In this document: in pieces, positions 1 through 64,000 of the stretch
How the letters are laid out: each line of letters starts with the position of its first letter
Position numbering within the stretch: position 1 is the stretch's first letter
Assembly: GCA_025355855.1 (NCBI GenBank)
Contig: JANXYU010000003.1
Span: 88,713 to 152,712 of the forward strand
Length of the DNA: 64,000 nucleotides
Source: Actinomycetota bacterium
GTDB taxonomy: Bacteria > Actinomycetota > JAHEXW01
Reading direction: 5' to 3'
Made by a program: the position numbers and the translations under genes
The notes under the pieces: model-generated
Databases searched by the model: none
Told to the model about the DNA's origin: nothing
What the model saw: the letters and a program-made list of their open reading frames with translations, nothing else

Positions 1-285
1 GTTCGGCCGATCGCTGACTTTCGCGATCGCCTCCAGCACAACGGGGTTGTTGTGCCCGACGTTCAGTGATCCGTAGCCGGCCAGAAAATCAGTGTATCGC
101 CGGCCGTCCTCGTCATAAACGAAAACGCCCTCAGCGCGAACAAACTTCTTGTCGAAATCCAAGAGCTTGAACATGCTGACGAGCGTCGGATTAACGTATT
201 TGGTATGAAGGGCGATGATCTCCCGACGGCTTAAGGCCAGCGCCTCGTCGACGGAGAACAAGGACTGCGGCGCTTGATCCGTCAT
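1..285 (-). CDS. class-III PLP-dependent aminotransferase, N-terminal fragment (gene runs off window start)
   Basis: Reverse-strand ATG at 285..283 opens a frame reading MTDQAPQSLFSVDEALALSRREIIALHTKYVNPTLVSMFKLLDFDKKFVRAEGVFVYDEDGRRYTDFLAGYGSLNVGHNNPVVLEAIAK... This is the typical N-terminus of acetylornithine/GABA/putrescine-type aminotransferases. It is absent from the ORF track only because the window truncates it. Confidence 0.6.
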   Translation of the reverse strand, partial: MTDQAPQSLFSVDEALALSRREIIALHTKYVNPTLVSMFKLLDFDKKFVRAEGVFVYDEDGRRYTDFLAGYGSLNVGHNNPVVLEAIAKVSDRPN

Positions 286-291
286 GAGGAA

Positions 292-579
292 TTAGTCCCG
301 GTCCCTACCCCTGCCTCGGTCCCGATCCCGATCCCGACCCTCGCGGGCTTTTTGGACAGTGTAGGGGATGAGGGCCATTTCTCGCGCCCGTTTAACGGCT
401 CCAGCCAGCATGTTTTGATGCTGCGTACAATTTCCCGAGGTGCGCCGGGGCTTGATTTTACCGCGTTCCGAGATATACCGCTGTAGAGTGCCGAGGTCTT
501 TATAGTCGATCGACTCGCACTTCCTGCGGCAAAACTGGCAATATTTTTTGTAGGTCCTTCTGGCGTACTGCTCTGCCAC
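292..579 (-). CDS. rpsR: 30S ribosomal protein S18 with unusual C-terminal Arg-Asp repeat tail
   Basis: Conserved S18 core [61 protein letters not shown]; canonical rpsF-ssb-rpsR gene order. Confidence 0.9.
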
Positions 580-596
580 TTAAATAAACTCCTTCT

Positions 597-1016
597 CTAG
601 AATGGAACGTCGCTCTCCGAGCCGGCGCCTCCGCCGATCTCGGTAAAGTCAGATTCTTGTTTTCTACTGCCGCCGCCGCCTTCTCCCCGGCCGCCCAGAA
701 ATTGGACGTTTTCGGCAACTACTTCCACGACGGAACGTTTTTGGCCGTCTTCGGTTTCCCAACTGCGGCTCTGAAGTCTGCCTTCAACGGCGACGGAGCT
801 CCCTTTGTGGATATATTCGGCGCAGCGCTCCGCCAGCGTGGCCCAGACGACCACGTTAAAGAAATTCGGTTCCTCGACCCATTCTCCAGCGTCGTTCTTG
901 CGGCGTCGGTTAACGGCGATGCCGAAACCGCCGACGGTCGTGCCGCTGGGTATGGAACGCAACTCCACGTCGCGCGTGAGGTTACCGATCAGTATGACCC
1001 GGTTCAAGCTGGCCAT
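597..1016 (-). CDS. ssb: single-stranded DNA-binding protein
   Basis: Internal start MASLNRVILIGNLTRDVELR (OB fold), Gly-rich linker, acidic C-terminal tip SESDVPF. The upstream 64 codons of the track ORF (to 1208) are Arg-rich and overlap rpsF, so the start at 1016 is preferred. Confidence 0.85.
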   Translation of the reverse strand: MASLNRVILIGNLTRDVELRSIPSGTTVGGFGIAVNRRRKNDAGEWVEEPNFFNVVVWATLAERCAEYIHKGSSVAVEGRLQSRSWETEDGQKRSVVEVVAENVQFLGGRGEGGGGSRKQESDFTEIGGGAGSESDVPF

Positions 1017-1020
1017 ATCT

Positions 1021-1305
1021 CTAGTCCTTTGCGACGAACATATGCCGCACGACTTCGTCTGAGATGCGCAAGACCCGGTCCATTTCCTTGATGTTCTCTT
1101 CCGGGCCTTCAAAGTGGAAGAGAGCGTAATAGCCCATTGTCTGTTTTTTAATGGGATAGGCGAGTTTCCTTTTGCCCCAGCGATCGGTCTTGGCGACCTT
1201 GCCGCCATTCTTGGCGATGATTCCCTCGATCTTGGTTACCGCGGCTTCAATCTTCTCGTCTTCCATATTAGCATCGAGAATGGCCATGGCCTCGTATTCC
1301 TTCAA
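1021..1305 (-). CDS. rpsF: 30S ribosomal protein S6
   Basis: MKEYEAMAILDANMEDEKIEAAVTKIEGIIAKNGGKV...LAYPIKKQTMGYYALFHFEG is the S6 family signature; position upstream of ssb. Confidence 0.9.
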   Translation of the reverse strand: MKEYEAMAILDANMEDEKIEAAVTKIEGIIAKNGGKVAKTDRWGKRKLAYPIKKQTMGYYALFHFEGPEENIKEMDRVLRISDEVVRHMFVAKD

Positions 1306-1429
1306 ACTTGTACCCTCCTTGATACGAAAAATAGCGCGTAGTTCACGCGCTGATAGAGTGTTAACCTACTAATTATAGCGACAGAACGTCAATGATACAA
1401 CAGGAAGCCAGGTAAGAGCAAGAGCGTCA

Positions 1430-2521
1430 CTAAACGTTGAATCTGAAAAAGACGACGTCGCCGTCTTGCATTACGTATTCTTTACCTTCCAGCCTTAGCA
1501 AGCCTTTCTCTTTGGCCGCGTTGAACGAGCCGTTGGCGACTAGGTCGTCAAAGCCGACGATTTCCGCCCGAATAAACCCGCGTTCCATGTCAGTGTGAAT
1601 TTTTCCGGCAGCCGCGGGCGCTTTTGTGCCGGCGGTGATTGTCCAGGCCCTCGCTTCGGTCGGGCCCCCAGTGAAATAGGTAATCAAATCCAGCAGCTTA
1701 TAGGAAGCCCGAATGAACGTCGCTAGCGGCAACTCTTCCAGACCGAGATCAGCCATAAACTCGGCTGCGTCCTCGTCAGATAGTTTGCCCATCTCTTCCT
1801 CGAGCTCAACCGGCATCACGACTACGGCCGCACCTTCGGCCGCCGCCTTGGCCTCGACCTCTTTTACGTACGCGTTCTCAGTGTTCCCGATATCGGCTTC
1901 CCCGATGTTGGCTACGTAGATGACGGGCTTAAGAGTTAATAGACTGAGTGTTTTTAGGTAGAGCGTTTCCGCTTCATCGAAGTCGTGTGACCTTAGGGTA
2001 AAACCCTTGTCCAGATGGTCCTTGGCTTTCGCCAATGCCGTTCGTTCCTTGGCGGCGGCGGCGTCGCCGGTCTTGGCTTTGCGCACGCAGGCATCTAGAC
2101 GTTTCTCGACAGTCGACAGATCGGCCATCATCAGCTCGATGTTAATTATCTCGATATCGTCGCCAGGCGCGACCCGGCCTTCGACATGGGCGACGTTCTG
2201 GTCATCAAAACACCGAACGACCTGAGCAAGGGCGTCGGTTTCGCGTATATTGGCCAGAAACTGGTTGCCTAGCCCCTCGCCGCGGCTGGCCCCGCGCACC
2301 AGCCCCGCAATGTCCAGAAATTTTACCGACGCCGGTGTAATCTTGGCTGATTTTTCCATATCAGCGATTGTATACAGCCGCGCGTCGGGTACATCCACCA
2401 TGCCGACGTTCGGTTCGATAGTGGTAAATGCGTATGCGGCGGCCGGCGCTCCAGCCTTGGTCAGCGCGTTGAAAAGAGTCGATTTTCCCGCATTCGGCAG
2501 TCCGACGATACCAACTTGCAC
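1430..2521 (-). CDS. ychF: ribosome-binding ATPase YchF (Obg-family)
   Basis: G1 motif GIVGLPNAGKSTLFNALT at the N-terminus, 363 aa, C-terminal TGS-like region (MQDGDVVFFRFNV). Confidence 0.9.
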   Translation of the reverse strand: MQVGIVGLPNAGKSTLFNALTKAGAPAAAYAFTTIEPNVGMVDVPDARLYTIADMEKSAKITPASVKFLDIAGLVRGASRGEGLGNQFLANIRETDALAQVVRCFDDQNVAHVEGRVAPGDDIEIINIELMMADLSTVEKRLDACVRKAKTGDAAAAKERTALAKAKDHLDKGFTLRSHDFDEAETLYLKTLSLLTLKPVIYVANIGEADIGNTENAYVKEVEAKAAAEGAAVVVMPVELEEEMGKLSDEDAAEFMADLGLEELPLATFIRASYKLLDLITYFTGGPTEARAWTITAGTKAPAAAGKIHTDMERGFIRAEIVGFDDLVANGSFNAAKEKGLLRLEGKEYVMQDGDVVFFRFNV

Positions 2522-2571
2522 GTGTTTACCTCCATTTGTTCCATATTAGCAGATAAAAAAGGTCGCGCATT

Positions 2572-2586
2572 TTGTAAATATTACAA
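2572..2586. promoter_or_regulatory. 15-bp perfect palindrome TTGTAA-ATA-TTACAA in the divergent ychF/regulator intergenic region; candidate operator
   Basis: Read directly. Lies ~35 nt upstream of the 2621 ATG in an AT-rich ~100-bp promoter region. Confidence 0.25.
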
Positions 2587-2620
2587 AGAAAGTTGCCGAT
2601 ACATATTATGAGGTGAATAT

Positions 2621-3307
2621 ATGACTCTGCAATGGCTGTTTCATAACTATCAACGAGGTCTTCTGACGGCTCTTTACGAACACCCGATGGAGGCCGTCTG
2701 CCTAAGTGAACTAGCCCGGCGGGCTGGCGTCGATCCCGGCAATACCAAACGCTATCTGGAGAAGTTTGCGGAATGCGGTATAGTATCTGCCGAAAAGCGA
2801 GGACGAAAGACGGCTTTTAGGCCTAACCTGGGAAACCCTGAAACCCGCAAGATTTTTGAGCTGTTCGAGTTAGACAGGACAAAAAAGTTCTTGGCCAAGA
2901 TTCATCCCCTGGCGGATATTCGTGTCGACGCCTTCCTGACGGAACTCGTTGAACAACTGCCCGATATCAGGTTAATCGTCATGTACGGGCTGGAAGACAA
3001 CGATATCGTGGTCAGAAAACCCCTTGGCCTAGCGATCGTTGTCGGTTCTTTGCATGATACGTCCTTAGTCCATCACAAGGTCCGCTCGCTGATTGACTCA
3101 GCCGGATTCAGGCATGAATTCGAGCTCTGCGTTTATACCACCGATAATCTGGCTGCCGCCTGGAATAAGAGCGATTGCGGTTGTGTCGGTTTCTGTAATG
3201 ACCGGGTCGTGCTATTCGGCGAGGGCTACTACTGGCGACTTGTTGACAACCAATTTCATCAAGACCAAACCACCCCCACTGACGAGGAGATGGTTCAAAA
3301 TGCATAA
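2621..3307 (+). CDS. putative winged-helix transcriptional regulator with degenerate nucleotidyltransferase-like C-terminal half; first gene of the exosortase-family operon
   Basis: ATG with GAGGTG RBS. The segment LSELARRAGVDPGNTKRYLEKFAECGIVSAEKRGRKTAF resembles MarR/ArsR-type wHTH. The stop overlaps the next gene's start by 8 nt. Confidence 0.4.
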   Translation: MTLQWLFHNYQRGLLTALYEHPMEAVCLSELARRAGVDPGNTKRYLEKFAECGIVSAEKRGRKTAFRPNLGNPETRKIFELFELDRTKKFLAKIHPLADIRVDAFLTELVEQLPDIRLIVMYGLEDNDIVVRKPLGLAIVVGSLHDTSLVHHKVRSLIDSAGFRHEFELCVYTTDNLAAAWNKSDCGCVGFCNDRVVLFGEGYYWRLVDNQFHQDQTTPTDEEMVQNA

Positions 3308-4037
3308 ACTGATCGCGTTGCGCCTTAAATTTAGGACTCTCGGGCTGATAATCGCTTTGTCTTGCGTCGGCGTCCTGCTATTCGGCGCCACGGCGCTGGC
3401 AGACACCGCCTATTTTGTAAAGAACAGCTCGGAATCCGGTTTGTTCGTAAACGCGCTCAGTGACACCGTTTCGGGGTCGACTTTGGAGTATTCGATATTA
3501 AACATGACGCCGGGCCAAATTTCTTATTTCGGCTCACCGAACGCGACCTCGTATTCCAAGGTCTATCCGGGCGGCAACGGTGTCGCGGCCGGGAATTGGA
3601 CGCTTAGTGCCTGGGGTCGGTCCCTGAACGCCTCTAAAGTAGTATTCTCCGCCGAGATCGGGGAATACACCAGCGCCGGAACCTATACCGTCAAGATACC
3701 GTACGGCGACACGCCGGCCGGTTTTGGCTGGACACCCGATTTTAAGGGGGCTAACGCGACCATGAAGAGTGTCACCAAAGTCGGGGCGCCCGCCTTTACG
3801 ATTGCGGCCGGGAGCCGGATTTATGTGAGGATATACGCCAAAAATACACACTCAACACAGAATCGGGATGCCTTCCTGGCATATAACTCGACCGCAACCA
3901 ATTCAAATCTGTCGACCCCTCCGTTCGCTCAGCCTATACCCGCTCTGGGTTGGTATCTGGTTTTGGCCGGCATCGTGGTGTTCGCGTTCTTCGCCGTCGG
4001 GCAGGGTGTCTTGAAGGTGAGAAGGGATGAAGCTTGA
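3300..4037 (+). CDS. secreted Ser/Thr/Asn-rich protein with signal peptide, nine N-x-S/T sequons and a C-terminal motif+TM helix+basic tail; candidate exosortase-type sorting substrate
   Basis: ATG 3300 opens MHKLIALRLKFRTLGLIIALSCVGVLLFGATALA|DT (AxA cleavage site). The C-terminus is ...PPFAQPIPALGWYLVLAGIVVFAFFAVGQGVLKVRRDEA. The TGA stop overlaps the TTG start of the next gene. Confidence 0.5.
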   Translation: MHKLIALRLKFRTLGLIIALSCVGVLLFGATALADTAYFVKNSSESGLFVNALSDTVSGSTLEYSILNMTPGQISYFGSPNATSYSKVYPGGNGVAAGNWTLSAWGRSLNASKVVFSAEIGEYTSAGTYTVKIPYGDTPAGFGWTPDFKGANATMKSVTKVGAPAFTIAAGSRIYVRIYAKNTHSTQNRDAFLAYNSTATNSNLSTPPFAQPIPALGWYLVLAGIVVFAFFAVGQGVLKVRRDEA

Positions 4038-4633
4038 CTCAGGTCGGCACCGTATTGCTGAGCATTGCTGCGATAACCGCCTACTTGATCGGCGTGATCT
4101 ATTTTCGACGGCGCCGGGCCTGGTTGGGATATTACCTGTTCGCGACTGTCGGGCTAACGCTTATCTTGGTTTTCGGCGCGCAATTGACCGGCTTATCCGA
4201 CAGGATCGAGTATCTAGTCACTTGGCTGACCGCCCGCGCCTCACTGTTGTTAGGCATCCAGGCACAATTCCTGGGCCAAAACGAATTGATGGTCTCAGAC
4301 AAAGCGGGCTGGGTCATTTTGCGAACAACGATCGAGTGCTCGGCCTTGATCGAAACCAGCGTACTGATCGCTTTGGTTGCGTTCTATCCGGCCTTCAGGT
4401 GGACCAAGAAAGCGGCAATTTTGTCTTTCGGCCTGCCGATTACCTGGCTGTCCAACATCGTTCGGTTGCTGATCATCACGGCAGTGACGGCATTCTTTGG
4501 CCGACAAGCAGTGTTTTTCGGACACGCCGTCGTGGGCCGGTTCTTTTTTTTGGTGGTAACAATTGCCCTGTACTGGTACATCCTGACGATGCCGACAGTA
4601 AAACACATCGGGAAGTCTCTAGAACAAGGATAG
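4034..4633 (+). CDS. exosortase/archaeosortase-family protein, minimal ~199-aa form (XrtG-like)
   Basis: Polytopic membrane protein carrying family signature residues in context: TTIECSALIETSVL (Cys), NIVRLLIITAV (Arg), FGHAVVGRFFF (His/Arg). TTG start is coupled to the upstream stop. A family-2 glycosyltransferase follows immediately, as in the Gram-positive XrtG subfamily. Confidence 0.55.
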   Translation: MTQVGTVLLSIAAITAYLIGVIYFRRRRAWLGYYLFATVGLTLILVFGAQLTGLSDRIEYLVTWLTARASLLLGIQAQFLGQNELMVSDKAGWVILRTTIECSALIETSVLIALVAFYPAFRWTKKAAILSFGLPITWLSNIVRLLIITAVTAFFGRQAVFFGHAVVGRFFFLVVTIALYWYILTMPTVKHIGKSLEQG

Positions 4634-4647
4634 AGGCGAGATTCTAA

Positions 4648-6291
4648 ATGGACGGTTTGTGGACGTTTATGCTGATCTGGGGTGTTTGGATCCTGCTGCC
4701 GATTCTGGTGGACGGGTCAGACACACTTCTCAGGCTATTCGTTGTGCTGCTTTGGGGACGCAAGAAAATCCGGCCGACTGTCGCCGACGCCGACTTGCCG
4801 TTCGTCTCCATCCTTGTGCCCGCGTATAACGAAGACCAAGTCATCGACCGCTGTTTGAACTCGATCAAACTGCAGGACTATCCGCACGACAAGATGGAGG
4901 TCATTGTAATTAATGACGGTTCGAGCGACCTTACCGCGGATAAGGTTCTAAGCCATATCGACGGCCGCGAAGTCGGCATGCGCGATCTTAACCAGCGCGA
5001 TCCCAAGGGCGCCGTAAGCGATGCGGGCGAGGTTTTCAGGGTCGTACCGCCGGGCATCTATCGCAGTAAAGACATCGTCGTTGACGAAGAATCCCGCCGC
5101 CCGAAGCACGACGAAGCCCTCTTGGAAGGCAAGTATGTCGACGTCCCCGAATTCAGCGGCGAGATGACGCTCATTAATAACCACCACTTTGGCAAACCGA
5201 CCGCGTTAAACTCGGGCATCTCACAGATGAACGGGAGTCAGATAATCTTTACGGTCGACTCCGACGTCGTTCTTGATGGCGGCGCGGTACGCAATATGGT
5301 CTACGCGTTTCTGGATGATCCCAAATTGGGCGCAGCGACCGGACACATCGAGATATCCGAGGATATCGTGGAGGAACGCGACGAACTTGGTAACCTTGTC
5401 TTAGATGAGAAGGGCCACCTGATTCGCAAGAAGATGAACTTTATGCAAACCGCTTTGACGCGTCTCCAATTCCTGGAGTATTTGGACGCGTTCCGGCTCG
5501 GGCGGCAGTTCCAGGCGACGATCGGTTCCGCATACATCTTGGCGGGCGCCTTCTCCGCATTCAGGCGCAGCACCCTTATGAAGACCGAACTCTATAAACC
5601 GCGCACGGTCAGCGAGGATTTTGACTTGACCGTCGATATCCATGAAACCGGCGAGAAAGTCGGTTATGTCGCTGAATCTAAGGCCTTGCTGGCGCCTGTC
5701 ATTAACGTCAATGCTCTGTATTCCCAGCGTGTGCGCTGGTGCAGAGGACAGCTGGAAGTAGCCGGGGCGCACCAGAAAGTAATCGGCAACCGGCGTTATG
5801 GCATGGTTGGCTGGTTCGGTTTTCCGCAGATGCTGATTACCGATCACACCTTAAGTTTTCCCAGATTGATCTGGACGATTCTGATCATCATGTTTCCGCT
5901 CTTCGGTTATCCTGTTAGCACAGTCACACTGGCCCTATTGTTTACCTATGCGTTTTATGTTGTGCTTAGTTTCATGCAAACCTTCGCCGCCTACGTGATA
6001 GTAGATGGGGAAACAAAACGCAAGACGGAACGGGCCTTGGGTTGGTGTTTCGCCTTACCGTTCTACCGCTTGGTCGTATTCTACTTCCGGATGTCCGGCT
6101 ACTTGCGAACCCTTACTGAGCCAGCCGGTTGGGACATCACGTCTAAGACTTTGGTTAACGCGAACGCGAATATCGACAGACTGAAGGACGGGGCCGCCGG
6201 GATGCTCCGTACCTACAAAAGAACCGCCCATGGCGTCGCCGCCATCGTACGCTCCGTCATGATGCTCGTCCTCTTGTTCGTGCGGGACTAG
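4648..6291 (+). CDS. processive family-2 glycosyltransferase (membrane-embedded polysaccharide-synthase type)
   Basis: Motifs VPAYNED, DGSSD, GKPTALNSG, TVDSDVV (DxD), SEDFDLT, QRVRWCRGQ (QxxRW). N- and C-terminal TM helices. An ~90-aa insertion sits between DGSSD and GKPTALN. Confidence 0.75.
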   Translation: MDGLWTFMLIWGVWILLPILVDGSDTLLRLFVVLLWGRKKIRPTVADADLPFVSILVPAYNEDQVIDRCLNSIKLQDYPHDKMEVIVINDGSSDLTADKVLSHIDGREVGMRDLNQRDPKGAVSDAGEVFRVVPPGIYRSKDIVVDEESRRPKHDEALLEGKYVDVPEFSGEMTLINNHHFGKPTALNSGISQMNGSQIIFTVDSDVVLDGGAVRNMVYAFLDDPKLGAATGHIEISEDIVEERDELGNLVLDEKGHLIRKKMNFMQTALTRLQFLEYLDAFRLGRQFQATIGSAYILAGAFSAFRRSTLMKTELYKPRTVSEDFDLTVDIHETGEKVGYVAESKALLAPVINVNALYSQRVRWCRGQLEVAGAHQKVIGNRRYGMVGWFGFPQMLITDHTLSFPRLIWTILIIMFPLFGYPVSTVTLALLFTYAFYVVLSFMQTFAAYVIVDGETKRKTERALGWCFALPFYRLVVFYFRMSGYLRTLTEPAGWDITSKTLVNANANIDRLKDGAAGMLRTYKRTAHGVAAIVRSVMMLVLLFVRD

Positions 6292-6295
6292 CGCG

Positions 6296-8839
6296 TTGGC
6301 ACAGGCGATTCCCGAACCCCTGCAACCGGCCAAGCCCGACGTGCGCAAAGGTTGGACTCTGTCTCGGTTTATGCTGGGCTTGGCTTTCATTTGGCTGGTA
6401 GTGTTCGTCGTCTTCCGCCACATCGCCGAGCCGGGTGTTCCCGCTGGTAATGATGCGATGGCCCACCTGTTTAAGATCTGGTATATCGGTCAACACCTGG
6501 CCCAGACGCATACATTTCCCGTGTGGCTGCCATACTGGTACGAGGGTACTGACCTCATCAAGTATTATCAACCTCTATTCTACGTAGTCGCGACGCCCTT
6601 CTACCTGATCACGAAGGATGTGTTCACCACTTACCGGATCGTCACGTTCGTTTGGATCGGGCTAGTGAGCCTGTCCATGTACGGAGTAGTCTACCGCCGT
6701 CTCGGCCTATTCCCAGCAATCGTCGCCGCCATCCTCTACGCATTGTCCCCGCCCGTGATAAGGGCCTATTTTTATGTCGGTCTGCTGCCGCAGGCGTTCT
6801 CGTACATATTTCTGCCGCTGGCTTTTCATTTCACCCTGCGCCTGGCCGATGAAGGCGCCAAGAGGGCCAAGACGGTCGCGCTACTGGCCGTCTGTTGGGG
6901 TCTATTTATTCTGGCCCATCCGATGAGCGCGGCTTTCTCGATGATGGCCACGTTCGTCTTTATTGCTGTCTATCAGGCTACTAAACAGGAGGAACGGCAC
7001 CCCCTGGTGGTCACGCGCTACCTTTTGTCAGCGGCTTTGGGAATCGGCGTAGCCGCCCTCTGGTTCGTGCCGGCTTACTTCGGCAAGATAATGCCGCCAA
7101 CGTCAGGCGAAGCGGTTTTTACGACTTCGGTTCCCTTGAAGGAGTTGGCGGGGTTTGTCACTGGCGCCGCGACCGTAAACGCCCGCTATATTCCGATTGC
7201 TCTGTCTATCTTGGCGATAGCGGGAACATTCTGGCGTCGTACCGCGCTCGCGTGGGGCTTAGCCGCCATGGGAGCGTTTACGATGATCTTCGCGTTGGGC
7301 GTGCAAACGCCCCTCTATAGTTGGGTACCACTGTCGTCGGCCATTTTTCCTGAGTACGCTCTTTTCGGCGCCTGTTTCGCGTTTGCTTTTCTGGCCGGCC
7401 GCCTTTTCGAAAGAACTATCCGTAACCGGGCCAAAGACGCTGCGACTGTCGTTCTCATCGTGACGGTGGTATTTATCGCCTTGTTGGAAACACAACCTGT
7501 CTTTACGTCAGTCATCAACAAGCCCGCGCCGTCCGACATTATTCGCTTACTCGATAAAGCGAAAACCTTGCCCGCCGACGGCCGGGTATCGATGCTTGGC
7601 CATTCCTCGGCGGTCCTGTCCTATTATCCGACTGTCTTGACAGGCCGCCAGATCACCGAGGGTTTCTTCTACCAAGGAACGAACCACTACAAAGAAATCG
7701 CCAATATCAACGACGTGCAGATTCATGATTATTCGCCCGAATATGTCCACCGGAAGCTGGCGCAGTGGAACACGCGGTATATCATGGTTCACACCGCGAC
7801 GCTTACGCAGGACAAGGCGGTCATCCCGCCGGGCTATAAAAAGGTCGCTACGGCCCAATTGTGGAATCTTTTCTATCAGGATAAGGCCCGTTCAAGCTTC
7901 CAGCTAATGACTCACGACACTATTGCCATCGGCAAGAACCCGGCCATCGTCGCTCTGCGCTATCCCTGGGTCGTCGAGGGCGGCTTGTATGTCGACAACT
8001 ACGATTGGAAATATCTTTCGCAATTCAAACGGATCATCCTGACCGGCTTCGCTTTTCATGATCGCAAGACGACCGTCGATCTGATAACTCGACTGGCGGA
8101 GAGCGGACGCACGGTCGTTATCGATCTCCAAGACGTCGCGAGTGAGTTCGGCACTGAGAGCGTCTCGTTTATGAATGTGTTGCCGATTCCCGTGACGACC
8201 CGTCAGCAAATCAGCCTGACACCGTCCGAGCAATTAACCGGCCTGCCACGGCGAAAACTTAATCTGCGGAATCTTGCTTATAACGGGGAGGCCTGGAAGG
8301 CGGTAGTCTATACGGGCCTCGACTCAAGCGCGTACGATGTCACGATCGAGGGCAAAACCTACAGCGCGTTGGGCTATAAGCGCGCCGGAGCGGGCAAGAT
8401 ATATTTCGCGGGTTTGAATCTATTTTTCCACAATTTGCTGGCGGCCGAGAAAGATGGGACCGCGCTCACCGATTGGCTGGCCGGTCCGCGTGATCCCAGT
8501 CTGTATATGACCAATTTCCCTGTCACAGCCCAAACCTGGCGCGATGATTCGGTCGACTTCAGTTACACGTCAACGAAGACCGCTCCGGTTGTGGTTTCGA
8601 CAACTTGGACCGAAAACTGGCACGCGACAATCGACGGAAAGCCGCTCAAGGCCTACGCATATGAAAACATGCCGTTGTTCTTCCTGCCCGCCGGCGCTCA
8701 TACGATCGAGTTGAAATACGGCACAACGGGATTGGAGATTTTTGCTACGCTTATCACGGTAGCGTCAGTCGCAATCGTCCTCTTCATTTTAATAAGGAGC
8801 GTGCGCCGTAAAAACAGCGCTGATAATACCGGCCTTTAA
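6296..8839 (+). CDS. large polytopic membrane protein (~13 N-terminal TM helices, ~430-aa extracytoplasmic domain, terminal TM anchor); candidate GT-C-fold/YfhO-like glycosyltransferase, XrtG-associated
   Basis: Hydropathy pattern read from the translation. Acidic first loop (GNDAMAHLF...WYEGTD). Synteny between a processive GT2 and a polyprenol-phosphate-sugar-synthase-like GT2. Confidence 0.45.
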   Translation: MAQAIPEPLQPAKPDVRKGWTLSRFMLGLAFIWLVVFVVFRHIAEPGVPAGNDAMAHLFKIWYIGQHLAQTHTFPVWLPYWYEGTDLIKYYQPLFYVVATPFYLITKDVFTTYRIVTFVWIGLVSLSMYGVVYRRLGLFPAIVAAILYALSPPVIRAYFYVGLLPQAFSYIFLPLAFHFTLRLADEGAKRAKTVALLAVCWGLFILAHPMSAAFSMMATFVFIAVYQATKQEERHPLVVTRYLLSAALGIGVAALWFVPAYFGKIMPPTSGEAVFTTSVPLKELAGFVTGAATVNARYIPIALSILAIAGTFWRRTALAWGLAAMGAFTMIFALGVQTPLYSWVPLSSAIFPEYALFGACFAFAFLAGRLFERTIRNRAKDAATVVLIVTVVFIALLETQPVFTSVINKPAPSDIIRLLDKAKTLPADGRVSMLGHSSAVLSYYPTVLTGRQITEGFFYQGTNHYKEIANINDVQIHDYSPEYVHRKLAQWNTRYIMVHTATLTQDKAVIPPGYKKVATAQLWNLFYQDKARSSFQLMTHDTIAIGKNPAIVALRYPWVVEGGLYVDNYDWKYLSQFKRIILTGFAFHDRKTTVDLITRLAESGRTVVIDLQDVASEFGTESVSFMNVLPIPVTTRQQISLTPSEQLTGLPRRKLNLRNLAYNGEAWKAVVYTGLDSSAYDVTIEGKTYSALGYKRAGAGKIYFAGLNLFFHNLLAAEKDGTALTDWLAGPRDPSLYMTNFPVTAQTWRDDSVDFSYTSTKTAPVVVSTTWTENWHATIDGKPLKAYAYENMPLFFLPAGAHTIELKYGTTGLEIFATLITVASVAIVLFILIRSVRRKNSADNTGL

Positions 8840-9518
8840 CGAGAAAGAAAATATCGGACCGCTGCTTGATCGCGTCGAGACAGTCATCGCGGACTCGGCT
8901 CTGACTTTAGATGTCGTTGTCGTCGATGATGGCTCCTTCGACACCACCGGATCGATCGCGGCGGACAAGGCGGCAAAATACGGTAACGTCAATGTGGTCA
9001 CCCACGAGGTAAATAAGGGCTTTGCCGCTGCGCTCAAGACCGGTATCGCCGCCGCACTGGCAGGCGGATACGACGCCGCTGTCTTTATGGACTGTGACCA
9101 GACACACGATCCCGCCGATTTGCCGGCCTTTCTTACGCAATTGGAACGCGGTACTGACCTGGTTATCGGCTCTCGTTATGTGGGAACCGGCGGGATGGTC
9201 GATGTCCCGTGGCACCGCGTGGCGATCAGCGTGCTCGGCAACGGTTTCGGCAAGCTTGTCTTTCGGCTCCCGGTCCGCGACGCTTCCAGCGGATATCGCG
9301 CTCTGAGCCGCAAGGCTATGGCATCGCTCCGCATCGCCTCCAATGATTTCAGCATCCAGGTCGAAGAGGTCCTGCGCGCCCGGCGGCTGGGTCTGACTTT
9401 CTCGGAGATACCCATAACTCTGGTGAATCGCAAACTAGGTTCGTCAAAATTCAATCTGAATATCTCGGCGCTGTGGCGCTATTTCTTATTAATGTTTAGG
9501 AGCCTGACATGGCGCTAA
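8820..9518 (+). CDS. family-2 glycosyltransferase of the polyprenol-phosphate sugar synthase type (DPM1/GtrB/ArnC-like), soluble form; start codon unresolved
   Basis: ...ALIIPAFNEKENIGPLLDRV...VVVVDDGSFDTT...FMDCDQTHDP...GSRYVG. The frame is open only from 8796 and has no ATG/GTG/TTG before 8994. The start is either CTG 8820 or a frameshift near the A5 run at 8810-8814. Confidence 0.65.
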   Translation: MIIPAFNEKENIGPLLDRVETVIADSALTLDVVVVDDGSFDTTGSIAADKAAKYGNVNVVTHEVNKGFAAALKTGIAAALAGGYDAAVFMDCDQTHDPADLPAFLTQLERGTDLVIGSRYVGTGGMVDVPWHRVAISVLGNGFGKLVFRLPVRDASSGYRALSRKAMASLRIASNDFSIQVEEVLRARRLGLTFSEIPITLVNRKLGSSKFNLNISALWRYFLLMFRSLTWR

Positions 9519-10642
9519 AGGTGATGGCCGTTTTTGGCACTCGGCCGGAAGCAATCAAGCTGGCGCCGGTTATCGACGAGTTACGGCAACGGGACGGGGT
9601 CGAATGTCGCGTCGTAGTCACGGCGCAGCATCGGGAGATGATCGACCAGGCTTTGAATATTTTCGAAATCCGGCCGGACGCGGACCTGAATATTATGCGC
9701 CCCGACCAGACGCTGGACGATGTCGTCTGCCGGGCGCTGGCCGGGATTGCGCCTGTCTTTGAAACCATGGAGCCGGATGTCGTTTTGGTCCAAGGAGACA
9801 CGACGAGCGCGCTGGCGATGGCTTTGGCCGCCAGTCACCGCGGCATCACCGTCGGCCACGTGGAAGCCGGCCTGCGCACCCACGACAAGGCGCACCCGTT
9901 TCCGGAAGAACTGAATCGTCAAATGATCGGCCGCCTGGCCGACCTCCATTTCGCCCCGACCGAGATCGCCCGCGATAATCTGCTGGCAGAAGGCATAGCG
10001 TCAGATCGCGTCTTCCTGACAGGCAACACAGTCGTTGACACGCTGCTCCGGCTATCAACCGAGATTAGAGAACCGGTGGACGATACGCTACGGCGAATTG
10101 ATTTCGATAAACAAAGGGTCATTCTCGTAACCGCGCACCGGCGCGAGAATTTCGGGGCGCCTCTCGAGCATATTGCGACCGCCGTTAGGCAAATCGCGGA
10201 GGAACATGCGGACGTCGAGATTGTCCTACCGGTACATCCGAACCCACGCGTTAGCGCGGTAATGCGCGCGGCGCTCGCTAACGTCGAACGCGTCCATTTG
10301 GTTAAACCACTAAACTACTCCGATCTAATCTGGGTCTTAGCGCGTTGCTATTTCGCCATGACGGATTCCGGCGGCATTCAGGAGGAAGCTCCGACTTTTA
10401 AGAAGCCCGTACTGGTTATGCGGGAGAAGACGGAGCGGCCTGAAGGTATTGAGGCCGGCGTTGCTAAAATCGTTGGGACGACCGTTTACCGCCTGGTCGG
10501 CGCGGCATCCGATTTGCTTAATAACGAAGGGGTCTACGCCAGCATGCGGGCCCGGAAGAACCCCTACGGCGACGGCCATGCCGCCGCCCGGATCGCCGAC
10601 ATTCTGCTCGAAACCCTATCAGATACTGCGAGAAAACTCTAA
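9509..10642 (+). CDS. wecB: UDP-N-acetylglucosamine 2-epimerase (non-hydrolysing)
   Basis: MALKVMAVFGTRPEAIKLAPV...HVEAGLRT...RENFG...TDSGGIQEEAP are typical WecB/MnaA family segments; 377 aa. Confidence 0.9.
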   Translation: MALKVMAVFGTRPEAIKLAPVIDELRQRDGVECRVVVTAQHREMIDQALNIFEIRPDADLNIMRPDQTLDDVVCRALAGIAPVFETMEPDVVLVQGDTTSALAMALAASHRGITVGHVEAGLRTHDKAHPFPEELNRQMIGRLADLHFAPTEIARDNLLAEGIASDRVFLTGNTVVDTLLRLSTEIREPVDDTLRRIDFDKQRVILVTAHRRENFGAPLEHIATAVRQIAEEHADVEIVLPVHPNPRVSAVMRAALANVERVHLVKPLNYSDLIWVLARCYFAMTDSGGIQEEAPTFKKPVLVMREKTERPEGIEAGVAKIVGTTVYRLVGAASDLLNNEGVYASMRARKNPYGDGHAAARIADILLETLSDTARKL

Positions 10643-10690
10643 CCAAACAGCTTTAGGTATTAGCAAAGATTTTTAGTTGCCCTGCTTTCG

Positions 10691-10790
10691 TGCTTTAAAG
10701 CGCTAAAGCGGCGCTACTTCAGCGCTACGTAGCGCTGAAGTGTTTCGTGCACAGGACTCACTTCACCGCTATGTAGCGGTGAAGTGGAAC
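10691..10790. repeat. palindromic repeat cluster (CTTTAAAG and AGCGCT cores; perfect 24-bp palindrome CTTCAGCGCTACGTAGCGCTGAAG at 10717..10740; variant CTTCACCGCTATGTAGCGGTGAAG at 10761..10784)
   Basis: Read directly. Lies between convergent wecB and the nfnB-like gene. The same family recurs at 28398-28520, 36127-36156 and 49578-49601. Confidence 0.8.
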
Positions 10791-10833
10791 AATAGACGGG
10801 AGCGCGCTTGTACAGGGGAAAGCAAGGCGGTGG

Positions 10834-12270
10834 TTACGGACGGGGTTGTTGCAGATATGCGTCAATGGATTTGGCGGCGCGTTTACCGGCGCCCATTGCC
10901 GCGATAACCGTCGCGCTGCCGGTGACTATATCACCGCCAGCGAAAACGCCCGGGAGGCTGGTCTGGCCGGTGGCTTCGGCCGCCGCTATATAACCGCGGT
11001 CGGTAAGGTTTAAACCGGGGGTCGCGTTACCGATGAGCGGGTTGGCGCGGGTGCCGATGGCCATAATCACCGTGTCGACGTCTAACACAAACTCCGAACC
11101 GACTACCTCGAAAGGACGACGGCGACCGCTGGCGTCGGGCTCACCCAGCTCCATAGTTATACAACTAAGTCCGGAGACTCGGCCGCTGTCGTCTCCCAAA
11201 ATCTCGATTGGGTTGTTTAGCAGTTTGAACTCGATACCTTCATCCCCGGCGTGGTGAACCTCTTCGGCGCGGGCGGGCAACTCTTCGAGGCTCCGCCGGT
11301 AAACAAGATAGACATGTTCCGCGCCAAGGCGCATCGCGACGCGCGCGCTATCGATTGCGACATTGCCGCCGCCGACAACCGCGACATTCTTCCCGCGGGC
11401 GATGGGGGTGTCATATTCGGGGAATAAATAAGCTTTCATGAGATTGGCTCGAGTCAGAAACTCATTAGCGGAATAGACGCCGTTCAGATTCTCGCCGGGA
11501 ATGTTCATGAACATGGGAAATCCCGCACCTGACGCGATAAAGACGGCGTCGTAGCCATGGTCAGACATTAGTTCCTTAACACCGAATAAATGGCCGATCA
11601 CGGCGTCTGTTCTAATCTCGACGCCCAGGCCTTTTATGTACTCGACCTCGCTTTTAACGATGTCTTTAGGCAAACGGAATTCGGGGATGCCGTAGACAAG
11701 CACCCCACCCGGCTCGTGCAGCGCCTCGAACAGTGTCACCGCATAACCCAGCCGCGCCAAATCGCTGGCGCACGTCAGTCCGCCGGGTCCGGAGCCGACA
11801 ACGGCGACTTTCTTGTTAGACGCGAGGCGTGAGACGCGAGGCGTGAGTTGCCTTCCGGCTTGTTCTCGCTCATAGTCAGCCACAAATCTCTCCAAGCGGC
11901 CAATAGCCAGCGGCTCGAAACGTTTGCCGAGAACGCAGCCGTTCTCGCATTGCTTCTCTTGCGGACAAACTCGGCCGCAAACCGCGGGCAGAGCGTTATT
12001 TTCTTTTATCTTTTGGGATGCTTCGGCAAACTTGCCCTCTTTGACCAGAGCGACAAATTCCGGGATAGGTACCTCAACAGGACACCCTGCCTGGCAAGTC
12101 GGTTTACGACAGCTAAGGCAGCGGGCGGCTTCCGCCAGCGCGTCTTCTTCTGAATAGCCCAGCGCGACTTCCTCGAAATTGCGAGCGCGCCTCTTGGGGT
12201 CCTGTTCCGGCATCGGTCGGCGCGACTGCTTGGGAGAGGGCGCGCGCTTTTCTATTTCTGACACTGGCAT
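10834..12270 (-). CDS. NADPH-dependent glutamate-synthase-small-subunit-like flavoprotein (NfnB/SudA-type)
   Basis: N-terminal 2x Fe-S Cys clusters (CLSCRKPTCQAGCPVEVPIP..., CGRVCPQEKQCENGC) and two Rossmann motifs (VAVVGSGPGGL, VAVVGGGNVAID). Confidence 0.75.
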   Translation of the reverse strand: MPVSEIEKRAPSPKQSRRPMPEQDPKRRARNFEEVALGYSEEDALAEAARCLSCRKPTCQAGCPVEVPIPEFVALVKEGKFAEASQKIKENNALPAVCGRVCPQEKQCENGCVLGKRFEPLAIGRLERFVADYEREQAGRQLTPRVSRLASNKKVAVVGSGPGGLTCASDLARLGYAVTLFEALHEPGGVLVYGIPEFRLPKDIVKSEVEYIKGLGVEIRTDAVIGHLFGVKELMSDHGYDAVFIASGAGFPMFMNIPGENLNGVYSANEFLTRANLMKAYLFPEYDTPIARGKNVAVVGGGNVAIDSARVAMRLGAEHVYLVYRRSLEELPARAEEVHHAGDEGIEFKLLNNPIEILGDDSGRVSGLSCITMELGEPDASGRRRPFEVVGSEFVLDVDTVIMAIGTRANPLIGNATPGLNLTDRGYIAAAEATGQTSLPGVFAGGDIVTGSATVIAAMGAGKRAAKSIDAYLQQPRP

Positions 12271-13100
12271 GCCTCCCCGCCGTGATAATGGTCCAAGGCC
12301 AAACGTTCTTGTTCCACATAGCCGCGCAGACGCATCGCCAACTGATCGAAGTTAACGGCGTGACCGTCGAACTCGGGCCCGTCGGCACAGGCGAATTTTG
12401 TCTCTCCGGCGACTTCGATGCGGCAGGCGCCGCACATCCCGGTGCCGTCAACCATGATGCAATTGAGGCTGACAACTGTTTTGACCCCGAACGGACGCGT
12501 CGTATCGGCGCAAAACTTCATCATTGGCCCCGGCCCGATGGCCACGACCAGGTCGATGTCTTGACGTTTTTCGAGGGTCTCCTTGAGAGGTTCGGTGACA
12601 AGAGCGCACCGGCCCCAGGTGCCGTCGTCGGTCGTGGTGATAAACTTGTCGCAGACTGAGGCTAGTTTGTCTTCCATGATCATAAGGTCTTTGGTGCGGC
12701 AACCGATGATTCCGATCACATGATTGCCCGCGTCGCGCATTGCCCTGGCAATCGGATATACGGGGGCGATGCCGACACCTCCGCCGATGACGATAACATT
12801 TTTGCCGACGGGAATGTGGCTCGGCCGACCCAACGGGCCGGCCAGATCCAAAAGAGCTCCGCCGGCGTCGTAGCAAGCGGCCAGTTCTTCGGTCGTTTTA
12901 CCGACGACCTGGAAAACGATGTCGACCGTCCCGGCCGCGGCGTCGAAATCGGCGATGGTCAAAGGAATGCGCTCGCCTCGTTCGTCTAAACGCAATATGA
13001 CGAATTGTCCGGCCTGCGCGGCGCGGGCAATGTCGGGCGCTTCCACCGTATACTGGTATATGCCATCCGCCAGTTGCTCCTTCTTAAGGATGCTGAACAA
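12252..13100 (-). CDS. ferredoxin-NADP reductase-like subunit with C-terminal [2Fe-2S] (NfnA/SudB-type)
   Basis: FAD/NAD-binding PDR-like fold (VILRLDERGERIPLTIADFD...IIGGGVGIAPVYPI) and a C-terminal Cys cluster CIMVDGTGMCGACR...C. Overlaps the NfnB-like gene by 19 nt. Confidence 0.75.
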   Translation of the reverse strand: MFSILKKEQLADGIYQYTVEAPDIARAAQAGQFVILRLDERGERIPLTIADFDAAAGTVDIVFQVVGKTTEELAACYDAGGALLDLAGPLGRPSHIPVGKNVIVIGGGVGIAPVYPIARAMRDAGNHVIGIIGCRTKDLMIMEDKLASVCDKFITTTDDGTWGRCALVTEPLKETLEKRQDIDLVVAIGPGPMMKFCADTTRPFGVKTVVSLNCIMVDGTGMCGACRIEVAGETKFACADGPEFDGHAVNFDQLAMRLRGYVEQERLALDHYHGGEACQCQK

Positions 13101-13138
13101 GTGCCTCGCGCCTCGCTTAGTCTTATCGACAGTACTAG

Positions 13139-15604
13139 TTATGCTTTCTTGGCCGCCGCGGGCTTGCGGGCGGCTTTACGCGTAAAGACGATCTGGTTAT
13201 CTTTTATGTCGGTCACTATAGTGTCGCCGACATCGAACACTTTGCGCAATATCTCTTTGCTTAACGGTCCCTCGATATCATGTTGGATTACCCGTCGCAA
13301 CGGGCGGGCGCCGTATTCAGATTCCTCCGCCATTGAGGCGATCTTCTCAGTCACGGCGTCGGTGACCTCTAACCTATAGCCGAGCATCGCGACCTCTTCC
13401 TTGACTCGCCCAAGCATCAAACGGACAATCTGCTGCAAGCTATCCAGCGTCAAGCTGTCGAAAACGACGATGTCGTCGACCCTGTTTAAGAATTCGGGGC
13501 TGAAGGCTGACTTCAAGTCGTTGAGCAACTTGTCGCGCATGTCTTCAAACTGGCCCGCTCGGTCGATCTCGCCCGCCTTGAAGCCCATCGGCCCGTTCGT
13601 CCGGTTAATGTCCCGCGCGCCCACATTGCTGGTCATAATGATCAGCGTGTTCTTGAAATCAACGGTGCGCCCCTGTGCGTCTGTCAGACGACCGTCCTCT
13701 AGTATCTGAAGCAGGGCGTTAAACACGTCTGGGTGGGCCTTCTCTATCTCGTCCAGCAAAACAACCGAATAGGCCCGGCGGCGGACCGCTTCCGTCAGCT
13801 GGCCGCCCTCCTCGTAACCGATGTAGCCAGGAGGCGCGCCGACCAGGCGCGATACCGTGTGCCGCTCTTGATATTCACTCATATCGAGACGAACCATCGC
13901 GTTTTCGTCATCGAACAGGAACTCCGCCAGCGCCTTTGTTAGTTCTGTCTTGCCGACCCCGGTCGGGCCGAGGAAGATGAAAGAACCGATCGGGCGGTTG
14001 GGATCCTTCAATCCGGCGCGCGCCCGCCGTACCGCTTCGCTTACCGCGCTGACGGCGTCGTCCTGGCCGATGATCCGGCTATGTAATACTTCCTCCATCT
14101 TAAGTAGCTTGGTAATCTCTTCTTCCATCATGCGGGACACCGGCACACCGGTCCAAGTGCTGACCACTTGAGCAATCTCATCCTCCCCGATTGTGATGCC
14201 CTCCATGCCCTTCTCCTTCAGCCAGGCTTCGCGCATGTCTTGAAATTCCTTTTGCACTTGGTCGGTCTCGGTACGAAGTTGAGCCGCTTTCTCAAAGTCG
14301 CGGGCTTGCACCGCTTCTTCGCCGGCGGTTGTTAAGGCACGCAGTTTTTTGTCTACTTTCCTTAGCTCCGGCGGATACATGATCGCTTCGATGCGCATCT
14401 TACTGGAAGCCTCGTCGATTAAGTCGATTGCCTTATCGGGCAAGAATCGGTCACTCACATAACGATGTGAAAGATTGGCCGCCGCTATCAAGGCTTCGTC
14501 GCTGATGCGGACGCCGTGGTGTTCCTCATATTTCTCGCGGATGCCCCGCAGGATGTCGATTGTCTCGGCCACCGTCGGTTCATCGACAAAGACAGGCTGA
14601 AAACGCCGCTCCAGGGCCGGATCCTTTTCAATGTATTTCTTGTATTCATCCAGTGTAGTGGCTCCGACGCATTGCAGTTCTCCTCGCGCGAGCGCGGGTT
14701 TCAGGATGTTGCTGGCGTCTATAGCGCCCTCGGCCGCGCCGGCTCCGACGACGGTATGCAGCTCGTCAATGAACAGGATAATTTCGCCGGACGCTTTACG
14801 CACCTCTTCGACGGCGCCTTTCAAACGCTCCTCGAATTCGCCGCGATACTTGGCGCCGGCGATCATGCCGGCTAGATCGAGACTCATGACGCGTTTGCCC
14901 CGCAGGATATCGGGAATCTCGCCGCTGATTATGTCTTGCGCCAAGCCCTCAATGATGGCCGTTTTGCCCACACCTGGCTCGCCGATTAATACGGGGTTAT
15001 TCTTGGTCCGCCGGCTAAGAATCTGAATGACGCGTTTGATTTCGTCACTGCGTCCGATGACCGGGTCAAGCTTGTCTTCCTCGGCCAATAATGTGATGTC
15101 GCGCGCATACTTTTTCAACATGACGAACCGTCCGGTGCCTTCGCCCTGGCTGCCGCGAATGATGTTTAACGATTGATAGATCTTTTCCGGCGTCAGCCCT
15201 AGGTCCTTCAGGACAAGTGCGCCGGCGCCTTCGCCTTCCTTTAAAACGCCCAACAATAAATGCTCGGTGCCGATGACGTCATCGCCCAAGGTCTGGGTCT
15301 CCTCAAAGGCTAAGTCCATGGCTTTCTTCGCCCTGGGGCTGATAAACAGCGACCCGACCGCTCCGCCTGTCTCTTCCCGGGCGCGCTGGCCTCCCGACAG
15401 CTGAACCGCCTGATTGGCCCGGGTACGCGCCTCACCGATGTCGATTTTGGTGAACTCGAGGATCTGGGTGACCACTCCGTCGGTATCGGCTAGCAAGCCG
15501 ACCAGGAGATGTTCGGTACCCAGCTGGTTGGAGCCGGATTCCCGCAAAACGTCCTGGGCCAGCGCTATCGCTTCTTGCGCTTTATCCGTGAATTTATTGA
15601 ACAT
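13139..15604 (-). CDS. clpB: ATP-dependent chaperone ClpB
   Basis: Two AAA+ modules ([20 protein letters not shown]), a middle coiled-coil region and a Clp N-domain; 821 aa. Confidence 0.95.
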
Positions 15605-15616
15605 GTCGAATCACTC

Positions 15617-16015
15617 CTATATAGACATCAAACCGCCCGGTCGATGCCGAACGATTTCTCTGGAATAGCTTCTCTTTATCCGGTCGATCTCTCGCTCCAT
15701 CTCCGTCTCCAGCACAGACCTTTTGTCTTCGATTTCGTCGACCAGTTCTTCTAAATCGCTTAACCTCTCCCGCATTTCGATAATCATCCGCACACCCGCC
15801 AGGTTTACCCCAAAGACCTGCGTTAGCTCTTGGATCTCGCGTAACCTCGCGATATCCACATCGGAATAACGTCGGCTGTGGCCGCCGGTCCGCTGCGGGC
15901 GCAATAAACCCTCGCGCTCATACAAGCGCAGAGTCTGTGGATGCATCCCGACCAACTCAGCCGCTACGCTGATAACATAGACGGCGCCTTGTCGCCTGCG
16001 GTCATTTTCAGCCAT
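15617..16015 (-). CDS. hspR: heat-shock repressor HspR (MerR family)
   Basis: MerR-type HTH ([26 protein letters not shown]), placed between dnaJ and clpB as in actinobacterial dnaK operons. Confidence 0.85.
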
Positions 16016-17116
16016 TTATTTCAACCCCTTGCGGATATCTTCCGGACTTGCTTTCTTGAGCTTGGTCAGCAGTTCCTTTTCTTCCGCATTCAGTTTTCCG
16101 GGAACCACGACTGTCAGCTTTACAAACATATCGCCTCGGCCTAAACCGCGCAGCCGCGGGGCGCCCTTGCCGCCCACCCGCAGCACTTGGTCTGCCTGGG
16201 ATCCGGCCGGAACCTTTAAAGTGATGTGGCCGGTCAGGGTGGGAACAGATATCTTCGCGCCCAAAGCCAGCTCCGGGTACGTTACCGGCAGATCCAGCCA
16301 GACATCGGCGTGATCGCGCCGGAAATATTTATGCGGCGCGACTTGCGTAACAACGTATAGATTGCCCGCCGGGCCACCGCGTAAACCCGCTTCGCCTTTG
16401 CCTTTGACGCGGATGGTCGAACCGTTCTCTACGCCCGCCGGAATCTTCACGGTCAGATTCTCGGTCATGTTGACTCTAGCCCGGCCCCGACAATCGGGAC
16501 ACGGCTCTTCGATGATCTGACCGGTGCCGGCGCAATTGTGGCAGGGCTGTTGAATGCTGAAAAACCCTTGCGTGTTGGAAACAACCCCGCGCCCTCCGCA
16601 GGCCTGACAGGCTTTGGCGGAAGTACCGGGCTTGGCGCCTGTGGCGTTACAAGTTTTACAGTCAACCTCGTGAGCCACGTCTATCCGGACCGCCGTTCCG
16701 TTAACCGCGTCGTCGAAATTAAGCCGCAAGTTATACTGGATGTCGCGGCCGCGCTCCGGTCCTCTGGTGCGCGCCCTGCCGCCGCCGCCGCCGAACATGT
16801 CAAAGATATCACCGAAGTCAAAGCCTCCGGCGTTAAACCCGCCGAACCCGGCTCCGTAGTCTTGTCCGGCGCCCGGACCGCCGCCAGGACCTCCGGCTCC
16901 AAAGAACCGCACCCCGTTGTCATAGTCGGACCGTTTCTTGGTATCGCTCAAAACCTCGTAGGCTTGCGAGATTTCCTTAAACTTCTCCTCGGCCGCTTTG
17001 TTGTCCGGGTTAGCGTCAGGATGATGTTGCCGGGCTAAATTACGGTAAGCCTTCTTTATTTCCTCGGGGCTGGCATCCTTCCCGACGCCTAGTAACGCGT
17101 AGTAATCCTCCGCCAT
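16016..17116 (-). CDS. dnaJ: molecular chaperone DnaJ
   Basis: J-domain with HPD (DYYALLGV...HPDAN), G/F-rich region, four CxxCxGxG zinc-finger repeats. Confidence 0.95.
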
Positions 17117-17700
17117 CAGGGGTTCCTGCTAATCTTAACCATGGCCGGCCGTAGAACCGTGTCGCCCAGCCGGTACCCCTGGCGCAATACCTCGATTACC
17201 TGTTCGTCCTCGTGTGCATCCGATGGTTCTTGCATAATCGCTTCATGCGAGTGGGGGTCAAACGGCAGACCTTCCGCTTCGATTACTGAGACGCCCTCAT
17301 CCTCTAGAGCTTTCATAAAGTGAGCGCGAATCATTACCAGGCCTTCGGTATATTTACCGGCGACCTCGTCCCTGAGAGCCGCGTCTATCGCCCGGTCGAA
17401 ATCGTCTATGACCGGAAGCAAGCGTTTAATAAGATTGACCGACGCCCGGCCGGCACTCTCGATCCTCTCGCGCTCCGTGCGTTTGCGGTAGTTATCGAAC
17501 TCCGCGCGCGCGCGCAGCACGTCGTCTTCGGCTATCTGGCACCGCTGCTCGTAGTCGGCTAGCTTTGCCAGCATCTCGTTCGCTTTTTTCGTCGCGATTG
17601 AGTATGCCGACGGCTTTCGTTCGCCTTTGTCCGGGCGCGCAGCACCGCGACTTACTCGGCCATCCTTGTTGTCTCTTCGCTCGTCATATTTATCCGGCAT
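17116..17700 (-). CDS. grpE: nucleotide exchange factor GrpE
   Basis: GrpE family C-terminal region ([17 protein letters not shown]...[10 protein letters not shown]...[17 protein letters not shown]). Confidence 0.9.
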
Positions 17701-17702
17701 GG

Positions 17703-19556
<1,854 letters not shown>

Positions 19557-19583
19557 TCAAGGTAATAATCTGCTTAGATACTA

Positions 19584-19613
19584 ATCATATTAGTTGAGTC
19601 TATTGTTGTCAAG
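19584..19613 (-). promoter_or_regulatory. sigma-70-type promoter of the dnaK operon (TTGACA-17 nt-TATGAT) overlapped by a HAIR-like inverted repeat CTTGACA-N7-ACTCAAC (candidate HspR operator)
   Basis: Read on the minus strand. The -35 element is at 19612..19607 and the -10 at 19589..19584. The inverted repeat spans 19593..19613. The HAIR consensus is CTTGAGT-N7-ACTCAAG. Confidence 0.45.
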
Positions 19614-19676
19614 TATACTAGACGCGGCTTCGCCATAAGATCTGTTGTCGGATTTGTGAGCGGAGTGGTTCTTGGT

Positions 19677-20996
19677 CTAGCGGCTATTCTTGGCGGCGAG
19701 ACGGGCCTCGGCCGCGGCGGCTTGACCCTCTTCGTACTCGGCCAACTCGGCCAATAACTCAGAGTATACACCCAAAGTGGTCAAAACGGTCTTCTTTAGG
19801 TCGAATTGTTCTTCACTGCGGCGACGGCCGGCTACGCCCATTTGCACAGCCACGTCCTTGTTCTGAAGGAGATACACGACCGCTTGGGAGATGGCCAGAG
19901 GCTTCTTGGGCGGTACTAGGAACCCGGTCTCTCGGTCAAGTAAGGCCTCTGGAATTCCCCCAGTCATGGTGGACACGACAGGTTTACCGGCGGACATAGC
20001 TTCCAGCAGGCTATAGGGCATGCCTTCCACCATGGACGGCAGAACGATCACGTCGGCCGCGGCCATGATATCGCGCGCATCATCCCGCCAACCGGTGAAT
20101 ATGACCTTCTTGTGAATGCCGAATTTTTCAGCCATGATTTCCAACTCGTGTTTCTGTGGCCCGTCGCCGATGACCATGAACTGCGCGTTAGGGAATTCGC
20201 GCAGAATATGCGTCGCTGCGGTTAACAGGTATTTGACGCCCTTTTGGTTGGTTAAGTGGCCGACCGTGACAATTAACGGTGCGGCGGCATTGAGGCTGAG
20301 CAGGTCTTTGACGTTCAGGATGCGTCGAGAGGCATTGGCGCCCGAAGACAACGGCCGGACGCCGGCGGGCACGACGACTACCTTTGATCCCTCGATCTTG
20401 CCCTTTTCCAAGATTCGCTTGCGCAGCGACTTGGATACCGCAATCACCTTGTCGACCAGGGCCGGCATATATCGTTCCGCGATGTCGAAATAGAGGTGCT
20501 TCATCCTGCCCTCGCCCTCATTCAAAATAAAATCATGCAGGGTAACCAGGGTGAGGCGCGTCTTGGCCCGCCGCGCGGCCAAGCCGGCGATAAGCCCGGC
20601 CTTATAGCCATGCGCGTGGACTAGACGGATTTCCTCGTCACGGACGATTTTGGCCAGCTTACGCGATACCGACCAGTCCTCAAAAAGAGCCAAACGATCA
20701 TCGAATTCAAGCGGGAATGTAATGATCTGGGTTTTCTTTAGATCCTCAACGACGGAACCGCGCGGTCCCGCGACATAGACGCGATAACCTTCCTTACCGA
20801 GTTTCTCGATCAACGCCAACAGATAAGCCTTTACTCCGCCCTCAAAAGCGCGAGTAATTATCAGAACCTTGGTTGACCCGTTGTTCTCGAATTCCAGTTC
20901 TACCGGGACGGCTTTCGAGTCCGTATCGTCGGCCGCGTTGCCGGCAGAGAAGAATCGTCCCATGAGGTGTTTGAATCGAGCGGCGAGATCAGTCAA
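19677..20996 (-). CDS. family-4 glycosyltransferase (GT-B, EpsD/WcaL-like)
   Basis: C-terminal GT4 signature ...IVLPSMVEGMPYSLLEAMSAGKPVVSTMTGGIPEALLDRETGFLVPP. Confidence 0.8.
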   Translation of the reverse strand: MTDLAARFKHLMGRFFSAGNAADDTDSKAVPVELEFENNGSTKVLIITRAFEGGVKAYLLALIEKLGKEGYRVYVAGPRGSVVEDLKKTQIITFPLEFDDRLALFEDWSVSRKLAKIVRDEEIRLVHAHGYKAGLIAGLAARRAKTRLTLVTLHDFILNEGEGRMKHLYFDIAERYMPALVDKVIAVSKSLRKRILEKGKIEGSKVVVVPAGVRPLSSGANASRRILNVKDLLSLNAAAPLIVTVGHLTNQKGVKYLLTAATHILREFPNAQFMVIGDGPQKHELEIMAEKFGIHKKVIFTGWRDDARDIMAAADVIVLPSMVEGMPYSLLEAMSAGKPVVSTMTGGIPEALLDRETGFLVPPKKPLAISQAVVYLLQNKDVAVQMGVAGRRRSEEQFDLKKTVLTTLGVYSELLAELAEYEEGQAAAAEARLAAKNSR

Positions 20997-20997
20997 C

Positions 20998-21447
20998 TTA
21001 ATGAGTGGCCTTCATGCGCAGCAGCTTGGCTAGGATCTCGAGACGTTTGTCCCGGTTCTCCAGCGCCTCGCAGAAACCGGTGACTCGTTCAAGTAATTCC
21101 GGTGACGGCTGGAACGAATAGACCTTGTCACCATCTTGGCTTAGACGAAGGAGTCTCCTTGATGTTAGATTTGCCAAAGCTTCACTGATATCCTCCGTCT
21201 TGCGGCCCAACCTTCCGGCTAGATCTTCGGCTGTACCGGCGGCGTCGGGATTAAAGCTGAAGAATGTTACTAGATCCCATTTAACAAAGGAATCGACATA
21301 TTCTTCGATGAATTGATTGAGTTCGTCGCCTAGGGTTTTACGGCTGTCCAAGGCATAACCTCTTTCAAGCGCCTGTCGAATTGAAAAACGCGAAATAGTT
21401 GTGCGCGGGTTCGCCATCAGCTTATCACCATGATAAGCGCGCCGCAA
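20998..21447 (-). CDS. hypothetical protein (149 aa), translationally coupled to the GT4 gene
   Basis: ORF only; no recognisable motif; stop abuts the GT4 start. Confidence 0.35.
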   Translation of the reverse strand: MRRAYHGDKLMANPRTTISRFSIRQALERGYALDSRKTLGDELNQFIEEYVDSFVKWDLVTFFSFNPDAAGTAEDLAGRLGRKTEDISEALANLTSRRLLRLSQDGDKVYSFQPSPELLERVTGFCEALENRDKRLEILAKLLRMKATH

Positions 21448-21473
21448 CAGGGCGGCAGGCGCCGGGCCACTCT

Positions 21474-22415
21474 CTAGGGGCGGTAGCCATCTCCGGTTGG
21501 TGAATAAACAGGCGCTTCCTGGACGCAGCTGCCCGGGTACGGGGCATGAATCTGCATGCCGCCGCCGACATAGATGCCGACATGCCCGTAGCCGTGGCTA
21601 TAGACCAGGTCACCGGGCTCGAGTTGTTCCCAGCTGACATTGGGAGTGTAGTCACAGGTGCGGTTAAGGGAAATGCCTATTCGGTTATAGCAGTACCAAA
21701 CTAATCCAGAACAGTCGAAACCGCCATCCGGTGAAGTACCGCCGTAGACGTAGGGTATGCCGATAAGAGCTCGGGCGATCGCGACGACGCCAGATGAAGC
21801 CGGCGGCAGTGTTCCGCCCCAGACCGATGGGCTGTCGTTACTGTTGTTGGCTCGAGTGGCCGCGACTTGGGTCGCCGCTTGTTGTTCAACCTCAGACAGA
21901 CGCGCTTTCTTTGCCGCTACCTGGTCTTCGATTGTCGCTTTGTCAGCCGCGACCTGATCGACCAAGACCGCCTGGCGCGCCCGGGCTGTCTCTAAATCTG
22001 CTTTTGTTTTCTCCATGTCGCGTTCACTGGTGGTTATCGTTTTGACCAGGCTGGCGTCGGAATTGCTGACGCGGTTCAACAGGCCGAAACGGTCCGCGAA
22101 ATCATTGATCGTCTGACTGCCGAAAATGACCTCGAGCACGTTGACGTCCCCATACTTGTATAGTCCTTTGACGCGAACGTCGAAACTGGCGCGCGCCGCG
22201 TCGAGCCCGGACTGGGCACTGGCGATCTCGGCCGACTTTTGATCAATGGCGGCCTGTGTCTGATTCAAATCGGCGTTTGCCTGGTCGTAGCGGACGATGA
22301 CATCGTTTAACTGGGCATTGACCGCGTTGACTTCCTGTTGCGCGGCCGTCTGATCCGCCGCCGGGTCGGCCAGAGCCGGAGCCGTTGTCTGCGCGAACAT
22401 AAGAGCCCCGAGCAT
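21474..22415 (-). CDS. secreted coiled-coil + NlpC/P60 peptidoglycan endopeptidase (RipA/PcsB-like architecture)
   Basis: Signal peptide, ~180 aa of heptad-like Q/A/D-rich sequence, C-terminal NlpC/P60 (ALIGIPYVYGGTSPDGGFDCSGLVWY...HVGIYVGGG). Confidence 0.75.
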   Translation of the reverse strand: MLGALMFAQTTAPALADPAADQTAAQQEVNAVNAQLNDVIVRYDQANADLNQTQAAIDQKSAEIASAQSGLDAARASFDVRVKGLYKYGDVNVLEVIFGSQTINDFADRFGLLNRVSNSDASLVKTITTSERDMEKTKADLETARARQAVLVDQVAADKATIEDQVAAKKARLSEVEQQAATQVAATRANNSNDSPSVWGGTLPPASSGVVAIARALIGIPYVYGGTSPDGGFDCSGLVWYCYNRIGISLNRTCDYTPNVSWEQLEPGDLVYSHGYGHVGIYVGGGMQIHAPYPGSCVQEAPVYSPTGDGYRP

Positions 22416-22466
22416 GCCGGTTATTAGGATTTTAGAAAATACCTTTGTCTGTCTAATGATTCTCTC

Positions 22467-23468
22467 CTAAAAATAGGTTTGGAAGCTGCCGGCCGGTACG
22501 TAGTTGCCGTTGTCCAAAAGCTCAAAATGGAGATGCAGATTGACCGATGCTATCGCTTGTCCTTCTGTTATACTAGCACCTTCTCCATAAAATGGCTCCG
22601 AGTGCGCGTAGCAGGTGATATAACCGCCGCCTTGAATGATCGTGACACCGCTGCTGCTGCCGGAACTCCAGATGACGGTCCCGGAATGAGCGGCGTAGAC
22701 GATGTCGCCCGGCCCCCCGATGTCCATCGCGTCGGCCGAACCCGAGTTGGAGTATTCATAAAGCCAGACGCCGTGACCGGAACCGCCATACTTATAGTGG
22801 TCGCTTGACTCTCCTGGCGCCAGCTGGCCCCAATCCCCGCCCGGTAATGGATTTGTCAGAGTGGCCCCGGGAGTCTTCTGATATGGCGGTGCCTGCGGCC
22901 GGTCCCGGCCGGGGTCGTCTAACGTCACCAGGTCAGCCAGGATGCTGGCTAAAACGTTTTGCTTGTCACCCAGTTGAGCGTTAATGGCGTCGCGTTGCGC
23001 GGATAGATCATTCGTAAGTTTCTGTTGCTCTTGTCTTTGCGCGGCCAGCTCGCGGGCTTTGACCTCGATGGCCTTCTTCTGAGCTTCCACCTGTTTGACT
23101 ACTACGCCATCGCGGTTACCGACGCGGCTTAACAGATCCAGTTGCTGGACTAAGTCATCGATGCTTTTACTGTTAAAGAGCACCTCAAGTGATGACACGT
23201 TGCCGCGTTTATAGATACCGGCCGCCCGCTTATTTAGGATGTGCAAAGATTTTGCCAGATCCCGGGCGCTGGCGTCCATGTCTTGTTGGTTCTGGCTCAT
23301 CTGCGCGTTCAAGTCGTCTAGACGATTTGATGCATCGCTATAGCGATTGACTGCCTCGGCCAGTTGCACGTTAAGGTTGTTGATGTCGTTTTGGGTGTTC
23401 TGCGCGTCGGAGCTGTCGGCTGCCAGGATAGCGGGAGACAAGGCTTGCCCCATAATTAGCACAGCCAA
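22467..23468 (-). CDS. secreted coiled-coil + M23 (LytM-type) peptidase
   Basis: N-terminal coiled coil paralogous to the next gene; C-terminal HxxxD/HxH-type M23 region (...YAAHSGTV...YAHSEP...LHLHFELL). Confidence 0.7.
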   Translation of the reverse strand: MAVLIMGQALSPAILAADSSDAQNTQNDINNLNVQLAEAVNRYSDASNRLDDLNAQMSQNQQDMDASARDLAKSLHILNKRAAGIYKRGNVSSLEVLFNSKSIDDLVQQLDLLSRVGNRDGVVVKQVEAQKKAIEVKARELAAQRQEQQKLTNDLSAQRDAINAQLGDKQNVLASILADLVTLDDPGRDRPQAPPYQKTPGATLTNPLPGGDWGQLAPGESSDHYKYGGSGHGVWLYEYSNSGSADAMDIGGPGDIVYAAHSGTVIWSSGSSSGVTIIQGGGYITCYAHSEPFYGEGASITEGQAIASVNLHLHFELLDNGNYVPAGSFQTYF

Positions 23469-23528
23469 ACCGAATGTGATTGTTGATGTTCTGAACGCGG
23501 AAAACCTGACGATTATCGCCCCCGTAGT

Positions 23529-24614
23529 TTAGAAGTAGCTTTGGTAATCGCCGGCGGGAACGGCCACGCCGTTGTCAAAAAGCTCAAAATGCAGGTGTTG
23601 GTACCAGCCATCATATCCATAAGCGACTGTTCCGACAATATCACCGGCTGAGACATATTGGCCTGGGTATAGCAACGGTTCCGTGTGCGCGTATAGTGTC
23701 GTAAAACCTTCGCCCTCAAGAGTTGTGACGCCGTACCGTTCGTACCCGATCGACCTGACCGTTCCGCTGTGCGCTGCGTAGACGGGGGTACCGGCTGGTG
23801 CGTCCAAATCGAACGCGTCTCCGCCCAGCCAAACGCCGTGGCCCGCGCCGCCGTGATCGCTCCACTGTCCGGGAGCCAACGGCCCGCTGCCGGTTGACCA
23901 GCAACTGCTCAGGTTCGGCAGAACGCTGTACAACGCTGCACCGCTGCGTTGATTGCCGTGGCTTGCCCGTTCTTTGGCAATCCGGTCCGCCTCGGCGGCG
24001 TCGATATTGGCGATATCGGTCAAGATGCTGGCTAAAACGTTGGTTTTGTCGGTCAACTGGGTCTCGATCGTGTCGCGTTGCTGTGCCAAAGCAGTCGTTT
24101 GCTTCTCCTGCTCTTTGTGTTGCGAGTCCAACTCTTTGGCTTTGGTCTCGACCAGCTTCTTCTGCTCGTCCACCTGCTTGACGATCAAACCATCCCGGTT
24201 ACCTACGCGCATCAGAAGGTCGAGCTGTTGAACGAAGTCGCTCATATCCTTGCTATTAAAAATCACTTCGAGCGAGGAAACGCTGCCTCGCTTGTAGATG
24301 CCGACAGCCCGCTTGTCCAATACGTCTGTCGCTTTGACCAGATCGTGAACGGTCGTCTGAAGTTCTTGTTGATTCTGATTAACCTGAAAATTGAGTTCAT
24401 CGAGCGCGGTAGAAGCAGAGTCGTATTTGCTCACGGCCTCGGCCAGCTGCACGTTTAGGTTGTTGATGTCTGTCTGAACGTTCAGCTGATCAGCGGATTT
24501 GGACGCCTTATCGGCCGCAAGGGTTGTGGTCGGCGCAAGCATAAACATCAGAAACGAAATGGCCGCTACGGCCATTGATTTTTTGAGTGTGATCTTTCTG
24601 CTCAACATATGCAT
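23529..24614 (-). CDS. secreted coiled-coil + M23 (LytM-type) peptidase
   Basis: LNVQTDINNLNVQLAEAV... coiled coil; C-terminal VYAAHSGTV...LYAHTEP...QHLHFELF. Confidence 0.75.
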   Translation of the reverse strand: MHMLSRKITLKKSMAVAAISFLMFMLAPTTTLAADKASKSADQLNVQTDINNLNVQLAEAVSKYDSASTALDELNFQVNQNQQELQTTVHDLVKATDVLDKRAVGIYKRGSVSSLEVIFNSKDMSDFVQQLDLLMRVGNRDGLIVKQVDEQKKLVETKAKELDSQHKEQEKQTTALAQQRDTIETQLTDKTNVLASILTDIANIDAAEADRIAKERASHGNQRSGAALYSVLPNLSSCWSTGSGPLAPGQWSDHGGAGHGVWLGGDAFDLDAPAGTPVYAAHSGTVRSIGYERYGVTTLEGEGFTTLYAHTEPLLYPGQYVSAGDIVGTVAYGYDGWYQHLHFELFDNGVAVPAGDYQSYF

Positions 24615-24694
24615 CTTATTATCTACGATACCATATCTAGGTCGTTCGGGGCAAACCGAGAGGGGTGCCGATCGACATACTATCCCAGCTCAGG

Positions 24695-25711
24695 CTAGTC
24701 TTCCCAGTAGCGGTTGAGCGCCGTGACGGTGGCCGCTGCAACCGCTTCCGCCGCCCCGGGGCGAACCATGATTTCAGCGTCCCGCGGGTCGGATTCGACA
24801 ACCGGTTTCACAATCACAGCCGGCATACGGGTCGCTCGGAGAATAGCTAAGTTCTTGCCCTCCACCCCATTATCGAAAAGGCGGAGCGCCGACGCGATCT
24901 CGTTTTGAATCAGGCTAGCCAGGGTTTTAGAGCGTGCGGAGAAGAATTCACCGTTATCAAAGAACTCGCAAACAGAGCCGCGTACACCGGGTTCCTCAGA
25001 GACGGCCGTCTCGAACCGCAGCAGAATATCGGCCTCCGCCTGGTTGGCCAGCGCCGCCAGCTCCCGCTCGTCTGATCCAGGTGAAGTCTCTGGCAGTTTT
25101 AGAGGCTTAGCGCCTTCGGCCGCTAGCAGGGTCGCTAGACTGGCGGCGACGTCACGGGAAAAGTCGTCTACTGCGTGATCGACAGCGATCCGTCTCTCAT
25201 GCAAGGCTCCGGCCGGCTGCATCACCGCGCGGTCCCAGACTCCGGTGATTCCGCCCGAGCTGACACGCATCTTAAAGTTGTCCAAGGCTTGCATGGTCGT
25301 GTCCCCGACGATACCGTCAGCGTCCAAACCTAAGTTGCGCTGAAAATCACGCACCGCCTTGTTTGTCTGCTTTCCCAAGACGCCGCTGACCCGACCCGCG
25401 TTAAACCCAACATTGTTTAGGGTCGCTTGGAGTTCCCGGACATCGTCGCCGCGCAACGGCGGTTCCATTAAATAGAGTTGCCGGTCGCCTAGTTTATAGC
25501 TGGCGTCGACCATTTCTCGCCACGTTTCCGGACCGATTTTGCCATCCGGCTCTTGCTCGCGTTTCTGCTGGAATAGCCGCACGGCGCGCTCGGTTTCCGG
25601 CCCAAATACGCCATCTACGCCAGGCAAGCCCAGTTCATAACCCAAGCGCAGCAAACGCGTTTGGACGTCGACAACCTCTCGCCCCCGCGAACCGATTTTC
25701 AACCAGATCAT
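24695..25711 (-). CDS. N-acetylmuramoyl-L-alanine amidase (Amidase_3) with two N-terminal PG_binding_1 repeats
   Basis: GREVVDVQTRLLRLGY...VDGVFGPETERAVRLFQ repeated twice, then the MurNAc-LAA catalytic domain. Confidence 0.8.
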   Translation of the reverse strand: MIWLKIGSRGREVVDVQTRLLRLGYELGLPGVDGVFGPETERAVRLFQQKREQEPDGKIGPETWREMVDASYKLGDRQLYLMEPPLRGDDVRELQATLNNVGFNAGRVSGVLGKQTNKAVRDFQRNLGLDADGIVGDTTMQALDNFKMRVSSGGITGVWDRAVMQPAGALHERRIAVDHAVDDFSRDVAASLATLLAAEGAKPLKLPETSPGSDERELAALANQAEADILLRFETAVSEEPGVRGSVCEFFDNGEFFSARSKTLASLIQNEIASALRLFDNGVEGKNLAILRATRMPAVIVKPVVESDPRDAEIMVRPGAAEAVAAATVTALNRYWED

Positions 25712-26448
25712 TTTCCCCGCTCCAAGTTTGTCGGCATCTCCAACCCATATTCTAACAGGCGCGGTTCATCGGTTAAAATCGCTGACGGCGGCCCGATAGC
25801 CACAAGCTCTGATTGATAGATGACAGCGACGCGGTCGGCCAGAACATACGCGGCGTTCATGTCATGCGTGGAAATCACCTTGGTTTGAGGCAGTTCTTTC
25901 AGGATGCTCAGCAGATGCCGCCTAGCGCGCGGGTCCAGATTGGCGGTTGGTTCATCCATCACCAGCACCTTGGGGTTCATCGCCAGAACCGAAGCCATAC
26001 TGACGAGCTTTTTTTCCCCAAAACTAAGGTGATGACTGAGCCGTCCCTGGAAACCGGCTAGCCCCACCAAACCCAGCGCGTCTTCGACGGCGTGGCGTAT
26101 TTCGTGTTCATCCAACCCCATATTAAGCGGACCGAACGCGACGTCATCAAAGACAGTAGGCATAAACAGCTGGTCATCCGGGTCTTGGAAAACGACGCCG
26201 ACCGCTCGGCGAATTTCGGCCAGGTTGTCGTCGGCGACAATCGAGCCAGCTATTTTTAATGTGCCCCGCGGCGCGTTTAGACCATTCAAGGCTAATAGAA
26301 GGGTCGATTTTCCGGCTCCGTTAGGACCGACGATCACCAGCGTCTCGCCCTCCCCGACAGTCAGGTTAATCCCGCGCAGCGCGATCCGCCCGTCGGGATA
26401 GGCGAAGCCAACGTCAATAAGTTCGATGGCCGGCAAGGCGCGACTCAT
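25708..26448 (-). CDS. ECF-transporter ATPase (CbiO/NikO type)
   Basis: Starts MSRALPAIELIDVGFAYPDG; Walker A GPNGAGKST, LSGG-like signature SFGEKKL, Walker B VLVMDEP. The upstream 70 codons of the track ORF overlap cbiQ and are rejected. Confidence 0.85.
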   Translation of the reverse strand: MSRALPAIELIDVGFAYPDGRIALRGINLTVGEGETLVIVGPNGAGKSTLLLALNGLNAPRGTLKIAGSIVADDNLAEIRRAVGVVFQDPDDQLFMPTVFDDVAFGPLNMGLDEHEIRHAVEDALGLVGLAGFQGRLSHHLSFGEKKLVSMASVLAMNPKVLVMDEPTANLDPRARRHLLSILKELPQTKVISTHDMNAAYVLADRVAVIYQSELVAIGPPSAILTDEPRLLEYGLEMPTNLERGK

Positions 26449-27161
26449 TGGATCGCCTGCCAAACAATGGCCGCCAAAGCCGCGGTGAAATAAGCGGCGA
26501 ACGTGGCATCGGTTCGGGTCAGAACGAAACGACGCGGCGTGTGGGCGTGACCGTGATAGCCGCGGGCCAGCATCGCCTGGTAAATACGTTCGCCTCGCTC
26601 GAATGTATTGATGAAAAGGGACCCCAATATATTGCCGGCGGCGCGCATTTGCGACCAACCACGACGCCCATAGCTGCGGGCGACGCGCGCTCGCTCTAAC
26701 TTAGCGACCTGATCTATCAACGTAAAGATATAGCGGTACATAAAGGACAAAATCGTTGTCAGTAGTTTTGGCACACCCAGACTTTCTAGGGCCTTTAGAA
26801 GTGTGGGGAAATCGGTTGTACCTGACAGGACAATCAATGCCAGCACCGACAGCCAAGATTTGGCCAGGATGTTAAAGAACACTGAAAACGGCCTAAAGAA
26901 GAGGTTGAAGAGCCCGATCATGAGGGCGAACGGGATAATTATTAGCGACCTCTTTAAAACAAACAAGAGCGGCAGCTCCGACAGAAACACTACTGAGAAT
27001 ATGAGAACGACATAGAGAAAGAAGGCCGCATACCTGTCAGGCGGCGTCAGAACGACACAGAGGATGAACGCCAGAAAACACATGGTCTTAACCCTGGGAT
27101 CGAGACGGCTGACTGTTGTATCCAGATAGCTGAACTGGTCAACGCTAGGGCTTTGCATCAT
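26445..27161 (-). CDS. ECF-transporter transmembrane (T) component CbiQ/NikQ
   Basis: Polytopic protein of CbiQ length with C-terminal ...ARGY...H region, located between the M and O components. Confidence 0.75.
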   Translation of the reverse strand: MMQSPSVDQFSYLDTTVSRLDPRVKTMCFLAFILCVVLTPPDRYAAFFLYVVLIFSVVFLSELPLLFVLKRSLIIIPFALMIGLFNLFFRPFSVFFNILAKSWLSVLALIVLSGTTDFPTLLKALESLGVPKLLTTILSFMYRYIFTLIDQVAKLERARVARSYGRRGWSQMRAAGNILGSLFINTFERGERIYQAMLARGYHGHAHTPRRFVLTRTDATFAAYFTAALAAIVWQAIQ

Positions 27162-27780
27162 ATACCAAATCCCTTCTTACACGAAGTACGAAGCCGACGA
27201 TTCCCGCCACAATCAGTCCTTCAATCGCGCCGACAAAGAGATTGGTGATCCCAAGGACCGGTAAGACTATCCTAGCCGGCGTCGCCCCGCTTGCGATCAT
27301 CTCCGCAGCGACAAAGCCGGTGGACAACAAGATGGCCAACCAGGACGCGACAAACGCGCCGCTGACAATGCCTCTGTCTCCGCTAACTAACCGGCGCCAG
27401 CCTCTATATATGTAATAACCGGCGAACGTACCGACAATTCCGATGTTGAAGACGTTCGCGCCGAGAGCTAGTAAACCGCCATCCTGCAGCAAGAGAGCTT
27501 GGACAGACATTACGGCTGTCATGACGACGACCGCCTCCCACGGCCCCAGCAATATCGCCGCGAGCACCGCGCCCACTAGGTGGACCGGCGGGCCGCCCGG
27601 GGTCGGAATATTCATCAATTGGGCGGCAAAAATGAACGCCGCCATCACGCCCATCATCGGTATCTGACGCTGGTCGACCTTCCTTGACACTTTGCGGATG
27701 GCGACCCCAACCGCCCCCGCTGTAACGACATCAAGGCTGGCCCAGATTTTGGCGTCAAGAACTCCGTCCGGCAGATGCAT
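27145..27780 (-). CDS. nickel/cobalt ECF substrate-specific component (NikM/CbiM family)
   Basis: N-terminus MHLPDGVL matches the metal-binding MHIPDG(F/Y)L start of NikM/CbiM proteins; 211 aa, polytopic. Confidence 0.75.
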   Translation of the reverse strand: MHLPDGVLDAKIWASLDVVTAGAVGVAIRKVSRKVDQRQIPMMGVMAAFIFAAQLMNIPTPGGPPVHLVGAVLAAILLGPWEAVVVMTAVMSVQALLLQDGGLLALGANVFNIGIVGTFAGYYIYRGWRRLVSGDRGIVSGAFVASWLAILLSTGFVAAEMIASGATPARIVLPVLGITNLFVGAIEGLIVAGIVGFVLRVRRDLVYDAKP

Positions 27781-27784
27781 GCCT

Positions 27785-28204
27785 CTACACCAGCTCTTTG
27801 CCGGTTGTGGTCATAGTTAGGCGGCCATGCTTAACGCCTTTCGTCCCGATCAACCGGTCGGCAGCGGCTTTGATATCCGCATTAGGACCTTTGACGATCA
27901 GTACCTCCAGGCAGTTATGGGCATCCAAATGAACGTGGACGGTGGAAATGATGGCTTCATGCAGGCTATGCTGCAGGTCGGTAAGGGTGTCTTGCAGGTC
28001 ATGGACATGATGATCATAAACTAAAGTAATCGTCCCGACCGTTTCAGCGTCGCCGCCGGCCCATTCCTCTTCAACAAGAAGATTCCGGACAAGGTCGCGA
28101 ATCGCTTCCGACCGGTTTCCGTATCCTTTAGCTTCGATGACATCATCAAACTTGGCGAGCAGATCATCGTCCATCGCCACACCGAACCGCACCGTCTTGG
28201 CCAC
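27785..28204 (-). CDS. nikR: nickel-responsive regulator NikR
   Basis: Ribbon-helix-helix N-terminus ([23 protein letters not shown]) and C-terminal His/Cys Ni site YDHHVHDLQ...[11 protein letters not shown]. Confidence 0.8.
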
Positions 28205-28228
28205 GCCGCCACCTTTCGCCGTCTACTT

Positions 28229-28279
28229 ATCCTTGCGCCAATCGTGCATAGCACTTGCCACGTCTTGCGCCAATCGTGT
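28229..28279. promoter_or_regulatory. two direct copies of CTTGCGCCAATCGTG, 36 bp apart, upstream of nikR; candidate operator or promoter element
   Basis: Read directly at 28229..28243 and 28265..28279. Confidence 0.3.
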
Positions 28280-28397
28280 TACCGAATGGAATTATCGTAG
28301 CACGCCATTAACTCGGGGGCAAGACACGCTTTGGCACGTTAACGCGCTGAAGTTCGACCCGGATGCAGTGCTTCAATGTTTTAAGCAGTAACGTGTT

Positions 28398-28520
28398 TGC
28401 TTTAGCGCTTTAAAGCACTACAGCGCTCCAGCGTAGGGATTCGATTACTTCAGCGCTACGTAGCGGTGAAGCGTCCAACGTGACGGTTCGATTACTTCAG
28501 CGCTACGTAGCGGTGAAGTA
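28398..28520. repeat. palindromic repeat cluster: GCTTTAGCGCTTTAAAGCACTACAGCGCT followed by two tandem ~47-bp units, each containing the near-palindrome CTTCAGCGCTACGTAGCGGTGAAG
   Basis: Read directly; 24-mers at 28448..28471 and 28495..28518; lies between the cooC/acsF-like gene and nikR. Confidence 0.8.
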
Positions 28521-28548
28521 ATCGATAAGTATTTAGAGAGAGGTCATT

Positions 28549-29319
28549 CTAGACTTTTAAGGCTTGGGCGAGCTGTTTGATTGATTCGAGGGTGGCGGGG
28601 GAGGCGGCGGCAAAGGCCGAGGTGCCGTCCAGGTCGCTGCGGCGCAGGCCCGGGTCATAACCGACAAAGCCAATCAACCGGTCGGCCGGGACGCCGGCGC
28701 GGACGGCGTCTTCTTCTTCTGGGGTGCCGACTTTGTTGCCGACGAAGACTATCTTCTTTATCCCGAGGTCATTGGCCAGCTTATCGATGCGGGCGGCCAG
28801 CTGCAGACTCTTCTGCCCCGGTTCGACCACGACCAGTAACGCGTCCATGCCGCCTGTCGTGCCGCGCCCGAGATGCTCGAGGCCAGCTTCCATGTCCAGG
28901 ATAACGGTCTCGTCGCGCTCGACGATAAGATGATGCATTAGGTTTTTTAGGAGAGTGTTCTCGGGACAGGCGCAACCGGCGCCGCCCGCTTTGATCGTGC
29001 CGACCAATAATAATCGGACGCCATTATACTCGCCCCAATATTTTTCCGGGATATCGTCGACCTTGGGATTGTACTTGAAGAGTCCGGTGGGAACGCTTGG
29101 GTTGGTTGCGGTCCGCTCGTTAATCAGTTCCTGCTGCTCGGCAATCGGGACGATGCGGTCTAGAATCTCGGACGGGAAGCCTAGCCCCAGCCCCAGGTTC
29201 TGGGCCGGATCGGCGTCAACCGCAAGCACGGTCTTCCCCTCTCGCGCCACGTAAGCCGCCAATAACGATGACAACGTCGTCTTGCCGACGCCGCCTTTGC
29301 CCGAAACCCCGATCTTCAT
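28549..29319 (-). CDS. CooC/AcsF-type Ni-insertion ATPase (MinD/ParA family)
   Basis: MKIGVSGKGGVGKTTLSSLLAAY deviant Walker A; CxC motif GCACPENT typical of CooC. Confidence 0.8.
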   Translation of the reverse strand: MKIGVSGKGGVGKTTLSSLLAAYVAREGKTVLAVDADPAQNLGLGLGFPSEILDRIVPIAEQQELINERTATNPSVPTGLFKYNPKVDDIPEKYWGEYNGVRLLLVGTIKAGGAGCACPENTLLKNLMHHLIVERDETVILDMEAGLEHLGRGTTGGMDALLVVVEPGQKSLQLAARIDKLANDLGIKKIVFVGNKVGTPEEEDAVRAGVPADRLIGFVGYDPGLRRSDLDGTSAFAAASPATLESIKQLAQALKV

Positions 29320-29333
29320 AATCTAGTTAGCGC

Positions 29334-29657
29334 CTACAGCCACTCAGCTAACTCGGCAACGAGTTTCTTCTTCGGCATCGCGCCGACAATCTTCTTCTTT
29401 TGCTCGCCGCCCTGAAAAACGATCATGGTTGGAATGCCCATAATGCCGAAGCCCGGCGGTGTCTTCTGATTTTCGTCCACGTTGAGCTTGGCTATCTTGA
29501 TCTTGTCGCCGTACTCATCGGCCAGCTCTTCAAGGATCGGTCCGATCATTCGGCACGGGCCGCACCACTCGGCCCAGAAGTCGACCAGGACCGGCTTGTC
29601 GCTCTCGAGAACTTCGGTTTGAAAGGAATCGTCGGTTACGTGGATGATATCGGCCAT
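29334..29657 (-). CDS. trxA: thioredoxin
   Basis: WAEWCGPCRM active site; 107 aa. Confidence 0.92.
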   Translation of the reverse strand: MADIIHVTDDSFQTEVLESDKPVLVDFWAEWCGPCRMIGPILEELADEYGDKIKIAKLNVDENQKTPPGFGIMGIPTMIVFQGGEQKKKIVGAMPKKKLVAELAEWL

Positions 29658-29670
29658 TCTTATCTCCTCC

Positions 29671-30600
29671 TTAGAGCGTTTCGATATATTTTTCAGCCAA
29701 GACCGCAGCGCGCGCGCCCTCCGCGGCGGCCCAGATTATTTGCTTTAAGCTGTTGGCGCGGCAGTTGCCGGCCGCATAGACTCCCGGCACGGAGGTCTGT
29801 AGGTCATCGCAAGCGGTGACAAAACCTTTGTCATCTCGCTCGACAACATCAGCCAGAAAGCCTGTCTCCGGGCTGGTGCCGACAAAAATGAAGATGCCGT
29901 CGGTCGGCACGGACTTCATAACGCCGGTCTGAGTGTCGCTCAAGACGGCTTCCGTAACCAGCATATCACCACGGACCTCGTCTAGAACACTATTCCAGAT
30001 CCACATGATTTTAGAATTCGCTTGCGCCCGCTTGACCAGGACATCGTCAGCGCGCAATTTGTCGCGCCGATGCACAATGGTGACAGAGGAACAAAACTTC
30101 GTCAGAAAGATTGCCTCTTCCACCGCCGCGTTGCCGCCCCCGATGACCAGAACTTTCTTGTCCCGGAACAGGGGCCCGTCGCAGGTGGCGCAGTAGGAAA
30201 CGCCCCGACCAGTAAATTCTTTTTCACCCTTGGCGCCCAAAACGGCCGGACTGGTGCCGCTGGCGATGATAACAGTCCGCGCCAGCAGTTCTTCCCCGTC
30301 ATCCAAGACAATAGTTTTCCCTTTGTCGTCCAGTCGTATCGTCGTCACCGGACTGAAGTTCTTGATCTCCGCGCCAAAGCGCACGGCCTGAGCGTCAAAA
30401 CGATCCATGAGTTCCTCCGTCTTGATGCCTTCGGGAAAACCGGGATAGTTCTCGATTTCGTCGGTAATTGAGTAGGGGCCGCCCTTTAAGCCCTTTTCTA
30501 AGATGATTGTTTTTAGTCCGCCGCGGCTAGCATATAGGCCTGCGGCCATTCCAGCCGGGCCTCCCCCGATGATAGCGACGTCATAGTTTTTGTCAGGCAT
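29671..30600 (-). CDS. trxB: thioredoxin-disulfide reductase
   Basis: GGGPAG FAD motif, redox-active CATCDG, second Rossmann motif VIGGGNAAVEEA. Confidence 0.9.
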   Translation of the reverse strand: MPDKNYDVAIIGGGPAGMAAGLYASRGGLKTIILEKGLKGGPYSITDEIENYPGFPEGIKTEELMDRFDAQAVRFGAEIKNFSPVTTIRLDDKGKTIVLDDGEELLARTVIIASGTSPAVLGAKGEKEFTGRGVSYCATCDGPLFRDKKVLVIGGGNAAVEEAIFLTKFCSSVTIVHRRDKLRADDVLVKRAQANSKIMWIWNSVLDEVRGDMLVTEAVLSDTQTGVMKSVPTDGIFIFVGTSPETGFLADVVERDDKGFVTACDDLQTSVPGVYAAGNCRANSLKQIIWAAAEGARAAVLAEKYIETL

Positions 30601-30625
30601 GTCCGTAACGCTCCGTTCAATAATG

Positions 30626-31630
30626 TTACTGATTCAAACGAGTGAGGGCTTGTTTGGAGAGATCCGCTAGTGAGCCAGTTTGGTCCAGCTCGAGATAAGC
30701 TTTGTACTGTTCGATTGCTTGCGGCTTGGCGCCTTTCTTCTCGTAGGCGACACCCGCGTAGTAATATGCGGGGGCGTATTGGGCGTCGCTCGTCATCGCC
30801 TTGGATATTTCAGTCAGTGCGATGTCATAGTTACCCAGCGAAATATAGGCGTTAGCCATATCGGTTCTGATCTTTACATCATCGTTGATCAGCAGTGCCT
30901 TATGATAGTAGACGATGCCTTCAGCGTACTTCCCGTTCGCGACGTATAGGTTGGCCAAGGTCACCATTGTCTGCACGTCTTCCGGCTTGTTGGCAAGAAT
31001 CTGCTTGTAGCTCGCCTCTGAAGCAGCAAAATCTCTTTGCTGGGCGGTTTGGGTATTAGCGTTTATGACAGTCACATAGTAGTAGCCAAGAGAGGCGACG
31101 CCGCCCACAACAAGGAGACCAATGATTGTCACCAGGACTTTCAGCAACGCCTCTTCCTTTAGGCGTCGCCGGAAACTCTTCTTGACTGGCTTCTCCTCGA
31201 TGCGTTCCGCGGCCACGTCCAACGTCTGCGCCCGCAGCATCATATTCAGGTCGCTAGTTATCAAGATCACCTTGCTCATGGGGTTGCTGCCGGTCACCTG
31301 GTGGGCTAAGGCCAGGATAACATCGTCGGCATTCTTTAGGTTAAGCCCCTGGGGTATGTCGCCCAGATGATCAGTCGACATAACCTTGATGGTGGCGTTT
31401 TCCTTGGTGACGATCCCGTCTGTCAATTTGCCCCGTTTGGCCAGGGAGAAAAGCATCCGGGAGACCTCGCGACCGCGGTATATCATGGAGCGGTCAGCCC
31501 GGCTTACCTTGAGACGGTCGAGTTCGGACAAAACGATCTGGGGGATGATGATCTCAGAATCGGGACAGCAAAAAATGATATCCGGGTCGCTTAACAGGGC
31601 GCTAGTGTCTATAACGTAGATGGTCTTCAT
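30626..31630 (-). CDS. PIN-domain protein fused to a TM helix and extracytoplasmic TPR repeats
   Basis: N-terminal PIN-like MKTIYVIDTSALLSDPD...ITSDLNM, one TM helix (LLKVLVTIIGLLVVGGVASLGYYYV), C-terminal TPR-like repeats (ANLYVANGKYAEGIVYYHKAL..., GVAYEKKGAKPQAIEQYKAYLELD). Confidence 0.6.
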   Translation of the reverse strand: MKTIYVIDTSALLSDPDIIFCCPDSEIIIPQIVLSELDRLKVSRADRSMIYRGREVSRMLFSLAKRGKLTDGIVTKENATIKVMSTDHLGDIPQGLNLKNADDVILALAHQVTGSNPMSKVILITSDLNMMLRAQTLDVAAERIEEKPVKKSFRRRLKEEALLKVLVTIIGLLVVGGVASLGYYYVTVINANTQTAQQRDFAASEASYKQILANKPEDVQTMVTLANLYVANGKYAEGIVYYHKALLINDDVKIRTDMANAYISLGNYDIALTEISKAMTSDAQYAPAYYYAGVAYEKKGAKPQAIEQYKAYLELDQTGSLADLSKQALTRLNQ

Positions 31631-31649
31631 GTTCTACATTGTAACCTTA

Positions 31650-32528
31650 TCAGAACCAGTTCGGAAAGAACCGGGTGAAGGCGGACAGATTCGTGATCGT
31701 AGCGGGTTGGGCGATGACTTGCGCCATAGAGGCAATGAAGCCCGCTGCCGGCAAAAATACGAACTGGGCCAGAATCGTTCCGATGATTTTTCCGGCGACC
31801 AGATACCACACCATCACTTGGACATCATGCTCGGTCCGTTCGCCGGCAATCGCTTGATCGGTGATGAGGGCGATAATCGGGTCGACCAAGATAATAAGCA
31901 GGAAGGTTGCGATGACGTTGACAATGCCGCTCAGATTATCCGCGGTCAGACGATGGTCCGGAATCAGCGCGCCGGAGTAGATGGTCGACAAGACGCCTGT
32001 CGTATAGATGGCAACTACGATAACGTTGGCAATCAAGAATCCTTTAGGAATGGTTGATTTCGTATGTTCCTCGGGTCGTTTGAACTGCGGGGCCCGTACC
32101 GATTCCAAAAGAACGCGGTAGCTGCGCCCGCGAAATAGGCGTTTGAACAACTTGAACACGGAAGCTTCTCGCTCAAAAACAGTGAGGACGCGGGTAAAGA
32201 TGCGAACGAAGGTAGGTACAAGCAAGGCCCCGATGATGCTGCCGATCGTCGCCGCGAGGATTATCCAGCGGAACTGGCCCGCCAACGTTGCCAGAACCGA
32301 CGCCGGCACTTGGTGAGTATAACCAAGCATAGCCCGGTCGACCAGACTACCGGTAAGCGGGGCTTGAATGGTATTGGCAAAGCGGGAAAACAGAAGCAGC
32401 ATGTTGAACAAAGTCAGCGCTATCCCCAGTTTGCGGACGCGAACCGCCGAAATGCGGCTGCTATAATAGAGCGCGTCGATGCTGTGAATGACCGCGGTGA
32501 AGACGCAGACAATTGCCAGGCGGACCAA
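31650..32528 (-). CDS. polytopic membrane protein, possibly Amj-like lipid II flippase (DUF2837)
   Basis: Hydropathy and length (~290 aa, 8-10 TM); tentative family recall only. Confidence 0.35.
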   Translation of the reverse strand: MVRLAIVCVFTAVIHSIDALYYSSRISAVRVRKLGIALTLFNMLLLFSRFANTIQAPLTGSLVDRAMLGYTHQVPASVLATLAGQFRWIILAATIGSIIGALLVPTFVRIFTRVLTVFEREASVFKLFKRLFRGRSYRVLLESVRAPQFKRPEEHTKSTIPKGFLIANVIVVAIYTTGVLSTIYSGALIPDHRLTADNLSGIVNVIATFLLIILVDPIIALITDQAIAGERTEHDVQVMVWYLVAGKIIGTILAQFVFLPAAGFIASMAQVIAQPATITNLSAFTRFFPNWF

Positions 32529-33449
32529 TTATTTACCCTTCGCTTTTGTCCGGCTCTTTTCAGCCAGCGCTTTTGTGACTGCCTCGTCGGCCGGGAAGCT
32601 GTGTTCCTCGGCCGGAAACGCGCCTGCCTTCACGTCTGAGACGTATTCCTCGAACGCCTGCCGCATGGTCGGGCCGAGCGCGGCGTATTGTTTGGTGAAC
32701 TTGGGAACGAACTTCTCGAATAAACCGATGACGTCATGCACGACTAGTACCTGGCCGTCACAATCCGGACCAGCGCCGATACCGATCGTGGTGATGCCGA
32801 TATTATCCGTCACGTACTTGGCGACCGGCGCCGGTATCTTTTCTAAAACGATCGCGCTGGCGCCCGCCAGTTCCAGTGCCGTCGCGTCACTCAGCAGTTT
32901 ATCAACTTCGGCGAGCCCCTTGGCTCGCAAACCGTAACCGCCAAAGACGTTTATCGATTGAGGCGTGAGGCCGAGGTGCCCGACAACCGGGATGCCCGCG
33001 TCGACAATGGCGCGCACGGTTTTGGCGACCTCCACGCCGCCTTCCAGCTTAACCGCGTCCGCTCCAGCCTCTTGCATCAGCCGGCCGGCGTTGCGCATGC
33101 CTTCTTTAGTGGATATCTGATAGCTCATAAAGGGCATATCGGCGATGACCATGGCGCGCTTGGCCGCCCGGACAACCGGTTTGGTGTGGTGAATCATGTC
33201 TTCCATTGTCACCGGGATGGTGCTGTCATACCCGAGAACAACCATGCCGAGCGAGTCTCCGACCAGGATCATGTCGATACCGGCGGCATCCAAGGCGGCA
33301 GCCGTCGGATAATCGTAGCCAGTCAGCATGGTCACCTTCTCGCCCTTGGCTTTCGCTTCCTTAAGGTAACTAACCGTCACCTTTTTTATTGGAGTCGTCT
33401 CGCCCATTTTTCCCCCTTCACCTGCTACCGGCAAGCAGCAGTCGCTCAT
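32529..33449 (-). CDS. panB: 3-methyl-2-oxobutanoate hydroxymethyltransferase
   Basis: LTGYDYPTAAALDAAGIDMILVGDSLGMVVLGYDSTIPVT...ADMPFMSY; the true start may be M15 (MGETTPIKK, ~33407). Confidence 0.85.
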   Translation of the reverse strand: MSDCCLPVAGEGGKMGETTPIKKVTVSYLKEAKAKGEKVTMLTGYDYPTAAALDAAGIDMILVGDSLGMVVLGYDSTIPVTMEDMIHHTKPVVRAAKRAMVIADMPFMSYQISTKEGMRNAGRLMQEAGADAVKLEGGVEVAKTVRAIVDAGIPVVGHLGLTPQSINVFGGYGLRAKGLAEVDKLLSDATALELAGASAIVLEKIPAPVAKYVTDNIGITTIGIGAGPDCDGQVLVVHDVIGLFEKFVPKFTKQYAALGPTMRQAFEEYVSDVKAGAFPAEEHSFPADEAVTKALAEKSRTKAKGK

Positions 33450-34328
33450 TTATTCCGACCGGTCCAGCGCCTCGAGCAGCTCGCGCGCCGATTCTTTGTC
33501 TACCGTTCCTTTGTCCATCCCCACTTTGACTGTGTATGCGCCCATCTCGCGGTATAAACGACCCGCCCAAGGCGCCGTTTCGTCGATCGCTTTTAGGTGA
33601 CGAACAACAGTGCCAACATCGCAGCGCGCGATCGGGCCGGTCAACGCCTGCGCGGGCCCCAGCTTAGCGATGTTTTCGACGGTGCCGCGCAACAAAGGCA
33701 GGAACGCCTGCCGGGCTTGGTCTTCGGGTACACCGATCGCCGCATAGAGAGCCGTACTGAAGTCAACCAGACTGACAAGATAATTTGAAACCGCGCATGC
33801 CGCCGCGTGATAGAGCGCTCTGTCCTTATCCGCTATCTTGATGACGGTGCCGCCTAGGGCTCGAACCAAGTCACTGGCAACGACCAGGGCTTCATCCTCG
33901 GCGGTCACGCCAAAAACGCTGCCGGGCAGGTTTAAGATCGCCGAGTCAATATCGGCAAAAGACTGCATCGGATGGATGCTCCCGACTTGTGCGCCCAGAT
34001 GCTTGGCGCCGCCCAACACCATTAGCGGCAAAGCGCCGCTGGTATGAAAAACGATGTCATCCTGGGCGAATCCGCCATGAGCCGCGATCGTCTCGCAAAC
34101 GTGTTTGACCGAATCATCCTTGGTGGTGATAAAGATTATGTCGCCCAGCCTGGCGGCCTCGACCACGTCGTTGGTGGCCTTCGCGTCGACATAGGAACCG
34201 GCTCTTTTTAAACTGGCCTCGGTTCTGCCCGCGACGGCCGCAATTTTATAACCGTGTGACTGTAGAAGTGCCGCGATGGCCGTTCCGACAATCCCGGCAC
34301 CTATAATTGAGATCGTCCGTTCCCGCAT
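33450..34328 (-). CDS. Rossmann-fold NAD(P) oxidoreductase of the DUF2520/PanG-like type; candidate ketopantoate reductase
   Basis: IIGAGIVGTAIAALL dinucleotide motif; translationally coupled to panB. Confidence 0.45.
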   Translation of the reverse strand: MRERTISIIGAGIVGTAIAALLQSHGYKIAAVAGRTEASLKRAGSYVDAKATNDVVEAARLGDIIFITTKDDSVKHVCETIAAHGGFAQDDIVFHTSGALPLMVLGGAKHLGAQVGSIHPMQSFADIDSAILNLPGSVFGVTAEDEALVVASDLVRALGGTVIKIADKDRALYHAAACAVSNYLVSLVDFSTALYAAIGVPEDQARQAFLPLLRGTVENIAKLGPAQALTGPIARCDVGTVVRHLKAIDETAPWAGRLYREMGAYTVKVGMDKGTVDKESARELLEALDRSE

Positions 34329-34426
34329 GTTTCGCGCCCGCCCTTCGCTTGATTGGTGTTCAACCAGGCCGAATAGCCTAACTGTGTAGGCAATGATTAT
34401 ATCATAGCGATTTTGCGACGCGGCCT

Positions 34427-34726
34427 CTAGTTGGCGAAACCAATGTTTGGTCCTTTAACGGAACCGGGGTCGGGCGGGCCGGGAATAGGGCCAAAAGCCT
34501 TCTCGTATTTCGCGACGTTTTCGGTCAGCGCCGCCAGGAACGCTTTGGCGTGTTGCGGGCTCATCATTACGCGGCTGACGAGGTCTCCCCGCGGCGGACT
34601 GATACGCAAGAAATCCAATGTAAAATCGAATGGCTGGTGGCTGATGTTCGCGAAATTCGAGTAAACCGGTTCGGTCTGGCTGGTATCGATCGTAATCTGC
34701 ATTCCCTGATCTTTTGGCTCGTCCAT
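34427..34726 (-). CDS. small conserved hypothetical protein (DUF3467-like)
   Basis: 99-aa ORF; ITIDTSQTEPVYSNFANISHQPFDFTLDF resembles DUF3467 from memory. Confidence 0.4.
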   Translation of the reverse strand: MDEPKDQGMQITIDTSQTEPVYSNFANISHQPFDFTLDFLRISPPRGDLVSRVMMSPQHAKAFLAALTENVAKYEKAFGPIPGPPDPGSVKGPNIGFAN

Positions 34727-34759
34727 GTCAACCTCCGCTTGTCTCAGTTTGTCTGGATT

Positions 34760-35242
34760 TTATATCGGGTAGCCCCGCGAATCAGTGTATTTAACCACGC
34801 CGTCTTCGTTACGTTCGGCCTTGAATTGCGCGCCGCTCATGTTTTTGTAGACGCATGTGAACGTTCTCTCTCGGGTCGCTTTAATACTGACTTGCCCGTT
34901 GGCGGGTGAGCTGTTGACCCATTCTATCCGGGGTTCAAGTTTTTTTAGCGAGTATGTCGTCACCGCGGCGAATGAATTGTTGTGCGTGGCGGCGAAGGCT
35001 TCGGCCGCGTCAACGGCGTGAGTTAGGACTGTTTTAGCGGCCCGCGCGTCAGTTTGGTCGACATTCTGGCTTTCGGTCCCGAACATGATAAACACGACAA
35101 CCGCGAAAGCTATTGTGAAAAGCAGGAAGGGGACAGCCAAAGCCAACGCCTTCAGCCATTTCCTACCTTGGCGATGACCGCGCAACTTAGCTCGTTCGTC
35201 CTCGCGCGCCAGCCTCAGTTCTTCGCGTTCCTCTGTAGTCAA
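34760..35242 (-). CDS. hypothetical membrane-anchored protein
   Basis: ORF with one TM helix (ALALAVPFLLFTIAFAVVVFIMF). Confidence 0.35.
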   Translation of the reverse strand: MTTEEREELRLAREDERAKLRGHRQGRKWLKALALAVPFLLFTIAFAVVVFIMFGTESQNVDQTDARAAKTVLTHAVDAAEAFAATHNNSFAAVTTYSLKKLEPRIEWVNSSPANGQVSIKATRERTFTCVYKNMSGAQFKAERNEDGVVKYTDSRGYPI

Positions 35243-35356
35243 CTTGTCGATTATTGTCGCCCCCTCTGGTCAAGAGATGCATCTCAACGCTATATTACCT
35301 ATAATACCCGAGACTATTCCAGAGAATTCGAGAACACTCATCTAGGAGGCGGAAAA

Positions 35357-36031
35357 ATGGCGGAGCGTAGAAACTTAGGCGTTATCGTCGCTGGAGCCTT
35401 GTTTATTTTTGTGGCAATTCTTACGGTCGGCGAGGGCGCTCTACTGCGTCAGTCGGGGCAAAGCCGAACTCAGATCGACCGCTTAAGCCTACGGCTGGCC
35501 AAGTTTGAGGCCGCCCAAAAGAAAACGGCCGCGATTGCGAAGGCTAAGGCTGCGACTAAAACCGTTGATCCCTACGCGGGCTGGCTGACGTATGACAACG
35601 CGGCTGTCGGCTACAAGCTTAGATATCCGGCCGACTGGACTGCCGAGGAGACCACGGACGCCGACTCTGGAGCCGCTAACTTTGTCATCTTCCGCGACTC
35701 AAACCAGAAATACGCGGTCTCGTTCGGACTGCGGAAGTCCGGGTCGGATCTGGTTACTTCCGGGCGAACTGGCTTAGGCCAGGGTGAGTCTTTCACCGGT
35801 GGAACCATCACAATCCTGGGCGAGCTGATCGATAAGACATATCACGTCAACAACGGTCACGCCCTAGTTGTCTTCTATGGCCCCGGGGCGGCTGCCTCTT
35901 TCACCGTCGCCGGAAACGAAATCAACGCGGAGCTGACCGCTCCCGGGCTTGACTGGGAAGCGACCGAATTACGCGGTATCCCCGAAGAGGCCCTATCCGA
36001 TAAGATAGTTACTTCTCTAACAATGAATTAG
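35357..36031 (+). CDS. membrane-anchored paralog 1 (TM anchor + Ala/Lys-rich helix + ~160-aa beta-rich domain beginning DPYAGW-TY)
   Basis: ATG 35357 with RBS TAGGAGG; shares the C-terminal domain with 38772..39503 (...DPYAGWLTYDNAAVGYKLRYPADWT...GRTGLGQGE...NAELTAPGL...). Confidence 0.5.
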   Translation: MAERRNLGVIVAGALFIFVAILTVGEGALLRQSGQSRTQIDRLSLRLAKFEAAQKKTAAIAKAKAATKTVDPYAGWLTYDNAAVGYKLRYPADWTAEETTDADSGAANFVIFRDSNQKYAVSFGLRKSGSDLVTSGRTGLGQGESFTGGTITILGELIDKTYHVNNGHALVVFYGPGAAASFTVAGNEINAELTAPGLDWEATELRGIPEEALSDKIVTSLTMN

Positions 36032-36126
36032 GCAGCCAACCGCGCTCAATTCCATGTCAATCTTTTCGCTCGACAACATTGTCTTCCTGAGCATAATCCT
36101 GATTGAAAATGAGGTAAAGCGCGTAA

Positions 36127-36156
36127 GCGCTTTAGTGCTTTAAAGCACTAAAGCGC
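36127..36156. repeat. perfect 30-bp palindrome GCGCTTTAGTGCTTTAAAGCACTAAAGCGC (same repeat family as 10691-10790 and 28398-28520)
   Basis: Read directly; between convergent paralog-1 and tspO genes. Confidence 0.85.
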
Positions 36157-36176
36157 TCTGGGCTAAATGGGAAGAG

Positions 36177-36584
36177 TTAGGCGTTCTTTATCGTTATTGT
36201 CAGTTGCAATATGGTCGCGAAGGCGACCCAAGCTAAATAAGGGATATTCGCCAGCGCAACCCAAGGGGTGTACGGCCAGATGGCCAGCATTAGCCAGACT
36301 AGAGTGACCAGCACGAGCAGGATGTCGACAGCGGCCAAGACGTTACTGCGGAGTCCGAATTGCAGCGGGGTAAACGCGAAGTTGAATATCAGGTTCAAGA
36401 TAAAGGGGAGAGCCACGACCAGCGGGACACGACCTTTGGCCGCCAGATAGCCGACATAGCCAAATGAAACTGCAATGACTAGATATAGGACAGACCACAC
36501 CGGACCGAACAGCCAGGACGGGGGTGCCCAGGCCGGCTTAGTAAGATGTTGATACCAAGTGTACGAGCTCTCTTGTGTGACCAT
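36177..36584 (-). CDS. tspO: TspO/MBR tryptophan-rich sensory protein
   Basis: WYQHLTKPAWAPPSWLFGPVWSVLY is the canonical TspO N-terminal signature; 5 TM. Confidence 0.85.
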   Translation of the reverse strand: MVTQESSYTWYQHLTKPAWAPPSWLFGPVWSVLYLVIAVSFGYVGYLAAKGRVPLVVALPFILNLIFNFAFTPLQFGLRSNVLAAVDILLVLVTLVWLMLAIWPYTPWVALANIPYLAWVAFATILQLTITIKNA

Positions 36585-36626
36585 AGCGAAAGTATAACCG
36601 AATCAACTAGTTTACGTACCGTGAGT

Positions 36627-37034
36627 TTAAGTCGACTCTCGCATCGCGGCCATGGCGGACTGCTCGCGTTCCTCCATCGGCGTAAAACCTTCCATGATTC
36701 CGAATTTGTTGCCTTCGGTGTCTTCGCAATAGCGGAAGGTCCCGACGTTCATGATCTCTTGCCTATCGGTCAAGTTTTTTCCGCCCGCTTGCTCAATCGC
36801 TTTCGAGGCCTCGTCCAAGTTCTTTACCTCCAGCGTCAAAATGACCTCTGGTTTTTCGCTAGCCATAATCGCGCCGTTGATTCCCGGCTCCTTATCCGAA
36901 CCGGTCGCGGCCAGCCAATAGTCATCGGGGCCTTCCCAAGTGCTAATGTCCCAGCCGAAAACGTCGTGGTAAAAGGTCACCGCGCGCGCCGGCATCGGAC
37001 CAGCTATCTCGAAATGTATTACCCTTCCCATCAT
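36627..37034 (-). CDS. VOC-family (glyoxalase/bleomycin-resistance fold) protein
   Basis: VIHFEIAG...FYHDVFGWDIS...EDTEGNKFGIME. Confidence 0.7.
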   Translation of the reverse strand: MMGRVIHFEIAGPMPARAVTFYHDVFGWDISTWEGPDDYWLAATGSDKEPGINGAIMASEKPEVILTLEVKNLDEASKAIEQAGGKNLTDRQEIMNVGTFRYCEDTEGNKFGIMEGFTPMEEREQSAMAAMREST

Positions 37035-37164
37035 GGGCCTCCTTATGTAAAGGGATTTCCCGGATACGAGCCATTATCGCACTTCCGCAAGGGAATTTAA
37101 CCACTCTGGGGTTAAGACTAGGCGGATTACTAGCCTGATATTGGACACCTATAGAATGCCTATA

Positions 37165-37198
37165 CAGTCTATTGTCTAATTAATTGGACAATAGACAG
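37165..37198. promoter_or_regulatory. inverted repeat GTCTATTGTC-N10-GACAATAGAC upstream of the VOC gene; candidate operator
   Basis: Read directly (cagtctattgtctaattaattggacaatagacag). Confidence 0.3.
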
Positions 37199-37236
37199 TT
37201 GGCTGATGAGAGAGGCGGTTGCAGGTATTTGTTCGA

Positions 37237-37917
37237 TTAATGGATAGTGATTGACGCGGTGATTTGGTAGGCCTCGGCGTCGTGCATGACATAGTAATCG
37301 ACGCCTTTATAGTTAAGGTCGGCCGCGTAGGTAAACGTGTAGACTTTGCGGTTTTTGATCGTCCACAACGTTGTTCTCTTGAAAGGTTGGCCAACCTCGA
37401 CGTATGTATCGACCACCTGGATTGCCGGATTCGAGTCCAGTGTGGTCTCGATCTGGCTGGTCACGTCCCCGCCGCCTTGGGGAGCCTGACGCGCCGCGGC
37501 GACGTAGTCCTCCAGTTTTGCCGCCGCCGGCACCGTCTCGACAAAGACGGTATAGGTGCACTCGTTTTGGTAGGGGCTGCCGGCCGCCATCGCCGGTCCC
37601 AGAAGCGCTGCCCGCAACGTGTCCGCGACAGTCTCAGTCAACGTCCAGTTCGGCGGATATAGGAGGGTGGTGCCCCACGTCTTGTTGGAATACGTCTGCC
37701 AACCTTTATATGGTCCCTCGTCTGTCGGGTTGGAGGCGGTGTCGGTCGCGACCGGTTTCGTCGCGGTAGAAGTTGCCGCGTTGGTAATGGCGGACGTGTC
37801 CTTTATGGCTGAGGGCAGCCGGTACATAGCCAAGATAATCGCCAGCACAGTAAGCGTCACCGCTATTGCCGCAATTATGCTGGCTTTATTTTCCTTAACG
37901 AACCTGCTCTTGGCCAT
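37237..37917 (-). CDS. membrane-anchored paralog 2 (distant; domain begins PYKGWQTYSNKTWGTTLLYPPNWT)
   Basis: N-terminal TM, Thr/Ala-rich linker, shared motif with paralogs 1 and 3. Confidence 0.45.
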   Translation of the reverse strand: MAKSRFVKENKASIIAAIAVTLTVLAIILAMYRLPSAIKDTSAITNAATSTATKPVATDTASNPTDEGPYKGWQTYSNKTWGTTLLYPPNWTLTETVADTLRAALLGPAMAAGSPYQNECTYTVFVETVPAAAKLEDYVAAARQAPQGGGDVTSQIETTLDSNPAIQVVDTYVEVGQPFKRTTLWTIKNRKVYTFTYAADLNYKGVDYYVMHDAEAYQITASITIH

Positions 37918-38078
37918 ATATCATTATAGCCTGCTTCAAATAGCTCGCATGCGATTGTTGCGCGGATTGTGTTCCACTTCGGCCAAGCCTTCAAAATCCA
38001 CGGATCGTCCTTCGTTCCGGCTGCAACGACCTCGCTCGTCATTGCGGATACCCCTTTCGGCTTAGTCTAGGCTAGCAG

Positions 38079-38666
38079 TTAGCTGCCGAGATTTTTGTCC
38101 TTAAAGTACTGCTGGGCTTTGTCTTGCGCTTTGTTAGCCGTATCCTCGGCCGTGCCGACCTGGGCGGCGATACTGTTCAGCTGCGTCTCGTATGCTGCGG
38201 ACGCCTCCGTGGTCAGCGTACCCGCCGCAGCCTGATCCACCAGCTGTTGAAGGGTTTTGACAAGCGACGTTTCCAGGTCACTGACCGCGTCGCGTTTTGT
38301 CCATGAATCAATCAACAATCCCAGATACGTCTTGTATTCAGAGGATATGTCCATTGCCTTGGCTTTTGTAAGAGAATCCTTGCCACTCTTGACCGCGCTT
38401 TTTTCCTCAGCGATCTTGGTTTGAATCTTCGTCAGAGCGGCCGATTTCTGGGCGAACCCGGCGGCGTCGTTCGGCATTGCCTCGACGGCTTTCATATCGT
38501 TCAGAATCTGTGTGGCCAGAGAGTTATATGTATCAATATTGGTATTTGCCTTGGTGACAAGGCCGCTTGCTTCTTTCGTTTGGCCGCTGCCGCCGCAAGC
38601 CAGGAGCAAAAACGTTACCCCAAGAACCAATGCCACAGCCAACGGTACCCGGTAAGATTTTTTCAT
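38079..38666 (-). CDS. alpha-helical lipoprotein
   Basis: Lipobox LLLACGG after MKKSYRVPLAVALVLGVTF. Confidence 0.5.
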   Translation of the reverse strand: MKKSYRVPLAVALVLGVTFLLLACGGSGQTKEASGLVTKANTNIDTYNSLATQILNDMKAVEAMPNDAAGFAQKSAALTKIQTKIAEEKSAVKSGKDSLTKAKAMDISSEYKTYLGLLIDSWTKRDAVSDLETSLVKTLQQLVDQAAAGTLTTEASAAYETQLNSIAAQVGTAEDTANKAQDKAQQYFKDKNLGS

Positions 38667-38771
38667 GTTGTCTCCTTTTGCTTATGCGACAGGTTAAAAT
38701 CTAAAGCAAGCAACGTCAATGTACCTTTACCTTCAAATGCAGTCAATACGATACGCACGGTAAACTAAACA

Positions 38772-39503
38772 TTGAATGGTCGGCCTGGTAATGTTAATTA
38801 TGAGGAGAACAACCGCATTGGGGGAATCGTGGCGAACCGAAAGAAAACAATAACAATTCTGGCAGCAGTCTTGGGGGTAATTCTCGCGATGCTCGTGGCT
38901 GGCGAGGGTGTGTATCTGGTAGTATCCGGCGAGAACAAGGCTCAAATAAACACGCTCAACAAACGTCTGGCCAATCTGGAGAGCCAACAGGCCGCGAAGG
39001 CGAAGAGCGCGGCCCAAAAAGCCGCGGCACAGTCCGCAGATCCCTACGCCGGTTGGCAAACTTACGAGAATACGACTGCCGGTTACACGCTGCGCTATCC
39101 CTCCGACTGGACCTTTGCGGAAACCTTAACGTCAGACGCTGGAGCCGCCAACTATGTCACTTTTTCCAGCGCCGGCAAAAAATACAGAGTCGCGTTCGGC
39201 TTGCGACCGGCGGGCTCGGATACCATCATTTCCGGCCGTACGGGCCTGGGACAGGGCGAAACTGTGGTTGACGGAACGATTCAGGTTCTGGGACAAACGG
39301 TTGGTAAGGCTTATCACGTCAACGGCGGCCACACGCTTGTGGTTTTTTATGGTGCCGGACTGGCCGCCAATTTTGTGGTAAACGACAACGATATCAACGC
39401 GGAATTAGACGCGCCCGGACTTACTGCAGGCAAAACGGATCTGCGCGGAACCACTGAGGAGGACATCGCAGACAAGATCGTGTCCTCGCTGGCGCTGCAA
39501 TAG
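38772..39503 (+). CDS. membrane-anchored paralog 3
   Basis: ...DPYAGWQTYENTTAGYTLRYPSDWT...GRTGLGQGE...NAELDAPGL...; closely similar to 35357..36031. The start may be the internal GTG (VANRKKTIT). Confidence 0.5.
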   Translation: MNGRPGNVNYEENNRIGGIVANRKKTITILAAVLGVILAMLVAGEGVYLVVSGENKAQINTLNKRLANLESQQAAKAKSAAQKAAAQSADPYAGWQTYENTTAGYTLRYPSDWTFAETLTSDAGAANYVTFSSAGKKYRVAFGLRPAGSDTIISGRTGLGQGETVVDGTIQVLGQTVGKAYHVNGGHTLVVFYGAGLAANFVVNDNDINAELDAPGLTAGKTDLRGTTEEDIADKIVSSLALQ

Positions 39504-39531
39504 GTCGCCGTTGGCTTCCTAAGGTCTCTAA

Positions 39532-40029
39532 CTAAAGCTCTCTGACGAACCCCGTAAAATCAGGAAGAAAACCCATGGCTGCATATGCCTTCGAAGCCTC
39601 GGGGTTAGCGAGCCAGGAATCCACTCCGACCGCGCCGCAGCCGCGGCTTTTGAACCACGCCTCCATTTCAGTCATCAACCGGCCGCCGAGACCATGCCTC
39701 CGGTGGTGCTCATCGACGAACAGATCGTCGACGTAGCCCCACATGGCGATCTGCTGGCCGGGCTCGCTTTCCACCGTGCCCAGGATATAGGCGGCCAGCC
39801 GCCCATCGCCCAAGTCGGCGACCAGTATTCGTTTGTCCGGCTGCCGCGTGCCCGCCAGCCACGTCTCGAACCCGCCCTCGGCCGGCGCGTCGAATTTATA
39901 CATCTCTGGCGGCAGTATATCCTTAATGAAGTCGCCAAACGCTTGATGCAACCGGCGCATCTCGTCAATATCCGTATGAATATACTCGCGTATCGCTATA
40001 TCGCTCATGCCCAAATTATAAACGCTCAA
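39532..40029 (-). CDS. GNAT-family N-acetyltransferase
   Basis: Acetyl-CoA-binding motif HRRHGLGGRLM. Confidence 0.7.
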   Translation of the reverse strand: MSVYNLGMSDIAIREYIHTDIDEMRRLHQAFGDFIKDILPPEMYKFDAPAEGGFETWLAGTRQPDKRILVADLGDGRLAAYILGTVESEPGQQIAMWGYVDDLFVDEHHRRHGLGGRLMTEMEAWFKSRGCGAVGVDSWLANPEASKAYAAMGFLPDFTGFVREL

Positions 40030-40102
40030 TCTCAGATACCCAAATACTCAAACAGCGCCGTAAGAACTTGCGCTGTTCGGCCCGTTAGATAATGATGTAG
40101 GC

Positions 40103-40579
40103 ATGATTAATTGGAAGAACTGCTGGAAGATAACGATTTTCGCGGGTTTGTTATTGGCGGCTCTGCCGCTACTGGCCGGGTGCGGCCTGACCACAGCGCC
40201 ACGCGGCGATGTGTCGACGCCGGCCAAGGCTCTCCTGGGACACTGGCAAGTCAAAGACGCGGGTACGACGACAAGCGACGCAGATGGTTTCTATTTCGAC
40301 GGGAAAACCGTCTACTACCGTGAGGGAACCGGAGAGACGTCGGTCACCAATCAATATCAAAATACCTACCGGGCCATAGATTCGGCGCTCGAGCCGTTCA
40401 GTATTACCATCGAGTATCAATACCAGGACTTCGTAACCGGTCAGCAGATGACGGCTCGTAAGGAGATCGTCTTCGACAGCGACAAAACCCAGTTCACATT
40501 CAACAACAACACCGACACCCGGCAAGCAAAGGAAGGACTGGGCCCCTACACCTACGTCGGCCCGGAAACGAAACCCTGA
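40103..40579 (+). CDS. lipoprotein
   Basis: Lipobox LLAGCG after a TM-like signal. Confidence 0.5.
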   Translation: MINWKNCWKITIFAGLLLAALPLLAGCGLTTAPRGDVSTPAKALLGHWQVKDAGTTTSDADGFYFDGKTVYYREGTGETSVTNQYQNTYRAIDSALEPFSITIEYQYQDFVTGQQMTARKEIVFDSDKTQFTFNNNTDTRQAKEGLGPYTYVGPETKP

Positions 40580-40843
40580 GACCAAACCCCAAGTCAAGTC
40601 ATTCGGTCATAAGAGAGCAAAACGGAAGCCTTTCAAAAACGGTCATCCTGGGTTCGCGACTTTTGCGAACGCAGGAACTGAAGCGAATCCCACTATCCAG
40701 CTAAAATCGTGCGTGGTGGATCATAGAACAAGAACATTGCCGCGACCCTAGAGAGCCAGAACCCGAATGCTAAACTAACAATTCAAGACTTGACCCTTTT
40801 TATTTTTATTGGGTGGGGGGGAGTGGGCAGCGCTAGCCGAGCG

Positions 40844-43564
40844 TCACTTTTGCGATATCTTCGCGGCTGCGACCTTTAGCTCCGGGATCTTCGCTACCGG
40901 ATCTAACGCCGGATTCGTGACCGCATTGGCCGCCGCCTCCGCGTAGTGGAACGGCATATATATAACCCCAACCGGCACATCCTCCGTTAGCCGCGCCTTC
41001 GCCGTCACGCTGCCGCGCCTCGTCGTAACCGTCACCGACCGCTTGTTCTTCACCCCGTACTTCTTCGCGTCAGCCGGATTGATGTCGACCCTGGCCTCCG
41101 GTTCGATCTCGTTTAAGCCGTCGACCTTCCTGGTCATCGTGCCTGTGTGCCATTGAGCCAGGTAGCGACCGGTGGTCAAGATTAGCGGATACTTGGCGTC
41201 TGTGACTTCCGCAGGCGGTTTGTAATCGATGGCGTGGAATTTGCCTTTGCCGCGGGCGAACGTTTCCGTGTGCAGGATTGGCGTGCCCGGATGGCCGGGC
41301 GTCGGGCAGGGCCAGTGAATGCCGCAAACTTCGATCCGATGATGGCTGATGCCGCCGTACGCGGGTGTGACCGCCGCGATCTCTTCGAAGATGGCAGCCG
41401 ATGAATGGTAGTTCATTTTGTAACCGAACTTGGACGACACCAGACCGATGATCTTCCAATCGCTCAAAGCCTCGCCAGGCGGTTGGATGGCCTTACGGAC
41501 CGGTTGGACGCGCCGTTCGGTGCTGGTGAACGTACCGGACTTCTCCGCGAAGGTCGCGGCCGGCAGGACGACGTCGGCCAGCCGCGCCGTTTCTGTCAAG
41601 AAGATATCCTGGACGACCAGGAAGTCTAGGCCTTTCAGACCGGCGATAATGTGGGCCTGGTCCGGCTCGGACAAAATGGGGTTCTCGCCCATGATGTACA
41701 TGGCGCGAATGCCGCCCTTGGCCGCCGGTGTGCCGGCCGCTCTAGTCATCTCCGTGGCCGTTAACCCGGGTTTTTTCGGCAACTTCCGGCCCCAGGCCGC
41801 CTCAAATGATTTTCGAACACCGACATCGGCGACACTTTGGTAGCCCGGGTAAACGTTCGGCAGGGCTCCCATATCGCAGGCGCCCTGGACGTTGTTCTGG
41901 CCGCGCAGGGGGTTGACGCCCATACCAGGTTGGCCGATGTTCCCGGTCATCATCGCCAGGTTGGCTAGAGTCATGACGTTGTCCACGCCGGTCGTGTGCT
42001 GAGTGATGCCCATGGCGTAGATGATGGTCGCTTTGTCCGCGCCAGCGTAGATCTCCGCCGCGCGAACGATGTCGGCCGCCGGAATGCCGGTGATTGATTC
42101 AACGTAGTCGGGCGTGTATTTTTCGACCATGGCCACGACGGCCGCGAAGCCCTCCGTCCTCTCTTTGATAAACGATTTATCGGCCAGGCCGATATCCAAA
42201 ATGACGTGCATTAAACCATTGATGAGCGCGACGTCGGTGCCCGGTTTCTGAGACAGCCACATGTCGGCGTATTTTACCAACGGGATCCGGCGCGGTTCCG
42301 CCACAATCAAACGGGCGTCTTTGTTCTTTACAGAGTCGATGATGTTCAAGCCCAGAATGGGGTGGGCCTCGGTCGTGTTCGAGCCAATGACCAGAATGAC
42401 GTCAGCCTCCCCGATGTCCTCCAGGGAATTCGTCATCGCCCCGCTGCCAAACGCCGCGGCCAGACCGGCCACCGTTGGGCTGTGTCACAATCGAGCGCAG
42501 TTGTCGATGTTGTTCGTACCGACCCCCGCGCGGGCAAACTTTTGCATCAGGTAATTCTCTTCGTTGGTACATTTGCTGGAGGAAAGGAAGCCGATGGCGT
42601 CGGCCCCGTATTCCTGTTTGGTTCTCTTCAGTCCGGCGGCGACGGCCGCGATGGCTTCGTTCCACGACGCCGGCACCAGCTCCCCGTCCTTGCGTATTAA
42701 TGGGGTGATCAGACGGTCCGGGCTGTTCACGAAACCGTAGCCGAAGCGGCCTTTCACGCACAGGTCGCCCTTGTTGACCGGAGAATCCTCCCGCGAGGTG
42801 ACGCGCACGATGTGCTGGCCGTCGGTTTCCAAGACTATGGCACAGCCAACGCCGCAATACGGACAGGTGGTGACCGTTTTCTTGAGGTCTTTGCTGCGGC
42901 CCCGGTAGCGGCTGGGCTTCTCAGTCAACGCGCCGACGGGGCAGACCGAGACACAGCGCCCGCATTGGACGCATTCGGTTTCCGGTAGGGGACGGTTAAG
43001 GGCGGACGTGACCATCGTGTCAAAGCCGCGTCCCATGTAGTCGATGACCTCGCAGAACTGGAGCTCCTGACACGCCTGAGCGCAGCGGTAACATTTCACG
43101 CATTTTTCGAAATCCCGGACAATGAACGGGTTGGCGGTATCGATGGGATAACGGTTGCGCCGCCCCCGGAAACGGGAATCGGCGACCTGATATTCATAAG
43201 CCAGGTCCTGCAGTTTACAATGTCCGCTCTGTTCGCACGTCAGACAATCGCCGGGGTGATCGGAGAGCAACAGCTCCAGCACCAGTCGGCGGGCGGCCAC
43301 GGCGCGGTCGGTATGGGTCAGCACCCGCATGCCCGATTCGGCGGGACGGGCACAAGCCGCGATCAATGGACGGCCCGGACCCTCGCCCTCCAGCTCGACG
43401 ACGCAAAGACGGCACGCGCCGGTCGGCGTGAGATGCCGGTGGTTGCACAGATGAGGAATATCGACCTTGGCCTTATGGGCGGCTTCCATGATGGACGCGC
43501 CGCGATGAATCTTTACGGGCACGTCGTTAATGAACAGGGAAACTGTATCGGACTTTCTAGCCAC
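40844..43564 (-). CDS. fdhA: selenocysteine-containing formate dehydrogenase catalytic subunit (FdhF/FdhA-like; N-terminal 2Fe-2S/4Fe-4S ferredoxin modules + Mo/W-bis-PGD domain), in-frame UGA at 42487..42485
   Basis: Two track ORFs (42485..43738 and 40844..42472) are in the same frame, separated by TGA + HSPT. The joined sequence ...[30 protein letters not shown] matches the E. coli FdhF Sec140 context NCARV-U-HGPSVAGL. The likely start is GTG 43564 with a GGGAGG RBS, overlapping the NuoF-like stop by 8 nt. Confidence 0.85.
42445..42487 (-). promoter_or_regulatory. bacterial SECIS element directly 3' of the fdhA UGA
   Basis: mRNA UGA CAC AGC CCA ACG GUG GCC GGU CUG GCC GCG; the GCC-GGUCU-GGC hairpin with GGUC apical loop is at the same register as the E. 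coli fdhF SECIS (UGA CAC GGC CCA UCG GUU GCA GGU CUG CAC). Confidence 0.65.
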
Positions 43565-45287
43565 GGTTGGCCTCCCGATTCGCGGGCCGCCGCTTGCAAA
43601 TGCCATGCGGGCATTTCTTGTGTTCGATATGGGCGACGTATTCATCGCGGAAATATCGGATGGTGGACAAGACCGGGTTGGGCGCGTTTTGGCCCAGGCC
43701 GCAGAGAGACGTGTCGCGCACCACGGCCGCCGTCTCAATCAACAGGTCGATGTCTTCAATTTTCCCGTTGCCGCCGGCGATGCGTTCCAAAATCTCCAGC
43801 ATGCGGGTAGTGCCGACGCGGCAGGGGGTGCATTTGCCGCACGATTCGGCCGCCGAAAACGCCAGAAAATAGCGGGCGATATCGACCATACAGGCGGTTT
43901 CGTCGAGAACGATGACGCCGCCGCTGCCCATGATGGCCCCGACTTTGCTCAAGGTGTCGTAGGTCACGGACAGATCCAGAAATTCGGCCGGGATACAGCC
44001 GCCGGACGGGCCGCCCATCTGAACCGCTTTGAATTCCTTACCGTCGATGATGCCGCCACCCAGGTCGAAGATGAGCTCACGCAGGGTGATGCCCATCGGG
44101 ACCTCGACCAGTCCGGTGTTGTTCAGCTTACCAGCCAGGCTGAAGACCTTTGTGCCGCGCGAGGTACCGGAGCCCATGTCGTTGTAGACATCGGCGCCGC
44201 GGCCGATGATAACAGGCACGTTGGCCAGGGTCTCAACGTTATTGATGCAGGTTGGTTGGCCCCAAAGTCCGGCTACCGCCGGATAGGGCGGGCGGGGGCG
44301 GGGTGTGCCGCGTTTGCCCTCCAAACTGGCGATCAGCGCGGTTTCTTCCCCGCAGACGAACGCGCCGGCGCCTTCCTTGACCGTAATGTCGAAGTCGAAG
44401 CCGGAGCCCAAAATGTTCTGGCCGAGCAGGCCATATTTTCGCGCCTGGTCGATGGCCAGGGTGAGATGCTCGACGGCGATGGGATATTCCGCGCGCACAT
44501 AGATGTAGCCTTCGGACGCGCCGATGGCGAAGCCCGCAATGATCATGCCTTCGATGACGGCGTGCGGATCGCCCTCCATGACGCCGCGATCCATAAACGC
44601 GCCGGGGTCGCCCTCGTCGCCATTGCAGATGAGATATTTCGGTTTGGATCTTTCCTTGCGCGCCAGGCGCCACTTCAAAAAGGTCGGGAAACCGGCGCCG
44701 CCGCGGCCGCGCAGGCCGGACGCCTCCAGTTCGTTTATGATGCCGTTGGGGGTCAACCTTATCAGGGCGCGCGCCGCCGCCGCGTAGCCGCCAGTCCGGA
44801 TGTAGGCGTCGAGGGAGCGCGGGTCGACGCGACCAAGGTTGCGCAACACGCTGCGTTCCTGCGCCTTATAGAACGGGACTTCGGCGGCTTGTGTTATCGG
44901 CTGGCCGGTGGCCGGGTCTTTGTAGGCCAGGCGGTTAATGGGTTTTTTGTTTAATATGGTCTTCTGCACTATCTCCGGAACGTCGGCCGGTTTGACCTGG
45001 CCGTAGAAGATGCTGACTGGATCGATCTCGATGACGGGCGCCTGGGCGCAGAAACCGTGGCAGCCTGTTTCAACGACTTCGATGTTCTTGCGCTCGGCCG
45101 CCGGGAGCCTGGCGATTTCTTTGGCGAGCGCCGCGGAGACCGCGTCGGCGCCTGACGCCCGGCAACCGGTCATGCAGACGCGGACCCGCGTCTTATTCGG
45201 GTCGTAAGCCGTCTGCAAACGGTTACGCAAAGCGTTGAGGTCAGTCCGCGTATTTAGTTTTTGCGTGTTCGGTACGTTCTTTGGCAC
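43557..45287 (-). CDS. NuoF/HydB-like NAD(P)H-binding flavoprotein subunit with N-terminal thioredoxin-like [2Fe-2S] and C-terminal 2x[4Fe-4S] (formate dehydrogenase beta / HylB-like)
   Basis: GRGGAGFPT, FMN/NADH motifs, C-terminal CGKCTPCR...CGLGQ; GTG start with AGGAGC RBS. Confidence 0.85.
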   Translation of the reverse strand: MPKNVPNTQKLNTRTDLNALRNRLQTAYDPNKTRVRVCMTGCRASGADAVSAALAKEIARLPAAERKNIEVVETGCHGFCAQAPVIEIDPVSIFYGQVKPADVPEIVQKTILNKKPINRLAYKDPATGQPITQAAEVPFYKAQERSVLRNLGRVDPRSLDAYIRTGGYAAAARALIRLTPNGIINELEASGLRGRGGAGFPTFLKWRLARKERSKPKYLICNGDEGDPGAFMDRGVMEGDPHAVIEGMIIAGFAIGASEGYIYVRAEYPIAVEHLTLAIDQARKYGLLGQNILGSGFDFDITVKEGAGAFVCGEETALIASLEGKRGTPRPRPPYPAVAGLWGQPTCINNVETLANVPVIIGRGADVYNDMGSGTSRGTKVFSLAGKLNNTGLVEVPMGITLRELIFDLGGGIIDGKEFKAVQMGGPSGGCIPAEFLDLSVTYDTLSKVGAIMGSGGVIVLDETACMVDIARYFLAFSAAESCGKCTPCRVGTTRMLEILERIAGGNGKIEDIDLLIETAAVVRDTSLCGLGQNAPNPVLSTIRYFRDEYVAHIEHKKCPHGICKRRPANREANRG

Positions 45288-45550
45288 CTAGCTCCTAAAG
45301 TGTGTCTCCCGATAAGAAAGACTATATCTGGCGGGTCCACCCCCACCTTTCATCCTCCCCCTTCCCGTAGGGGGAGGAAAAAACTAAACCAAAGCTCTAA
45401 AACTGTCCACCTCCTAGGAGGAGGAAATAAATATATGTACTTCCCGTTAGGGAATCGATTGCACTTCTTCTAGCGTCCCCCAAGGAGAGGCAAATATCTA
45501 GTCGCTCGTCTTAAATAATTCGACGCGCGGGTGAATCGAATACACTGTCC

Positions 45551-45644
45551 GGCGGGTGGCGCGACTGGGGGGACCCCCAGATCGCGCGCAGGCCACCGAT
45601 CGGCGAGCACGATATGGGGGAAGTCTGTCGCGACAGGACCCGCC
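45551..45644. repeat. ~90-bp TIR-bounded structured repeat (copy A): GGCGGGTG...CTGGGGGGACCCCCAG...GACAGGACCCGCC
   Basis: Read directly; aligns with copy B (46920..47010) and partial copy C (50677..50715); inside the 400-bp nuoE/nuoF spacer. Confidence 0.7.
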
Positions 45645-45690
45645 GGATTTCACTCCCGCACCTGCTCGTCACTCTTTAAGAACGCGAGCG

Positions 45691-46113
45691 TCACTTGCTC
45701 TTTCTGTACTTATCCAGCACTTCCACAGCCTTCTCCGCCGTTAGCTTCCCGTAATACTCGCCGTCCACCGTCATGACCGGGGCCAGGAAACAAGAGCCAA
45801 GGCAGGCGACGGTGTCGAGCGTGAATAGTCGGTCGGGCGTGGTCTCGCCGGGTTCGATGCCCAGCTCCGTTCGCAACCGCTTCAGCACGTCGGTACCGCC
45901 TTTGACGTGGCAAGCGGTGCCGTCGCAGACGGTGACGCGGTGCTTGCCGACCGGTTTCAGCCGGAACTGGGAATAAAAGGTCGCCACCGAATAGATCTCG
46001 GAGAGCGGCACGCCCAATTCTTTGCTGACTCGCTCAATTTTGGCCGCGGGCAGGTAGCCTTCCTTGGCTTGAACCTTTTGAAGTGTGGTGATCAGCTGCC
46101 CGCGTTCGCTCAC
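45691..46113 (-). CDS. NuoE/HydC-like [2Fe-2S] thioredoxin-fold subunit
   Basis: CDGTACHVKG...CLGSC Cys pattern of the 24-kDa subunit family. Confidence 0.85.
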   Translation of the reverse strand: MSERGQLITTLQKVQAKEGYLPAAKIERVSKELGVPLSEIYSVATFYSQFRLKPVGKHRVTVCDGTACHVKGGTDVLKRLRTELGIEPGETTPDRLFTLDTVACLGSCFLAPVMTVDGEYYGKLTAEKAVEVLDKYRKSK

Positions 46114-46115
46114 AT

Positions 46116-46889
46116 CTAATCCAGGTAAGAGTCGGCGTAGAGGATATTGCCATTAAAGACGTCGACGGTTTTGACCGTGTTCATCAATTCCCTGTCGGTC
46201 GGGTCCATGATCGCCGCGTCCAGACCGAGCGCCATCAGGCTGGATAGCATCGTGCTATCCAGCAGCGTCTTGATTGGCCCGGTTAGACCGTTGGAGGTGT
46301 TGGACAGACCGACAACTGTCTTTAGCGGTGGATCGTTCAGTTGGCGAAACAGCTTGATGGCCTCAAAAACCTGGAGCGCCTGTTCCTGCGCAACCTTGAC
46401 GGGGAGAATCAGGGGGTCGAAGTAGATACGCTCGACGTCAACGCCGTAGCCCATGGCGTTGGTCATGATGTCGACAGCGATCGCGGCGCGTTCGTTGGCG
46501 TCGCGCGGGATGCCGTTCATCATAGTAAGGCCGATGATATCGGCGTCATATTTGGCCGCTAACGGCAGATAGGCTTCCATCTTCTCCGGCAGACCGTTGG
46601 TCGAGTTGATCAGCGCCGTGCCTTTGTGGACCTTGAGCCCCGCTTCGATGGCGGCTGGGTTCATCGAATCCAGGCAGCAACGAATATCCATAGCCTCTTG
46701 GATGGTCTGGACCAGCCAGGCCATGCGCTCCGGCCCGTCTTTGGCCTGACCGATGTTGATGTCCAACATATTGGCGCCGGCGTCGACCTGCGCCTGGGCC
46801 ATAGCCAGAACCGGACCCGCGTCGCGGTCCTTCATGGCCTGCCCGATCTTCGTGTTGATAACGTTTACCTTTTCACCGATTACTAACAT
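46116..46889 (-). CDS. acsE: methyl-tetrahydrofolate:corrinoid iron-sulfur protein methyltransferase (MeTr)
   Basis: Pterin-binding TIM barrel MLVIGEKVNVINTKIGQAMKDRD...MLDINIGQ; 257 aa. Confidence 0.85.
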   Translation of the reverse strand: MLVIGEKVNVINTKIGQAMKDRDAGPVLAMAQAQVDAGANMLDINIGQAKDGPERMAWLVQTIQEAMDIRCCLDSMNPAAIEAGLKVHKGTALINSTNGLPEKMEAYLPLAAKYDADIIGLTMMNGIPRDANERAAIAVDIMTNAMGYGVDVERIYFDPLILPVKVAQEQALQVFEAIKLFRQLNDPPLKTVVGLSNTSNGLTGPIKTLLDSTMLSSLMALGLDAAIMDPTDRELMNTVKTVDVFNGNILYADSYLD

Positions 46890-46919
46890 ATTATTCTCCT
46901 TTTTTTATATATAGAACAT

Positions 46920-47010
46920 GAGCGGGTGACGTCGGTGGGGGACCCCCGCAGCGCGCGCAGGCCACCAGCCAACGAGCACGTAGTAGGGGTGACCGATGGC
47001 AGGACCCGCC
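46920..47010. repeat. ~90-bp TIR-bounded structured repeat (copy B), between metF and acsE
   Basis: GAGCGGGTGACGTCGGTGGGGGACCCCCGCAGCGCGCGCAGGCCACC...GGCAGGACCCGCC; ~70% identical to copy A with a conserved GGGGGACCCCC hairpin and GCGGGT/ACCCGC termini. Confidence 0.7.
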
Positions 47011-47017
47011 TTGTCGT

Positions 47018-47950
47018 CTACCCCATAGGCCTTGGCAGAAGACCGGCGGCCTTGACGATATCCGGCACCGCTTCTTCCCATTCTATGGCCATGACGTGTA
47101 CCCCGGCGATGCCGGGAATCGTTTTCATCTTCTCTATCAGCTCGACCGCGATGGCGATGCCTTCCTCTTTGGGCTCTCGCCCCTCATCTTTGGCCGCTGT
47201 CATCCGCGCGATATATTCATCAGGCACATCCATACCGGGTACGTTGTTTTTCATATACTTGGCCATACCCGCGCTCTTCAACGGAGATATGCCGGCCATA
47301 ATGTAGACTTTTTTGTCTAAGCCCAGCGCTCGGACCTCTTCCATCCACTTCTCAAACTTCGGCACGTTGTAGACGATCTGGGTCTGAATGAATTGGGCCC
47401 CGGCCGCGACTTTCTTGGCCAAACGCCTGGCGCGCAGCTCGAATGGATCCGCGAACGGATTCTCCGCCGCGCCGATGAATAAGTCGGGTGCGACCGCCAT
47501 TTCCTGCCCGCCCAGCAATTTCTTATCATCCCGCATGGCTTTCACCATTTGCAGCAGCTGGATAGAGTCGAGGTCCCAGACGCCCTTGGCCTGGGGATGA
47601 TCGCCGAATTTCTGGTGGTCGCCGGTCAGGCAGAGGAGGTTCTTCGCGCCCAGCGCCGCCGCGCCCAGAATATCGGCCTGCATCGCCAGCCGGTTACGGT
47701 CGCGGCAGGTCATCTGGACAACCGGCTCCAAACCCTCATCTATCAGGAGCTTTGCCGCCGCGATGCTGGACATCCGCACGATAGCGGTCTGGTTATCGGT
47801 GATATTGACCGCGTCGGATTGGCCTTTTAATAATTTGGCTTTCTCGATGACAACCGAGGCGTCGGCGTCCCGGGGCGGACCCAGCTCTGACGTCACGGCA
47901 AATTTGCCTGATTCTAAGACCCTTTGTAAATTACTCAAGGTAAACCTCAC
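47018..47950 (-). CDS. metF: 5,10-methylenetetrahydrofolate reductase
   Basis: MRFTLSNLQRVLESGKFAVTSELGPP...; 310 aa MTHFR TIM barrel. Confidence 0.85.
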   Translation of the reverse strand: MRFTLSNLQRVLESGKFAVTSELGPPRDADASVVIEKAKLLKGQSDAVNITDNQTAIVRMSSIAAAKLLIDEGLEPVVQMTCRDRNRLAMQADILGAAALGAKNLLCLTGDHQKFGDHPQAKGVWDLDSIQLLQMVKAMRDDKKLLGGQEMAVAPDLFIGAAENPFADPFELRARRLAKKVAAGAQFIQTQIVYNVPKFEKWMEEVRALGLDKKVYIMAGISPLKSAGMAKYMKNNVPGMDVPDEYIARMTAAKDEGREPKEEGIAIAVELIEKMKTIPGIAGVHVMAIEWEEAVPDIVKAAGLLPRPMG

Positions 47951-48072
47951 TTTTTCGTTAGCCGCTAGAACTTTGTAGCTGCCAGTCTTTATGACCGGCA
48001 GTCGAGCGCCGACCTAAAGGACGGCGCCTACCCGTTGTCGCGGAGGATTCACCGTATAATTTCTACTCTTTA

Positions 48073-48735
48073 CTATTTACTTTCTAGCCTTCTGGGTCCG
48101 CCGTGCCAAGATGGACGCCAGTCGCGCGCCGTTGTGACCTCGTCCCATGTCGCACCCAATTTAAGTTCGTTCAGTTTGTCGAAGATCAGTTGCCAGCCGC
48201 AACCGATGTCCGGCGAGACCTCGCATTTGCCGTTGACCGACCCGCCGCAGGGGCCGTTCAACATCGACTTGGAGCAGCGGACAATGGGGCAGATACCGCC
48301 GGTCTCTCCCAGAATGCAATCGCCGCAGGCGCCGCAATATTCGATGAACAGCCGGTCGGGTGAGTGGCTCCCGAGCATCATCGTGTTGACGCCGGGCAGA
48401 ACCCGTTTGCCCGGAAACTCGGCCGCTAGGGTCTGGACCCCGACCCCGCACGACAGAGAGAGCACGGCATCCGCCGCCTTGACCGCGTCGGCCATCTCTC
48501 GCGTATACTCCGGCTCGCATTGACGCAGCGGCGTGAGCTGGGTAATTTCTAGAGTCCAGCCGTCTGATGTGGCTTTCAGTTCCAAGGCCGCCGTCAGTTC
48601 GGCGACTTCCTTCTCGCCACCGGCGAAGGAGATGGTGACACAGGTGCCGCAGCCGCCGAGCAATAATTTCTTGACGTCATTGGCGACGATCATGGCATAT
48701 ATTTCGTCTATCGGTTTGCGTTGTCCGACGATCAT
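48073..48735 (-). CDS. metV: MetV (Cys-rich MTHFR-associated small subunit)
   Basis: 220 aa with clustered Cys (CGTC, CGVGV, CGACGDCILGETGGICPIVRC...CGGSVNGKC); directly upstream of metF in the direction of transcription. Confidence 0.7.
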   Translation of the reverse strand: MIVGQRKPIDEIYAMIVANDVKKLLLGGCGTCVTISFAGGEKEVAELTAALELKATSDGWTLEITQLTPLRQCEPEYTREMADAVKAADAVLSLSCGVGVQTLAAEFPGKRVLPGVNTMMLGSHSPDRLFIEYCGACGDCILGETGGICPIVRCSKSMLNGPCGGSVNGKCEVSPDIGCGWQLIFDKLNELKLGATWDEVTTARDWRPSWHGGPRRLESK

Positions 48736-48742
48736 TTGCGCT

Positions 48743-50665
48743 TCACTCCTTGATGGCGATCATGGCCGGTTCGAGACCCAGTTCGGTAAGTGTGGCTTGG
48801 ACGGATGCGACGCGGGCGATCGTCCGGTCGCGGGCAGTGCCGAAGAAACAACCTTCCTCGGGACACAGCGACACGTTCACCTTAGCCGCGCCGGCCCGCA
48901 GTGCTTCCAGCATCAATAGTTCGCTGACCTGACCGATACACATCGCGGGGACAATCGTGTGACCTTGCGGGAGCTCGTCAGCATCGTTATAAAGACGGTT
49001 CATGCAGTAGAAATCGACCTGTTTCGCGGCCGCCGCGGCGGCAACGGCCTCGTCAAGCAGACGTTCCTCTTGACCGCGCCGGAGTGTAATGGCGCCGGCC
49101 GGACATTCGGTGGCGCACAGACCGCACGCCTGGCATTCCGCTGTATCAATGACAGCGACATTGTCGGCGCCGATCTTCGGAATCTCAAAAGGACAGACGC
49201 GCACGCACGTTAAACAGGCAATACATTTTTCCGGGTCAACTACCGCGCCGGACAGGCAAGCCATGCAGCGCAAACCCTCACGCGCCGCCTCGACCTCTGT
49301 TAAACCCGGCTCGAACAGCTCGAAGTCCCGGACGCGATCGGCGGACGGGCGCGTCATGCCGGTGCGGCGCTGGCGGGCCGGCACGAGCGGACGCATCCGC
49401 TCGGGCAAGTCGGCTAACACGGCCGGCTCGTAAACGGCAGCCGGTTTGCCGGTTAGAAACGCGGCGACGGCCGCGGCGACAACATGGCCGTTCTGTACCG
49501 CACCGATGGCGCTCCCTGGCCCGGTCGCGAACTCCCCTGCCATGAAGACATCCCGCGGTTGTTCTTTCGTTATGTCAACTTCAGCGCTACGTAGCGCTGA
49601 AGTGTCCCGGCCTTGGCCGATAGAGACAATAACGGTCTCACCGGCTACTGTCAAGAATTTGTCGGGGACGAATTGCGGGTCGAAACGGCCTTCTTCGTTG
49701 AATACGCGTGACACGGCCTGACAGGTAAGACCCTCGACCGAGGCGCCGGAGCTGACTAGTTTTGATGGACCGAGGCAGCAGTTCAGGTTGACACCTTCGG
49801 CGGCCGCCTCTTCGATCTCCCAATCATGCGCTGGCATTTTATCGCGCGACTCCAGGCAAACCAGGTTTACCTCCTTGGCGCCCAACCGGACAGCGGTCCG
49901 GGCAACGTCAATGGCAACGTTGCCGCCGCCGACCACGATGACCCTACTTTTGAGCGCCGGCGGATTCCCCGCCTTGACGGCTTTCAAAAACGGGATCGCG
50001 GTGTAGACGTTATCGCCTTCTGTCGGGAAAACGGGCAGGCTGCGGGAAAAAGGCAAGCCGGTCGCGATAATGACTCCGTCATTATCGGCTCTTAATTCGT
50101 CGATACTAAAATCTTTGCCAAGCTCTTGACCATATTTGATTTTAACCCCGGTCGCAGCGACTTCATTGATATCACAGTCAAGTGCCGTGTCTGGGAGGCG
50201 ATAGTTTGGGATGGTAAGGCGAAGCATACCGCCGGCTTTGGGCTCGCGTTCGAAAACGGTGACCTTGTGGCCGGCCGCGACCAGGTCTTGGGCGGCGGTA
50301 AGGCCCGCGGGCCCGGCCCCGATGATCGCGATACGTTTGGCCTCTCCACCCAGATTCCTTCTTTGCATGTGGAACTGTCCGTTCGACGCTGACTCAGGAT
50401 CTGGCCCGCAGGCTTCGCCGAATGCCGCTGCGGCTCGTTTAAGTTCCATGATGGAGATCGGCTGGTCGACTGAGGCGCGGCGGCAGTTCTGCTCGCACGG
50501 GCGGAAGCAGATATAGCCGCAGCTATTGGAGAATGGATTGGTCAGGCGCGCGACGTCGTAGGCTTCGGTGAAACGGCCGAGCGCCGTCAGGGCCACGTAG
50601 CCCTGAACGTCGGTAAATGCCGGACAAGCCGCCTGACACGGCGGCACAAAATCACGCATAAACAC
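48743..50665 (-). CDS. GltD/NfnB-like FAD-NAD(P) flavoprotein fused to a 2x[4Fe-4S] ferredoxin and an MvhD/FlpD-like domain (MetFV-associated electron-transfer subunit)
   Basis: N-terminal FVPPCQAACPAFTDVQGY...CGYICFRPCEQNC, Rossmann motifs IAIIGAGPAGL and VIVVGGGNVAID, then CIACLTCVRVCPF/CQACGLCATECP and a Cys-rich tail. Confidence 0.6.
   Translation of the reverse strand: MFMRDFVPPCQAACPAFTDVQGYVALTALGRFTEAYDVARLTNPFSNSCGYICFRPCEQNCRRASVDQPISIMELKRAAAAFGEACGPDPESASNGQFHMQRRNLGGEAKRIAIIGAGPAGLTAAQDLVAAGHKVTVFEREPKAGGMLRLTIPNYRLPDTALDCDINEVAATGVKIKYGQELGKDFSIDELRADNDGVIIATGLPFSRSLPVFPTEGDNVYTAIPFLKAVKAGNPPALKSRVIVVGGGNVAIDVARTAVRLGAKEVNLVCLESRDKMPAHDWEIEEAAAEGVNLNCCLGPSKLVSSGASVEGLTCQAVSRVFNEEGRFDPQFVPDKFLTVAGETVIVSIGQGRDTSALRSAEVDITKEQPRDVFMAGEFATGPGSAIGAVQNGHVVAAAVAAFLTGKPAAVYEPAVLADLPERMRPLVPARQRRTGMTRPSADRVRDFELFEPGLTEVEAAREGLRCMACLSGAVVDPEKCIACLTCVRVCPFEIPKIGADNVAVIDTAECQACGLCATECPAGAITLRRGQEERLLDEAVAAAAAAKQVDFYCMNRLYNDADELPQGHTIVPAMCIGQVSELLMLEALRAGAAKVNVSLCPEEGCFFGTARDRTIARVASVQATLTELGLEPAMIAIKE
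49578..49601. repeat. perfect 24-bp palindrome CTTCAGCGCTACGTAGCGCTGAAG embedded in-frame in the 48743..50665 CDS (encodes TSALRSAE)
   Basis: Identical to the intergenic palindrome at 10717..10740. Confidence 0.85.
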
Positions 50666-50676
50666 TCCGTATATTT

Positions 50677-50715
50677 GCTCCCCGCTAGGGGAGTCAAGTT
50701 CATGACAGGACCCGC
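50677..50715. repeat. partial copy C of the TIR element (CTCCCCGCTAGGGGAG hairpin + GACAGGACCCGCC) in the acsC/flavoprotein intergenic spacer
   Basis: Read directly. Confidence 0.55.
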
Positions 50716-50727
50716 CAGACTATCTTC

Positions 50728-52077
50728 CTACGACGCCCAGGTTTTTAGGAACGGTGGGATGTCGGCTGCTTCGCGCGGCCCGACCTCTACATTCCAGCCT
50801 TCCAGTTCGTCTTCCAGCTCGCCGCTCATCGTGGCCAAATAGCCCGGGATGACCAGCTTGCGATGCTTAACCTGCTCTTCGATGCCGACGCCCTTGATAA
50901 ACGGGACAATCTTTTCAGGCACGAACTTGCCGGCCGCCCAGCTGGTCATGACAGACAAGCCTTCCGTGTCCATGACGCACAGCCAGGCCGGGACGCGGCT
51001 GGCCTCGACCTCGCCCGACACGATGAAATAGGTCAGGCTGAAATTGGAGGTGATAAGCACCGGCGAATCCGCCGTCGGGTTGCCGATCGGGTATATGCCC
51101 GGCTTAACCTGCATCGGCCGCTGGGGATCGGTGTAAATATTCTGCCGCAGCACGTACAGCGGCAGGGCGCGCGCGGCGTCCAAATCGCTCAGCATGATAA
51201 CGCTACCGTACTTGCCGACATAAAGTCCGGCGTAGACGGCTTCCATCATTTTGTCGTCCGTTTCCTCATTCGGGAAGACAATAATCGGGAAACCGAGTTC
51301 TTTGACCTTTTTGTTCAGCGCAGCGCGGCGGATGTAGACCAGCCGTTCTAGAGTATCCTTGGGGTTACGCGTACCGGGATCCAGAACAATGTCCTTAACG
51401 CCGGCGGCCATGATCTTTTTGACCAGGTCGACCAACGCGTCCAAGTCGCCGGTGCCGCAAACAGCGAGCGGCGCCTTGTGGGCCAGTGCGAGGGCCGCCA
51501 TCGCTTCGTAGTTAGCCGCGGTCGCCGCGTAAATCAGCGGCGCGGTCTCGCCAGCCGCCTTCAGGCCCGCTTCCATTTCCGCTGGGTCGCCGCACATTAA
51601 GACCATAGGCTGCGTTGTCGCCGCTTTGACTTTTTCAATTAGCGCGACAAATTTCGCGGTGTCGCCGGATAAAGATTTCACGCCGACCAAGCCGGCTTTC
51701 AAGTCTTGTTCGACCCGGACGAACCGGCTTTCGTTAGTCTGTTTGAGCAGCCCGTCGACGGTCGCCGCGTCCATGCCGTCATCGATGACAGCCGCGAAGA
51801 CGCACGGGTTGAAGAATGTCTTCTCGTGACGGTAGAGCACCAGCTCCCCGCCGACCTTGACCGCGTCATCGCCCACGCCGATGGTGACGGCGCGAATCGG
51901 CGGCGCGGACGCCTCGCTCAAAGCCGAGGCCGCGTCCTCCGACAAATGCGGACAACCAGCCAGTTCCGCTTGGCCGGCCGCGATCTTCATCGCGAAAGCC
52001 AGGCAGGTCGGTACGCCGCAGTCCCCGCAGTTGGTCTTGGGCAGTTGTTTGAAAATATCTATTCCGGTTAAAGCCAT
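50728..52077 (-). CDS. acsC: corrinoid iron-sulfur protein large subunit (CFeSP gamma)
   Basis: MALTGIDIFKQLPKTNCGDCGVPTCLAFAMKIA; 449 aa. Confidence 0.9.
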   Translation of the reverse strand: MALTGIDIFKQLPKTNCGDCGVPTCLAFAMKIAAGQAELAGCPHLSEDAASALSEASAPPIRAVTIGVGDDAVKVGGELVLYRHEKTFFNPCVFAAVIDDGMDAATVDGLLKQTNESRFVRVEQDLKAGLVGVKSLSGDTAKFVALIEKVKAATTQPMVLMCGDPAEMEAGLKAAGETAPLIYAATAANYEAMAALALAHKAPLAVCGTGDLDALVDLVKKIMAAGVKDIVLDPGTRNPKDTLERLVYIRRAALNKKVKELGFPIIVFPNEETDDKMMEAVYAGLYVGKYGSVIMLSDLDAARALPLYVLRQNIYTDPQRPMQVKPGIYPIGNPTADSPVLITSNFSLTYFIVSGEVEASRVPAWLCVMDTEGLSVMTSWAAGKFVPEKIVPFIKGVGIEEQVKHRKLVIPGYLATMSGELEDELEGWNVEVGPREAADIPPFLKTWAS

Positions 52078-52165
52078 TTATAAACCCCTTTCGTTAGGCA
52101 TGAGCCATGAGGCAAGAGGCATGAGTTCTTCATCCTCCGACTCGCGCCTCGTTCCTCGTGCGTTC

Positions 52166-54358
52166 TTAGCCAAGTAGTGAATCCATTTCGAGCGCCGGGT
52201 GACCGACCTTGGCCATATACTCCATGACCTCTTCTTCGGTCGTCCCGATTGTCTCATCGGCGATCATGTCGACAAAGTCCGGCAGGCCGAGCGCTTCGCT
52301 ACGCTTCTTAAGCTGGCCGGCCAATGCTTCCTTTAGTTCCTTGGGCATCCAGACGATGCGCTTGAAACCACCTTCGGCGGCGATGAATTTCCCGCTCGTA
52401 ATGTACTGCCGACCCACTCCCAAAAATCCGGGAGTCTGCGCGCCGCCGCCGACCGAGCCGGCCAGGCTGGAGAACTTCATGCCCACCGGGGTCTCGCCGG
52501 TATGCTCGCGGTTAACCACCATGACGCCGTTGGCGATGGGCAGAATGGCCACGACACACTCGAAGCAACCGCAGCTGGTCTCGGGATCCTCCATTATGGA
52601 GTAGGCGTTGACCTGCTGGACACTGTTGTTTGATTTAGCCCGCACTAGTTCGTTGACGCCGACCCACTGACCGCGGCGTTCGTCGATGGTCTCGCCCTTG
52701 ATGATCGGCTGGTTGGCGCCGGTCGGATTGATCTCGTGCGCCGCCTTCGCGTCTAACCAGTTATACGCGCCGCACAAACCCAGCCGCTCCGGCGAAATCA
52801 CGCAGACATGGTTCGGCGCGAAGCTCTGGCAGAGCGTGCAGGAATAGAAGGTGTCAACGCTCTCGTCGATTAAGCCGGCGACCCGTTCGTCACGTGCGAT
52901 AAAAGCCGCGCGCGCTTCCTCCAGGACTTCCTTCATCTTGTCAGCGTCGGTATAGAGCTTGATTTGGATCTTGTCGACGATGGCCGGGAAGTCGTCCATT
53001 AGCTTGGCCTTTAGAATCTCTCCGAAGTGCTCGATTTTGAAGCCCTTTTCATGGGCGCTTTTGCTGATGCGCATCCAGTTCATATCGCGCTGGCCCATAT
53101 GCCAGATGCCTTCGGCGCCGTTGACTAGGTGGTGCAGCTGGCGCTCCAGAACAGGCTCAAAGTCGGACTGCATCTTCCGTCCGGCGACCTCGATCAATAT
53201 ACCCAACGGGTAGGCCTTGCCCTCTTCCATCTGGTCGATCTCCGGCCCGATAACCTCGATCTTTCCATTGTCGATATCGTCCATATCGCGCATGCGCAAA
53301 TACTCAAACGCAGGCGACTTCTGTCCGCCGAACTCGACAAACATGGCTTCCTTGCGGATGCGTTCACCCTCGAAGGCGGAGCCGAACGACACCGGGATCG
53401 GGATTTTGGTGATTTTAATCTTTATGCCGCGCACCTCGACCGCCGTGTCGACGATCTTGTCCAGCGGCACATTAGACACAACGTGTTCATAGGTCGTGAT
53501 ACCGGTCGGCAGAATCTGCGGGATATCGGTGTTGGCGATGACCGGGAAGCCGAAGTTGATGGCGCCCGCGGCTGTGGCATATTTCTCATCGTCTACGTCG
53601 CCCAAGGCGATGACGAAAGCAAACACACGATTTTTGTTGTACATTAGGATCTCGCGAGCTTCCTTCATTCCGCCCGGAGTAATACCGCCGAAGGTCATAG
53701 CGGCTCGCGCGGCGACGCCCAGCGCGTATACCGCCGCCGAGATGTCCCTGCCGAACGGCACTAAATAGACGTCCCAGCCCATCTCGACGCCGGCTTCGTT
53801 TAACTGGTCGGCCATGGTTTTACCGTCCGTCTCGCCCGCCATGAACAGCAAAATGTTGCGTTCGCGCAGTTCGGTCGCTAGTTTTACAGCTTCCTCAGTG
53901 GTCGGCGCGGCGCCGACAACGGCGGCGAAACCCGGCATGGACCCGTCAACGAGCTTGATGCCTTGGGTCCGGACAATAACGTCGTCGGTCGCGCCCAGCC
54001 AGATACCTTCAACGGGGTTGGGTCCCATGACGTATTTCATGGCTTCGATGATTTCCTCGCTCAACAGCGCCGCGATACCTGAGTCCAGCGTGTTGCCCAG
54101 ATAAGGCAGCCAAGCGTCCTCAGCCGGGATGTCCGGCAACATCGATTTGGCTTTTGCCAGGACCGGCTGGATGTCACCCAACGTTTTAACCTTGATGGCC
54201 AGCAGCGCATAGGCGACCGGCAGATAATAAGCGGTGTCCGGAAAAGATACAGGTTGGTCCGCGCCTTTGGCTGCCAGCGCCGCGTTGTAGGCGGCTTCCG
54301 CTTTGTTATAGAGAGAGTGCGCCCCGCGGATAGCGGACGAGGCAATCAGTTTTGACAT
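52166..54358 (-). CDS. acsB: acetyl-CoA synthase (A-cluster subunit)
   Basis: 730 aa; SCTLCQSFAPNHVCVISPERLGLCGAYNWLD and CGCFEC Ni-Ni-FeS ligand motifs. Confidence 0.9.
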   Translation of the reverse strand: MSKLIASSAIRGAHSLYNKAEAAYNAALAAKGADQPVSFPDTAYYLPVAYALLAIKVKTLGDIQPVLAKAKSMLPDIPAEDAWLPYLGNTLDSGIAALLSEEIIEAMKYVMGPNPVEGIWLGATDDVIVRTQGIKLVDGSMPGFAAVVGAAPTTEEAVKLATELRERNILLFMAGETDGKTMADQLNEAGVEMGWDVYLVPFGRDISAAVYALGVAARAAMTFGGITPGGMKEAREILMYNKNRVFAFVIALGDVDDEKYATAAGAINFGFPVIANTDIPQILPTGITTYEHVVSNVPLDKIVDTAVEVRGIKIKITKIPIPVSFGSAFEGERIRKEAMFVEFGGQKSPAFEYLRMRDMDDIDNGKIEVIGPEIDQMEEGKAYPLGILIEVAGRKMQSDFEPVLERQLHHLVNGAEGIWHMGQRDMNWMRISKSAHEKGFKIEHFGEILKAKLMDDFPAIVDKIQIKLYTDADKMKEVLEEARAAFIARDERVAGLIDESVDTFYSCTLCQSFAPNHVCVISPERLGLCGAYNWLDAKAAHEINPTGANQPIIKGETIDERRGQWVGVNELVRAKSNNSVQQVNAYSIMEDPETSCGCFECVVAILPIANGVMVVNREHTGETPVGMKFSSLAGSVGGGAQTPGFLGVGRQYITSGKFIAAEGGFKRIVWMPKELKEALAGQLKKRSEALGLPDFVDMIADETIGTTEEEVMEYMAKVGHPALEMDSLLG

Positions 54359-54403
54359 CTAAAATCCTCCTTGGTTGGCCGCGGTCAGCGCCGCGGCGAA
54401 CTG

Positions 54404-55348
54404 TTAGTTTGTAGCGCCGGTTAGGGCGGCGACAAATTGCCGCGTCAGCTCGACCGCTTTCGGGTGCCGCATGACCAGGATGTTGGAGCCGGCCATGATC
54501 AGCGCGGTCGCCGTCAGTGCCTCCCATAAAACACCCCTGGTCTCCGCGTCGCCCCACGCGGGTTCGTCGGCTTCCGACGTTTTGACTTCTTTGGCTTTCC
54601 AAACCTCGCGACCGATCTGGTTGATCATCGGCATCTGGGTCATTGAATCATTCTGGGTCATGGCCGCCAAACGCAGCCGCTCCATGACGGAGTAGCAATA
54701 TTCCAGCCCGTAGCCCAGAGCGCCCGTCGTGGGATCGATGATGACCCGTTCGGGGGCCAGACCGAGCTGGGTGATCAGGATGTTCAGCTGTTTGGCGATA
54801 TTGACGTCGATGGGGGAATGGGGCGCCGCCAGGTGGTCGAAACCGAGCGCGGCGGCGGCCACAGTTTTGTAGTTTTCCTCCTCGACCGGACCGATCAAAG
54901 CGCGTTTGCCCTGACAAGCCTCGGCCGCCTTGGGCATCACTTCGGCGTCTTTGTCCGCGTTAGCGGTGCCGTAGACGATCAACGGAATCTTGATGGCGTC
55001 TGCCACGGCTTTCACAATCGGCGCGATGTCCGCCCCGTTGCGGTCGCCGGTCGACGGATTTGTCGAAGCCAGGTTAAGACATATCATGTCCGCCTTGTAT
55101 TCGTCCTGGCACTTCAACGCCCACTTGACTGGGTCGTCCAGGACGTCGGCGTAAGGGGCGATCGCGGCCTCCGGCCAGTCTTCCGGTTTGGTGTCGTAGA
55201 CTTCCAACGCGATGACTGGTTTGTTGGGAGCCGCGCCCTCGAACATGTACAACGGCAAAGAGGTTTCGCCGCCCACCGTTACGGCCGTGTCTCCCAGACC
55301 GATCGTCGCTTCACGTATCTTGCCGTTATATGTTTCCTTTACTTCCAT
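54404..55348 (-). CDS. acsD: corrinoid iron-sulfur protein small subunit (CFeSP delta)
   Basis: 314-aa TIM barrel partner of AcsC; MEVKETYNGKIREATIGLGD... Confidence 0.85.
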   Translation of the reverse strand: MEVKETYNGKIREATIGLGDTAVTVGGETSLPLYMFEGAAPNKPVIALEVYDTKPEDWPEAAIAPYADVLDDPVKWALKCQDEYKADMICLNLASTNPSTGDRNGADIAPIVKAVADAIKIPLIVYGTANADKDAEVMPKAAEACQGKRALIGPVEEENYKTVAAAALGFDHLAAPHSPIDVNIAKQLNILITQLGLAPERVIIDPTTGALGYGLEYCYSVMERLRLAAMTQNDSMTQMPMINQIGREVWKAKEVKTSEADEPAWGDAETRGVLWEALTATALIMAGSNILVMRHPKAVELTRQFVAALTGATN

Positions 55349-55471
55349 TAGACCCTCCCACTGCGAGCAATCAGCTCGCCTTGCGCGTTGCCTTCGTAGC
55401 TGCCGGTCTTTAGACCGGCAGTCGAGCGCCGACCTAAAGGTTGGCGCCTACATCTCTACACTCGTACGTGT

Positions 55472-56323
55472 CTAGCCCGCTGCTCTCTTTGCCGCCTCAA
55501 GAGTATTTACCATCAGCATGGCAATGGTCATGACCCCGACCCCGCCAGGCACAGGCGTGATGGCGCCGACCTTATCGAACACGCCGTCATAGTCGACGTC
55601 TCCGACAACCTTGCCTTCCTCGTTGCGGTTGATGCCGGCGTCCACGACAGCGGCGCCCGCTTTTACCATGTCTGCGGTAATCATTTTCGGCTGTCCGATG
55701 CCAACGACCAAAATGTCTGCCCTACCGGTATGAGCCGCCAGGTCCTTTGTCTTCGAGTGACAGATGGTAACGGTCGCGTTGTTCTGCAGGAGCAGGACCG
55801 CCGCCGGTTTACCGACAATGTTGCTGCGGCCAACGATAACGGCGTCCTTGCCGGCGATCTCCACGCCGCTGCGCTGCAACAGCACAATTATGCCGTGCGG
55901 TGTGCACGGCAGAAAACATTCCTTGCCGATCAACATATTGCCCACGTTGACGGGGGTAAAGCCATCGACATCCTTCTTAACCTCGATAGCGTCGATTACC
56001 TTGTCTTCATCGATGTGCTTGGGCAAAGGCAGCTGAACCAACAGACCGTGGATCTTCGGGTCGTCGTTCAATCGGTAAACCAGACTCAGCAGCTCTTCTT
56101 CTGAGACGTCCGCCGGTAATTCGTGTTTTTCCGAATAGATACCTGTCTCCGCGCAGGCCTTTTCCTTATTCCGGACATAGATGGTGCTGCCGGGATCCTC
56201 GCCGACGATGATAACGGCCAAGCCTGGCGTAATGCCGGACCCCGCCTTTAGCTGTTCAACGCCCGCGGCGACCTCGGCCTTTATTTCAGCCGAAATCTTC
56301 CTACCGTCAATTACTGTGGTCAT
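55472..56323 (-). CDS. folD: bifunctional methylene-THF dehydrogenase/methenyl-THF cyclohydrolase
   Basis: IIVGEDPGSTIYVRNKEKA, LPLPKHIDE, VVGRSNIVGKP. Confidence 0.9.
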   Translation of the reverse strand: MTTVIDGRKISAEIKAEVAAGVEQLKAGSGITPGLAVIIVGEDPGSTIYVRNKEKACAETGIYSEKHELPADVSEEELLSLVYRLNDDPKIHGLLVQLPLPKHIDEDKVIDAIEVKKDVDGFTPVNVGNMLIGKECFLPCTPHGIIVLLQRSGVEIAGKDAVIVGRSNIVGKPAAVLLLQNNATVTICHSKTKDLAAHTGRADILVVGIGQPKMITADMVKAGAAVVDAGINRNEEGKVVGDVDYDGVFDKVGAITPVPGGVGVMTIAMLMVNTLEAAKRAAG

Positions 56324-56331
56324 AAATCCTC

Positions 56332-57093
56332 CTATGTGATTCTTTCCAGTATTTCTGCTGCTGCCGCCATGGCCGGGGAGTCGGCCGGCAAATCTACAAA
56401 AGCGCCGCCCGCTATATCCACTGCCTCGACCCCGGCGTCATATGGTACGGTCCCGATAAGCTCCAGGCCTGTCCGCGCGACTGCGTCTTGGACGGCCGGG
56501 CTCAAACCCACAGCCCCCGCTGGCACCCGGCCGATCACCAGATACATCCGGCCGACGTTCATGTCCTCTTCCGAAGCCATCTCCGCGATGCGCCCAGCGG
56601 TCATCACGCCGCGCACCGTCGGGTCCGAACAAACTAACAGGATGTCGGCGCCCCGGCTCGTCCGGCGGGACAAGTGTTCCATTCCCGCCTCGTTGTCCAT
56701 GACGACAAACGGGTAGTTATCAGCCAGCACGTCAATATATTTACGCAGCACCGAATTGACGTAGCAATAGCAGCCGCTGCCTTCCGGCCGCCCCATAACC
56801 AGCAAATCGAAACCGTCGCCCTCGGTCACCGCTTCCTGGACCTTAAGTTCGAGGTATGTTTCTTTCGGCACGCCCGTCGGAATCTGATCGATGTTCTTCC
56901 GGGTAGTTTCCCGCAAGTCGCCGATCGTCGTCTCGGGCACGACGCCCAACGTTTCATGCAGTGTCGCGTTAGCGTCGGCGTCGATGGCCAGCACCGGCTT
57001 CTTCCCCGTCTTAAGCAAATTGGCAATCAATAGTCCGGCCAAGGTCGTCTTGCCCGTACCGCCTTTACCGCTGACGGCGATCTTAACCGTCAC
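56332..57093 (-). CDS. cooC: CODH/ACS nickel-insertion ATPase CooC
   Basis: VKIAVSGKGGTGKTTLAGL; CYC motif GCYCYVNS. Confidence 0.85.
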   Translation of the reverse strand: MTVKIAVSGKGGTGKTTLAGLLIANLLKTGKKPVLAIDADANATLHETLGVVPETTIGDLRETTRKNIDQIPTGVPKETYLELKVQEAVTEGDGFDLLVMGRPEGSGCYCYVNSVLRKYIDVLADNYPFVVMDNEAGMEHLSRRTSRGADILLVCSDPTVRGVMTAGRIAEMASEEDMNVGRMYLVIGRVPAGAVGLSPAVQDAVARTGLELIGTVPYDAGVEAVDIAGGAFVDLPADSPAMAAAAEILERIT

Positions 57094-59012
57094 GCCCTCG
57101 CCCCGGTTTTGACCGAAGGAAACAGGGTCGCGTCGGTGTGCGGCAAGAACAAAGCCGCCACATATCCGTCCATGAATTTGTTGTTTGTCGACAGGTCAAG
57201 ATAGGTCATGCGCGCCGCGGTCGCCGCGATCTCCGCCCGCTTCTCCCGTGAAATCGCGGAGTTGTGCGCCCCCCATAAGGAACCGTTGCCGATATAGTAG
57301 AACTTGTCGGTTGGCAGGTCGGGCAAGAGACCGATGGTGATTGCGCGAGCCGCGTCCAGGTGACGGCCGAAGGAGCCCGCGATATAAAACCGGTCGACGT
57401 CTTGGAGCGATACCGAGACGCTGTCCAGCAAGACCATGACGGCGGCAAAAACTGCCGCCTTAGCCCGCAACAGATTGTCGATGTCCGCTTCCGTAATGAC
57501 GATATCGCGATCGGCGCCGTTATCCCCGGCTGCGGCCAGCGCGTATTCCGGTCCGCTGGGACCGATGCGCGTTCGGTCGGTCGGCAAGTCCACGTTGATT
57601 TTGCCTTTGGCGTCGATAACGCCGGCCTCGAACATCTCCGCCAGCGCGTCAATCAAGCCGGACCCGCAGATCCCAATCGGTCGTTTGCCGCCGACGGTTT
57701 TGATCGTCGGCTCGTAAGTCGTGGGGTCGACAAGGACCTCCTCGATAGCGCCAAAGGTTGCCCGCATGCCGTATTTCACTCCGCCGCCCTCGAACGCGGG
57801 ACCTGCCGAACACGAGCAGGACACTAGATACTCATTGTTCCCTAAAACCATCTCTCCGTTCGTGCCGACGTCAATATACAAGGACAGTTTTTCAGAAGTG
57901 GGGATGCCGGCCGCGACGATGCCGGCGACGATATCCGCGCCTAGATAAGAAGCGACGCACGGCAGAGGGTATAGGTTCGTTCGCGGTCCCAATTTTAGGC
58001 CCAGCTCGCGGGCTCGCACCCAGGGAAAAGTCGTGGCGGTAGGAATATAGGGCTCTTCCCGCAGATACTTTGGATTAAGACCCAGTAAAAGATGTTGCAT
58101 GATCGTGTTGCCGGCCGCATAGACGGCGACAACATTGTCCTGGGTCATGTCCGCCGCGGTCAACAAGCGCCGCAGCGCTTCGTTAATGGTATCGACGACC
58201 AGTTCGCGCAGACGGGCTTGCCCGCCGGGCCGTTGGGAATAGACGATTCTAGAGATGACGTCCTCGCCGCAAGAAATCTGGCGGTTGTAGGCGGACGTTT
58301 CAGCCACGGCTTCTTTTGTGTCTAAATCAATCAGCTTGCCGACAACGGTCGTTGTTCCGACATCGATCGCCAGGGCGACGGCGCGGCCGGTTTGGTCGCC
58401 CGGTTGAAGCATCGTTACCAGGGCTTGTTCCGGGTCGCGGCGGACCGTGGCTGTCACTTGCCATTCTTCCTGCCGGCACGCAACCGCGGCTTCTTTTAAG
58501 GCGGCCGGCTTAAATATCACGGGTTCATCGACACCGGCCTGACGCAACGCTCTCGTTAACCGGACGGTATCGCTGGCGTTGTCGTCCAGCGTCGGCGGCG
58601 TCATGGTCAGAAAGAACTGCGCCACCGGCGGGTCGAGCGTGATTGCGTCCAAGCTCTCGGCCTCTTCGGCGGCGGTCATCATCTTGCCGTAGGTGACCGC
58701 TTCTTCGGTTTCCTCTGGCACTATACCAAGCCGCGTTTCGGGGGGCACTAGGACCTTCAGGTCGGACGTGACGCTGGTTAAACAGGCGAGGACGTAGCCT
58801 TTGGCCGCATCCTCATCCGAGACCTTGGGAGTCTGCTTGGTCACGATAGCGCCATCGTCAACAATCACGCGGCATTTTCCGCAATCGCCGTCACCGCCGC
58901 AAGTCGCGGTGATGTGCACCTCGGCCGCGATGGCTGCGGTCAGCACGCTTTCGCCGTCAGCAACCTCCGCCACCCGGTTATCCGGATAGAATGTGACCTT
59001 ATGTGTTTTCAA
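57090..59012 (-). CDS. reductive activator of corrinoid Fe-S protein (RACo; 2Fe-2S ferredoxin + ASKHA ATPase)
   Basis: N-terminal plant-type ferredoxin (CGGDGDCGKCRV), ~640 aa, located in the acs cluster. Confidence 0.75.
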   Translation of the reverse strand: MKTHKVTFYPDNRVAEVADGESVLTAAIAAEVHITATCGGDGDCGKCRVIVDDGAIVTKQTPKVSDEDAAKGYVLACLTSVTSDLKVLVPPETRLGIVPEETEEAVTYGKMMTAAEEAESLDAITLDPPVAQFFLTMTPPTLDDNASDTVRLTRALRQAGVDEPVIFKPAALKEAAVACRQEEWQVTATVRRDPEQALVTMLQPGDQTGRAVALAIDVGTTTVVGKLIDLDTKEAVAETSAYNRQISCGEDVISRIVYSQRPGGQARLRELVVDTINEALRRLLTAADMTQDNVVAVYAAGNTIMQHLLLGLNPKYLREEPYIPTATTFPWVRARELGLKLGPRTNLYPLPCVASYLGADIVAGIVAAGIPTSEKLSLYIDVGTNGEMVLGNNEYLVSCSCSAGPAFEGGGVKYGMRATFGAIEEVLVDPTTYEPTIKTVGGKRPIGICGSGLIDALAEMFEAGVIDAKGKINVDLPTDRTRIGPSGPEYALAAAGDNGADRDIVITEADIDNLLRAKAAVFAAVMVLLDSVSVSLQDVDRFYIAGSFGRHLDAARAITIGLLPDLPTDKFYYIGNGSLWGAHNSAISREKRAEIAATAARMTYLDLSTNNKFMDGYVAALFLPHTDATLFPSVKTGARA

Positions 59013-59050
59013 GTGCTCTAGCGCCTCGCTTCCGACCGCTTACGGCCGGT

Positions 59051-60754
59051 TTAGAACAGGCCGATTACTTTGCCGTCGTCATCGATGTCGATATGATTGC
59101 CGGCCGGCACGCTGGGCAGACCGGGCATGGTCCGCATCTCGCCGCACAGCGGATACAAGAAACCCGCGCCCATCGCCGCCCGTACGTCGCGGATCGGCAG
59201 ACGAAAGCCCGTCGGCCGCCCTTTCAGGGTCGGCTCGTGTGAAATAGACAGGTGGGTCTTGGCCATGCAGACCGGAACGTTTGTGTAGCCGAGCTCGGTG
59301 TACATCTTGATCTTCTTCTCAGCTACCGGCGAGTAGTCAACGCCGTCGGCGCCATAAATCTGCATAGCGACAGCCTCGATTTTTTCTTTGATCGGCGCGT
59401 CCGTCTCATAGGTGAACTTGAATTCGCTCGGCATGTCGGCCGCTTTGACGACAGCGCGGGCCAGATCTTCGCCGCCGGCACCGCCCCGGGCCCAAACCTG
59501 GCTTTCCACGGCGTCTTCGGCTCCCGCCGCGATGGCCAGCTTCCTGATCAACGCAATCTCTTTGTCGGAGTCGTAGGTGAAACGATTGACGGCCACGACC
59601 ACCGGCACTCCGAACGACCGCATATTTTCGATGTGTTTAACCAGGTTGACGCAACCTTCCTCCAGCGCCTGCAGGTTTTCCTTGACGAGCTCGGGATCCA
59701 GCGGACGGCCCGCGACCACGGTGAACCGGCCGCTATGCATTTTCAGGGCTCGCGCGGTCGCGACGATTACCACTGCATCGGGACGCAGGCCGGAATAACG
59801 GCACTTTATGTTCAAAAACTTCTCCGCGCCCATGTCGGCGCCGAAACCGCTCTCGGTCACGACATAGTCGCCCAGCTTGAGAGCGATGCGGTCTTCGATA
59901 ATGGAATTGTTGCCGTGCGCGATGTTGGCAAAGGGGCCGGCGTGGACCATCACGGGCCCGCCCTCCAGATTCTGGATCAAATTGGGCTTAATGGCATCGC
60001 GCAGGAGTACGGCCATCGATCCGGCAACCTGTAGGTCTTCGGCCGTGACCGGCTGGCCGTCATAAGTAAAGGCGACAACGATCCGCCCCAGCCTTTGCCG
60101 CAGATCCTTCAGGTCGCTGGCCAGCGCCAAGATGGCCATGACCTCCGAGGCGACGGTAATGTCGAAAGCCGCCTCCCGGGGTTGGCCGTTCTCGCGTCCG
60201 CCTAACCCGATAACGATCTGTCGCAAAGCCCGGTCGGAAACATCCATCACACGCGGCCAAATAATACTCAGGGGATCGATGTTTAGCTTATTGCCTTTGA
60301 CTATGTGATTATCCAGGAAGGCGGCGCACAGGTTGTGAGCCAAGCCCACCGCGTGGACGTCACCGGTAAAGTGCAGGTTGAAGTCTTCCATCGGTACGCA
60401 CTGGGCGTAACCGCCGCCGGCCGCGCCGCCCTTGATGCCGAAAACCGGCCCCAAGGATGGCTGGCGGATGCAGGTAACGCATTTCTTGCCTATATAGTTG
60501 AGCGCCTCGCCAAGACCCACTGTCGTGACCGTTTTGCCCTCGCCCAAAGGCGTCGGGGTAATGGCCGTGACGTCGATGTATTTGCCGCTCGGGTTGTCCT
60601 TTAGACGATCCATAACGTCCAGCGTGATCTTCGCCTTGTATTTGCCGTACAGCTCGATGTCGTCTTCGCCCAGACCCAGAGCCGCCGCGATTTCGACAAT
60701 CGGCTTCATTTGAGCAGCTTGCGCTATCTCTAAGTCGCTTTTTACGTCTGCCAC
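59051..60754 (-). CDS. fhs: formate-tetrahydrofolate ligase
   Basis: 567 aa; PTPLGEGKTVTTVGL P-loop; GTG start with GGAGGA RBS. Confidence 0.95.
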   Translation of the reverse strand: MADVKSDLEIAQAAQMKPIVEIAAALGLGEDDIELYGKYKAKITLDVMDRLKDNPSGKYIDVTAITPTPLGEGKTVTTVGLGEALNYIGKKCVTCIRQPSLGPVFGIKGGAAGGGYAQCVPMEDFNLHFTGDVHAVGLAHNLCAAFLDNHIVKGNKLNIDPLSIIWPRVMDVSDRALRQIVIGLGGRENGQPREAAFDITVASEVMAILALASDLKDLRQRLGRIVVAFTYDGQPVTAEDLQVAGSMAVLLRDAIKPNLIQNLEGGPVMVHAGPFANIAHGNNSIIEDRIALKLGDYVVTESGFGADMGAEKFLNIKCRYSGLRPDAVVIVATARALKMHSGRFTVVAGRPLDPELVKENLQALEEGCVNLVKHIENMRSFGVPVVVAVNRFTYDSDKEIALIRKLAIAAGAEDAVESQVWARGGAGGEDLARAVVKAADMPSEFKFTYETDAPIKEKIEAVAMQIYGADGVDYSPVAEKKIKMYTELGYTNVPVCMAKTHLSISHEPTLKGRPTGFRLPIRDVRAAMGAGFLYPLCGEMRTMPGLPSVPAGNHIDIDDDGKVIGLF

Positions 60755-60867
60755 TTATCCTCCTAATGTTTCAGTTGGTTTCATTGTCCAAAAAACAAGA
60801 CACTAACGCCCCGATGCGGACGTAAGCCGCGTCCAAATAGGAACGAATGCGCGCTAGGGTTGAAATA

Positions 60868-60896
60868 ATCATAGCTACGGCGGTTTGGCCAGTCAA
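60868..60896 (-). promoter_or_regulatory. sigma-70-type promoter TTGACT-17 nt-TATGAT for the fhs-led Wood-Ljungdahl operon, leaving a ~105-nt 5' UTR
   Basis: Read on the minus strand: -35 at 60896..60891, -10 at 60873..60868. Confidence 0.5.
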
Positions 60897-61059
60897 GAAG
60901 AAAGTGTAACAAATGATACAAAAGTTTCGCGGAAGGGACAGGCCGCGAGGCGCAGATGACGCTGCCTCAGATGGAAATATGGTGACTTTAAGCTTCTGTT
61001 TATGGTATAAATTTTCCATAACCTGCGGTCAAATAGACCGCCTTCGCGAAGGAGGAACT

Positions 61060-61389
61060 ATGTTAGCTTTGTCACCCGCCATGATGCTTCTCGCCCGGAC
61101 GTATTTCCCGTCGTTTATCTCGACCGGCAACTCTTGCTGCTGCGGGGGGCCCAGCTTGCTGACATTGATTATTATCGGTGTCGTCATCTACCTGATCGTG
61201 CAGAATCAAAACAAGAAGCCGAGCGGCACCATGACCACACCCGTGCCGCCAGCGGTACCGGCCGCGCCGCCAGTCGCTGCGCCTTCCGAACCTCCAGTGG
61301 AAACAACGCCAGTGGCGCCGCCGGTCGTGACCCCGACGGAGCCCAAGACCGAACCGGAAGCCAAGCCGGAGGAAAAAAAGAAAGACTAA
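61060..61389 (+). CDS. small membrane protein with Pro/Ala/Val-rich and Lys/Glu-rich C-terminal tail
   Basis: ATG 61060 with AAGGAGG RBS; one TM (LLTLIIIGVVIYLIV) then PVPPAVPAAPPVAAPSEPPVETTPVAPPVVTP. Confidence 0.45.
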   Translation: MLALSPAMMLLARTYFPSFISTGNSCCCGGPSLLTLIIIGVVIYLIVQNQNKKPSGTMTTPVPPAVPAAPPVAAPSEPPVETTPVAPPVVTPTEPKTEPEAKPEEKKKD

Positions 61390-61595
61390 AGCGTCTGCAC
61401 ATAACCGTACTACGAGGAGGGGGGACACGGCACGCTTTTTGCCGGCCTCCCTTCTTTTTTGTCATTTGCCTGCTAAAGAATCCCTCCCCGCGCGCCGATA
61501 TTATTCGTGTAAGCAGTTTGACAAAACTTTTATCTCTCCCGCCGGACAGCCGAAGGTGAGAGCAAGCGCCACGACACAACCACGACTTCCACACA

Positions 61596-61642
61596 AAAAA
61601 GGCCTGTTCTTTTAGGGAGACCTAAAAAGAACGGGCCTTTTT
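61596..61642 (+). terminator. stem-loop GGCCTGTTCTTTTAG-loop-CTAAAAAGAACGGGCC flanked by an A-run and T-run (bidirectional rho-independent terminator-like)
   Basis: Read directly. It sits immediately upstream of the RBS of the next gene, so it could instead be a 5' leader structure. Confidence 0.4.
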
Positions 61643-61665
61643 ATGTGGCCAAAGGAGCGGGAATA

Positions 61666-62205
61666 ATGAAGAAGATCGTTGTTTTGATCAGTGCGGCGGT
61701 TTTGGCGGCGGGCGCCAGCGTGGCCGCTTTTAGCGTCGCGGCGGGAAACACGAGCGAGGCCGCGCGGCCGGCCAAACCGACGGGCATTATCGCCCTCAAT
61801 CACGCCCGCGGCAGGGCGGCTGACAACACAATGCAAAAAGCTATCGATGACGCGGCGACGCGAGCAGCGGCCGAGCAGGCGGCTCGCGACGAAGCGGCTC
61901 GCCAAGCCTCGGCCCAACAAGCCGCAGCCCAGGGCGGCAACGGTAGCTCCGGCGGCGGCTCAAGCGAAGCGGCCGCGGCGCCAAGTGGCGGCGGAGAAGA
62001 TCTCTGGGGGGTTTTGGCGAGCTTTGGCGTTCCAGGCACCAGCATCGCCTACGGTAATACTTACGGCTACGAGGCAATCTCTTATTACAGAACCGGTTAC
62101 ATCGTCATAAACCCAAACCATACGTATGACCTCTATACGCTGGTCGCGCACGAAATCAACCACATTGTTGCTTACCGGGAATCTGGGAAGACTACGGAGT
62201 ATTAG
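61666..62205 (+). CDS. secreted Ala/Gln-rich protein with C-terminal HEINH (HExxH) domain
   Basis: ATG 61666 with AAGGAG RBS; signal peptide MKKIVVLISAAVLAAGASVAA; ...TLVAHEINHIVAY. The track ORF starts at GTG 61645. Confidence 0.45.
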   Translation: MKKIVVLISAAVLAAGASVAAFSVAAGNTSEAARPAKPTGIIALNHARGRAADNTMQKAIDDAATRAAAEQAARDEAARQASAQQAAAQGGNGSSGGGSSEAAAAPSGGGEDLWGVLASFGVPGTSIAYGNTYGYEAISYYRTGYIVINPNHTYDLYTLVAHEINHIVAYRESGKTTEY

Positions 62206-62208
62206 GCG

Positions 62209-63261
62209 TCAGGACCGGCGAAGATTCAAGTCTTGCCCACAGCCGGCGCAGGTCGCGCCCTCGACCATACAGGGATTTGTCATATAACCCGAGCGTTCAA
62301 TGACTAGGGCGCCGCAGCCGGGACAATATGTATTCTCGCCGGGGTTTCCGGGGTCATTGCCCACATAAACGAACGAGAGCCCCGCGTCCAAGCCGATCTG
62401 TCGAGCGCGATTTAAGGTTGCCGTGGGCGTCGCCGGCAGATTTGCGAGGTCTAGATAGGGAATGAAGCGGGTGACATGCCAGGGGGTCTCGGGGCCCAGG
62501 GCGCCGACAATCCATTCGGCGATGTCGCGCAATTGTCGCTCATCGTCGTTCAAGGTAGGAATGACGTTGGTCACAATCTCTACATGACAGCCCCAGCGCT
62601 TCTTGGCGCGCTCCGCCGCCGCAAGAATGCTCCGCCAGTTCGACACGCCGGCCAGCTGTTTGTAGAACGCGTCCGTGAAGCCTTTGACGTCGACCCTGTA
62701 CGCGTCCAAATAGGGGCCGATCGCGTCGACGGCTGCCTCCGTAGCATAACCGTTTGTTACGTAAACGGTGTATAAGCCCGCGTCCCGGCAAAGCTTGGCG
62801 GTATCAATCGTATATTCCAGCCAGATGGTCGGCTCGTTGTAGGTCCAGGCGATGCCGCCGCAATCGTTGGCCTTAGCCGCCGCGACGGCCTGCGCGGGCG
62901 ACAGCTCGGACAAGCCCGGCAGATTAAGGGCTCCTCCGGCGTTAACCGCGTCATCCAGCCGCTCGTGCGCGATCTGCCAGTTCTGGCAGTGGACGCACCG
63001 CAGATTACAGCCGGCGCTGCCCACGCTGAAAACACGCGTTCCCGGATGAAAGTGGAACAGTGGCTTCTTTTCGATGGGATCAGAGGCGGCCGAGGTTATC
63101 TTGCCGTAGGTGATCGCGTAGAGCGTGCCGCCCCGGTTGTGGCGCACGCCGCAGAATCCGGCTCGGCCGTCCGCTATTTTACAATCGCGCGGACAAACAA
63201 GGCAGTGGACGCGGGTGTCGTCAAGTTTCTCGTACAGAATGCACTCGTGCATTTCTCTCAT
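62209..63261 (-). CDS. radical-SAM enzyme of the AmmeMemoRadiSam (AmrS/PflA-like) type
   Basis: N-terminal CxxC pairs (HCLVCPRDC...FCG), radical-SAM CNLRCVHC, C-terminal YCPGCG...CAGCG. Confidence 0.65.
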   Translation of the reverse strand: MREMHECILYEKLDDTRVHCLVCPRDCKIADGRAGFCGVRHNRGGTLYAITYGKITSAASDPIEKKPLFHFHPGTRVFSVGSAGCNLRCVHCQNWQIAHERLDDAVNAGGALNLPGLSELSPAQAVAAAKANDCGGIAWTYNEPTIWLEYTIDTAKLCRDAGLYTVYVTNGYATEAAVDAIGPYLDAYRVDVKGFTDAFYKQLAGVSNWRSILAAAERAKKRWGCHVEIVTNVIPTLNDDERQLRDIAEWIVGALGPETPWHVTRFIPYLDLANLPATPTATLNRARQIGLDAGLSFVYVGNDPGNPGENTYCPGCGALVIERSGYMTNPCMVEGATCAGCGQDLNLRRS

Positions 63262-63270
63262 AACGTCAGA

Positions 63271-64000
63271 TTAGGCCAGCCCCAGCACGATTGCAACCAG
63301 CAACGCTACCGTAAGAGCGATGATAAATACGGTCGTGGCCCAGGCGATGACGTTGAAAACCTTGCCGTTGACGTGGTCGCCCATTATTTCGCGGTCGTTG
63401 GCAATACTCATGACATAGAAAAGGATGATCGGCATCAACACGCCGTTAAGGGTCGCTGACAACAGAAGGATCGACACTAACGGAACCCCCGGAATCAAAA
63501 CTACGGCGCCGGCGGCCAGAATGAAGAAGCCGAGCAGGCCGTAAAACTGGGGCGCCTCAGCGGCCGTGTTATCGATGCCCGCTTCCCAGCCAAACGCCTC
63601 GCATGTCGAGTAGGCGCTCGTTAGTGGCAGAATTGACATGCCGAGCAGGGCGGCGTTGGCCAAGCCGAAGGCAAATAGCGTCGCGGCGAACCCGCCGGCC
63701 AGCGGGCGCAGTGCGAGCGCTGCGTCTTTGGCGTCGTTAATTGATTTTCCAAAGACCCAGATGGTCGCGGCGCAGGCAATGATGATAAAGTACGCGATGA
63801 AATCGGTCATGAAGGCCCCGAAAAAAACGTCGCCGCGCGCGATATTGAGCTCGCGGATACTCATTTTTTTATCGACAGCATAGCTCTGGATGAAGAACTG
63901 GCCCCAGGGCGTGATCGTGGTCCCGACGGTCGCAATAAACACTATCAGGTAGTCCTTGCTAATCTTAAAGGTGGGGAGAACAGAGCCCTTGGCTGCCGCG
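63271..64000 (-). CDS. Nramp-family divalent-cation transporter, C-terminal ~240 aa (gene continues beyond window end)
   Basis: The frame is open to position 64000; TM-rich; the C-terminal region LNGVLMPIILFYVMSIANDREIMGDHVNGKVFNVIAW resembles the MntH tail; the TM6-like segment reads FIATVGTTITPWGQ. Confidence 0.7.
   Translation of the reverse strand, partial: AAAKGSVLPTFKISKDYLIVFIATVGTTITPWGQFFIQSYAVDKKMSIRELNIARGDVFFGAFMTDFIAYFIIIACAATIWVFGKSINDAKDAALALRPLAGGFAATLFAFGLANAALLGMSILPLTSAYSTCEAFGWEAGIDNTAAEAPQFYGLLGFFILAAGAVVLIPGVPLVSILLLSATLNGVLMPIILFYVMSIANDREIMGDHVNGKVFNVIAWATTVFIIALTVALLVAIVLGLA

Follow-up and report, generated by a model that had tools for sequence, protein, structure and literature searches.

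The 64-kb stretch of DNA from an uncultured actinobacterium analysed here (the window) carries on its minus strand a formate dehydrogenase gene with a stop codon inside it. In the list of open reading frames this gene appears as two entries, 42485..43738 and 40844..42472; these are joined through a single in-frame TGA at 42487..42485 into one gene of 906 codons, one of them a predicted selenocysteine (Sec) codon. As delimited by translation and Pfam matches, the gene, fdhA (40844..43564, minus strand), starts with GTG at 43564. A Shine-Dalgarno sequence, GGGAGG (43571..43576, minus strand), lies 6 nt 5' of this GTG, and the NuoF-like gene upstream has its stop codon overlapping this start (GTGGCTAG). 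Around the TGA the minus strand reads AAC TGC GCT CGA TTG TGA CAC AGC CCA ACG GTG GCC GGT CTG GCC GCG. The preliminary description, which had traced the split to this one codon and the in-frame HSPTVAGL behind it, is confirmed by the sequence in both coordinates and frame.

Pfam places 2Fe-2S, NuoG-type 4Fe-4S and ferredoxin-like domains at the N-terminus of FdhA. This NuoG-like part is followed by Molybdop_Fe4S4 (PF04879), Molybdopterin (PF00384) and Molydop_binding (PF01568), all three of which are present. The protein matches the Fdh-alpha family TIGR01591 at 865 bits (cut-off 666). Its best match among solved structures is 6tg9_A, named 'Formate dehydrogenase subunit alpha' in the PDB, which aligns over the full length (8e-232); the structure of E. 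coli FdhH (1aa6) matches at 7e-169. The product of 40844..43564 is a catalytic alpha subunit of the NuoG-fused FdhA/FdsA type, 906 residues long.

FdhA and E. coli FdhH (encoded by fdhF) both belong to TIGR01591 and are 41.7% identical in the catalytic domain over 671 residues. Unlike FdhH, FdhA is extended at its N-terminus by a NuoG-like Fe-S part of 225 residues, making up a protein of 906 residues compared with the 715 of the FdhF of formate-hydrogen lyase, and it is partnered by NuoE/NuoF-like proteins, whereas E. coli FdhH partners hydrogenase-3. The earlier reading of the locus as a selenocysteine formate dehydrogenase of the FdhF kind therefore stands for the Sec-type alpha subunit (TIGR01591, with TGA at the place of Sec140), but not for the architecture. 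The same protein architecture as in the window is found in Sec-type FdhA of anaerobes that carry SECIS_3 (for instance Moorella mulderi L010, Desulfosporosinus L024 and Desulfotruncus L008).

Formate dehydrogenases of the Sec type are the most common bacterial selenoproteins. In FdhA the in-frame UGA (42485..42487, minus strand) is the predicted Sec codon U360; the next base is C, and the motif formed is U-H-S-P. Aligned to E. coli FdhH, U360 falls on the catalytic Sec140 (U140). The catalytic and cluster-binding residues H141, R333, K44 and C8/C11/C15/C42 of FdhH are all kept, their counterparts in FdhA being H361, R554, K271 and C234/C237/C241/C269; the active-site context of FdhF, claimed earlier for this peptide, is indeed present. 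UHxP is also the motif given for FdhA selenoproteins in Table 1 of PMC13188914.

In principle, the two pieces could be real, separate genes (a 359-aa Fe-S protein and a molybdopterin protein starting at GTG 42472), or UGA could be reassigned to a standard amino acid. Gene callers and protein databases do list the pieces separately, the N-terminal one from GTG 43564 as P0121 and the C-terminal one as P0004. Splitting, however, removes the catalytic Sec/Cys-His dyad and cuts the Molybdopterin domain, and the 4 codons separating the TGA from GTG 42472 are conserved in frame. TGA is the ordinary stop of 9 of 45 genes in the window, so that the codon is not generally reassigned. Either of these explanations is extremely improbable. 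An error of sequencing or assembly, with TGC or TGT as the true codon, might also be considered, given that TGA and TGC differ by one base, but L001, a Logan contig from an independent assembly and present in 2 samples, matches at 100% identity across 2828 bp, TGA included, and relatives from other samples have the same TGA. The probability of such an error is very low.

Bacterial SECIS elements are stem-loops within the coding region that begin about 11 nt past the UGA, and U17 and G23 are named as their SelB binding sites (PMC8659212). Folding and comparison with a SECIS covariance model, put forward as a check in the preliminary description, both find such a hairpin in fdhA. In the folded structure the helix begins 12 nt past the UGA. 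Its core (42456..42472, minus strand) consists of a 6-bp helix, GUGGCC/GGCCGC (42472..42467 with 42461..42456), and the loop GGUCU (42466..42462). Loop residues G 42465 and U 42464 have the same UGA offset as G23 and U24 of E. coli fdhF, numbered from the U of the UGA. The string GGUCUG likewise lies at equal distance from the UGA in the window and in E. coli fdhF (TGACACGGCCCATCGGTTGCAGGTCTGCACC, a sequence confirmed in 5419 of 5426 E. coli genomes), and both have a C directly after the UGA. The Rfam family SECIS_3 (RF01989) matches 42432..42490 (minus strand; 59 nt, the full length of the model) at 62.6 bits.

This match falls 0.4 bit short of the family's curated cut-off, a gathering score of 63. 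At the gathering threshold, Rfam returns no match; SECIS_3 appears only when an E-value threshold is used (E = 1.5e-14 locally, 3.2e-12 for the whole window), and it is then the sole Rfam match in the whole window at E<=1. Eight TGA-type homologues score 36.5-55.7 bits against SECIS_3. Since all eight of those tested remain under 63, this is a conservative cut-off for the clade. Coding conservation also inflates the score, which makes Cys-type controls necessary: eight Cys-type homologues score 31-42 bits (maximum 41.6), from which it follows that about 30-40 bits can stem from coding conservation alone. The window has the highest score among all sequences scored, that is, the 8 TGA-type and 8 Cys-type homologues. 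Folding energy is not unusual relative to shuffled sequences (z = 0.29 for a 61-nt stretch and -1.7 for the 23-nt core; -0.40 was also obtained). Minimum-free-energy z-scores are uninformative here, as GC-rich coding sequence folds about equally well when shuffled.

The likeness to the E. coli element is somewhat complicated by the pairing. The loop GGUCU of the window is closed by C-G, whereas the E. coli loop GGUC is closed by A-U, a shift of one nucleotide in the pairing. The helix is continuous over 6 bp and, unlike that of E. coli fdhF, has no bulged U17; the U at position 17 is predicted to pair with G34 as a U.G wobble. At this position U pairs as U.G or U-A in all 41 TGA-type sequences compared. 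Aligned to the SECIS_3 consensus, the window leaves position 17 without a partner and has a G-G mismatch at the adjoining 19-34 pair. With its continuous 6-bp helix and 5-nt loop, the hairpin falls into the Rfam SECIS_3 class and does not reproduce the E. coli structure exactly. The description as a canonical fdhF-type SECIS can thus be kept for the loop G and U, which are in the E. coli register, but not for the pairing. The window shares its apical 15 nt (GUGGCCGGUCUGGCC) exactly with Moorella mulderi and several Desulfosporosinus genes.

The stronger evidence comes from comparison across homologues. In 66 homologous genes from reference genomes, the codon in question is TGA in 42 and TGC or TGT in 24. 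Covariation was assessed in 41 distinct TGA-type sequences (40 homologues and the window), with 23 Cys-type sequences as control. In the TGA-type set the six helix pairs form in 245 of 246 cells. Pair 21-33, in which both partners are synonymous third positions, occurs as GC (23), CG (9), AU (5) and UA (4), and pair 24-30 as CG (33) and AU (8), neither with a single mispair. Covariation scores 0.286, where shuffling gives 0.155 on average, and none of 500 shuffles attains the observed value. No covariation signal is seen in the Cys-type control, where about 340 of 500 shuffles score at least as high as the actual sequences. The loop GGTCT is present in 40 of 43 Sec-type genes versus 3 of 24 Cys-type ones. 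The hairpin is thus maintained by compensatory changes in homologues carrying TGA and not in those with Cys. The pairing register as given in SECIS_3 was rejected for this clade: its lower helix is only 65% paired and its 19-34 pair never forms, while the continuous 6-bp register (20-34 / 19-35) fits all sequences.

A search with the joined protein gives only Cys-type full-length matches, which wrongly suggests a lone TGA in a Cys clade. A search with the C-terminal part corrects this: 13 of the best 16 non-self matches are fragments of 525-551 aa, which indicates split gene calls. The three nearest relatives retrieved (85, 78 and 73% identity) share this TGA and, with it, the apical hairpin. 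Relative to L085, at a dS of about 0.9-1.0, dN/dS is 0.07 on the 5' side of the TGA and 0.10 on the 3' side. With dN/dS this low beyond the TGA, and dS close to 1, the 546 downstream codons have long been translated in frame.

The closest full-length homologue, L082 (GCA_043820535.1, an Actinomycetota MAG, about 72-73% identity), has TGC at this position, followed by an intact hairpin (GTGGCCGGTCTGGCC) identical to that of the window. Such a gene would come to resemble the window through one C-to-A change, and fdhA could then be a fresh pseudogene, a Cys-type gene with a fossil SECIS-like hairpin and a recent nonsense mutation, in a host that may not decode Sec at all. That no Sec machinery is seen in the 64-kb window is in keeping with this. 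Against it, TGA is present in all three nearest relatives, so that it is ancestral for the clade and the TGC of L082 and L083 derived; dN/dS past the TGA is 0.10, with dS near 1; and the SECIS_3 score of the window is above that of every other sequence scored. In the lower stem, two pairs that L082 has lost still form in the window, which makes 13 of 16 model pairs against 11 of 16 in L082. A recent nonsense mutation is very unlikely on this evidence.

The preferred reading, held with high confidence, is one gene for the alpha subunit of a cytoplasmic Mo- or W-dependent formate dehydrogenase/CO2 reductase, in which UGA codon 360 is decoded as Sec. As the ribosome nears the UGA, the mRNA 12 nt downstream would fold into the 6-bp helix with its GGUCU loop. 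SelB carrying GTP and Sec-tRNA(Sec) would bind the loop G and U and deliver Sec to the A site, competing there with release factor 2. In the finished protein, Sec360 would ligate the Mo/W centre beside His361 and Arg554.

The genes upstream suggest where this enzyme works. The NuoF/HydB-like flavoprotein that overlaps fdhA (43557..45287, minus strand, 576 aa) has thioredoxin-like 2Fe-2S, FMN/NADH-binding 51K and 4Fe-4S domains according to Pfam, and is predicted to be the electron-transfer partner of FdhA. It is followed upstream by a NuoE-like 2Fe-2S subunit (45691..46113, minus strand, 140 aa), which matches Pfam 2Fe-2S_thioredx at 1e-51 and the NCBIfam models for NuoE and for the formate dehydrogenase gamma subunit. 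The neighbouring NuoE-like and NuoF-like genes, together with the NuoG-like N-terminus of FdhA, give the features of a soluble formate dehydrogenase complex built on a NuoEFG module (FdsGBA-like / HydABC-like). The order NuoE-like, NuoF-like, fdhA is kept in L082, L083 and L087. It is also the gene order of the 6tg9 formate dehydrogenase, which we take to be the NAD-dependent FdsABG enzyme of Rhodobacter capsulatus, encoded as fdsG-B-A; enzymes of the 6tg9 type have Cys at the active site.

The NuoF-like subunit of the window is nevertheless far closer to hydrogenase B chains than to formate dehydrogenase beta subunits. Its best PDB matches are subunit B of multimeric hydrogenases, 7t2r_B (712 bits) and 8a6t_B (694 bits, named 'Electron bifurcating hydrogenase subunit HydB'), against 453 bits for 6vw7_B and 391 bits for 6tg9_B. 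The alignment ends about 60 residues before the end of 7t2r_B, and Pfam finds no Fer4 domain at the C-terminus of the NuoF-like protein.

Further upstream, Pfam and NCBIfam identify Wood-Ljungdahl genes (46116..60754, minus strand), and fdhA forms the end of this cluster. Going upstream from fdhA, the order is AcsE-like methyltransferase, MetF, MetV, GltD/HdrA/MvhD-like, AcsC, AcsB, AcsD, FolD, CooC-type ATPase, RACo and Fhs; L087 has the same order of Wood-Ljungdahl genes. Electrons would pass to or from the active site through the NuoG-like Fe-S domain of FdhA and the putatively co-transcribed NuoF-like (FMN, NAD(P)H) and NuoE-like subunits, and FdhA would supply formate to Fhs for the first step of the methyl branch, in the pathway encoded directly upstream. 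A bolder and decidedly tentative extension is that Sec-containing FdhA, the HydB-like NuoF and NuoE make up a flavin-based electron-bifurcating CO2 reductase, which would render Wood-Ljungdahl carbon fixation selenium-dependent in a clade of uncultured Actinomycetota.

selA, selB, selD and a gene for tRNA-Sec were looked for in the 64-kb window and none was found; we infer that selA, selB, selC and selD are present elsewhere in the genome. A check for further selenoproteins with an in-frame TGA had also been proposed; fdhA, with pieces of 417 and 546 codons, is the only TGA-split pair of long same-frame ORFs with homology in the window. Two other candidates were rejected: the thioredoxin at 29334..29657 is of the Cys type (WCGPC), and the HdrA/MvhD-like gene has no space for an upstream extension.

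Knowledge of selenocysteine decoding is unchanged by this gene, an ordinary example of a well-known kind of selenoprotein in the CO2-fixing cluster of an uncultured actinobacterium. The literature examined on uncultured Wood-Ljungdahl Actinomycetota makes no mention of selenocysteine. There is also a consequence for annotation: in public protein collections fdhA, like most of its nearest relatives, is stored as a pair of truncated proteins, so that pathway reconstructions for Wood-Ljungdahl Actinomycetota may count formate dehydrogenase as broken or miss a selenium requirement.

The sister actinobacterial MAGs L082 and L083 resemble the window in sequence (69-73% identity) and in the order acsE-nuoE-nuoF-fdhA, but in their Cys-type fdhA genes TGC replaces TGA. 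By the comparison of these sequences, sister lineages appear to have swapped Sec for Cys with an intact SECIS hairpin kept. The loop is altered to GGUUU in L083 and to GGCCU in L084, whereas the hairpin of L082 is intact. The clade thus offers a natural series for the decay of a SECIS element after Sec-to-Cys replacement, from TGA with an intact hairpin, through TGC with an intact hairpin, to TGC with a degraded loop.

The fdhA gene lies on the minus strand and is interrupted by one in-frame TGA (42487..42485), which is codon 360 of the joined product. Around it, the minus strand reads ...AAC TGC GCT CGA TTG TGA CAC AGC CCA ACG GTG GCC GGT CTG GCC GCG GCG TTT GGC AGC GGG GCG ATG ACG... As had been described, this single TGA splits two listed ORFs of the same frame, namely 42485..43738 and 40844..42472. 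The start codon is GTG 43564; GGGAGG stands 6 nt before it, and it overlaps the stop of the upstream gene. The 359-aa N-terminal fragment from this GTG is stored as such in the protein collection (the gene caller's product); joined FdhA has 906 residues. In a six-frame scan for TGA codons with at least 50 open codons on either side, the pair flanking this TGA (417 + 546 codons) is by far the longest, and no other such pair in the 64-kb window is backed by homology.

The joined protein carries Fer2_4, NADH-G_4Fe-4S_3, ferredoxin-like 4Fe-4S, Molybdop_Fe4S4, Molybdopterin and Molydop_binding domains (Pfam), and reaches 865 bits with NCBIfam TIGR01591 (formate dehydrogenase subunit alpha; cut-off 666). 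Its top solved-structure match, over the full length, is 6tg9_A (8e-232; PDB name 'Formate dehydrogenase subunit alpha'), and the catalytic part matches E. coli FdhH (1aa6) at 7e-169. When aligned to E. coli fdhF taken from a RefSeq genome, the two proteins share 41.7% identity over 671 residues. The TGA codon aligns with U140 of FdhH, the catalytic Sec; H141, R333, K44 and the Fe-S cysteines C8/C11/C15/C42 (FdhH numbering) are common to both. The motif U-H-S-P fits UHxP, listed for the FdhA selenoprotein family (PMC13188914), the most widely distributed bacterial selenoprotein family according to that review. The preliminary description had matched the active-site context to FdhF: selenocysteine formate dehydrogenase stands, with the refinement that the protein is a NuoG-fused, NuoEF-linked FdhA of a Wood-Ljungdahl cluster and not an FdhF from a formate-hydrogen lyase.

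Two readings that dispense with recoding have a negligible probability. Two separate genes would mean a split that cuts the Molybdopterin domain and removes the catalytic dyad, and a general reassignment of UGA is at odds with the nine of 45 ordinary window genes that end in TGA. An error of sequencing or assembly is just as hard to credit, as an independent Logan assembly, seen in two samples, agrees with the window at 100% identity across 2828 bp that take in the TGA.

At the gathering threshold, Rfam gives no match in the window. At an E-value threshold, the bacterial SECIS model SECIS_3 (RF01989) matches over its full length at 42490..42432 (minus strand), the sole Rfam match at E ≤ 1 on both strands. 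Its score is 62.6 bits, 0.4 under the gathering score of 63 (E = 1.5e-14 local, 3.2e-12 for the whole window), and 13 of the 16 model pairs are formed. The minimum-energy fold has a 6-bp helix, GUGGCC/GGCCGC, with a GGUCU loop and extra pairing below; the fold energy is ordinary against shuffles (z = 0.29, −0.40 and −1.7 for 61, 48 and 23 nt).

The E. coli SECIS, TGACACGGCCCATCGGTTGCAGGTCTGCACC, is found within fdhF in 5419 of 5426 genomes and folds with a GGUC loop, an A-U closing pair and a bulged U. In both genes GGUCUG is equally far from UGA, and the window loop nucleotides G (42465) and U (42464) are therefore the equivalents of G23 and U24; the SelB contact sites are U17 and G23 (PMC8659212, a review). 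The claim of a GC stem and GGUC-containing loop at the E. coli register is upheld for the offset; the stem register is one nucleotide off, with a GGUCU loop and with the U17 equivalent in a predicted U·G wobble pair. Judged by its predicted fold, an unbroken 6-bp helix under a GGUCU loop, the window SECIS falls into the SECIS_3 class.

The element lies where the gene encodes a highly conserved peptide, and homologues of both codon types were therefore scored as a control. Eight TGA-type homologues among L002-L074 gave 36.5-55.7 bits, all below the gathering score; of eight Cys-type homologues, four (L005, L037, L038 and L033) gave 31.5-41.6 bits and four had no match. Protein conservation thus accounts for some 30-40 bits of the SECIS_3 score, and the evidence is weaker than the nominal E-value suggests. 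In this FdhA family the model both responds to coding conservation and passes over many genuine elements; its score needs a Cys-type control before it counts as evidence. The window's 62.6 bits is the top score among all sequences scored.

Covariation was followed in a reference-genome scan of at least 80 loci at 46-56% identity. Among the matches listed, the active-site motif was found in 66 genes, of which 42 have TGA at this codon and 24 have TGC or TGT; pairs were counted on the distinct 59-mers of these matches (41 TGA-type, window included, and 23 Cys-type). Pair 21-33 joins third positions of Val and Ala codons: TGA-type sequences have GC 23, CG 9, AU 5 and UA 4 with no mispairs, and 7/23 Cys-type sequences have a standard pair. 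Pair 24-30, of Ala and Leu third positions, is CG in 33 and AU in 8 TGA-type sequences, again with no mispairs, and standard in 12/23 Cys-type ones. In helix 19-24/30-35, with its six pairs, 245 of 246 cells are paired in the TGA-type set versus 91 of 138 in the Cys-type set. The covariation score is 0.286 against a shuffled mean of 0.155 for TGA-type (reached by 0/500 shuffles), and 0.144 against 0.152 for Cys-type (339/500). With all genes counted, the loop GGTCT occurs in 40/43 TGA-type and 3/24 Cys-type genes. The Rfam lower helix is weakly supported in the TGA-type set, where model pair 19-34 never forms. Adjacent FdhA paralogues occur at L015 (3944 and 7251; one TGA-type, one Cys-type) and L062 (3629 and 6820; both TGA-type).

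With the joined protein as query, all listed matches were Cys-type and full-length (at most 72% identity, all CARLCH). This all-Cys neighbourhood is a ranking artefact, overturned when the C-terminal fragment (542 aa) served as query: TGA-type genes are stored in two pieces and so are hidden behind full-length Cys-type proteins. Thirteen of the 16 best non-self matches to that fragment are themselves fragments of 525-551 aa (at most 85% identity), interspersed with the Cys-type P0001 and P0002. Storage of fdhA as two proteins, of about 359 and 525-551 aa, applies to the window (P0121 + P0004), to P0124-P0136 and to many others. The nearest TGA-type loci, L085, L086 and L087 (85%, 78% and 73% identity), all have a 358-359-aa N-terminal ORF, TGA at the matching codon and an identical GTGGCCGGTCTGGCC core. 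L087, on a 968,577-bp contig, keeps the window gene order across the Wood-Ljungdahl cluster and well beyond.

In the Cys-type sister L082 (GCA_043820535.1; 4337-4395) the codon is TGC and the hairpin is intact, with two lower-stem pairs broken; in L083 and L084 the loops are progressively altered, to GGUUU and GGCCU. From this series, Sec is ancestral here and the Cys forms are derived, and the intact hairpins look like fossil SECIS elements left by Sec-to-Cys replacement. Hairpins identical or nearly so to those of TGA-type sisters are seen in L082 and in L038 compared with L014.

Compared with L085, the window shows a synonymous divergence of about 0.9-1.0 per site and a dN/dS of 0.07 upstream of the TGA (359 codons) and 0.10 downstream (541 codons); against L086, L087 and L082 the downstream values are 0.05-0.13. 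The downstream part is hence translated, as a truncated gene would not keep 546 codons constrained across several TGA-bearing lineages. A very recent TGC-to-TGA nonsense mutation is improbable: it would require exact reversion to the state of the three nearest relatives, and retention of the best-scoring hairpin of the whole set. In its favour, no Sec machinery is seen in the 64-kb window, which has no tRNA genes and no SelA, SelB or SelD among about 57 predicted proteins scanned. Evolutionary evidence, rather than observed machinery, makes it very probable that the organism decodes Sec at the fdhA UGA. The in-frame TGA with SECIS, and its interpretation as selenoprotein FdhA, are correct with three refinements. 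This kind of selenoprotein is very well known and the added value is modest, namely the wrong annotation of FdhA in this clade as two proteins, a dependence of Wood-Ljungdahl Actinomycetota on selenium that had gone unremarked, and the Sec-to-Cys series with its apparent fossil SECIS elements.

At this locus, the formate dehydrogenase sits at the 3' end of a Wood-Ljungdahl cluster. All fdhA neighbours are on the minus strand: a NuoF-like gene (43557..45287) directly upstream, a NuoE-like gene (45691..46113), and further upstream AcsE-like methyltransferase, MetF, MetV, GltD/HdrA/MvhD-like, AcsC, AcsB, AcsD, FolD, CooC-type ATPase, RACo and Fhs. The NuoF-like protein scores higher with multimeric-hydrogenase B chains (7t2r_B, 712 bits; 8a6t_B, 'Electron bifurcating hydrogenase subunit HydB', 694 bits) than with the beta subunits of formate dehydrogenases (391-453 bits). 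The alignment to 7t2r_B leaves about 60 residues at the end of that chain uncovered, and the C-terminus of the NuoF-like protein has no Fer4 domain by Pfam. The window DnaK is 84% identical to a protein encoded on the 968-kb contig; its identity is 70% with Candidatus Solincola tengchongensis and 67% with Anoxymicrobiaceae. Since the named relatives of this DnaK are Actinomycetota MAGs, the host is an uncultured actinobacterium with the Wood-Ljungdahl pathway. Some published accounts of such Actinomycetota mention fdh genes and not selenocysteine.

Between AcsC and MetV, a 640-aa protein (48743..50665, without in-frame TGA) joins a GltD-like part (Fer4_20 and pyridine-nucleotide-disulfide oxidoreductase) to 4Fe-4S domains and a C-terminus of MvhD/FlpD type, and probably serves MetFV as its partner in electron transfer. 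The stretch 50728..60754 holds AcsB (with a CODH_A_N domain), AcsC, AcsD, AcsE-like, CooC-type ATPase, RACo, FolD and Fhs; among the window proteins scanned, no catalytic CODH subunit of the CooS/AcsA type is seen. The regions 10834..13100 and 27145..29319 jointly hold a GltD-like and dihydroorotate-dehydrogenase-B-type Fe-S/FAD pair, possibly NfnAB-like, and a NikR, CbiM/CbiQ/ABC-ATPase and CooC-like group. The latter lies downstream of the Wood-Ljungdahl cluster, an arrangement repeated in L087, and plausibly supplies nickel for CODH/ACS. A molybdenum/tungsten cofactor riboswitch (RF01055, 79 bits; L013:7306-7424) lies about 1.6 kb downstream of a Sec-type fdhA in Geosporobacter ferrireducens; the window has none (Rfam, E ≤ 1).

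The NuoE-like and NuoF-like genes overlap in L082 and L087 but are separated in the minus-strand operon of the window by about 400 non-coding nt (45288..45690). This gap contains short GC hairpins and a motif of about 60 nt, CGTGCTCG..GGTGGCCTGCGCGCG..GGGGGTCCCCCCA..CACCCGC, with no Rfam match and absent from related loci. A second copy lies in the same orientation between the MetF and AcsE-like genes (46920..47000), and the core pattern has two window matches against 0 expected by chance; the motif may be regulatory, or else a small mobile or repetitive element.

Follow-up and report, generated by a model that had tools for sequence, protein, structure and literature searches.

A predicted selenocysteine formate dehydrogenase, probably NAD(P)H-linked, and a palindrome-rich spacer in an actinobacterial Wood-Ljungdahl operon

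Results

A formate dehydrogenase module at the end of a Wood-Ljungdahl operon

We analysed a 64,000-nt stretch of DNA (the window) from an uncultured Actinomycetota lineage found in groundwater. Genes for a NuoE-like (gamma), a NuoF/HydB-like (beta) and an FdhA (alpha) protein lie on its minus strand, in this order, as the last three genes of an operon (Table 1). Pfam and profile annotation show a complete Wood-Ljungdahl operon, from fhs to acsE, with the formate dehydrogenase module at its 3′ end: fhs - RACo - cooC - folD - acsD - acsB - acsC - gltD/mvhD-like - metV - metF - acsE - nuoE - nuoF - fdhA. The same synteny is found in relatives L083-L088 and L106. Downstream of fdhA are a GNAT gene and open reading frames (ORFs) without a Pfam match. 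The Wood-Ljungdahl pathway has already been described in Actinobacteria (PMC7325909).

An earlier interpretation of the same DNA, made without database searches (the sequence-only reading), was silent on this Wood-Ljungdahl context. Its proposal of a soluble formate dehydrogenase module composed of a selenocysteine-containing FdhA, a NuoF-like and a NuoE-like subunit is borne out by Pfam and TIGR01591 matches, the in-frame TGA and relatives in the PDB. The three proteins are predicted to form a single soluble, cytoplasmic, selenocysteine-containing Mo/W formate dehydrogenase. The operon also encodes, upstream and next to MetVF, a GltD-like/2x[4Fe-4S]/MvhD fusion protein. An NfnAB-like gene pair is present elsewhere in the window (10834-13100) and could be a source of NADPH for the formate dehydrogenase.

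Table 1. Positions of genes and sequence elements at the formate dehydrogenase locus (window numbering).
Feature	Position	Strand	Remarks
fdhA, alpha subunit	40844..43564	-	906 codons; TIGR01591 865 bits (cutoff 666); Pfam domains
Candidate bacterial SECIS hairpin	42446..42480	-	GGUCU apical loop; starts 4 nt past UGA
TGA read as selenocysteine, codon 360	42485..42487	-	In frame; motif CARL-U-HSP
NuoF/HydB(BfuB)-like beta subunit	43557..45287	-	576 aa; PF01512, PF10589, PF10531 and N-terminal PF01257
nuoF Shine-Dalgarno AGGAG (45292-45296) and GTG start (45285-45287)	45285..45296	-	Both kept in closest relative (L001)
nuoE-nuoF spacer	45288..45690	-	Exactly 403 nt; non-coding; mosaic of palindromic repeats
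Inverted half-site GGCGGGTCC	45326..45338	+	92% complementary to 45636-45648, 297 nt off; inverted repeat I3
Hairpin UUUUCCUCCCCCU-ACGGGA-AGGGGGAGGAUGAAA	45348..45383	-	Inverted repeats I1, I8; direct repeats D1, D5
Outer inverted repeat around element A, 3′ arm (TTTAAGACGAGCG)	45501..45528	-	In MFE and centroid structures
Element A, copy 1	45548..45647	-	Long imperfect hairpin of ~100 nt, closed by GGCGGGT...ACCCGCC
NuoE/HydC-like gamma subunit	45691..46113	-	140 aa; GTG start; one [2Fe-2S]; PF01257 175 bits; NF005722 154.7 bits
Element A, copy 2	46908..47010	-	metF-acsE intergenic region, outside the reported interval

FdhA and its selenocysteine codon

The N-terminus of FdhA is NuoG-like, and the Cys/His motifs for a [2Fe-2S] cluster, a His-ligated [4Fe-4S] cluster and two [4Fe-4S] clusters are all present in the translation. 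The catalytic part is a Mo/W-bisPGD domain with selenocysteine. The closest solved structure, Rhodobacter capsulatus FdsA (6tg9_A, 775 bits), aligns over the full length of the protein (residues 4-904). In L083, L086 and L088 the called gene is interrupted where the window has the TGA. The folding energy of the candidate SECIS hairpin is no better than that of shuffled sequences (z = +0.5), so its assignment rests on its position and on its resemblance to the Escherichia coli fdhF SECIS. ARAGORN found no tRNA of any kind and therefore no tRNA-Sec, and Pfam scans of ~60 window ORFs named no sel genes.

The last 8 nt of nuoF are also the first of fdhA (GTGGCTAG), and a GGAGG sequence precedes the fdhA GTG by 6 nt. 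The same overlap is kept in L083, L086, L088 and L106, which supports the translational coupling of nuoF and fdhA that the sequence-only reading had proposed.

Beta and gamma subunits of the HydBC type

The nuoE GTG start follows at once on the acsE stop codon. The NuoE-like protein contains the CxxxxC...CxxxC cysteine motif, and its closest solved relatives are HydC subunits of bifurcating hydrogenases (7t2r_C, the best match, and 7p5h_C); it scores 150 bits against HydC versus 72-76 bits against FdsG.

The NuoF-like protein matches PF01512 (165 bits), PF10589 (116 bits) and, slightly below the 27-bit cutoff, PF10531 (24.9 bits, E = 1.8e-5). At its N-terminus is a thioredoxin-like [2Fe-2S] domain (PF01257, residues 31-109) with the Cys motifs CMTGC and CHGFC; a predicted FMN/NAD(P)H site, a predicted [4Fe-4S] cluster and a KKCPHGIC motif are also present. 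Bifurcating HydB chains (7t2r_B, 712 bits; also 8a6t_B, 7q4v_B and 7p5h_B) match it at 637-712 bits and 55-58% identity, whereas the non-bifurcating FdsB chains (6tg9_B, 6vw7_B) reach only 391-453 bits. In the alignment with 7t2r_B, by which the putative ligands are assigned, GDPGAFMDR is conserved, the Cys of DETACMVD and the H..KKCPHGIC motif are present, and the position of A. mobile C476 is Ala. The GTG at 45287, preceded by an in-frame TAG and AGGAG, is the sole start that preserves the conserved NuoF N-terminus. Against the closest relative, L001, nuoF has a dN/dS of 0.06 and nuoE one of 0.15, with dS at ~0.9; these values indicate purifying selection on genes that are still functional. 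The sequence-only reading had named a grouping of the flavoprotein with non-Fdh partners as evidence against its proposal; no such grouping is seen, fdhA being the next gene in all inspected clade members (L083-L088, L106 and L107).

A clade of flavoproteins without the ferredoxin domain

The window NuoF-like protein ends 11 residues past KKCPHGIC, where solved HydB chains run on for ~60 residues. It has no match to a Fer4 Pfam domain, and the C-terminal 2x[4Fe-4S] domain is absent. Six close homologs (P0002-P0005, P0008 and P0009; 70-82% identity) share this ending, CKR(R/K/Q)P followed by a short basic tail, and P0006 and P0007 are equal in length and likewise without Fer4 domains. The truncated C-terminus is kept, together with the 8-nt overlap, in at least six other genomes. 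We also examined 80 more distant loci, 76 of which read cleanly through the C-terminus: all 76 encode the 2x[4Fe-4S] domain (~60 more residues, 8 extra Cys), as does every structurally characterised bifurcating HydB. This distribution suggests that the whole clade of the window flavoprotein lost the domain and that its beta subunit derives from the bifurcating HydB/BfuB type.

The C-terminal ferredoxin-type 2x[4Fe-4S] domain (IPR017896, clusters B3/B4) belongs to the definition of the Bfu family (PMC9304861) and is the assigned ferredoxin site, modelled for docking and reduction (PMC10021017, PMC9499530). Other reported Bfu features are a specific GDPGAFMDR signature, the specific residues A202 and M204 near FMN (A. 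mobile numbering), a B2 [2Fe-2S] or Zn ‘hinge’ site formed by three Cys and a His, and a [2Fe-2S] cluster (IPR002023) in BfuC (PMC9304861). The window proteins have the FMN/NADH, SLBB and NuoF [4Fe-4S] domains of BfuB, the N-terminal B5 [2Fe-2S] domain and the BfuC [2Fe-2S] cluster, and lack the C-terminal 2x[4Fe-4S] domain. The comparison of cofactor motifs with bifurcating and FdsABG complexes that the sequence-only reading had advised is divided: the HydB-type core and its [2Fe-2S] domain are retained and the ferredoxin domain is not. Its description of the enzyme as possibly bifurcating is weakened by the absence of a domain that is universal among the readable distant loci.

The nuoE-nuoF spacer

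The sequence-only reading had also noted a non-coding, repeat-rich gap of ~400 bp between nuoE and nuoF and called it unusual for subunits of one complex, and both observations hold. Five spacer ORFs of 51-81 aa have no Pfam match at E <= 0.1. The predicted fold (-171.6 kcal/mol) is more stable than that of shuffled sequences (-141.4 +/- 6.2 kcal/mol; z = -4.9), none of 100 shuffles being as good. Measured from the nuoE stop codon to NuoF residue 75, the distance is 626 nt in the window versus a median of 132 nt in 85 related loci, only one of which has a larger value; nuoE immediately precedes nuoF in almost all of these loci. The spacer is present at 99.9% identity in two independent Logan assemblies (SRR22198310 and SRR20627840).

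Relatives with the same operon have a different junction. In L083, L086, L088 and L106 (70-82% identity) the nuoE and nuoF genes share 4 nt, and in L001 (92%) they are only 81 nt apart, with unrelated sequence and a different palindrome. These junctions indicate that the spacer is derived, a recent and lineage-specific insertion where nuoE and nuoF once overlapped, and they argue against a designed feature or a conserved regulatory element.

No Rfam 15 covariance model reached its gathering score anywhere in the window, and over 45100-45900 only chance-level matches (E >= 0.87) appeared, with no Moco/Wco riboswitch. The spacer coding strand contains no sigma-70-like promoter and no intrinsic terminator in a scan that would miss hairpin terminators lacking a U-tract; in Actinobacteria, strong hairpins of this kind can end transcription. 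The nuoF Shine-Dalgarno sequence is partly accessible in the predicted fold (P(unpaired) 0.39). Near this ribosome-binding site are several CCUCC/GGAGG hairpins and an AT-rich stretch, and the closing TAG of a 21-codon in-frame upstream ORF lies directly against the nuoF GTG.

Palindromic repeats in the spacer and elsewhere

Element A is flanked by an outer inverted repeat whose 5′ arm (45664-45690) directly follows the nuoE stop codon. The conserved core of the element (spacer positions 94-139) aligns with 46922-46966 in the second copy at 83% identity over 47 nt (E = 2.4e-5), and the two copies share a consensus fold with 24 pairs. Two related CCUCC/GGAGG hairpins are present closer to nuoF (45348-45383 and ~45406-45425). 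The exact 9-mer of the inverted half-site occurs four times in the window, always between genes of this operon.

Another element, B (GTAG-hairpin-hairpin-CTAC), is present in two further gaps of the operon. The metF-acsE gap carries element A in the window and element B in L001, and the L001 nuoE-nuoF hairpin belongs to a palindrome family found in the window at 10684, 28399 and 36129. Relatives of the first hairpin of element B occur in 16 metagenome contigs, in unrelated intergenic contexts. Apart from one C-type copy within a coding sequence, the elements are palindromic and intergenic, and each family has 2-5 copies in 64 kb. GTAG/CTAC occurs in elements B and C but not in element A. Element A is seen twice in 64 kb and does not recur in a further 9 kb, and its core has no match in JGI metagenomes. 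Scans of ~60 window ORFs revealed neither a RAYT nor any other transposase gene. Within the window, every copy of A and of B lies inside this one operon, which could hint at a function.

Discussion

The gene identities, cofactor motifs, synteny, missing ferredoxin domain, derived and repetitive nature of the spacer and purifying selection described above are documented at the level of sequence comparison. Taken together, they make it likely that the module is a selenocysteine formate dehydrogenase, NAD(P)H-linked and non-bifurcating, that descends from a bifurcating-type ancestor, with a spacer that is a lineage-specific, REP/BIME-like insertion. A hydride from NAD(P)H, the presumed electron donor, would pass to FMN in the beta subunit, and electrons would then move through the beta [4Fe-4S] cluster to the NuoG-like cluster chain of the alpha subunit. 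At the Sec-Mo/W-bisPGD site CO2 would be reversibly reduced to formate, which would feed Fhs, whose gene is the first of this operon. The ancestral nuoE/nuoF junction would have been a 4-nt ATGA overlap, later split by palindromic repeats, with nuoF keeping or acquiring its own AGGAG and GTG. The operon is probably still co-transcribed across the spacer, whose hairpins probably act only as passive elements of mRNA stability or processing that uncouple translation of nuoF-fdhA from that of nuoE.

An electron-bifurcating formate dehydrogenase, resembling Fdh-Bfu (FdhF2-HylABC) and coupling formate, NAD(P)+ and ferredoxin, is an unlikely alternative to which several features nevertheless point. 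Beta and gamma are closest to structurally proven bifurcating enzymes (7t2r_B, 7t2r_C), and beta keeps the N-terminal [2Fe-2S] domain, GDPGAFMDR and the putative Cys/His of the Zn/B2 site. Furthermore, CO2 reduction with NAD(P)H as the sole donor is thermodynamically uphill. The whole clade, however, lacks the B3/B4 domain, which the Bfu definition requires, all characterised bifurcating HydB possess and ferredoxin is modelled to bind; the complex is therefore not expected to bifurcate by the published mechanisms, and it most likely uses NAD(P)H only, without bifurcation. The alpha subunit is also most similar to the non-bifurcating FdsA. As the beta core retains its N-terminal [2Fe-2S] domain and the putative Zn/B2-site Cys/His, a modified bifurcation route may exist. 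More speculatively still, this natural ‘delta-B3/B4’ BfuBC core, tied to a selenocysteine FdhA by the conserved 8-nt overlap, may define an undescribed enzyme class in a clade of Wood-Ljungdahl Actinomycetota. Such a class could represent a new bifurcation route, in which a low-potential electron leaves the B2/C1 region for a separate partner (for example, the GltD-like/2x[4Fe-4S]/MvhD fusion protein), or could record how a bifurcating complex became a simple CO2 reductase that depends on NAD(P)H.

Several rival explanations concern the spacer. It seems improbable that the spacer is a functional regulatory unit (a terminator with an internal promoter, or an RNA of the structured-leader or riboswitch-like kind) that lets nuoF-fdhA be expressed independently, for instance in response to Se, Mo/W or formate. 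The very stable predicted structure, the AT-rich stretch and hairpins near the nuoF ribosome-binding site, the partly accessible Shine-Dalgarno sequence, the abutting upstream ORF and the confinement of A and B copies to this operon favour such a role. Against it, the spacer is not conserved (81 unrelated nt in the 92% relative, no spacer at 70-82%), no Rfam family including the Moco riboswitch matches, the coding strand lacks a sigma-70-like promoter or intrinsic terminator, the metF-acsE site exchanges A for B between genomes, and hairpins of the B type are found elsewhere in unrelated operons. A role of elements A and B as operon-internal structured RNAs that set the relative expression of Wood-Ljungdahl segments is less likely than the new enzyme class. 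The position of nuoE, directly after acsE and 403 nt from nuoF, could also mark a functional boundary, with the NuoE-like protein serving the upstream MetFV/AcsE and the dehydrogenase consisting of NuoF-FdhA only. We consider this very unlikely given the 4-nt overlap in relatives, the adjacency of the two genes in nearly all of the 85 related loci and the obligate pairing of NuoE/NuoF homologs in all solved complexes. Finally, a metagenome assembly is the source of the sequence and repeats can mis-assemble, but an assembly or sequencing artefact behind the spacer or truncated flavoprotein, or a set of decaying pseudogenes, is hardly credible: the spacer recurs in two independent assemblies, the truncated C-terminus and 8-nt overlap recur in at least six other genomes, and dN/dS is 0.06-0.15.

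Comparison with known systems

The favoured reading of the spacer, a REP/BIME-like insertion of nested palindromic repeats, draws on the REP/BIME elements of Enterobacteria and Pseudomonas (e.g. the malE-malF intercistronic region). The window elements resemble them as short imperfect palindromes that often cluster, alternate in orientation, lie between genes, also within operons, and vary among close relatives; elements B and C share the GTAG/CTAC of classical REPs. The expected effect would likewise be mRNA stabilisation or processing and not specific regulation. Differences are the low copy number in the window, the greater length of element A (~100 nt) and its lack of GTAG, the lack of a RAYT transposase among the scanned ORFs and the actinobacterial host. 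Given the few A copies, the missing GTAG in A and the RAYT result, ‘REP-like’ describes behaviour and not proven membership.

FdsABG(D), the NAD+-dependent formate dehydrogenase of Rhodobacter capsulatus and Cupriavidus necator (PDB 6TGA, 6VW7), has the same three-subunit layout as the window module. In both, the alpha subunit joins a NuoG-like N-terminus to a Mo-bisPGD domain (aligned over its full length), beta is NuoF-like with FMN and without a C-terminal ferredoxin domain, and gamma is NuoE-like. The chemistry, NAD(P)H <-> CO2/formate, is likely shared. FdsABG has an active-site Cys, whereas the window FdhA has selenocysteine. Beta and gamma of the window, although homologous to FdsB and FdsG, are of the HydBC lineage (712 bits for beta versus 391-453), and the N-terminal domain of beta retains four Cys, unlike that of FdsABG. 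Neither of the FdsABG accessory genes, fdsC and fdsD, is named among the Pfam-annotated genes of the window operon, and the module, unlike FdsABG, sits in the Wood-Ljungdahl operon of an anaerobe.

By sequence type, beta and gamma belong with the Bfu family (HydABC-type; Fdh-Bfu, as in Gottschalkia acidurici FdhF2-HylABC; PMC9304861). The arrangement is Type-1-like, with the catalytic pterin domain fused to a BfuA-like subunit, and differs in the beta subunit, which lacks the IPR017896 domain with clusters B3/B4. FdhA-NuoEF modules have been described in Wood-Ljungdahl clusters of uncultured anaerobes, in the literature on Chloroflexi, Desulfotignum and candidate phylum NPL-UPA2. Like the window module, these are soluble formate dehydrogenases with a NuoEF-type diaphorase encoded beside Wood-Ljungdahl genes. 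The window module is set apart from them by its ferredoxin-domain-less HydB-type beta subunit, conserved in one Actinomycetota clade, and by a nuoE-nuoF junction that is disrupted by repeats in this genome.

A formate dehydrogenase module at the tail of a Wood-Ljungdahl operon

The studied interval is made up of three open reading frames in the same direction. The NuoF-like protein (beta) has an additional thioredoxin-like [2Fe-2S] domain at its N-terminus, detected by domain search, and FdhA (alpha) carries NuoG-type [2Fe-2S], His-ligated [4Fe-4S] and 2x[4Fe-4S] modules N-terminal to the pterin domain. This anatomy matches the three-gene module described in an earlier sequence-only reading of the DNA. 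nuoE, nuoF and fdhA very probably encode a single formate dehydrogenase complex.

Coordinates of the module, its operon and other features in the window
Feature	Position	Strand	Details
fhs	59051-60754	minus	First of the Wood-Ljungdahl genes upstream of the formate dehydrogenase genes
acsE	46116-46889	minus	Last Wood-Ljungdahl gene before the formate dehydrogenase genes
NuoE/HydC homolog (gamma)	45691-46113	minus	140 aa, thioredoxin-like [2Fe-2S]; PF01257, 175 bits; NF005722, 154.7 bits
NuoF-like protein (beta)	43557-45287	minus	576 aa; NuoF FMN, SLBB and NuoF [4Fe-4S] domains
fdhA (alpha)	40844-43564	minus	906 codons; TIGR01591 'formate dehydrogenase subunit alpha', 865 bits (cutoff 666)
TGA codon in fdhA	42485-42487	minus	Single break in the frame
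Candidate SECIS hairpin	42446-42480		Apical loop GGUCU
21-codon ORF	45291-45353	minus	MKGGGGPARYSLSYRETHFRS; in nuoF frame
Element A	45548-45647		Spacer hairpin, ~100 nt
Element B	47974-48031, 55394-55451; L001 2592-2649		GTAG - hairpin 1 - hairpin 2 - CTAC
BIME-like clusters	10684-10790, 28399-28520, 36121-36158		GCTTTAGTGCTTTAAAGCACTAAAGC palindrome plus one or two ACTTCAGCGCTACGTAGCGCTGAAGT palindromes
ACTTCAGCGCTACGTAGCGCTGAAGT copy in a CDS	49578-49603		Perfect 26-nt palindrome
GltD/MvhD-like fusion	48743-50665	minus	GltD/NfnB-like FAD/NAD(P) domain, 2x[4Fe-4S], MvhD/FlpD
NfnB-like gene	10834-12270	minus	Fer4_20 + Pyr_redox_2
NfnA-like gene	12252-13100	minus	DHODB Fe-S + NAD_binding_1; adjoins NfnB-like gene

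The Wood-Ljungdahl genes lie in order upstream on the same strand: fhs is followed by RACo activase, cooC, folD, acsD, acsB and acsC, then by a GltD-like/2x[4Fe-4S]/MvhD fusion, metV, metF and acsE. The formate dehydrogenase genes thus close a complete Wood-Ljungdahl operon, a context of which the earlier reading made no use. The closest genome match, L001, is a groundwater metagenome-assembled genome labeled 'Actinomycetes bacterium' (NuoF 92% identical); other relatives carry the label Actinomycetota. Wood-Ljungdahl pathways of uncultured Actinobacteria have been described previously (PMC7325909), and formate dehydrogenase-NuoEF modules beside Wood-Ljungdahl genes are mentioned in many genome papers.

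L083 and L086, two related contigs, also have the fusion gene that lies directly upstream of metV-metF; its product may serve methylene-THF reductase as an electron-input module. Downstream of fdhA, a 64-nt non-coding stretch (40670-40732) matches the fdhA-GNAT gap of L083/L084 (12475-12537) at 78% identity, where NuoF protein identity is only ~71%; this conservation exceeds the expectation for neutral DNA. A ~6.5 kb segment between fdhA/GNAT and DUF2520-panB-amj (~34330-40840) consists mostly of ORFs without a Pfam match, has lower GC content in parts, and is missing from the syntenic L083 and L086, which have EndoV in its place; it may have been inserted. A further sequence of the same genome, L105, carries rnpA-yidD-yidC-jag-mnmE and dnaA-dnaN at 3688-7176 (~3-6 kb past the window end), genes which show that the window adjoins the chromosomal replication origin. 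A tRNA/tmRNA scan found nothing.

A HydB-type flavoprotein without the C-terminal ferredoxin domain

Alpha has its best match, over the full length, in Rhodobacter capsulatus FdsA (6tg9_A, 775 bits). Beta scores far higher against HydB (7t2r_B, 712 bits; 8a6t_B, 694; 7q4v_B, 687; 7p5h_B, 637) than against FdsB (only 391-453 bits), and gamma reaches 150 bits with HydC (7t2r_C) versus 72-76 bits with FdsG. Beta and gamma are thus closest to subunits of structurally proven bifurcating hydrogenases; alpha is closest to an Fds enzyme.

Electron bifurcation by the complex had been put forward as a possibility. Besides its overall likeness to HydB, beta retains all four [2Fe-2S]-domain Cys at the N-terminus, the Cys/His aligning with the Zn/B2 site, and the GDPGAFMDR motif; the Ala and Met in this motif are reported to be specific to the HydABC-type bifurcating (Bfu) family (PMC9304861). 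The definition of that family, however, also takes in a ferredoxin-type domain and six BfuBC clusters (PMC9304861), and beta ends 11 residues past KKCPHGIC, whereas all solved HydB chains run ~60 residues further. A C-terminal extension with eight more Cys is present in 76 of the 76 cleanly readable C-termini among 80 related loci, and is absent from the window's clade (P0002-P0009, 536-567 aa). The ferredoxin-domain cysteines are kept in all characterised bifurcating hydrogenases (Furlan et al., PMC9499530), and the ferredoxin site has been assigned to the C-terminal domain (Katsyv et al., PMC10021017). Because beta lacks this 2x[4Fe-4S] domain, canonical bifurcation is improbable; the earlier reading is partly supported, with the formate dehydrogenase assignment upheld and the suggestion of bifurcation weakened.

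Clade members whose sequences were read share a short basic tail, CKR(R/K/Q)P..., and the flavoprotein stop was scored as always overlapping fdhA by 8 nt in this clade, with a gap of 160 nt in the relative L107. Clade-wide absence of the domain, together with the conserved tail and overlap, points to a truncation that is conserved and under selection, with secondary loss as its most parsimonious origin. In some other HydB-type relatives (L010, P0023, P0059, P0104) a fused GltD/NfnB-like domain replaces the C-terminal ferredoxin domain, which is another mode of C-terminal variation in the family.

On these sequence features we lean towards a non-bifurcating enzyme, which would operate as an NAD(P)H-linked, reversible CO2 reductase/formate dehydrogenase. 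Elsewhere in the window, the adjoining NfnB-like and NfnA-like genes suggest an NfnAB transhydrogenase, and this pair could supply a highly reduced NADPH pool. Such a pool, generated via NfnAB, has been proposed for Moorella.

Selenocysteine codon and the nuoF-fdhA junction

The TGA lies in the motif CARL-U-HSP and is followed, 4 nt downstream, by a hairpin that we take to resemble the SECIS of Escherichia coli fdhF. Its folding energy is no better than that of shuffles; position and this resemblance make it a candidate SECIS. Gene calls of fdhA in relatives break at the same codon. In L107 (NuoF 76% identical), the FdhA call is one uninterrupted ORF of 847 aa (3128-5671), which therefore probably has Cys in place of selenocysteine; there fdhA lies downstream of nuoF without overlap.

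In the window, fdhA begins with a GTG (43564) that has GGAGG 6 nt before it; the 8-nt overlap with the nuoF stop (GTGGCTAG) had been noted already. The identical overlap occurs in L083, L086, L088 and L106.

The nuoE-nuoF spacer, a probable derived repeat insertion

The gap between the nuoE stop and the nuoF GTG is 403 nt. This GTG (45287) is the sole start that keeps the conserved nuoF N-terminus (compared with the homolog P0003); an in-frame TAG and AGGAG precede it, and L001 has the same Shine-Dalgarno (SD) sequence and GTG. The spacer has a folding energy of -171.6 kcal/mol; shuffled versions give -141.4 +/- 6.2 (z = -4.9). NuoF residue 75 lies 626 nt from the NuoE stop in the window; across 85 related loci the median is 132 nt, and just one of them has a larger value. 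Both the ~400-bp structured spacer and its unusual size, as pointed out in the sequence-only reading, are confirmed. Two independent Logan assemblies reproduce the spacer at 99.9% identity; it is real and no assembly artefact. These two contigs (L081 and L082) end at the same base within nuoF (window 44722), which suggests strain variation or a repeat there.

Searches against Rfam (gathering scores for the whole window, E <= 10 for the spacer) returned only chance-level matches, with no riboswitch (Moco included), sRNA or SECIS family. Scans of the spacer found no promoter-like site on either strand and no terminator on the coding strand, with four terminator-like matches on the non-coding strand; five ORFs on its two strands (51-81 aa) had no Pfam match at E <= 0.1. 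The nuoF SD has P(unpaired) 0.39, and base-pair probabilities are ambiguous on its sequestration by CCUCC hairpins. The 21-codon ORF starts inside a GGGGGAGG hairpin, and its TAG directly abuts the nuoF GTG. It is probably fortuitous; it could allow termination-reinitiation.

The operon is shared by the closest clade (NuoF 70-82% identical): the long contigs L083 and L086 cover acsB to fdhA, and the shorter L088 and L106 cover acsE to fdhA. Each of the four has a 4-nt overlap of nuoE and nuoF. L001 has 81 nt at this junction, filled by one perfect hairpin, GCTTTAGTGC...GCACTAAAGC, whose family also occurs in the window at 10684, 28399 and 36129. Apart from the SD and start codon, the spacer shares no homology with L001, and the recovered operon regions of the relatives L083-L088 show no homology to it either. 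Element A is surrounded by an outer inverted repeat, and its core recurs in the metF-acsE gap (83% identity, E = 2.4e-5), with a consensus fold common to both copies. The spacer also holds two related CCUCC/GGAGG hairpins and an inverted GGCGGGTCC half-site. The 323-nt segment between the GGCGGGTCC inverted repeats, considered as a MITE, has no visible flanking direct repeat (target-site duplication). The element A core had 0 matches in JGI metagenomes, and L105, over its 9.2 kb past the window end, holds no more copies of the palindromic families A-D.

Different elements at one site in sister genomes, and absence from slightly more distant relatives, amount to REP/BIME- or MITE-like behaviour, which would not be expected of a conserved regulator. 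It is probable that the spacer is inserted repeat DNA with no specific regulatory role, and within one lineage the junction would have passed from a 4-nt overlap to 81 nt to 403 nt. Comparison of the window with L001 gives dN/dS values of 0.06 (nuoF) and 0.15 (nuoE), indicating that both genes remain functional under strong purifying selection. The junction is separated in both lineages; they therefore tolerate the loss of translational coupling, presumably thanks to the SD and GTG that nuoF itself carries.

Other repeat families in the window and beyond

The window copies of element B sit in the folD-acsD and metV-metF gaps. The metF-acsE gap contains element B in L001 and element A in the window. 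Copies of B are 91-95% identical between the two genomes, at a synonymous divergence of ~0.9 substitutions/site, as would be expected of repeats that are constrained in sequence or have been spreading recently. A metagenome scan with the first hairpin of B identified 16 soil and peat contigs (L089-L104), often with GTA before it, in unrelated contexts such as the gap that separates an ABC permease from its binding protein. These contexts rule out B as a Wood-Ljungdahl-specific RNA. Some of the first hairpins come with a compensated second hairpin (e.g. L096).

The BIME-like clusters are located in unrelated intergenic regions. ACTTCAGCGCTACGTAGCGCTGAAGT is an intergenic repeat family (other copies at 10716, 10760, 28447 and 28494), and the copy inside the gltD/hdrA-like-mvhD fusion gene (48743-50665) encodes DTSALRSAEVD. 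Protein alignment with homologs shows no length change there, ruling out an in-frame insertion.

Comparison with known systems

The spacer elements behave like REP/BIME or MITE sequences; caveats are the low copy numbers seen, the lack of GTAG in element A and the lack of a RAYT gene among the roughly 60 window ORFs scanned. Colonisation of an operon junction by repeats is the best explanation for the spacer, whose interest in itself is limited. A large, highly structured intergenic region inside a one-complex operon can be mere repeat colonisation, and a high fold z-score alone is no ground for reading regulation, a caution for genome scans.

Neither formate dehydrogenase-NuoEF modules nor the Wood-Ljungdahl pathway in actinobacteria is new, and our main finding is to that extent ordinary genome annotation. 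Study of the enzyme would bear on how uncultured Actinomycetota of the subsurface meet the energetic cost of the first step in CO2 fixation. A clade of HydB/BfuB-type flavoproteins that keeps the rest of the bifurcating-type core and lacks the domain to which cryo-EM-based models assign ferredoxin reduction offers a natural test of those models. The enzyme that the module encodes is of a known kind, and its pathway context is known too; what is new is a HydB-type flavoprotein without clusters B3 and B4.

Follow-up and report, generated by a model that had tools for sequence, protein, structure and literature searches.

Small palindromic repeats comparable to the one analyzed here are known as ERIC, REP, MITE and TRIT sequences. 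ERIC (IRU) elements of Enterobacteriaceae are imperfect palindromes of ~127 bp that lie in transcribed intergenic DNA in either orientation, are conserved between species while their locations differ, and have size variants that stem from internal indels at fixed points; they have been reported to change the stability of upstream mRNA (PMC3184786). REP sequences, 20-40 nt long with a GTAG or CGTC tag, and the RAYT-mobilised REPINs are GC-rich, multi-copy extragenic palindromes, found mostly just downstream of coding regions, with larger hairpins and a conserved unpaired motif beside the stems (PMC3733652, PMC3116915). MITEs such as Correia/CREE, RUP and Nezha are non-coding, 100-200 bp long and co-transcribed with their neighbours, have complementary ends and differ in presence between related genomes (PMC3184786); in the classical form their terminal inverted repeats are conserved and match a parent insertion sequence. 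For REP and MITE elements alike, most copies lie past the end of coding regions; they are co-transcribed and can change how stable the mRNA is (PMC3733652, PMC3184786). TRIT, present in 147 copies and in Mycobacterium only, is a conserved structured palindrome that is tied to stop codons, being centred ~8 nt before them, and lacks a classical U-tail (PMC3152330).

We analyzed a 64-kb stretch of DNA (hereafter the window) in which an operon for the Wood-Ljungdahl pathway contains an unusually long intercistronic spacer (Table 1). This spacer is probably a lineage-specific expansion of a very short nuoE-nuoF junction, in which small non-coding palindromic elements were inserted, partly duplicated and then decayed. 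Copy A, which is intact, and copy B, in another spacer of the same operon, are members of a dispersed palindromic repeat family and most likely arrived by REP/ERIC/MITE-like insertion.

Table 1 Positions of the spacer, its parts, its flanking genes and the related repeat copies in the window
Feature	Position	Strand	Basis
Whole intercistronic spacer, 403 bp, between NuoE-like and NuoF-like genes	45288..45690	-	ORF map and Pfam; junction lengths of relatives
NuoE-like 2Fe-2S subunit gene, upstream of the spacer	45691..46113	-	Pfam PF01257, E = 1e-51
NuoF-like FMN/NAD-binding subunit gene, downstream of the spacer	43557..45287	-	Pfam PF01512, PF10589
Remnant of the ancestral short spacer	45288..45342	-	blastn alignment to the 61-bp spacer of L007
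Putative inverted partial module: GGCGGGTCC, ~14-15 nt, G5/C5 hairpin (45353-45378)	45330..45378	+	Layout as in copy C
Degenerate duplicate of the hairpin module, GTCCACCTCC-TAGGAGGAGGAAATAAATA, including the palindrome 45410-45421 and the 12-codon ORF	45400..45473	+	Direct repeats D1, D4, D5
Copy A, full hairpin element (152 nt): core and complementary outer arms GUGCGGGAGUGAA / UUCACCCGC	45520..45671	-	RNA and DNA folds
Copy A core (94 nt), GGCGGGUCCUG to CCACCCGCC; the motif at 45636-45644 is its 5' end	45551..45644	-	Covariance model R1; alignments A2 and A3
Copy B core, in the MetF/AcsE spacer, 7 nt past the MetF stop; no outer arms	46922..47010	-	R1, 61 bits
Copy C, putative partial module: GGCGGGUCCUG, 14 nt, CUCCCC-UAGC-GGGGAG hairpin; 11 nt past the CdhD stop	50678..50716	-	Not detected by R1

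The enlarged nuoE-nuoF junction

The Wood-Ljungdahl gene cluster occupies ~40.8-60.7 kb of the window on the minus strand, as recognized from Pfam matches and a gene order shared with relatives. It comprises RACo, CbiA, FolD, CdhD, AcsB, CdhD/AcsC and HdrA/MvhD-like genes, as well as MetV, MetF, AcsE, NuoE-like, NuoF-like and FdhA genes, the last three encoding subunits of a formate dehydrogenase. The spacer is presumed to be co-transcribed with the operon. No sigma-70-like promoter was found between 44800 and 47200 and no terminator was found in the spacer on the minus strand; no T-run lies 3' of copy A, copy B or the G5/C5 hairpin (see below) on the transcribed strand, so none of these has the form of an intrinsic terminator. 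Tandem Repeats Finder returned nothing for the spacer, ARAGORN found no tRNA or tmRNA, and blastn searches against plasmids and phages, with the spacer and with one long-type element of the family, gave no match.

The FdhA gene of this cluster (40844-43738, minus strand) is a single gene with an in-frame TGA at 42485-42487 in the context NCARL-U-HSPTVA, and the catalytic subunit of the formate dehydrogenase is therefore a selenocysteine enzyme. FdhA of the relatives is likewise called as two ORFs at the TGA point. No tRNA-Sec was found in the 64-kb window.

Where relatives share this gene order, their nuoE-nuoF junction measures -4 bp (L002), 7 bp (L005), 61 bp (L007) and ~80 bp (L008), the AcsE proteins of these loci being 86%, 83%, 91% and 97% identical to that of the window, respectively. 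Thus, ~340 bp were gained in the window lineage. The closest genome locus is that of L008, a MAG named "Actinomycetes bacterium nzgw113", with a DNA identity of 81-87%; together with AcsE homologues it assigns the source of the window to the uncultured Actinomycetota. The motif GGCGGGTCC, discussed below, is absent from the spacers of all four loci, and no homologous long spacer was found in the relatives examined. The first-pass annotation, a reading of the sequence without database searches, had suggested that this is no ordinary spacer; the short junctions of the relatives and the family copies found elsewhere bear this out, since they mark it as lineage-specific inserted DNA. Part of the ancestral junction survives as the last ~55 nt of the spacer, which carries a decayed hairpin, GUCUUUC..GGGAGAC, as well as the nuoF Shine-Dalgarno sequence AGGAG (45292-45296), 4 nt ahead of the GTG start at 45287.

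In L008 a different palindrome, a GCTTTAGTGC..GCACTAAAGC element (11215-11248), fills the nuoE/nuoF spacer, and a GTAG-tagged element (9891-9950) the metF/acsE spacer; both palindrome families are also present elsewhere in the window. These junctions are hot spots for the turnover of small palindromic repeats. Intercistronic DNA thus turns over fast between these related groundwater lineages, with different palindromic families at the same junctions, and such turnover could retune subunit stoichiometry via mRNA stability.

Other repeats and spacers in these loci were recorded alongside. The GCTTTAGTGC..GCACTAAAGC family is found in three intergenic regions of the window (10684-10713, 28399-28428 and 36121-36158). 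The GTAG...CTAC-tagged element is REP-like, 56 nt long and made of two hairpins; its two copies in the window (47975-48031 and 55396-55451, minus strand), 93% identical to each other, sit in the MetV/MetF and FolD/CdhD spacers, and the L008 copy is in a different spacer, MetF/AcsE. Logan contig L001 breaks within this element. L005 (GCA_936416925.1) has two enlarged operon spacers of its own, a purine-rich one of 241 bp between MetF and AcsE (9760-10000) and one of 279 bp before CdhD (4327-4605), and none of the window repeat families was found in either.

Structure, members and hosts of the repeat family

Copies A and B share an irregular hairpin that begins with helix P1, GGCGGGU/ACCCGC(C), followed by P2, P3 and P4. 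They are 75% identical, and 77% identical over the 53 nt that pair 45568-45620 of copy A with 46937-46989 of copy B, so that copy A is indeed the repeat that it had been taken for. P2 is wholly unlike between the copies, reading CGCGAC/GUCGCG in one and UCGGU/ACCGA in the other as a result of compensatory changes. The full copy A element folds at -77.5 kcal/mol as RNA (z = -3.9) and at -38.9 kcal/mol as DNA, and its 3' arm is homologous to the flank of the metagenomic locus L067. The covariance model R1 scores the copy A core at 67.7 bits (minus strand) versus 7.8 bits (plus strand); its hits in the window are copies A and B alone, on the minus strand alone, and it finds nothing in the relatives of the operon. 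Folding energy shows no strand preference, meaning that either DNA or RNA could be the target of the constraint.

At its 5' end the family core invariably reads GGCGGGUCC(UG). The 9-mer GGCGGGTCC occurs four times in the window, versus 1.16 times expected, a count attained in only 1 of 100 shuffles. Its positions (45330 on the plus strand; 45636, 47002 and 50708 on the minus strand) all fall within three spacers of one operon. The 64 kb hold two intact and two partial copies; that all copies of the motif lie in one operon, and two intact copies in one window, is odd for a randomly dispersed element.

We scanned metagenomes with the pattern GGCGGGTCCTGN{25,55}GGCCTGCGCG and obtained at least 120 loci, most of which are chance hits in GC-rich genes; 15 clear homologues of copies A and B were found among the metagenome matches listed. 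One of these, L067/L138 from Hainich groundwater, closely resembles both copies, with identities of 76% (A) and 79% (B) that include the 3' arm. The 14 others are of a longer type with a core of ~108 nt, and two of them (L021 and L043) carry a further hairpin of 39 nt; long-type copies with differing flanks number at least 13 in the metagenomes. Across the family the core is ~90-110 nt long (85-147 nt across members), GC-rich and variable in its apical segment, running from 5' GGCGGGUCCUG to CACCCGC 3', and an alignment of 16 sequences, on which R1 was built, has 45 invariant columns.

In the covariation alignment, which was fitted to R1 and hence favours the structure, pairing extends to 96.9% of cells, and both sides have changed in 11 of 30 pairs. 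None of 500 shuffles reaches these values, slid controls are 41-58% paired, and single-sequence folds independently give the same architecture. Of the seven variants of helix P2, six pair throughout, and that of the L065 type has one C-U mismatch. A covariation-supported secondary structure is present, as would equally be expected of a palindromic DNA repeat. Among six long-type copies the cores are 91.5% identical, the arms 62-64% and the unrelated flanks 49-50%; the arms of L063, L074 and L088 are unrelated in sequence to those of the main type and still complementary. The asymmetric loops of the core are invariant, namely a CCU bulge, GUSCUCG / CCUGCGCG and an unpaired CCCC run. A core that is better conserved than its arms and common to apparent phyla points to a stronger constraint than that acting on a decaying selfish repeat.

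Genes next to family members are unrelated to one another, encoding a phosphonate-binding protein, a cyclase, a PQQ dehydrogenase, a cysteine desulfurase, kinases, amidohydrolases and others, and no transposase was found among 44 neighbouring ORFs. Orientation relative to the flanking genes is mixed. Members mostly lie ~0-50 nt past a stop codon; some separate co-directional genes, others close a transcription unit and precede ordinary terminators. One filled site, a 171-nt spacer with the element in L134, has an empty counterpart of 14 nt in the related ENA contig L133, the two being too diverged to define the junctions. No clear direct repeat that could be a target-site duplication was found beside copy A, copy B or the long-type copies, and neither a mobilising enzyme nor a parent element was found in the window or the loci compared. 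The cysteine desulfurase of the long-type contigs is 85-86% identical to MAG proteins labelled "Acidobacteria bacterium RIFCSPLOWO2"; on this evidence the family appears to cross phyla, although MAG labels can be wrong, and its hosts appear to span Actinomycetota and an Acidobacteria-like group. For L067, a homologue search gave only four weak matches, which did not place it taxonomically.

Rfam 15, searched at the gathering and at permissive thresholds, gave no match above noise for the window, the spacer (E up to 10), 15 family loci or L065 (E up to 10). The strict core pattern GGTGGCCTGCGCGCGNNNNGGGGGTCCCC had no match in the genome and metagenome collections, which thus lack the source genome. 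Three scans of viral contigs yielded 3, 1 and 0 hits, of which 0/4 matched R1, and in a full-text literature search the motifs turned up only in primers and unrelated sequences. The A/B family is previously uncatalogued, being absent from Rfam and without a match to its motifs in the literature. With its covariation support and a core unusually well conserved across apparent phyla, it is worth cataloguing.

Outside copy A, the spacer holds smaller, degenerate pieces. The G5/C5 hairpin, TCCTCCCCC-ttcccgta-GGGGGAGGA, was found exactly as first described, at 45353-45378 and with no U-run on either strand. Its perfect 9-bp arms extend to 15 nt at 87% complementarity, it folds as RNA at -24.1 kcal/mol (z = -2.6), and it is among only ~nine places in 64 kb that have a perfect stem of 9 bp or longer. 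The copy at 45330 and copy C have the same layout, which consists of TCTGGCGGGTCC, ~15 nt, a (C)CUCCCC-loop-GGGGAG(G) hairpin and an A-rich tail, with motif and flank agreeing at 12/12 positions. R1 gave no score for either, and from their layout we read both as putative truncated or variant modules. The first-pass annotation had grouped copies A, B and C together; A and B form one covarying family, and copy C shares with them only GGCGGGTCCTG and the small hairpin. Three direct repeats, D1, D4 and D5 (GTCCACCCCC/GTCCACCTCC, TAGGGGGAGGAAAAAACTA/TAGGAGGAGGAAATAAATA and CTTCCCGTAGGGG/CTTCCCGTTAGGG), make the region of the 12-bp palindrome a degenerate duplicate of the G5/C5 hairpin module. Since the window has 33 perfect 12-bp palindromes, this one, CCTCCTAGGAGG, is not unusual on its own. 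Nothing similar to the AT-rich stretch 45380-45520 was found in the window or the compared loci.

Small hairpins with C-rich and G-rich arms recur in several operon spacers of two lineages (L007, 3339-3359 and 4601-4619; window, 50678-50693 and 45353-45378). Their 3' arm is Shine-Dalgarno-like, and the hairpins lie just upstream of true ribosome-binding sites, where they could sequester or mimic the Shine-Dalgarno sequence.

Likeness to described repeats and competing explanations

The family resembles ERIC/IRU elements in being a long imperfect palindrome (~100-150 nt) that lies in transcribed intergenic DNA in either orientation, is conserved between species at differing locations and varies in size by internal indels at fixed points (here short, long, and with the 39-nt hairpin of L021/L043). 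However, there is no sequence similarity between the two, the hosts are uncultured Actinomycetota and Acidobacteria-labelled bacteria, no TA flanks or target duplications were seen, and the outer arms vary freely around a conserved core. With REP/REPIN sequences the family shares GC-rich, multi-copy extragenic palindromes, mostly just downstream of coding regions, with larger hairpins and a conserved unpaired motif beside the stems, but each member is one irregular hairpin of 90-110 nt with a 5' GGCGGGUCCUG and conserved asymmetric loops. This is too long for a REP, and no conserved GTAG or CGTC tag was found in the family, unlike in the genuinely tagged 56-nt element of the same operon.

Like MITEs, family members are non-coding, 100-200 bp in size, complementary at their ends and co-transcribed with their neighbours, and they differ in presence between related genomes (the window versus L002, L005, L007 and L008; L134 versus L133). 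The ends, conserved in classical MITEs, are here the least conserved part (arms 62-64% versus cores 91.5%), and no parent element was seen. As with TRIT, these are conserved, structured, multi-copy palindromes that are tied to stop codons, lack a classical U-tail and occur in an actinobacterial genome, but TRIT is shorter, and members of our family stand after the stop codon, also inside operons and apparently beyond one phylum. Integron attC sites, IS200/IS605 ends, and bridge, retron, SRP and Y RNAs were also considered from their general descriptions and rejected for want of the defining end motifs, of a neighbouring gene or of a match in Rfam.

A more far-reaching reading, to which we give limited credence, is that the core serves an undescribed mobile element as its functional single-stranded module (RNA or DNA), for recognition or catalysis, or is an RNA device recruited by the host. 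The invariant asymmetric loops, the core identity of ~90%, the drifting but paired arms and the occurrence in two apparent phyla suggest such a module; its covarying structure is equally expected of a palindromic DNA repeat. If this were so, the element would not be a REP, ERIC or MITE in the classical sense.

The first-pass annotation had instead taken 45330-45644 as one segment of ~315 bp bounded by terminal inverted repeats, which would make it a miniature transposon inserted as a single unit, with repeats of 9-13 bp. The motifs are where they were reported (GGCGGGTCC at 45330-45338 and GGACCCGCC at 45636-45644), and the inverted repeat, ATCTGGCGGGTCC / GGACCCGCCGGAT, is real and extends to 13 nt with one mismatch; moreover, homology to the short L007 spacer resumes at ~45342, beside the left repeat. 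A single unit of this kind is nevertheless improbable. Family members elsewhere are 85-150 nt long and end in GGCGGGU...ACCCGC(C) within one hairpin. Copy A is complete alone and its outer arms reach 45671, beyond the proposed right boundary, the interior 45339-45550 has no other copy in the window or compared loci, and target-site duplications were not found beside the copies. The left repeat may also be partly ancestral spacer, given that L007 has GAACCCACT there. Because GGCGGGTCC is the conserved 5' end of the family, the supposed terminal repeats are two family ends, the one at 45330 belonging to a partial module. The repeat unit is the ~90-110-nt core together with the complementary arms that flank it (45520-45671).

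A riboswitch, attenuator, thermosensor or processing signal dedicated to nuoF-fdhA in the Wood-Ljungdahl operon is less probable still, even though the structure covaries and is highly stable, the four motif copies of the 64 kb all lie in spacers of the same operon, and C-rich/G-rich hairpins resembling anti-Shine-Dalgarno/Shine-Dalgarno pairs also occur in L007 spacers. The element is absent from the same operon in 5/5 related lineages examined. A riboswitch would keep a fixed orientation upstream of one gene set, but family members flank unrelated genes in both orientations, usually past a stop and often at the 3' ends of transcription units. The lack of an Rfam match, of a terminator-like U-run and of a promoter-like site, together with a folding energy indifferent to strand, also speaks against it. 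Thus, from the unrelated neighbours in both orientations and from the operons of close relatives without the element, a regulatory RNA dedicated to this operon is unlikely. Of the two options that had been offered for the region, an inserted non-autonomous element or a regulatory RNA, the first is supported, as a structured repeat with copies elsewhere, and the second, in operon-dedicated form, is unlikely.

That the 12-codon plus-strand ORF (45435-45473), antisense to the operon, encodes a functional micropeptide is highly improbable. The palindrome at 45410-45421 and the ATG at 45435 that opens MYFPLGNRLHFF-stop are as described, with a gap from the ribosome-binding site AGGAGGAGG to the ATG of 10 nt, not 9. 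AGGAGG followed by ATG within 4-12 nt opens real long genes in 7/8 window cases, and the sequence is identical in two other assemblies. However, the 23 AGGAGG sites of the window would by chance give one ATG at such spacing, so that the combination is within chance expectation. The Shine-Dalgarno-like motif is half of a palindrome, which is itself part of a degenerate duplicate of the adjacent hairpin, a promoter-like site was not found, the relatives have no homologous spacer, and the identical assemblies, at 99.9% throughout, are uninformative on conservation. An assembly or chimera artefact can practically be dismissed, since two independent Logan assemblies from different runs, L001 (SRR22198310) and L012 (SRR20627840), cover the spacer at 100% identity and the flanking genes at 99.9%. 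Both contigs end at the same base, window 44722, within the NuoF-like gene, which hints at a repeat or a strain-variable point there.

Possible course and consequences of the insertions

We return to the preferred reading, an expansion of a short junction by REP/ERIC/MITE-like repeats. The family elements would be non-autonomous; some enzyme or recombination would copy them, and they would be tolerated at sites just past stop codons. Since transcription of the operon runs through the spacer, it is the mRNA that the hairpin would most likely affect. Lying ~20 nt past the nuoE stop, the copy A hairpin could block 3'-to-5' exonucleases or serve as an RNase processing site, in the way reported for REP and ERIC elements (PMC3184786, PMC3733652), and in co-transcribed form it probably affects mRNA stability. 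The insertion would also end the translational coupling of nuoE and nuoF that is probable in relatives, where the genes overlap or adjoin, leaving nuoF initiation independent and reliant on its own retained Shine-Dalgarno sequence, AGGAG. In E. coli, REPs within ~15 nt of a stop codon can lower translation of the gene that precedes them; copy B, at 7 nt, and copy C, at 11 nt, lie inside this range.

Colonisation by hairpin repeats explains an odd 400-bp gap in a central carbon-fixation operon, and this guards against annotating such a gap as a riboswitch, small RNA or micropeptide gene.

Further observations concern selenium genes and another palindrome. A tRNA-Sec gene (3558-3648) lies 1.7 kb from the long-type element in L043, and a Se_S_carrier gene (4529-4795) directly precedes one in L134. 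A link of the family with selenium genes through these and the Sec-containing FdhA of the window was considered and judged coincidental, because the other neighbours are unrelated. Finally, a 26-bp perfect palindrome, ACTTCAGCGCTACGTAGCGCTGAAGT, belongs to an intergenic repeat family with copies at 10716-10741, 28441-28471 and 28495-28525. At 49578-49603 it lies in frame inside the HdrA-like gene 48743-50665, where it encodes TSALRSAEV; the L008 peptide differs at this place.

Follow-up and report, generated by a model that had tools for sequence, protein, structure and literature searches.

The DNA analysed here is a stretch of 64 kb, referred to below as the window, in which three spacers of a Wood-Ljungdahl operon contain structured, GC-rich repeats. 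Two full copies (A and B) and one fragment (C) are found, all inside 5.2 kb. Each lies between co-directional minus-strand genes: nuoE-like and nuoF-like for A, metF and acsE for B, and acsC and an hdrA-mvhD-like flavoprotein gene for C. Pfam assignments upheld the gene context originally predicted for all three sites, and the earlier placement of A and B was correct to within 2 nt. The features are as follows.

45552..45644, minus strand: copy A, a full element with helices P1-P4, in the 403-nt nuoE-like/nuoF-like spacer
45525..45661, minus strand: copy A with an additional outer helix, P0 (GUGCGGGAGUGAA / UUCACCCGCGC); fold of -71.8 kcal/mol
46922..47010, minus strand: copy B, a full element, in the 128-nt metF/acsE spacer
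50677..50716, minus strand: C, a probable truncated relic with an exact 11-mer and a sub-threshold nhmmer match, in the spacer between acsC and the hdrA-like flavoprotein gene
45327..45338, plus strand: the 12-mer TCTGGCGGGTCC, near the nuoF end of the A spacer, equal to the start of C but inverted

Copies A and B are true homologues. In a search inside the window they aligned over 93 nt with 70% identity (E = 6e-9), in agreement with the ~90-bp alignment claimed previously, and a covariance model scored them at 99.7 bits (A) and 97.2 bits (B), with the rest of the 64 kb at or below 18 bits. A recent local duplication is ruled out because A is closer to a copy from a groundwater contig (L012; 81% identity) than to B. 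The P0 extension of A is common to the groundwater copy, and the alignment of the two passes P1 on either side.

Measured from the upstream stop codon, the elements begin after 46 nt for A (nuoE stop), 7 nt for B (metF stop) and 11 nt for C. The next start follows the end of the element by 264 nt in the case of A and by 32 nt in the case of B (the acsE ATG), and the hairpin of C ends 17 nt before the hdrA-like ATG at 50659.

Fragment C had been described as a third copy sharing the 3' module of the other two. Its position in an operon spacer and an exact 11-mer, GGCGGGTCCTG, support a relation to the other two, but the claimed 3' module does not stand, as only the 5' arm is common to C and the family. 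C consists of the 5' strand of P1, the CCUG bulge, a P2-like 5' strand and a short CCCC-UAGC-GGGG hairpin, and is without the P4 core and the entire 3' half. The window has three occurrences of the 11-mer, whose match to A extends to 13 nt, and all of them are on the minus strand in spacers of the Wood-Ljungdahl operon; by hand arithmetic, the chance expectation for a further exact copy is ~128,000/4^11 = 0.03. C is also the best sub-threshold nhmmer match (model positions 8-37), although its E value of 1.4 is not significant alone, and the covariance model run over the window did not recover it. As judged from these matches, C probably belongs to the same family as A and B and would be at best a truncated relic of it. 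A separate function for the 11-mer was rejected, since the motif was not found in the operons of relatives. The 12-mer TCTGGCGGGTCC is mostly ancestral spacer sequence, a diverged version being present at the same place in one relative (L011), and its kinship with the element family is uncertain.

Palindromic repeats of at least two more families are present in the window, in spacers of the same operon as well as at other sites, and one of these families is found in frame within a gene. Another repeat family of the window, at 47975-48031 and 55396-55451, bears GTAG/CTAC ends.

Distribution in other bacteria and in related operons

Nine further copies were identified beyond A and B, for a total of 11, with covariance model scores of 45-103 bits. 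These matches place the family in several unrelated bacteria: one groundwater contig, one soil contig, one Coxiellaceae MAG, and the pyruvate-dehydrogenase E2 acyltransferase genes of four Solirubrobacterales-like contigs. The groundwater copy follows a hypothetical gene, downstream of its stop codon and in the sense orientation. In the Coxiellaceae MAG, the copy is flanked by an MFS transporter gene on one side and a hypothetical gene on the other; it makes up a GC island (71%) within the loop of a long palindrome that is AT-rich and has 38-nt arms. In the E2 genes, the copies are in frame, in two inter-domain linkers and in both orientations. One intact 449-aa E2 acyltransferase carries two copies, oppositely oriented, between its Pfam domains. 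The linker-1 copy is also present in E2 orthologues, and the linker-2 copy is present in only two of ten close homologues, as an extra ~16-25 residues; the empty-site linkers have diverged, and exact insertion boundaries are not definable there.

Copies are therefore known downstream of genes, between divergently oriented genes and, in frame and in either orientation, within coding sequence. Their neighbors (acsE, a nuoF-like gene, a hypothetical gene, an MFS transporter gene and the interior of the E2 gene) include no consistent downstream class. Relative to the known host gene, five of six independent copies are sense, a weak orientation bias.

The wider searches returned few copies. A scan of 185,579 species genomes gave one true match, in the Coxiellaceae MAG, which is a lower bound because the pattern was too strict, requiring GTGGCC at a position later found to be variable; its three other matches were chance occurrences in high-GC coding sequence. 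A metagenome scan gave three matches in 241 million records. Two pattern scans of IMG/VR gave 0 and 33 matches, with none of the 33 passing the covariance model. Three copies were also compared by BLAST with plasmid and phage collections, again without a match, and a full-text literature search for strings of the core sequence retrieved only unrelated primers and similar items.

The presence of the element varies between close relatives. None of seven related Wood-Ljungdahl operons, with AcsE proteins 70-91% identical and the same junctions, contains a copy; the corresponding spacers measure 12-338 nt and have unrelated content. Insertion polymorphism of the kind seen in a classical MITE is thus apparent both in these seven empty operons and in the restricted occurrence of the E2 linker-2 copy.

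A hairpin maintained by compensatory change

The 11 copies have a common fold, a four-helix irregular hairpin that spans the ~85-105 nt of the element as a GC-rich interrupted palindrome. The basal helix P1 (GCGGGU/ACCCGC), an inverted repeat of 6-9 bp at the ends, unites the common termini GCGGGT/ACCCGC pointed out in the original prediction, and is followed by a CCUG bulge. P2 is variable and co-varying, P3 pairs a C-run with a G-run and is followed by an unpaired U/A and a C-run, and P4 consists of GUGC/GCGC with a U.G pair and a UCG...GGCCU loop that may hold a small extra hairpin. The predicted RNA folds measure -56.3 kcal/mol for A (z = -4.6) and -41.9 kcal/mol for B. Compensatory change has kept this hairpin up. 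On the model-fitted alignment the paired cells amount to 91%, as compared to only 36-56% in slid controls, and 10 of the 27 pairs are changed on both sides. None of 500 shuffles reached the observed paired fraction or covariation score.

Two structural claims about the element needed adjustment. The motif GGGGGACCCCC, proposed as a conserved hairpin, is conserved, but it forms no hairpin by itself because the loop would measure 1 nt; P3 of the consensus fold joins its G-run to a C-run far away in the sequence and leaves the adjacent C-run unpaired. The term "TIR-bounded" is only loosely right. The inverted ends exist, but they form the base (P1) of one continuous interrupted palindrome and do not enclose unrelated DNA as paired repeats would. 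Target-site duplications are not visible either: in the flanks read, those of seven copies, there is no direct repeat of 2-9 bp; the copies may be too old to retain one. Two other ideas about the element itself were rejected: a Tn3-type minimal element, as the GGGG terminus is found in the Coxiellaceae copy only, and a conserved peptide encoded by the element, as loop indels are not multiples of three.

No gathering-score match to Rfam 15, which includes riboswitches and self-cleaving ribozymes, was obtained in the window, and in a permissive search (E <= 10) of the window and four other loci no match overlapped any copy. By the measure of these searches, no described RNA family covers the element, and the family is previously uncatalogued. 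A THF or ZTP riboswitch, attractive for a folate and one-carbon operon, was rejected because neither a model match nor a consistent gene association was found. HDV-like, twister and hairpin ribozymes were rejected as well, their strand order and conserved bases being unfit and an Rfam hit lacking.

The CCUG bulge, the loop, the G-run/C-run and the P4 U.G pair are invariant or near-invariant in the 11 copies, which represent at least five lineages, while P1, P2 and P4 co-vary; the loop is relaxed in the four E2 linker-1 copies. This pattern would fit an autonomous, horizontally spreading RNA of an undescribed class, such as a self-cleaving ribozyme or a protein-recruiting module, and so would the missing Rfam match and the rarity, low copy number and scattered contexts of the copies, which resemble those of bacterial ribozyme classes. 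We nevertheless consider such an RNA quite unlikely. The element folds as a simple interrupted palindrome in which neither a pseudoknot nor a junction is supported, and it has no consistent gene association. In addition, one copy has been kept as a protein-coding linker through speciation and another is antisense to its host gene, and a transposase recognition site predicts the conservation of unpaired bases equally well. A more specific version, in which the CCUG bulge, the GUGC/GCGC helix with its U.G pair, the UCG...GGCCU loop and the G-run/C-run form a core that cuts or marks the operon mRNA at two or three junctions, appears to us just as doubtful.

The element might also act as double-stranded DNA, as the site of a dimeric protein, for example a recombinase or a nucleoid or regulatory protein, that recognizes GGGGG(T/A)CCCCC plus a GGGTCC half-site. 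The palindrome is kept in 11 of 11 copies, including the E2 linker-1 copies, in which the central T is swapped to A with the symmetry preserved; GGGTCC occurs twice per element, and the Coxiellaceae copy is centered in a larger palindrome. Against this, the compensatory changes in P1, P2 and P4 indicate a folded single strand, and a recombinase or integrase was not seen near any copy in the ORFs scanned, which leaves a duplex site with little probability. An integron attC was rejected, given that its R''/R' core sites (RYYYAAC ... GTTRRRY) are absent and that no integrase was present in the ORFs scanned.

Origin and possible effects of the operon copies

We conclude that the repeats are probably small palindromic mobile elements of the MITE, REPIN and RPE kind and constitute a family not described before. 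A MITE-like origin was among those put forward in the original prediction, and it is favored by the absence of the element from the seven related operons, by its unrelated contexts elsewhere and by its opposite orientations in one coding sequence. The elements would have spread as selfish DNA, as do MITEs, REPINs and Rickettsia palindromic elements. Recognition would be by a transposase or recombinase acting in trans, and its target would be the hairpin, probably in single-stranded DNA, plus the invariant unpaired bases. Insertions would persist only at sites that tolerate them with little damage, for instance flexible protein linkers and intercistronic spacers. Some observations count against mobility. 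The family looks rare and of low copy number, unlike a typical amplifying MITE or REPIN, and the conservation of unpaired bases across phyla, together with the invariant U.G pair, is also expected of a functional RNA. A transposase or parent insertion sequence was not found in 40 of the ~64 window ORFs (the 24 at 12-39 kb and near 63.3 kb lay outside the scan), and no transposase was seen next to the other copies.

The operon copies themselves would be co-transcribed passengers that place very stable stem-loops in the mRNA just downstream of metF and nuoE. Such stem-loops would be expected to block 3'-to-5' exonucleases or to attract a double-strand-specific RNase, and could thereby shift the relative stability of operon segments as a side effect rather than a conserved design. 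It is plausible that the hairpins incidentally influence how the mRNA decays or is processed.

A stronger claim would be that selection maintains the elements, from the outset or secondarily, as cis-acting RNA of the operon that directs segmental stability or processing and tunes the output of metF, acsE-nuoE and nuoF-fdhA. All operon copies are in the mRNA sense, starting 7-46 nt past a stop codon, and the groundwater copy is likewise sense and past a stop codon. The hairpins are very stable (-42 to -72 kcal/mol), they leave the downstream ribosome-binding sites free (that of acsE lies outside the B hairpin), and the sense strand has 12 G.U pairs versus 7 A.C cells. The fate of mRNA is, moreover, known to respond to REP, ERIC and Correia elements; according to Newbury et al. 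1987, REPs in operon spacers can reportedly stabilize upstream mRNA. On the other side, the elements are conserved in 0 of 7 related operons, antisense copies occur inside coding sequence, and two or three copies on the same strand are statistically meaningless. A consensus scan found no terminator-like or promoter-like sites at A, B or C, and the sequence after P1 is not U-rich, so that the intrinsic terminator pattern of a GC-rich hairpin plus a U-tract is lacking. Selected cis-acting RNA is thus unlikely, though less so than an autonomous RNA or a duplex protein site. The dedicated regulatory role envisaged in the original prediction also conflicts with copies in both orientations and outside such contexts. 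A regulator of subunit stoichiometry is unattractive because A separates the partner genes nuoE and nuoF and because the 11-mer is missing from the relatives' operons.

The structured repeats between the Wood-Ljungdahl genes of this operon would accordingly be lineage-specific insertions and not a conserved regulatory layer of acetogenesis, and they are therefore unfit for inferring control of subunit stoichiometry. Three properties make the family notable: its occurrence in both Actinomycetota-like bacteria and a Coxiellaceae genome, its maintenance by compensatory change and its capacity to become part of a protein, as in the E2 linkers. The covariance model is available for tracing the mobilizing enzyme by co-occurrence. 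Should mRNA decay indeed be altered by the hairpins, the operon would provide a natural experiment on how selfish insertions re-partition expression in a long metabolic operon.

Comparison with known repeat families

Several described repeats resemble the element in part. MIRUs, reported by Supply et al. 1997, are said to be actinobacterial repeats of 46-101 bp in intercistronic operon spacers, oriented with transcription. The element is likewise an intercistronic repeat in an actinobacterial operon, but MIRUs are tandem direct repeats with small coupling ORFs, whereas the element is a hairpin without sequence similarity to them. Correia and ERIC elements are palindromic, MITE-like repeats that are also co-transcribed with neighboring genes. 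Their terminal inverted repeats are long, they are flanked by target duplications (TA for Correia), and a single genome of the one genus or family concerned carries tens to hundreds of them; none of these features was observed for the element. Transcripts of Correia elements are cut by RNase III, and ERIC elements alter RNase E-dependent mRNA decay (PMC10969869).

REP sequences and REPINs share with the element the form of extragenic ~90-110 nt hairpins with stems kept by compensatory change (PMC3116915). Unlike REPINs, the element ends in GCGGGU...ACCCGC and is without the terminal GTAG/CTAC signature, and no RAYT (Y1 transposase) gene was found in Pfam scans of about half of the window ORFs and of the ORFs near other copies. 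REPINs are also abundant and largely vertical within a lineage, whereas the element is rare and crosses phyla.

Rickettsia palindromic elements (RPEs), small palindromic repeats of ~100-150 bp, are both intergenic and inserted in frame into unrelated genes (PMC10969869), as is the element, which lies in frame in an intact E2 gene. RPEs are tolerated as surface or linker peptides (PMC10969869), and the E2 linker copies are the counterpart here. The two have no sequence relation. In contrast to RPEs, the element is GC-rich, occurs in Actinomycetota-like lineages and one Coxiellaceae MAG, is apparently of low copy number and has its hairpin clearly maintained by compensatory change. With this family, the phenomenon familiar from Rickettsia palindromic elements would have a second example, and a GC-rich one.

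Hairpin repeats in the Wood-Ljungdahl operon

A Wood-Ljungdahl operon, identified by Pfam, lies on the minus strand of the window.

Genes of the operon
59051-60754, minus, fhs
57090-59012, minus, RACo
56332-57093, minus, cooC
55472-56323, minus, folD
54404-55348, minus, acsD
52166-54358, minus, acsB
50728-52077, minus, acsC
48743-50659, minus, hdrA/mvhD-like flavoprotein
48073-48735, minus, metV
47018-47950, minus, metF
46116-46889, minus, acsE
45691-46113, minus, nuoE-like gene
43557-45287, minus, nuoF-like gene
40844-43738, minus, formate dehydrogenase, split by a selenocysteine codon

The in-frame TGA that splits the formate dehydrogenase (42485-42487, minus) lies in the motif CARL-U-HSP, the usual selenocysteine site, and the gene is split at the same place in the annotations of relatives. 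The best taxon-named AcsE homologues belong to Actinomycetota MAGs (63-67% identity), and a Logan contig from SRR22198310 differs from the operon region by only three substitutions. A 21-codon ORF (MKGGGGPARYSLSYRETHFRS; 45288-45353, minus) ends in a UAG directly next to the GTG with which the nuoF-like gene begins, an arrangement that could reflect translational coupling or chance.

The original prediction placed copies of one hairpin repeat in three spacers of this operon, an observation that is largely right for two of them, A and B, and weak for the third, C. A (45552-45644) and B (46922-47010) are homologous: they are 70% identical over 93 nt (E = 6e-9 in the window), and they score 99.7 and 97.2 bits against a covariance model whose runner-up match in the 64 kb is A's reverse strand, at 17.6 bits, all others reaching at most 12.2 bits. 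A is closer to a groundwater copy, L012 (81% identity), than to B, which excludes recent local duplication as the origin of the pair. C (50677-50716) has a short C-run/G-run hairpin and shares with A and B the exact 11-mer GGCGGGTCCTG, which extends to 13 nt in the match to A and occurs three times in the window, always on the minus strand and in this operon's spacers. C is the top sub-threshold profile match (model positions 8-37), but with E = 1.4 it is not significant; C is probably a truncated relic of the element. The predicted hairpin at GGGGGACCCCC is indeed a conserved sequence, but it does not fold by itself, its G-run pairing with a distant C-run.

Structure and covariation of the element

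Read on the operon's mRNA strand, which we define as sense, the element is a GC-rich interrupted palindrome of ~85-105 nt with four helices. P1 (GCGGGU/ACCCGC) is lengthened by co-varying outer pairs, and an invariant 5' bulge, CCUG, faces a single C. P2 (6-9 bp) differs in sequence in nearly every copy while complementarity is kept; P3 pairs a C-run with a G-run, its 3' side being followed by an unpaired U (or A) and a second C-run; and P4 (NN-GUGC/GCGC-NN) has one U.G pair that all 11 copies retain. The loop reads UCG...(optional hairpin, 0-10 nt)...GGCCU. An outer helix, P0, common to A and the groundwater copy, brings the unit to ~140 nt.

In the model-fitted alignment, standard pairs fill 91% of pair cells, and at 10 of 27 pairs both partners have changed. 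Among 500 column shuffles, none matched the real alignment in paired fraction or covariation score, and pairing fell to 36-56% when the partners were shifted by 1-3 columns. RNAalifold, run independently on an alignment made with MAFFT, returned the same helices. The excess of G.U over A.C cells (12 vs 7) hints only weakly that folding takes place on the sense strand. We consider it very unlikely that the element is an autonomous RNA of an undescribed class, for instance a ribozyme. As duplex DNA, the P3 region is the palindrome GGGGG(T/A)CCCCC, on which a protein-binding or recombination site might be centred, a reading that we also hold to be quite improbable. No Rfam family overlapped any copy, even at E <= 10, and a full-text literature search with core sequence strings of the element found nothing relevant; the family appears to be undescribed, though of a known kind.

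Copies in other genomes

Of the hits to a strict pattern in 185,579 species genomes, one is a genuine homologue, from a Coxiellaceae MAG (L004), and three are chance matches in high-GC coding sequence. A three-block pattern scanned over a metagenome collection found three true homologues, on the groundwater contig L012, a soil contig (L013) and a 70% GC contig (L014). The covariance model detected a second copy in L014 and four more in orthologous genes of three related contigs, L057-L059, giving eleven copies at 45-103 bits. Plasmid and phage collections lacked the element by BLAST, and scans of IMG/VR found no copy.

The L012 copy lies in sense orientation 22 nt past the stop codon of a 238-aa ORF. 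The L004 copy is a 71% GC island with an MFS transporter gene on one side and a hypothetical gene on the other; it occupies the loop of a palindrome whose AT-rich arms are 38 nt long, which suggests insertion of the GC-rich element into a hairpin loop. This palindrome is one of the long, perfect or near-perfect intergenic palindromes of this MAG (2946-3020 and 5599-5769; arms of 32 and 38 nt). The remaining hosts include genes for the E2 acyltransferase of pyruvate dehydrogenase.

Solirubrobacterales-like E2 acyltransferase genes
L014, 458-1807
L057, 1672-2952
L058, 10001-11266
L059, 10001-11260

The intact 449-aa E2 of L014 holds both copies, one per inter-domain linker; they face opposite ways, and each is read through in frame. 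In a protein alignment of ten close homologues, the linker-2 copy is an extra segment in only two, and the linker-1 copy is widely shared. In all ten, linker-1 runs from AGPV (GCGGGTCCTGTC) to PPA (CCACCCGCG), which are encoded by the element's two ends, and the linker as a whole appears to have originated as an old copy. Since these ends are kept even in diverged homologues, one copy survived speciation as protein-coding sequence.

Probable mobility and possible effect on operon mRNA

Seven related operons (L006, L009/L010, L011, L048, L053, L055) share this gene order, their AcsE being 70-91% identical, and none of the seven carries a copy of the element or the 11-mer GGCGGGTCCTG. Their metF/acsE junctions measure 12, 15, 54, 96, 241 or 338 nt, versus 128 nt in the window, with unrelated content among the window, L006, L009, L011, L048, L053 and L055; this junction is an insertion hot spot among eight otherwise collinear operons. 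Their nuoE/nuoF genes overlap or are 7, 61 or 79 nt apart, versus 403 nt in the window. The proposal of a site for a regulator that coordinates subunit stoichiometry is not supported. The alternative proposal, a MITE, is supported: close relatives differ in whether they carry the element, its copies are spread across phyla in unrelated surroundings, and a single gene holds it in both orientations. Together with tolerance in protein linkers and a hairpin kept by compensatory change, these observations lead us to favor, as the probable identity of the repeat, a short palindrome that moves as selfish DNA, of the same kind as MITEs, REPINs and RPEs; this fits better than an operon-specific regulator. 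Most simply, the invariant unpaired bases would be the recognition surface for the moving enzyme. Neither a transposase nor a parent element was found among the window ORFs scanned (about half), nor a target duplication at the flanks of copies inspected. Copy number also appears to be low, which is atypical of such elements.

Several palindromic repeat families evidently colonise permissive sites of this genome. A second family, unrelated to the element, lies on the minus strand in the metV/metF (47975-48031) and folD/acsD (55396-55451) spacers, each copy a 56-57-nt doublet of two hairpins between GTAG...CTAC, with cores 95% identical; such bounds are the REP/REPIN signature. A perfect palindrome of 25 nt, ACTTCAGCGCTACGTAGCGCTGAAG, occurs as pairs in two intergenic regions (10716-10740 with 10760-10784; 28447-28471 with 28494-28518) and once in frame inside the hdrA-like gene (49578-49602), where it encodes TSALRSAEV in a gene of unchanged length relative to orthologues. 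A related palindrome occurs in the hdrA/metV spacer of L006. In different spacers of three related operons (window 45354-45377; L011 3326-3379; L009 4327-4605), a hairpin with one arm resembling an anti-Shine-Dalgarno sequence (CCUCCCCC...GGGGGAGG) precedes a purine-rich run. This hairpin may be mobile as well, or it may serve in translation.

The operon copies of the element are co-transcribed with the operon. Just downstream of metF and nuoE they are predicted to fold into hairpins of -42 to -72 kcal/mol that do not occlude the following ribosome-binding sites, and neither a terminator nor a promoter signature was found at them. Determinants of RNA stability or processing were also proposed originally; a selected role of that sort in this lineage is unlikely, and A separates the partner genes nuoE and nuoF. 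REP, Correia and ERIC elements affect mRNA fate, and the operon hairpins may by analogy stop exonucleases or be targets of RNase III, with a resulting change in the stability of segments.
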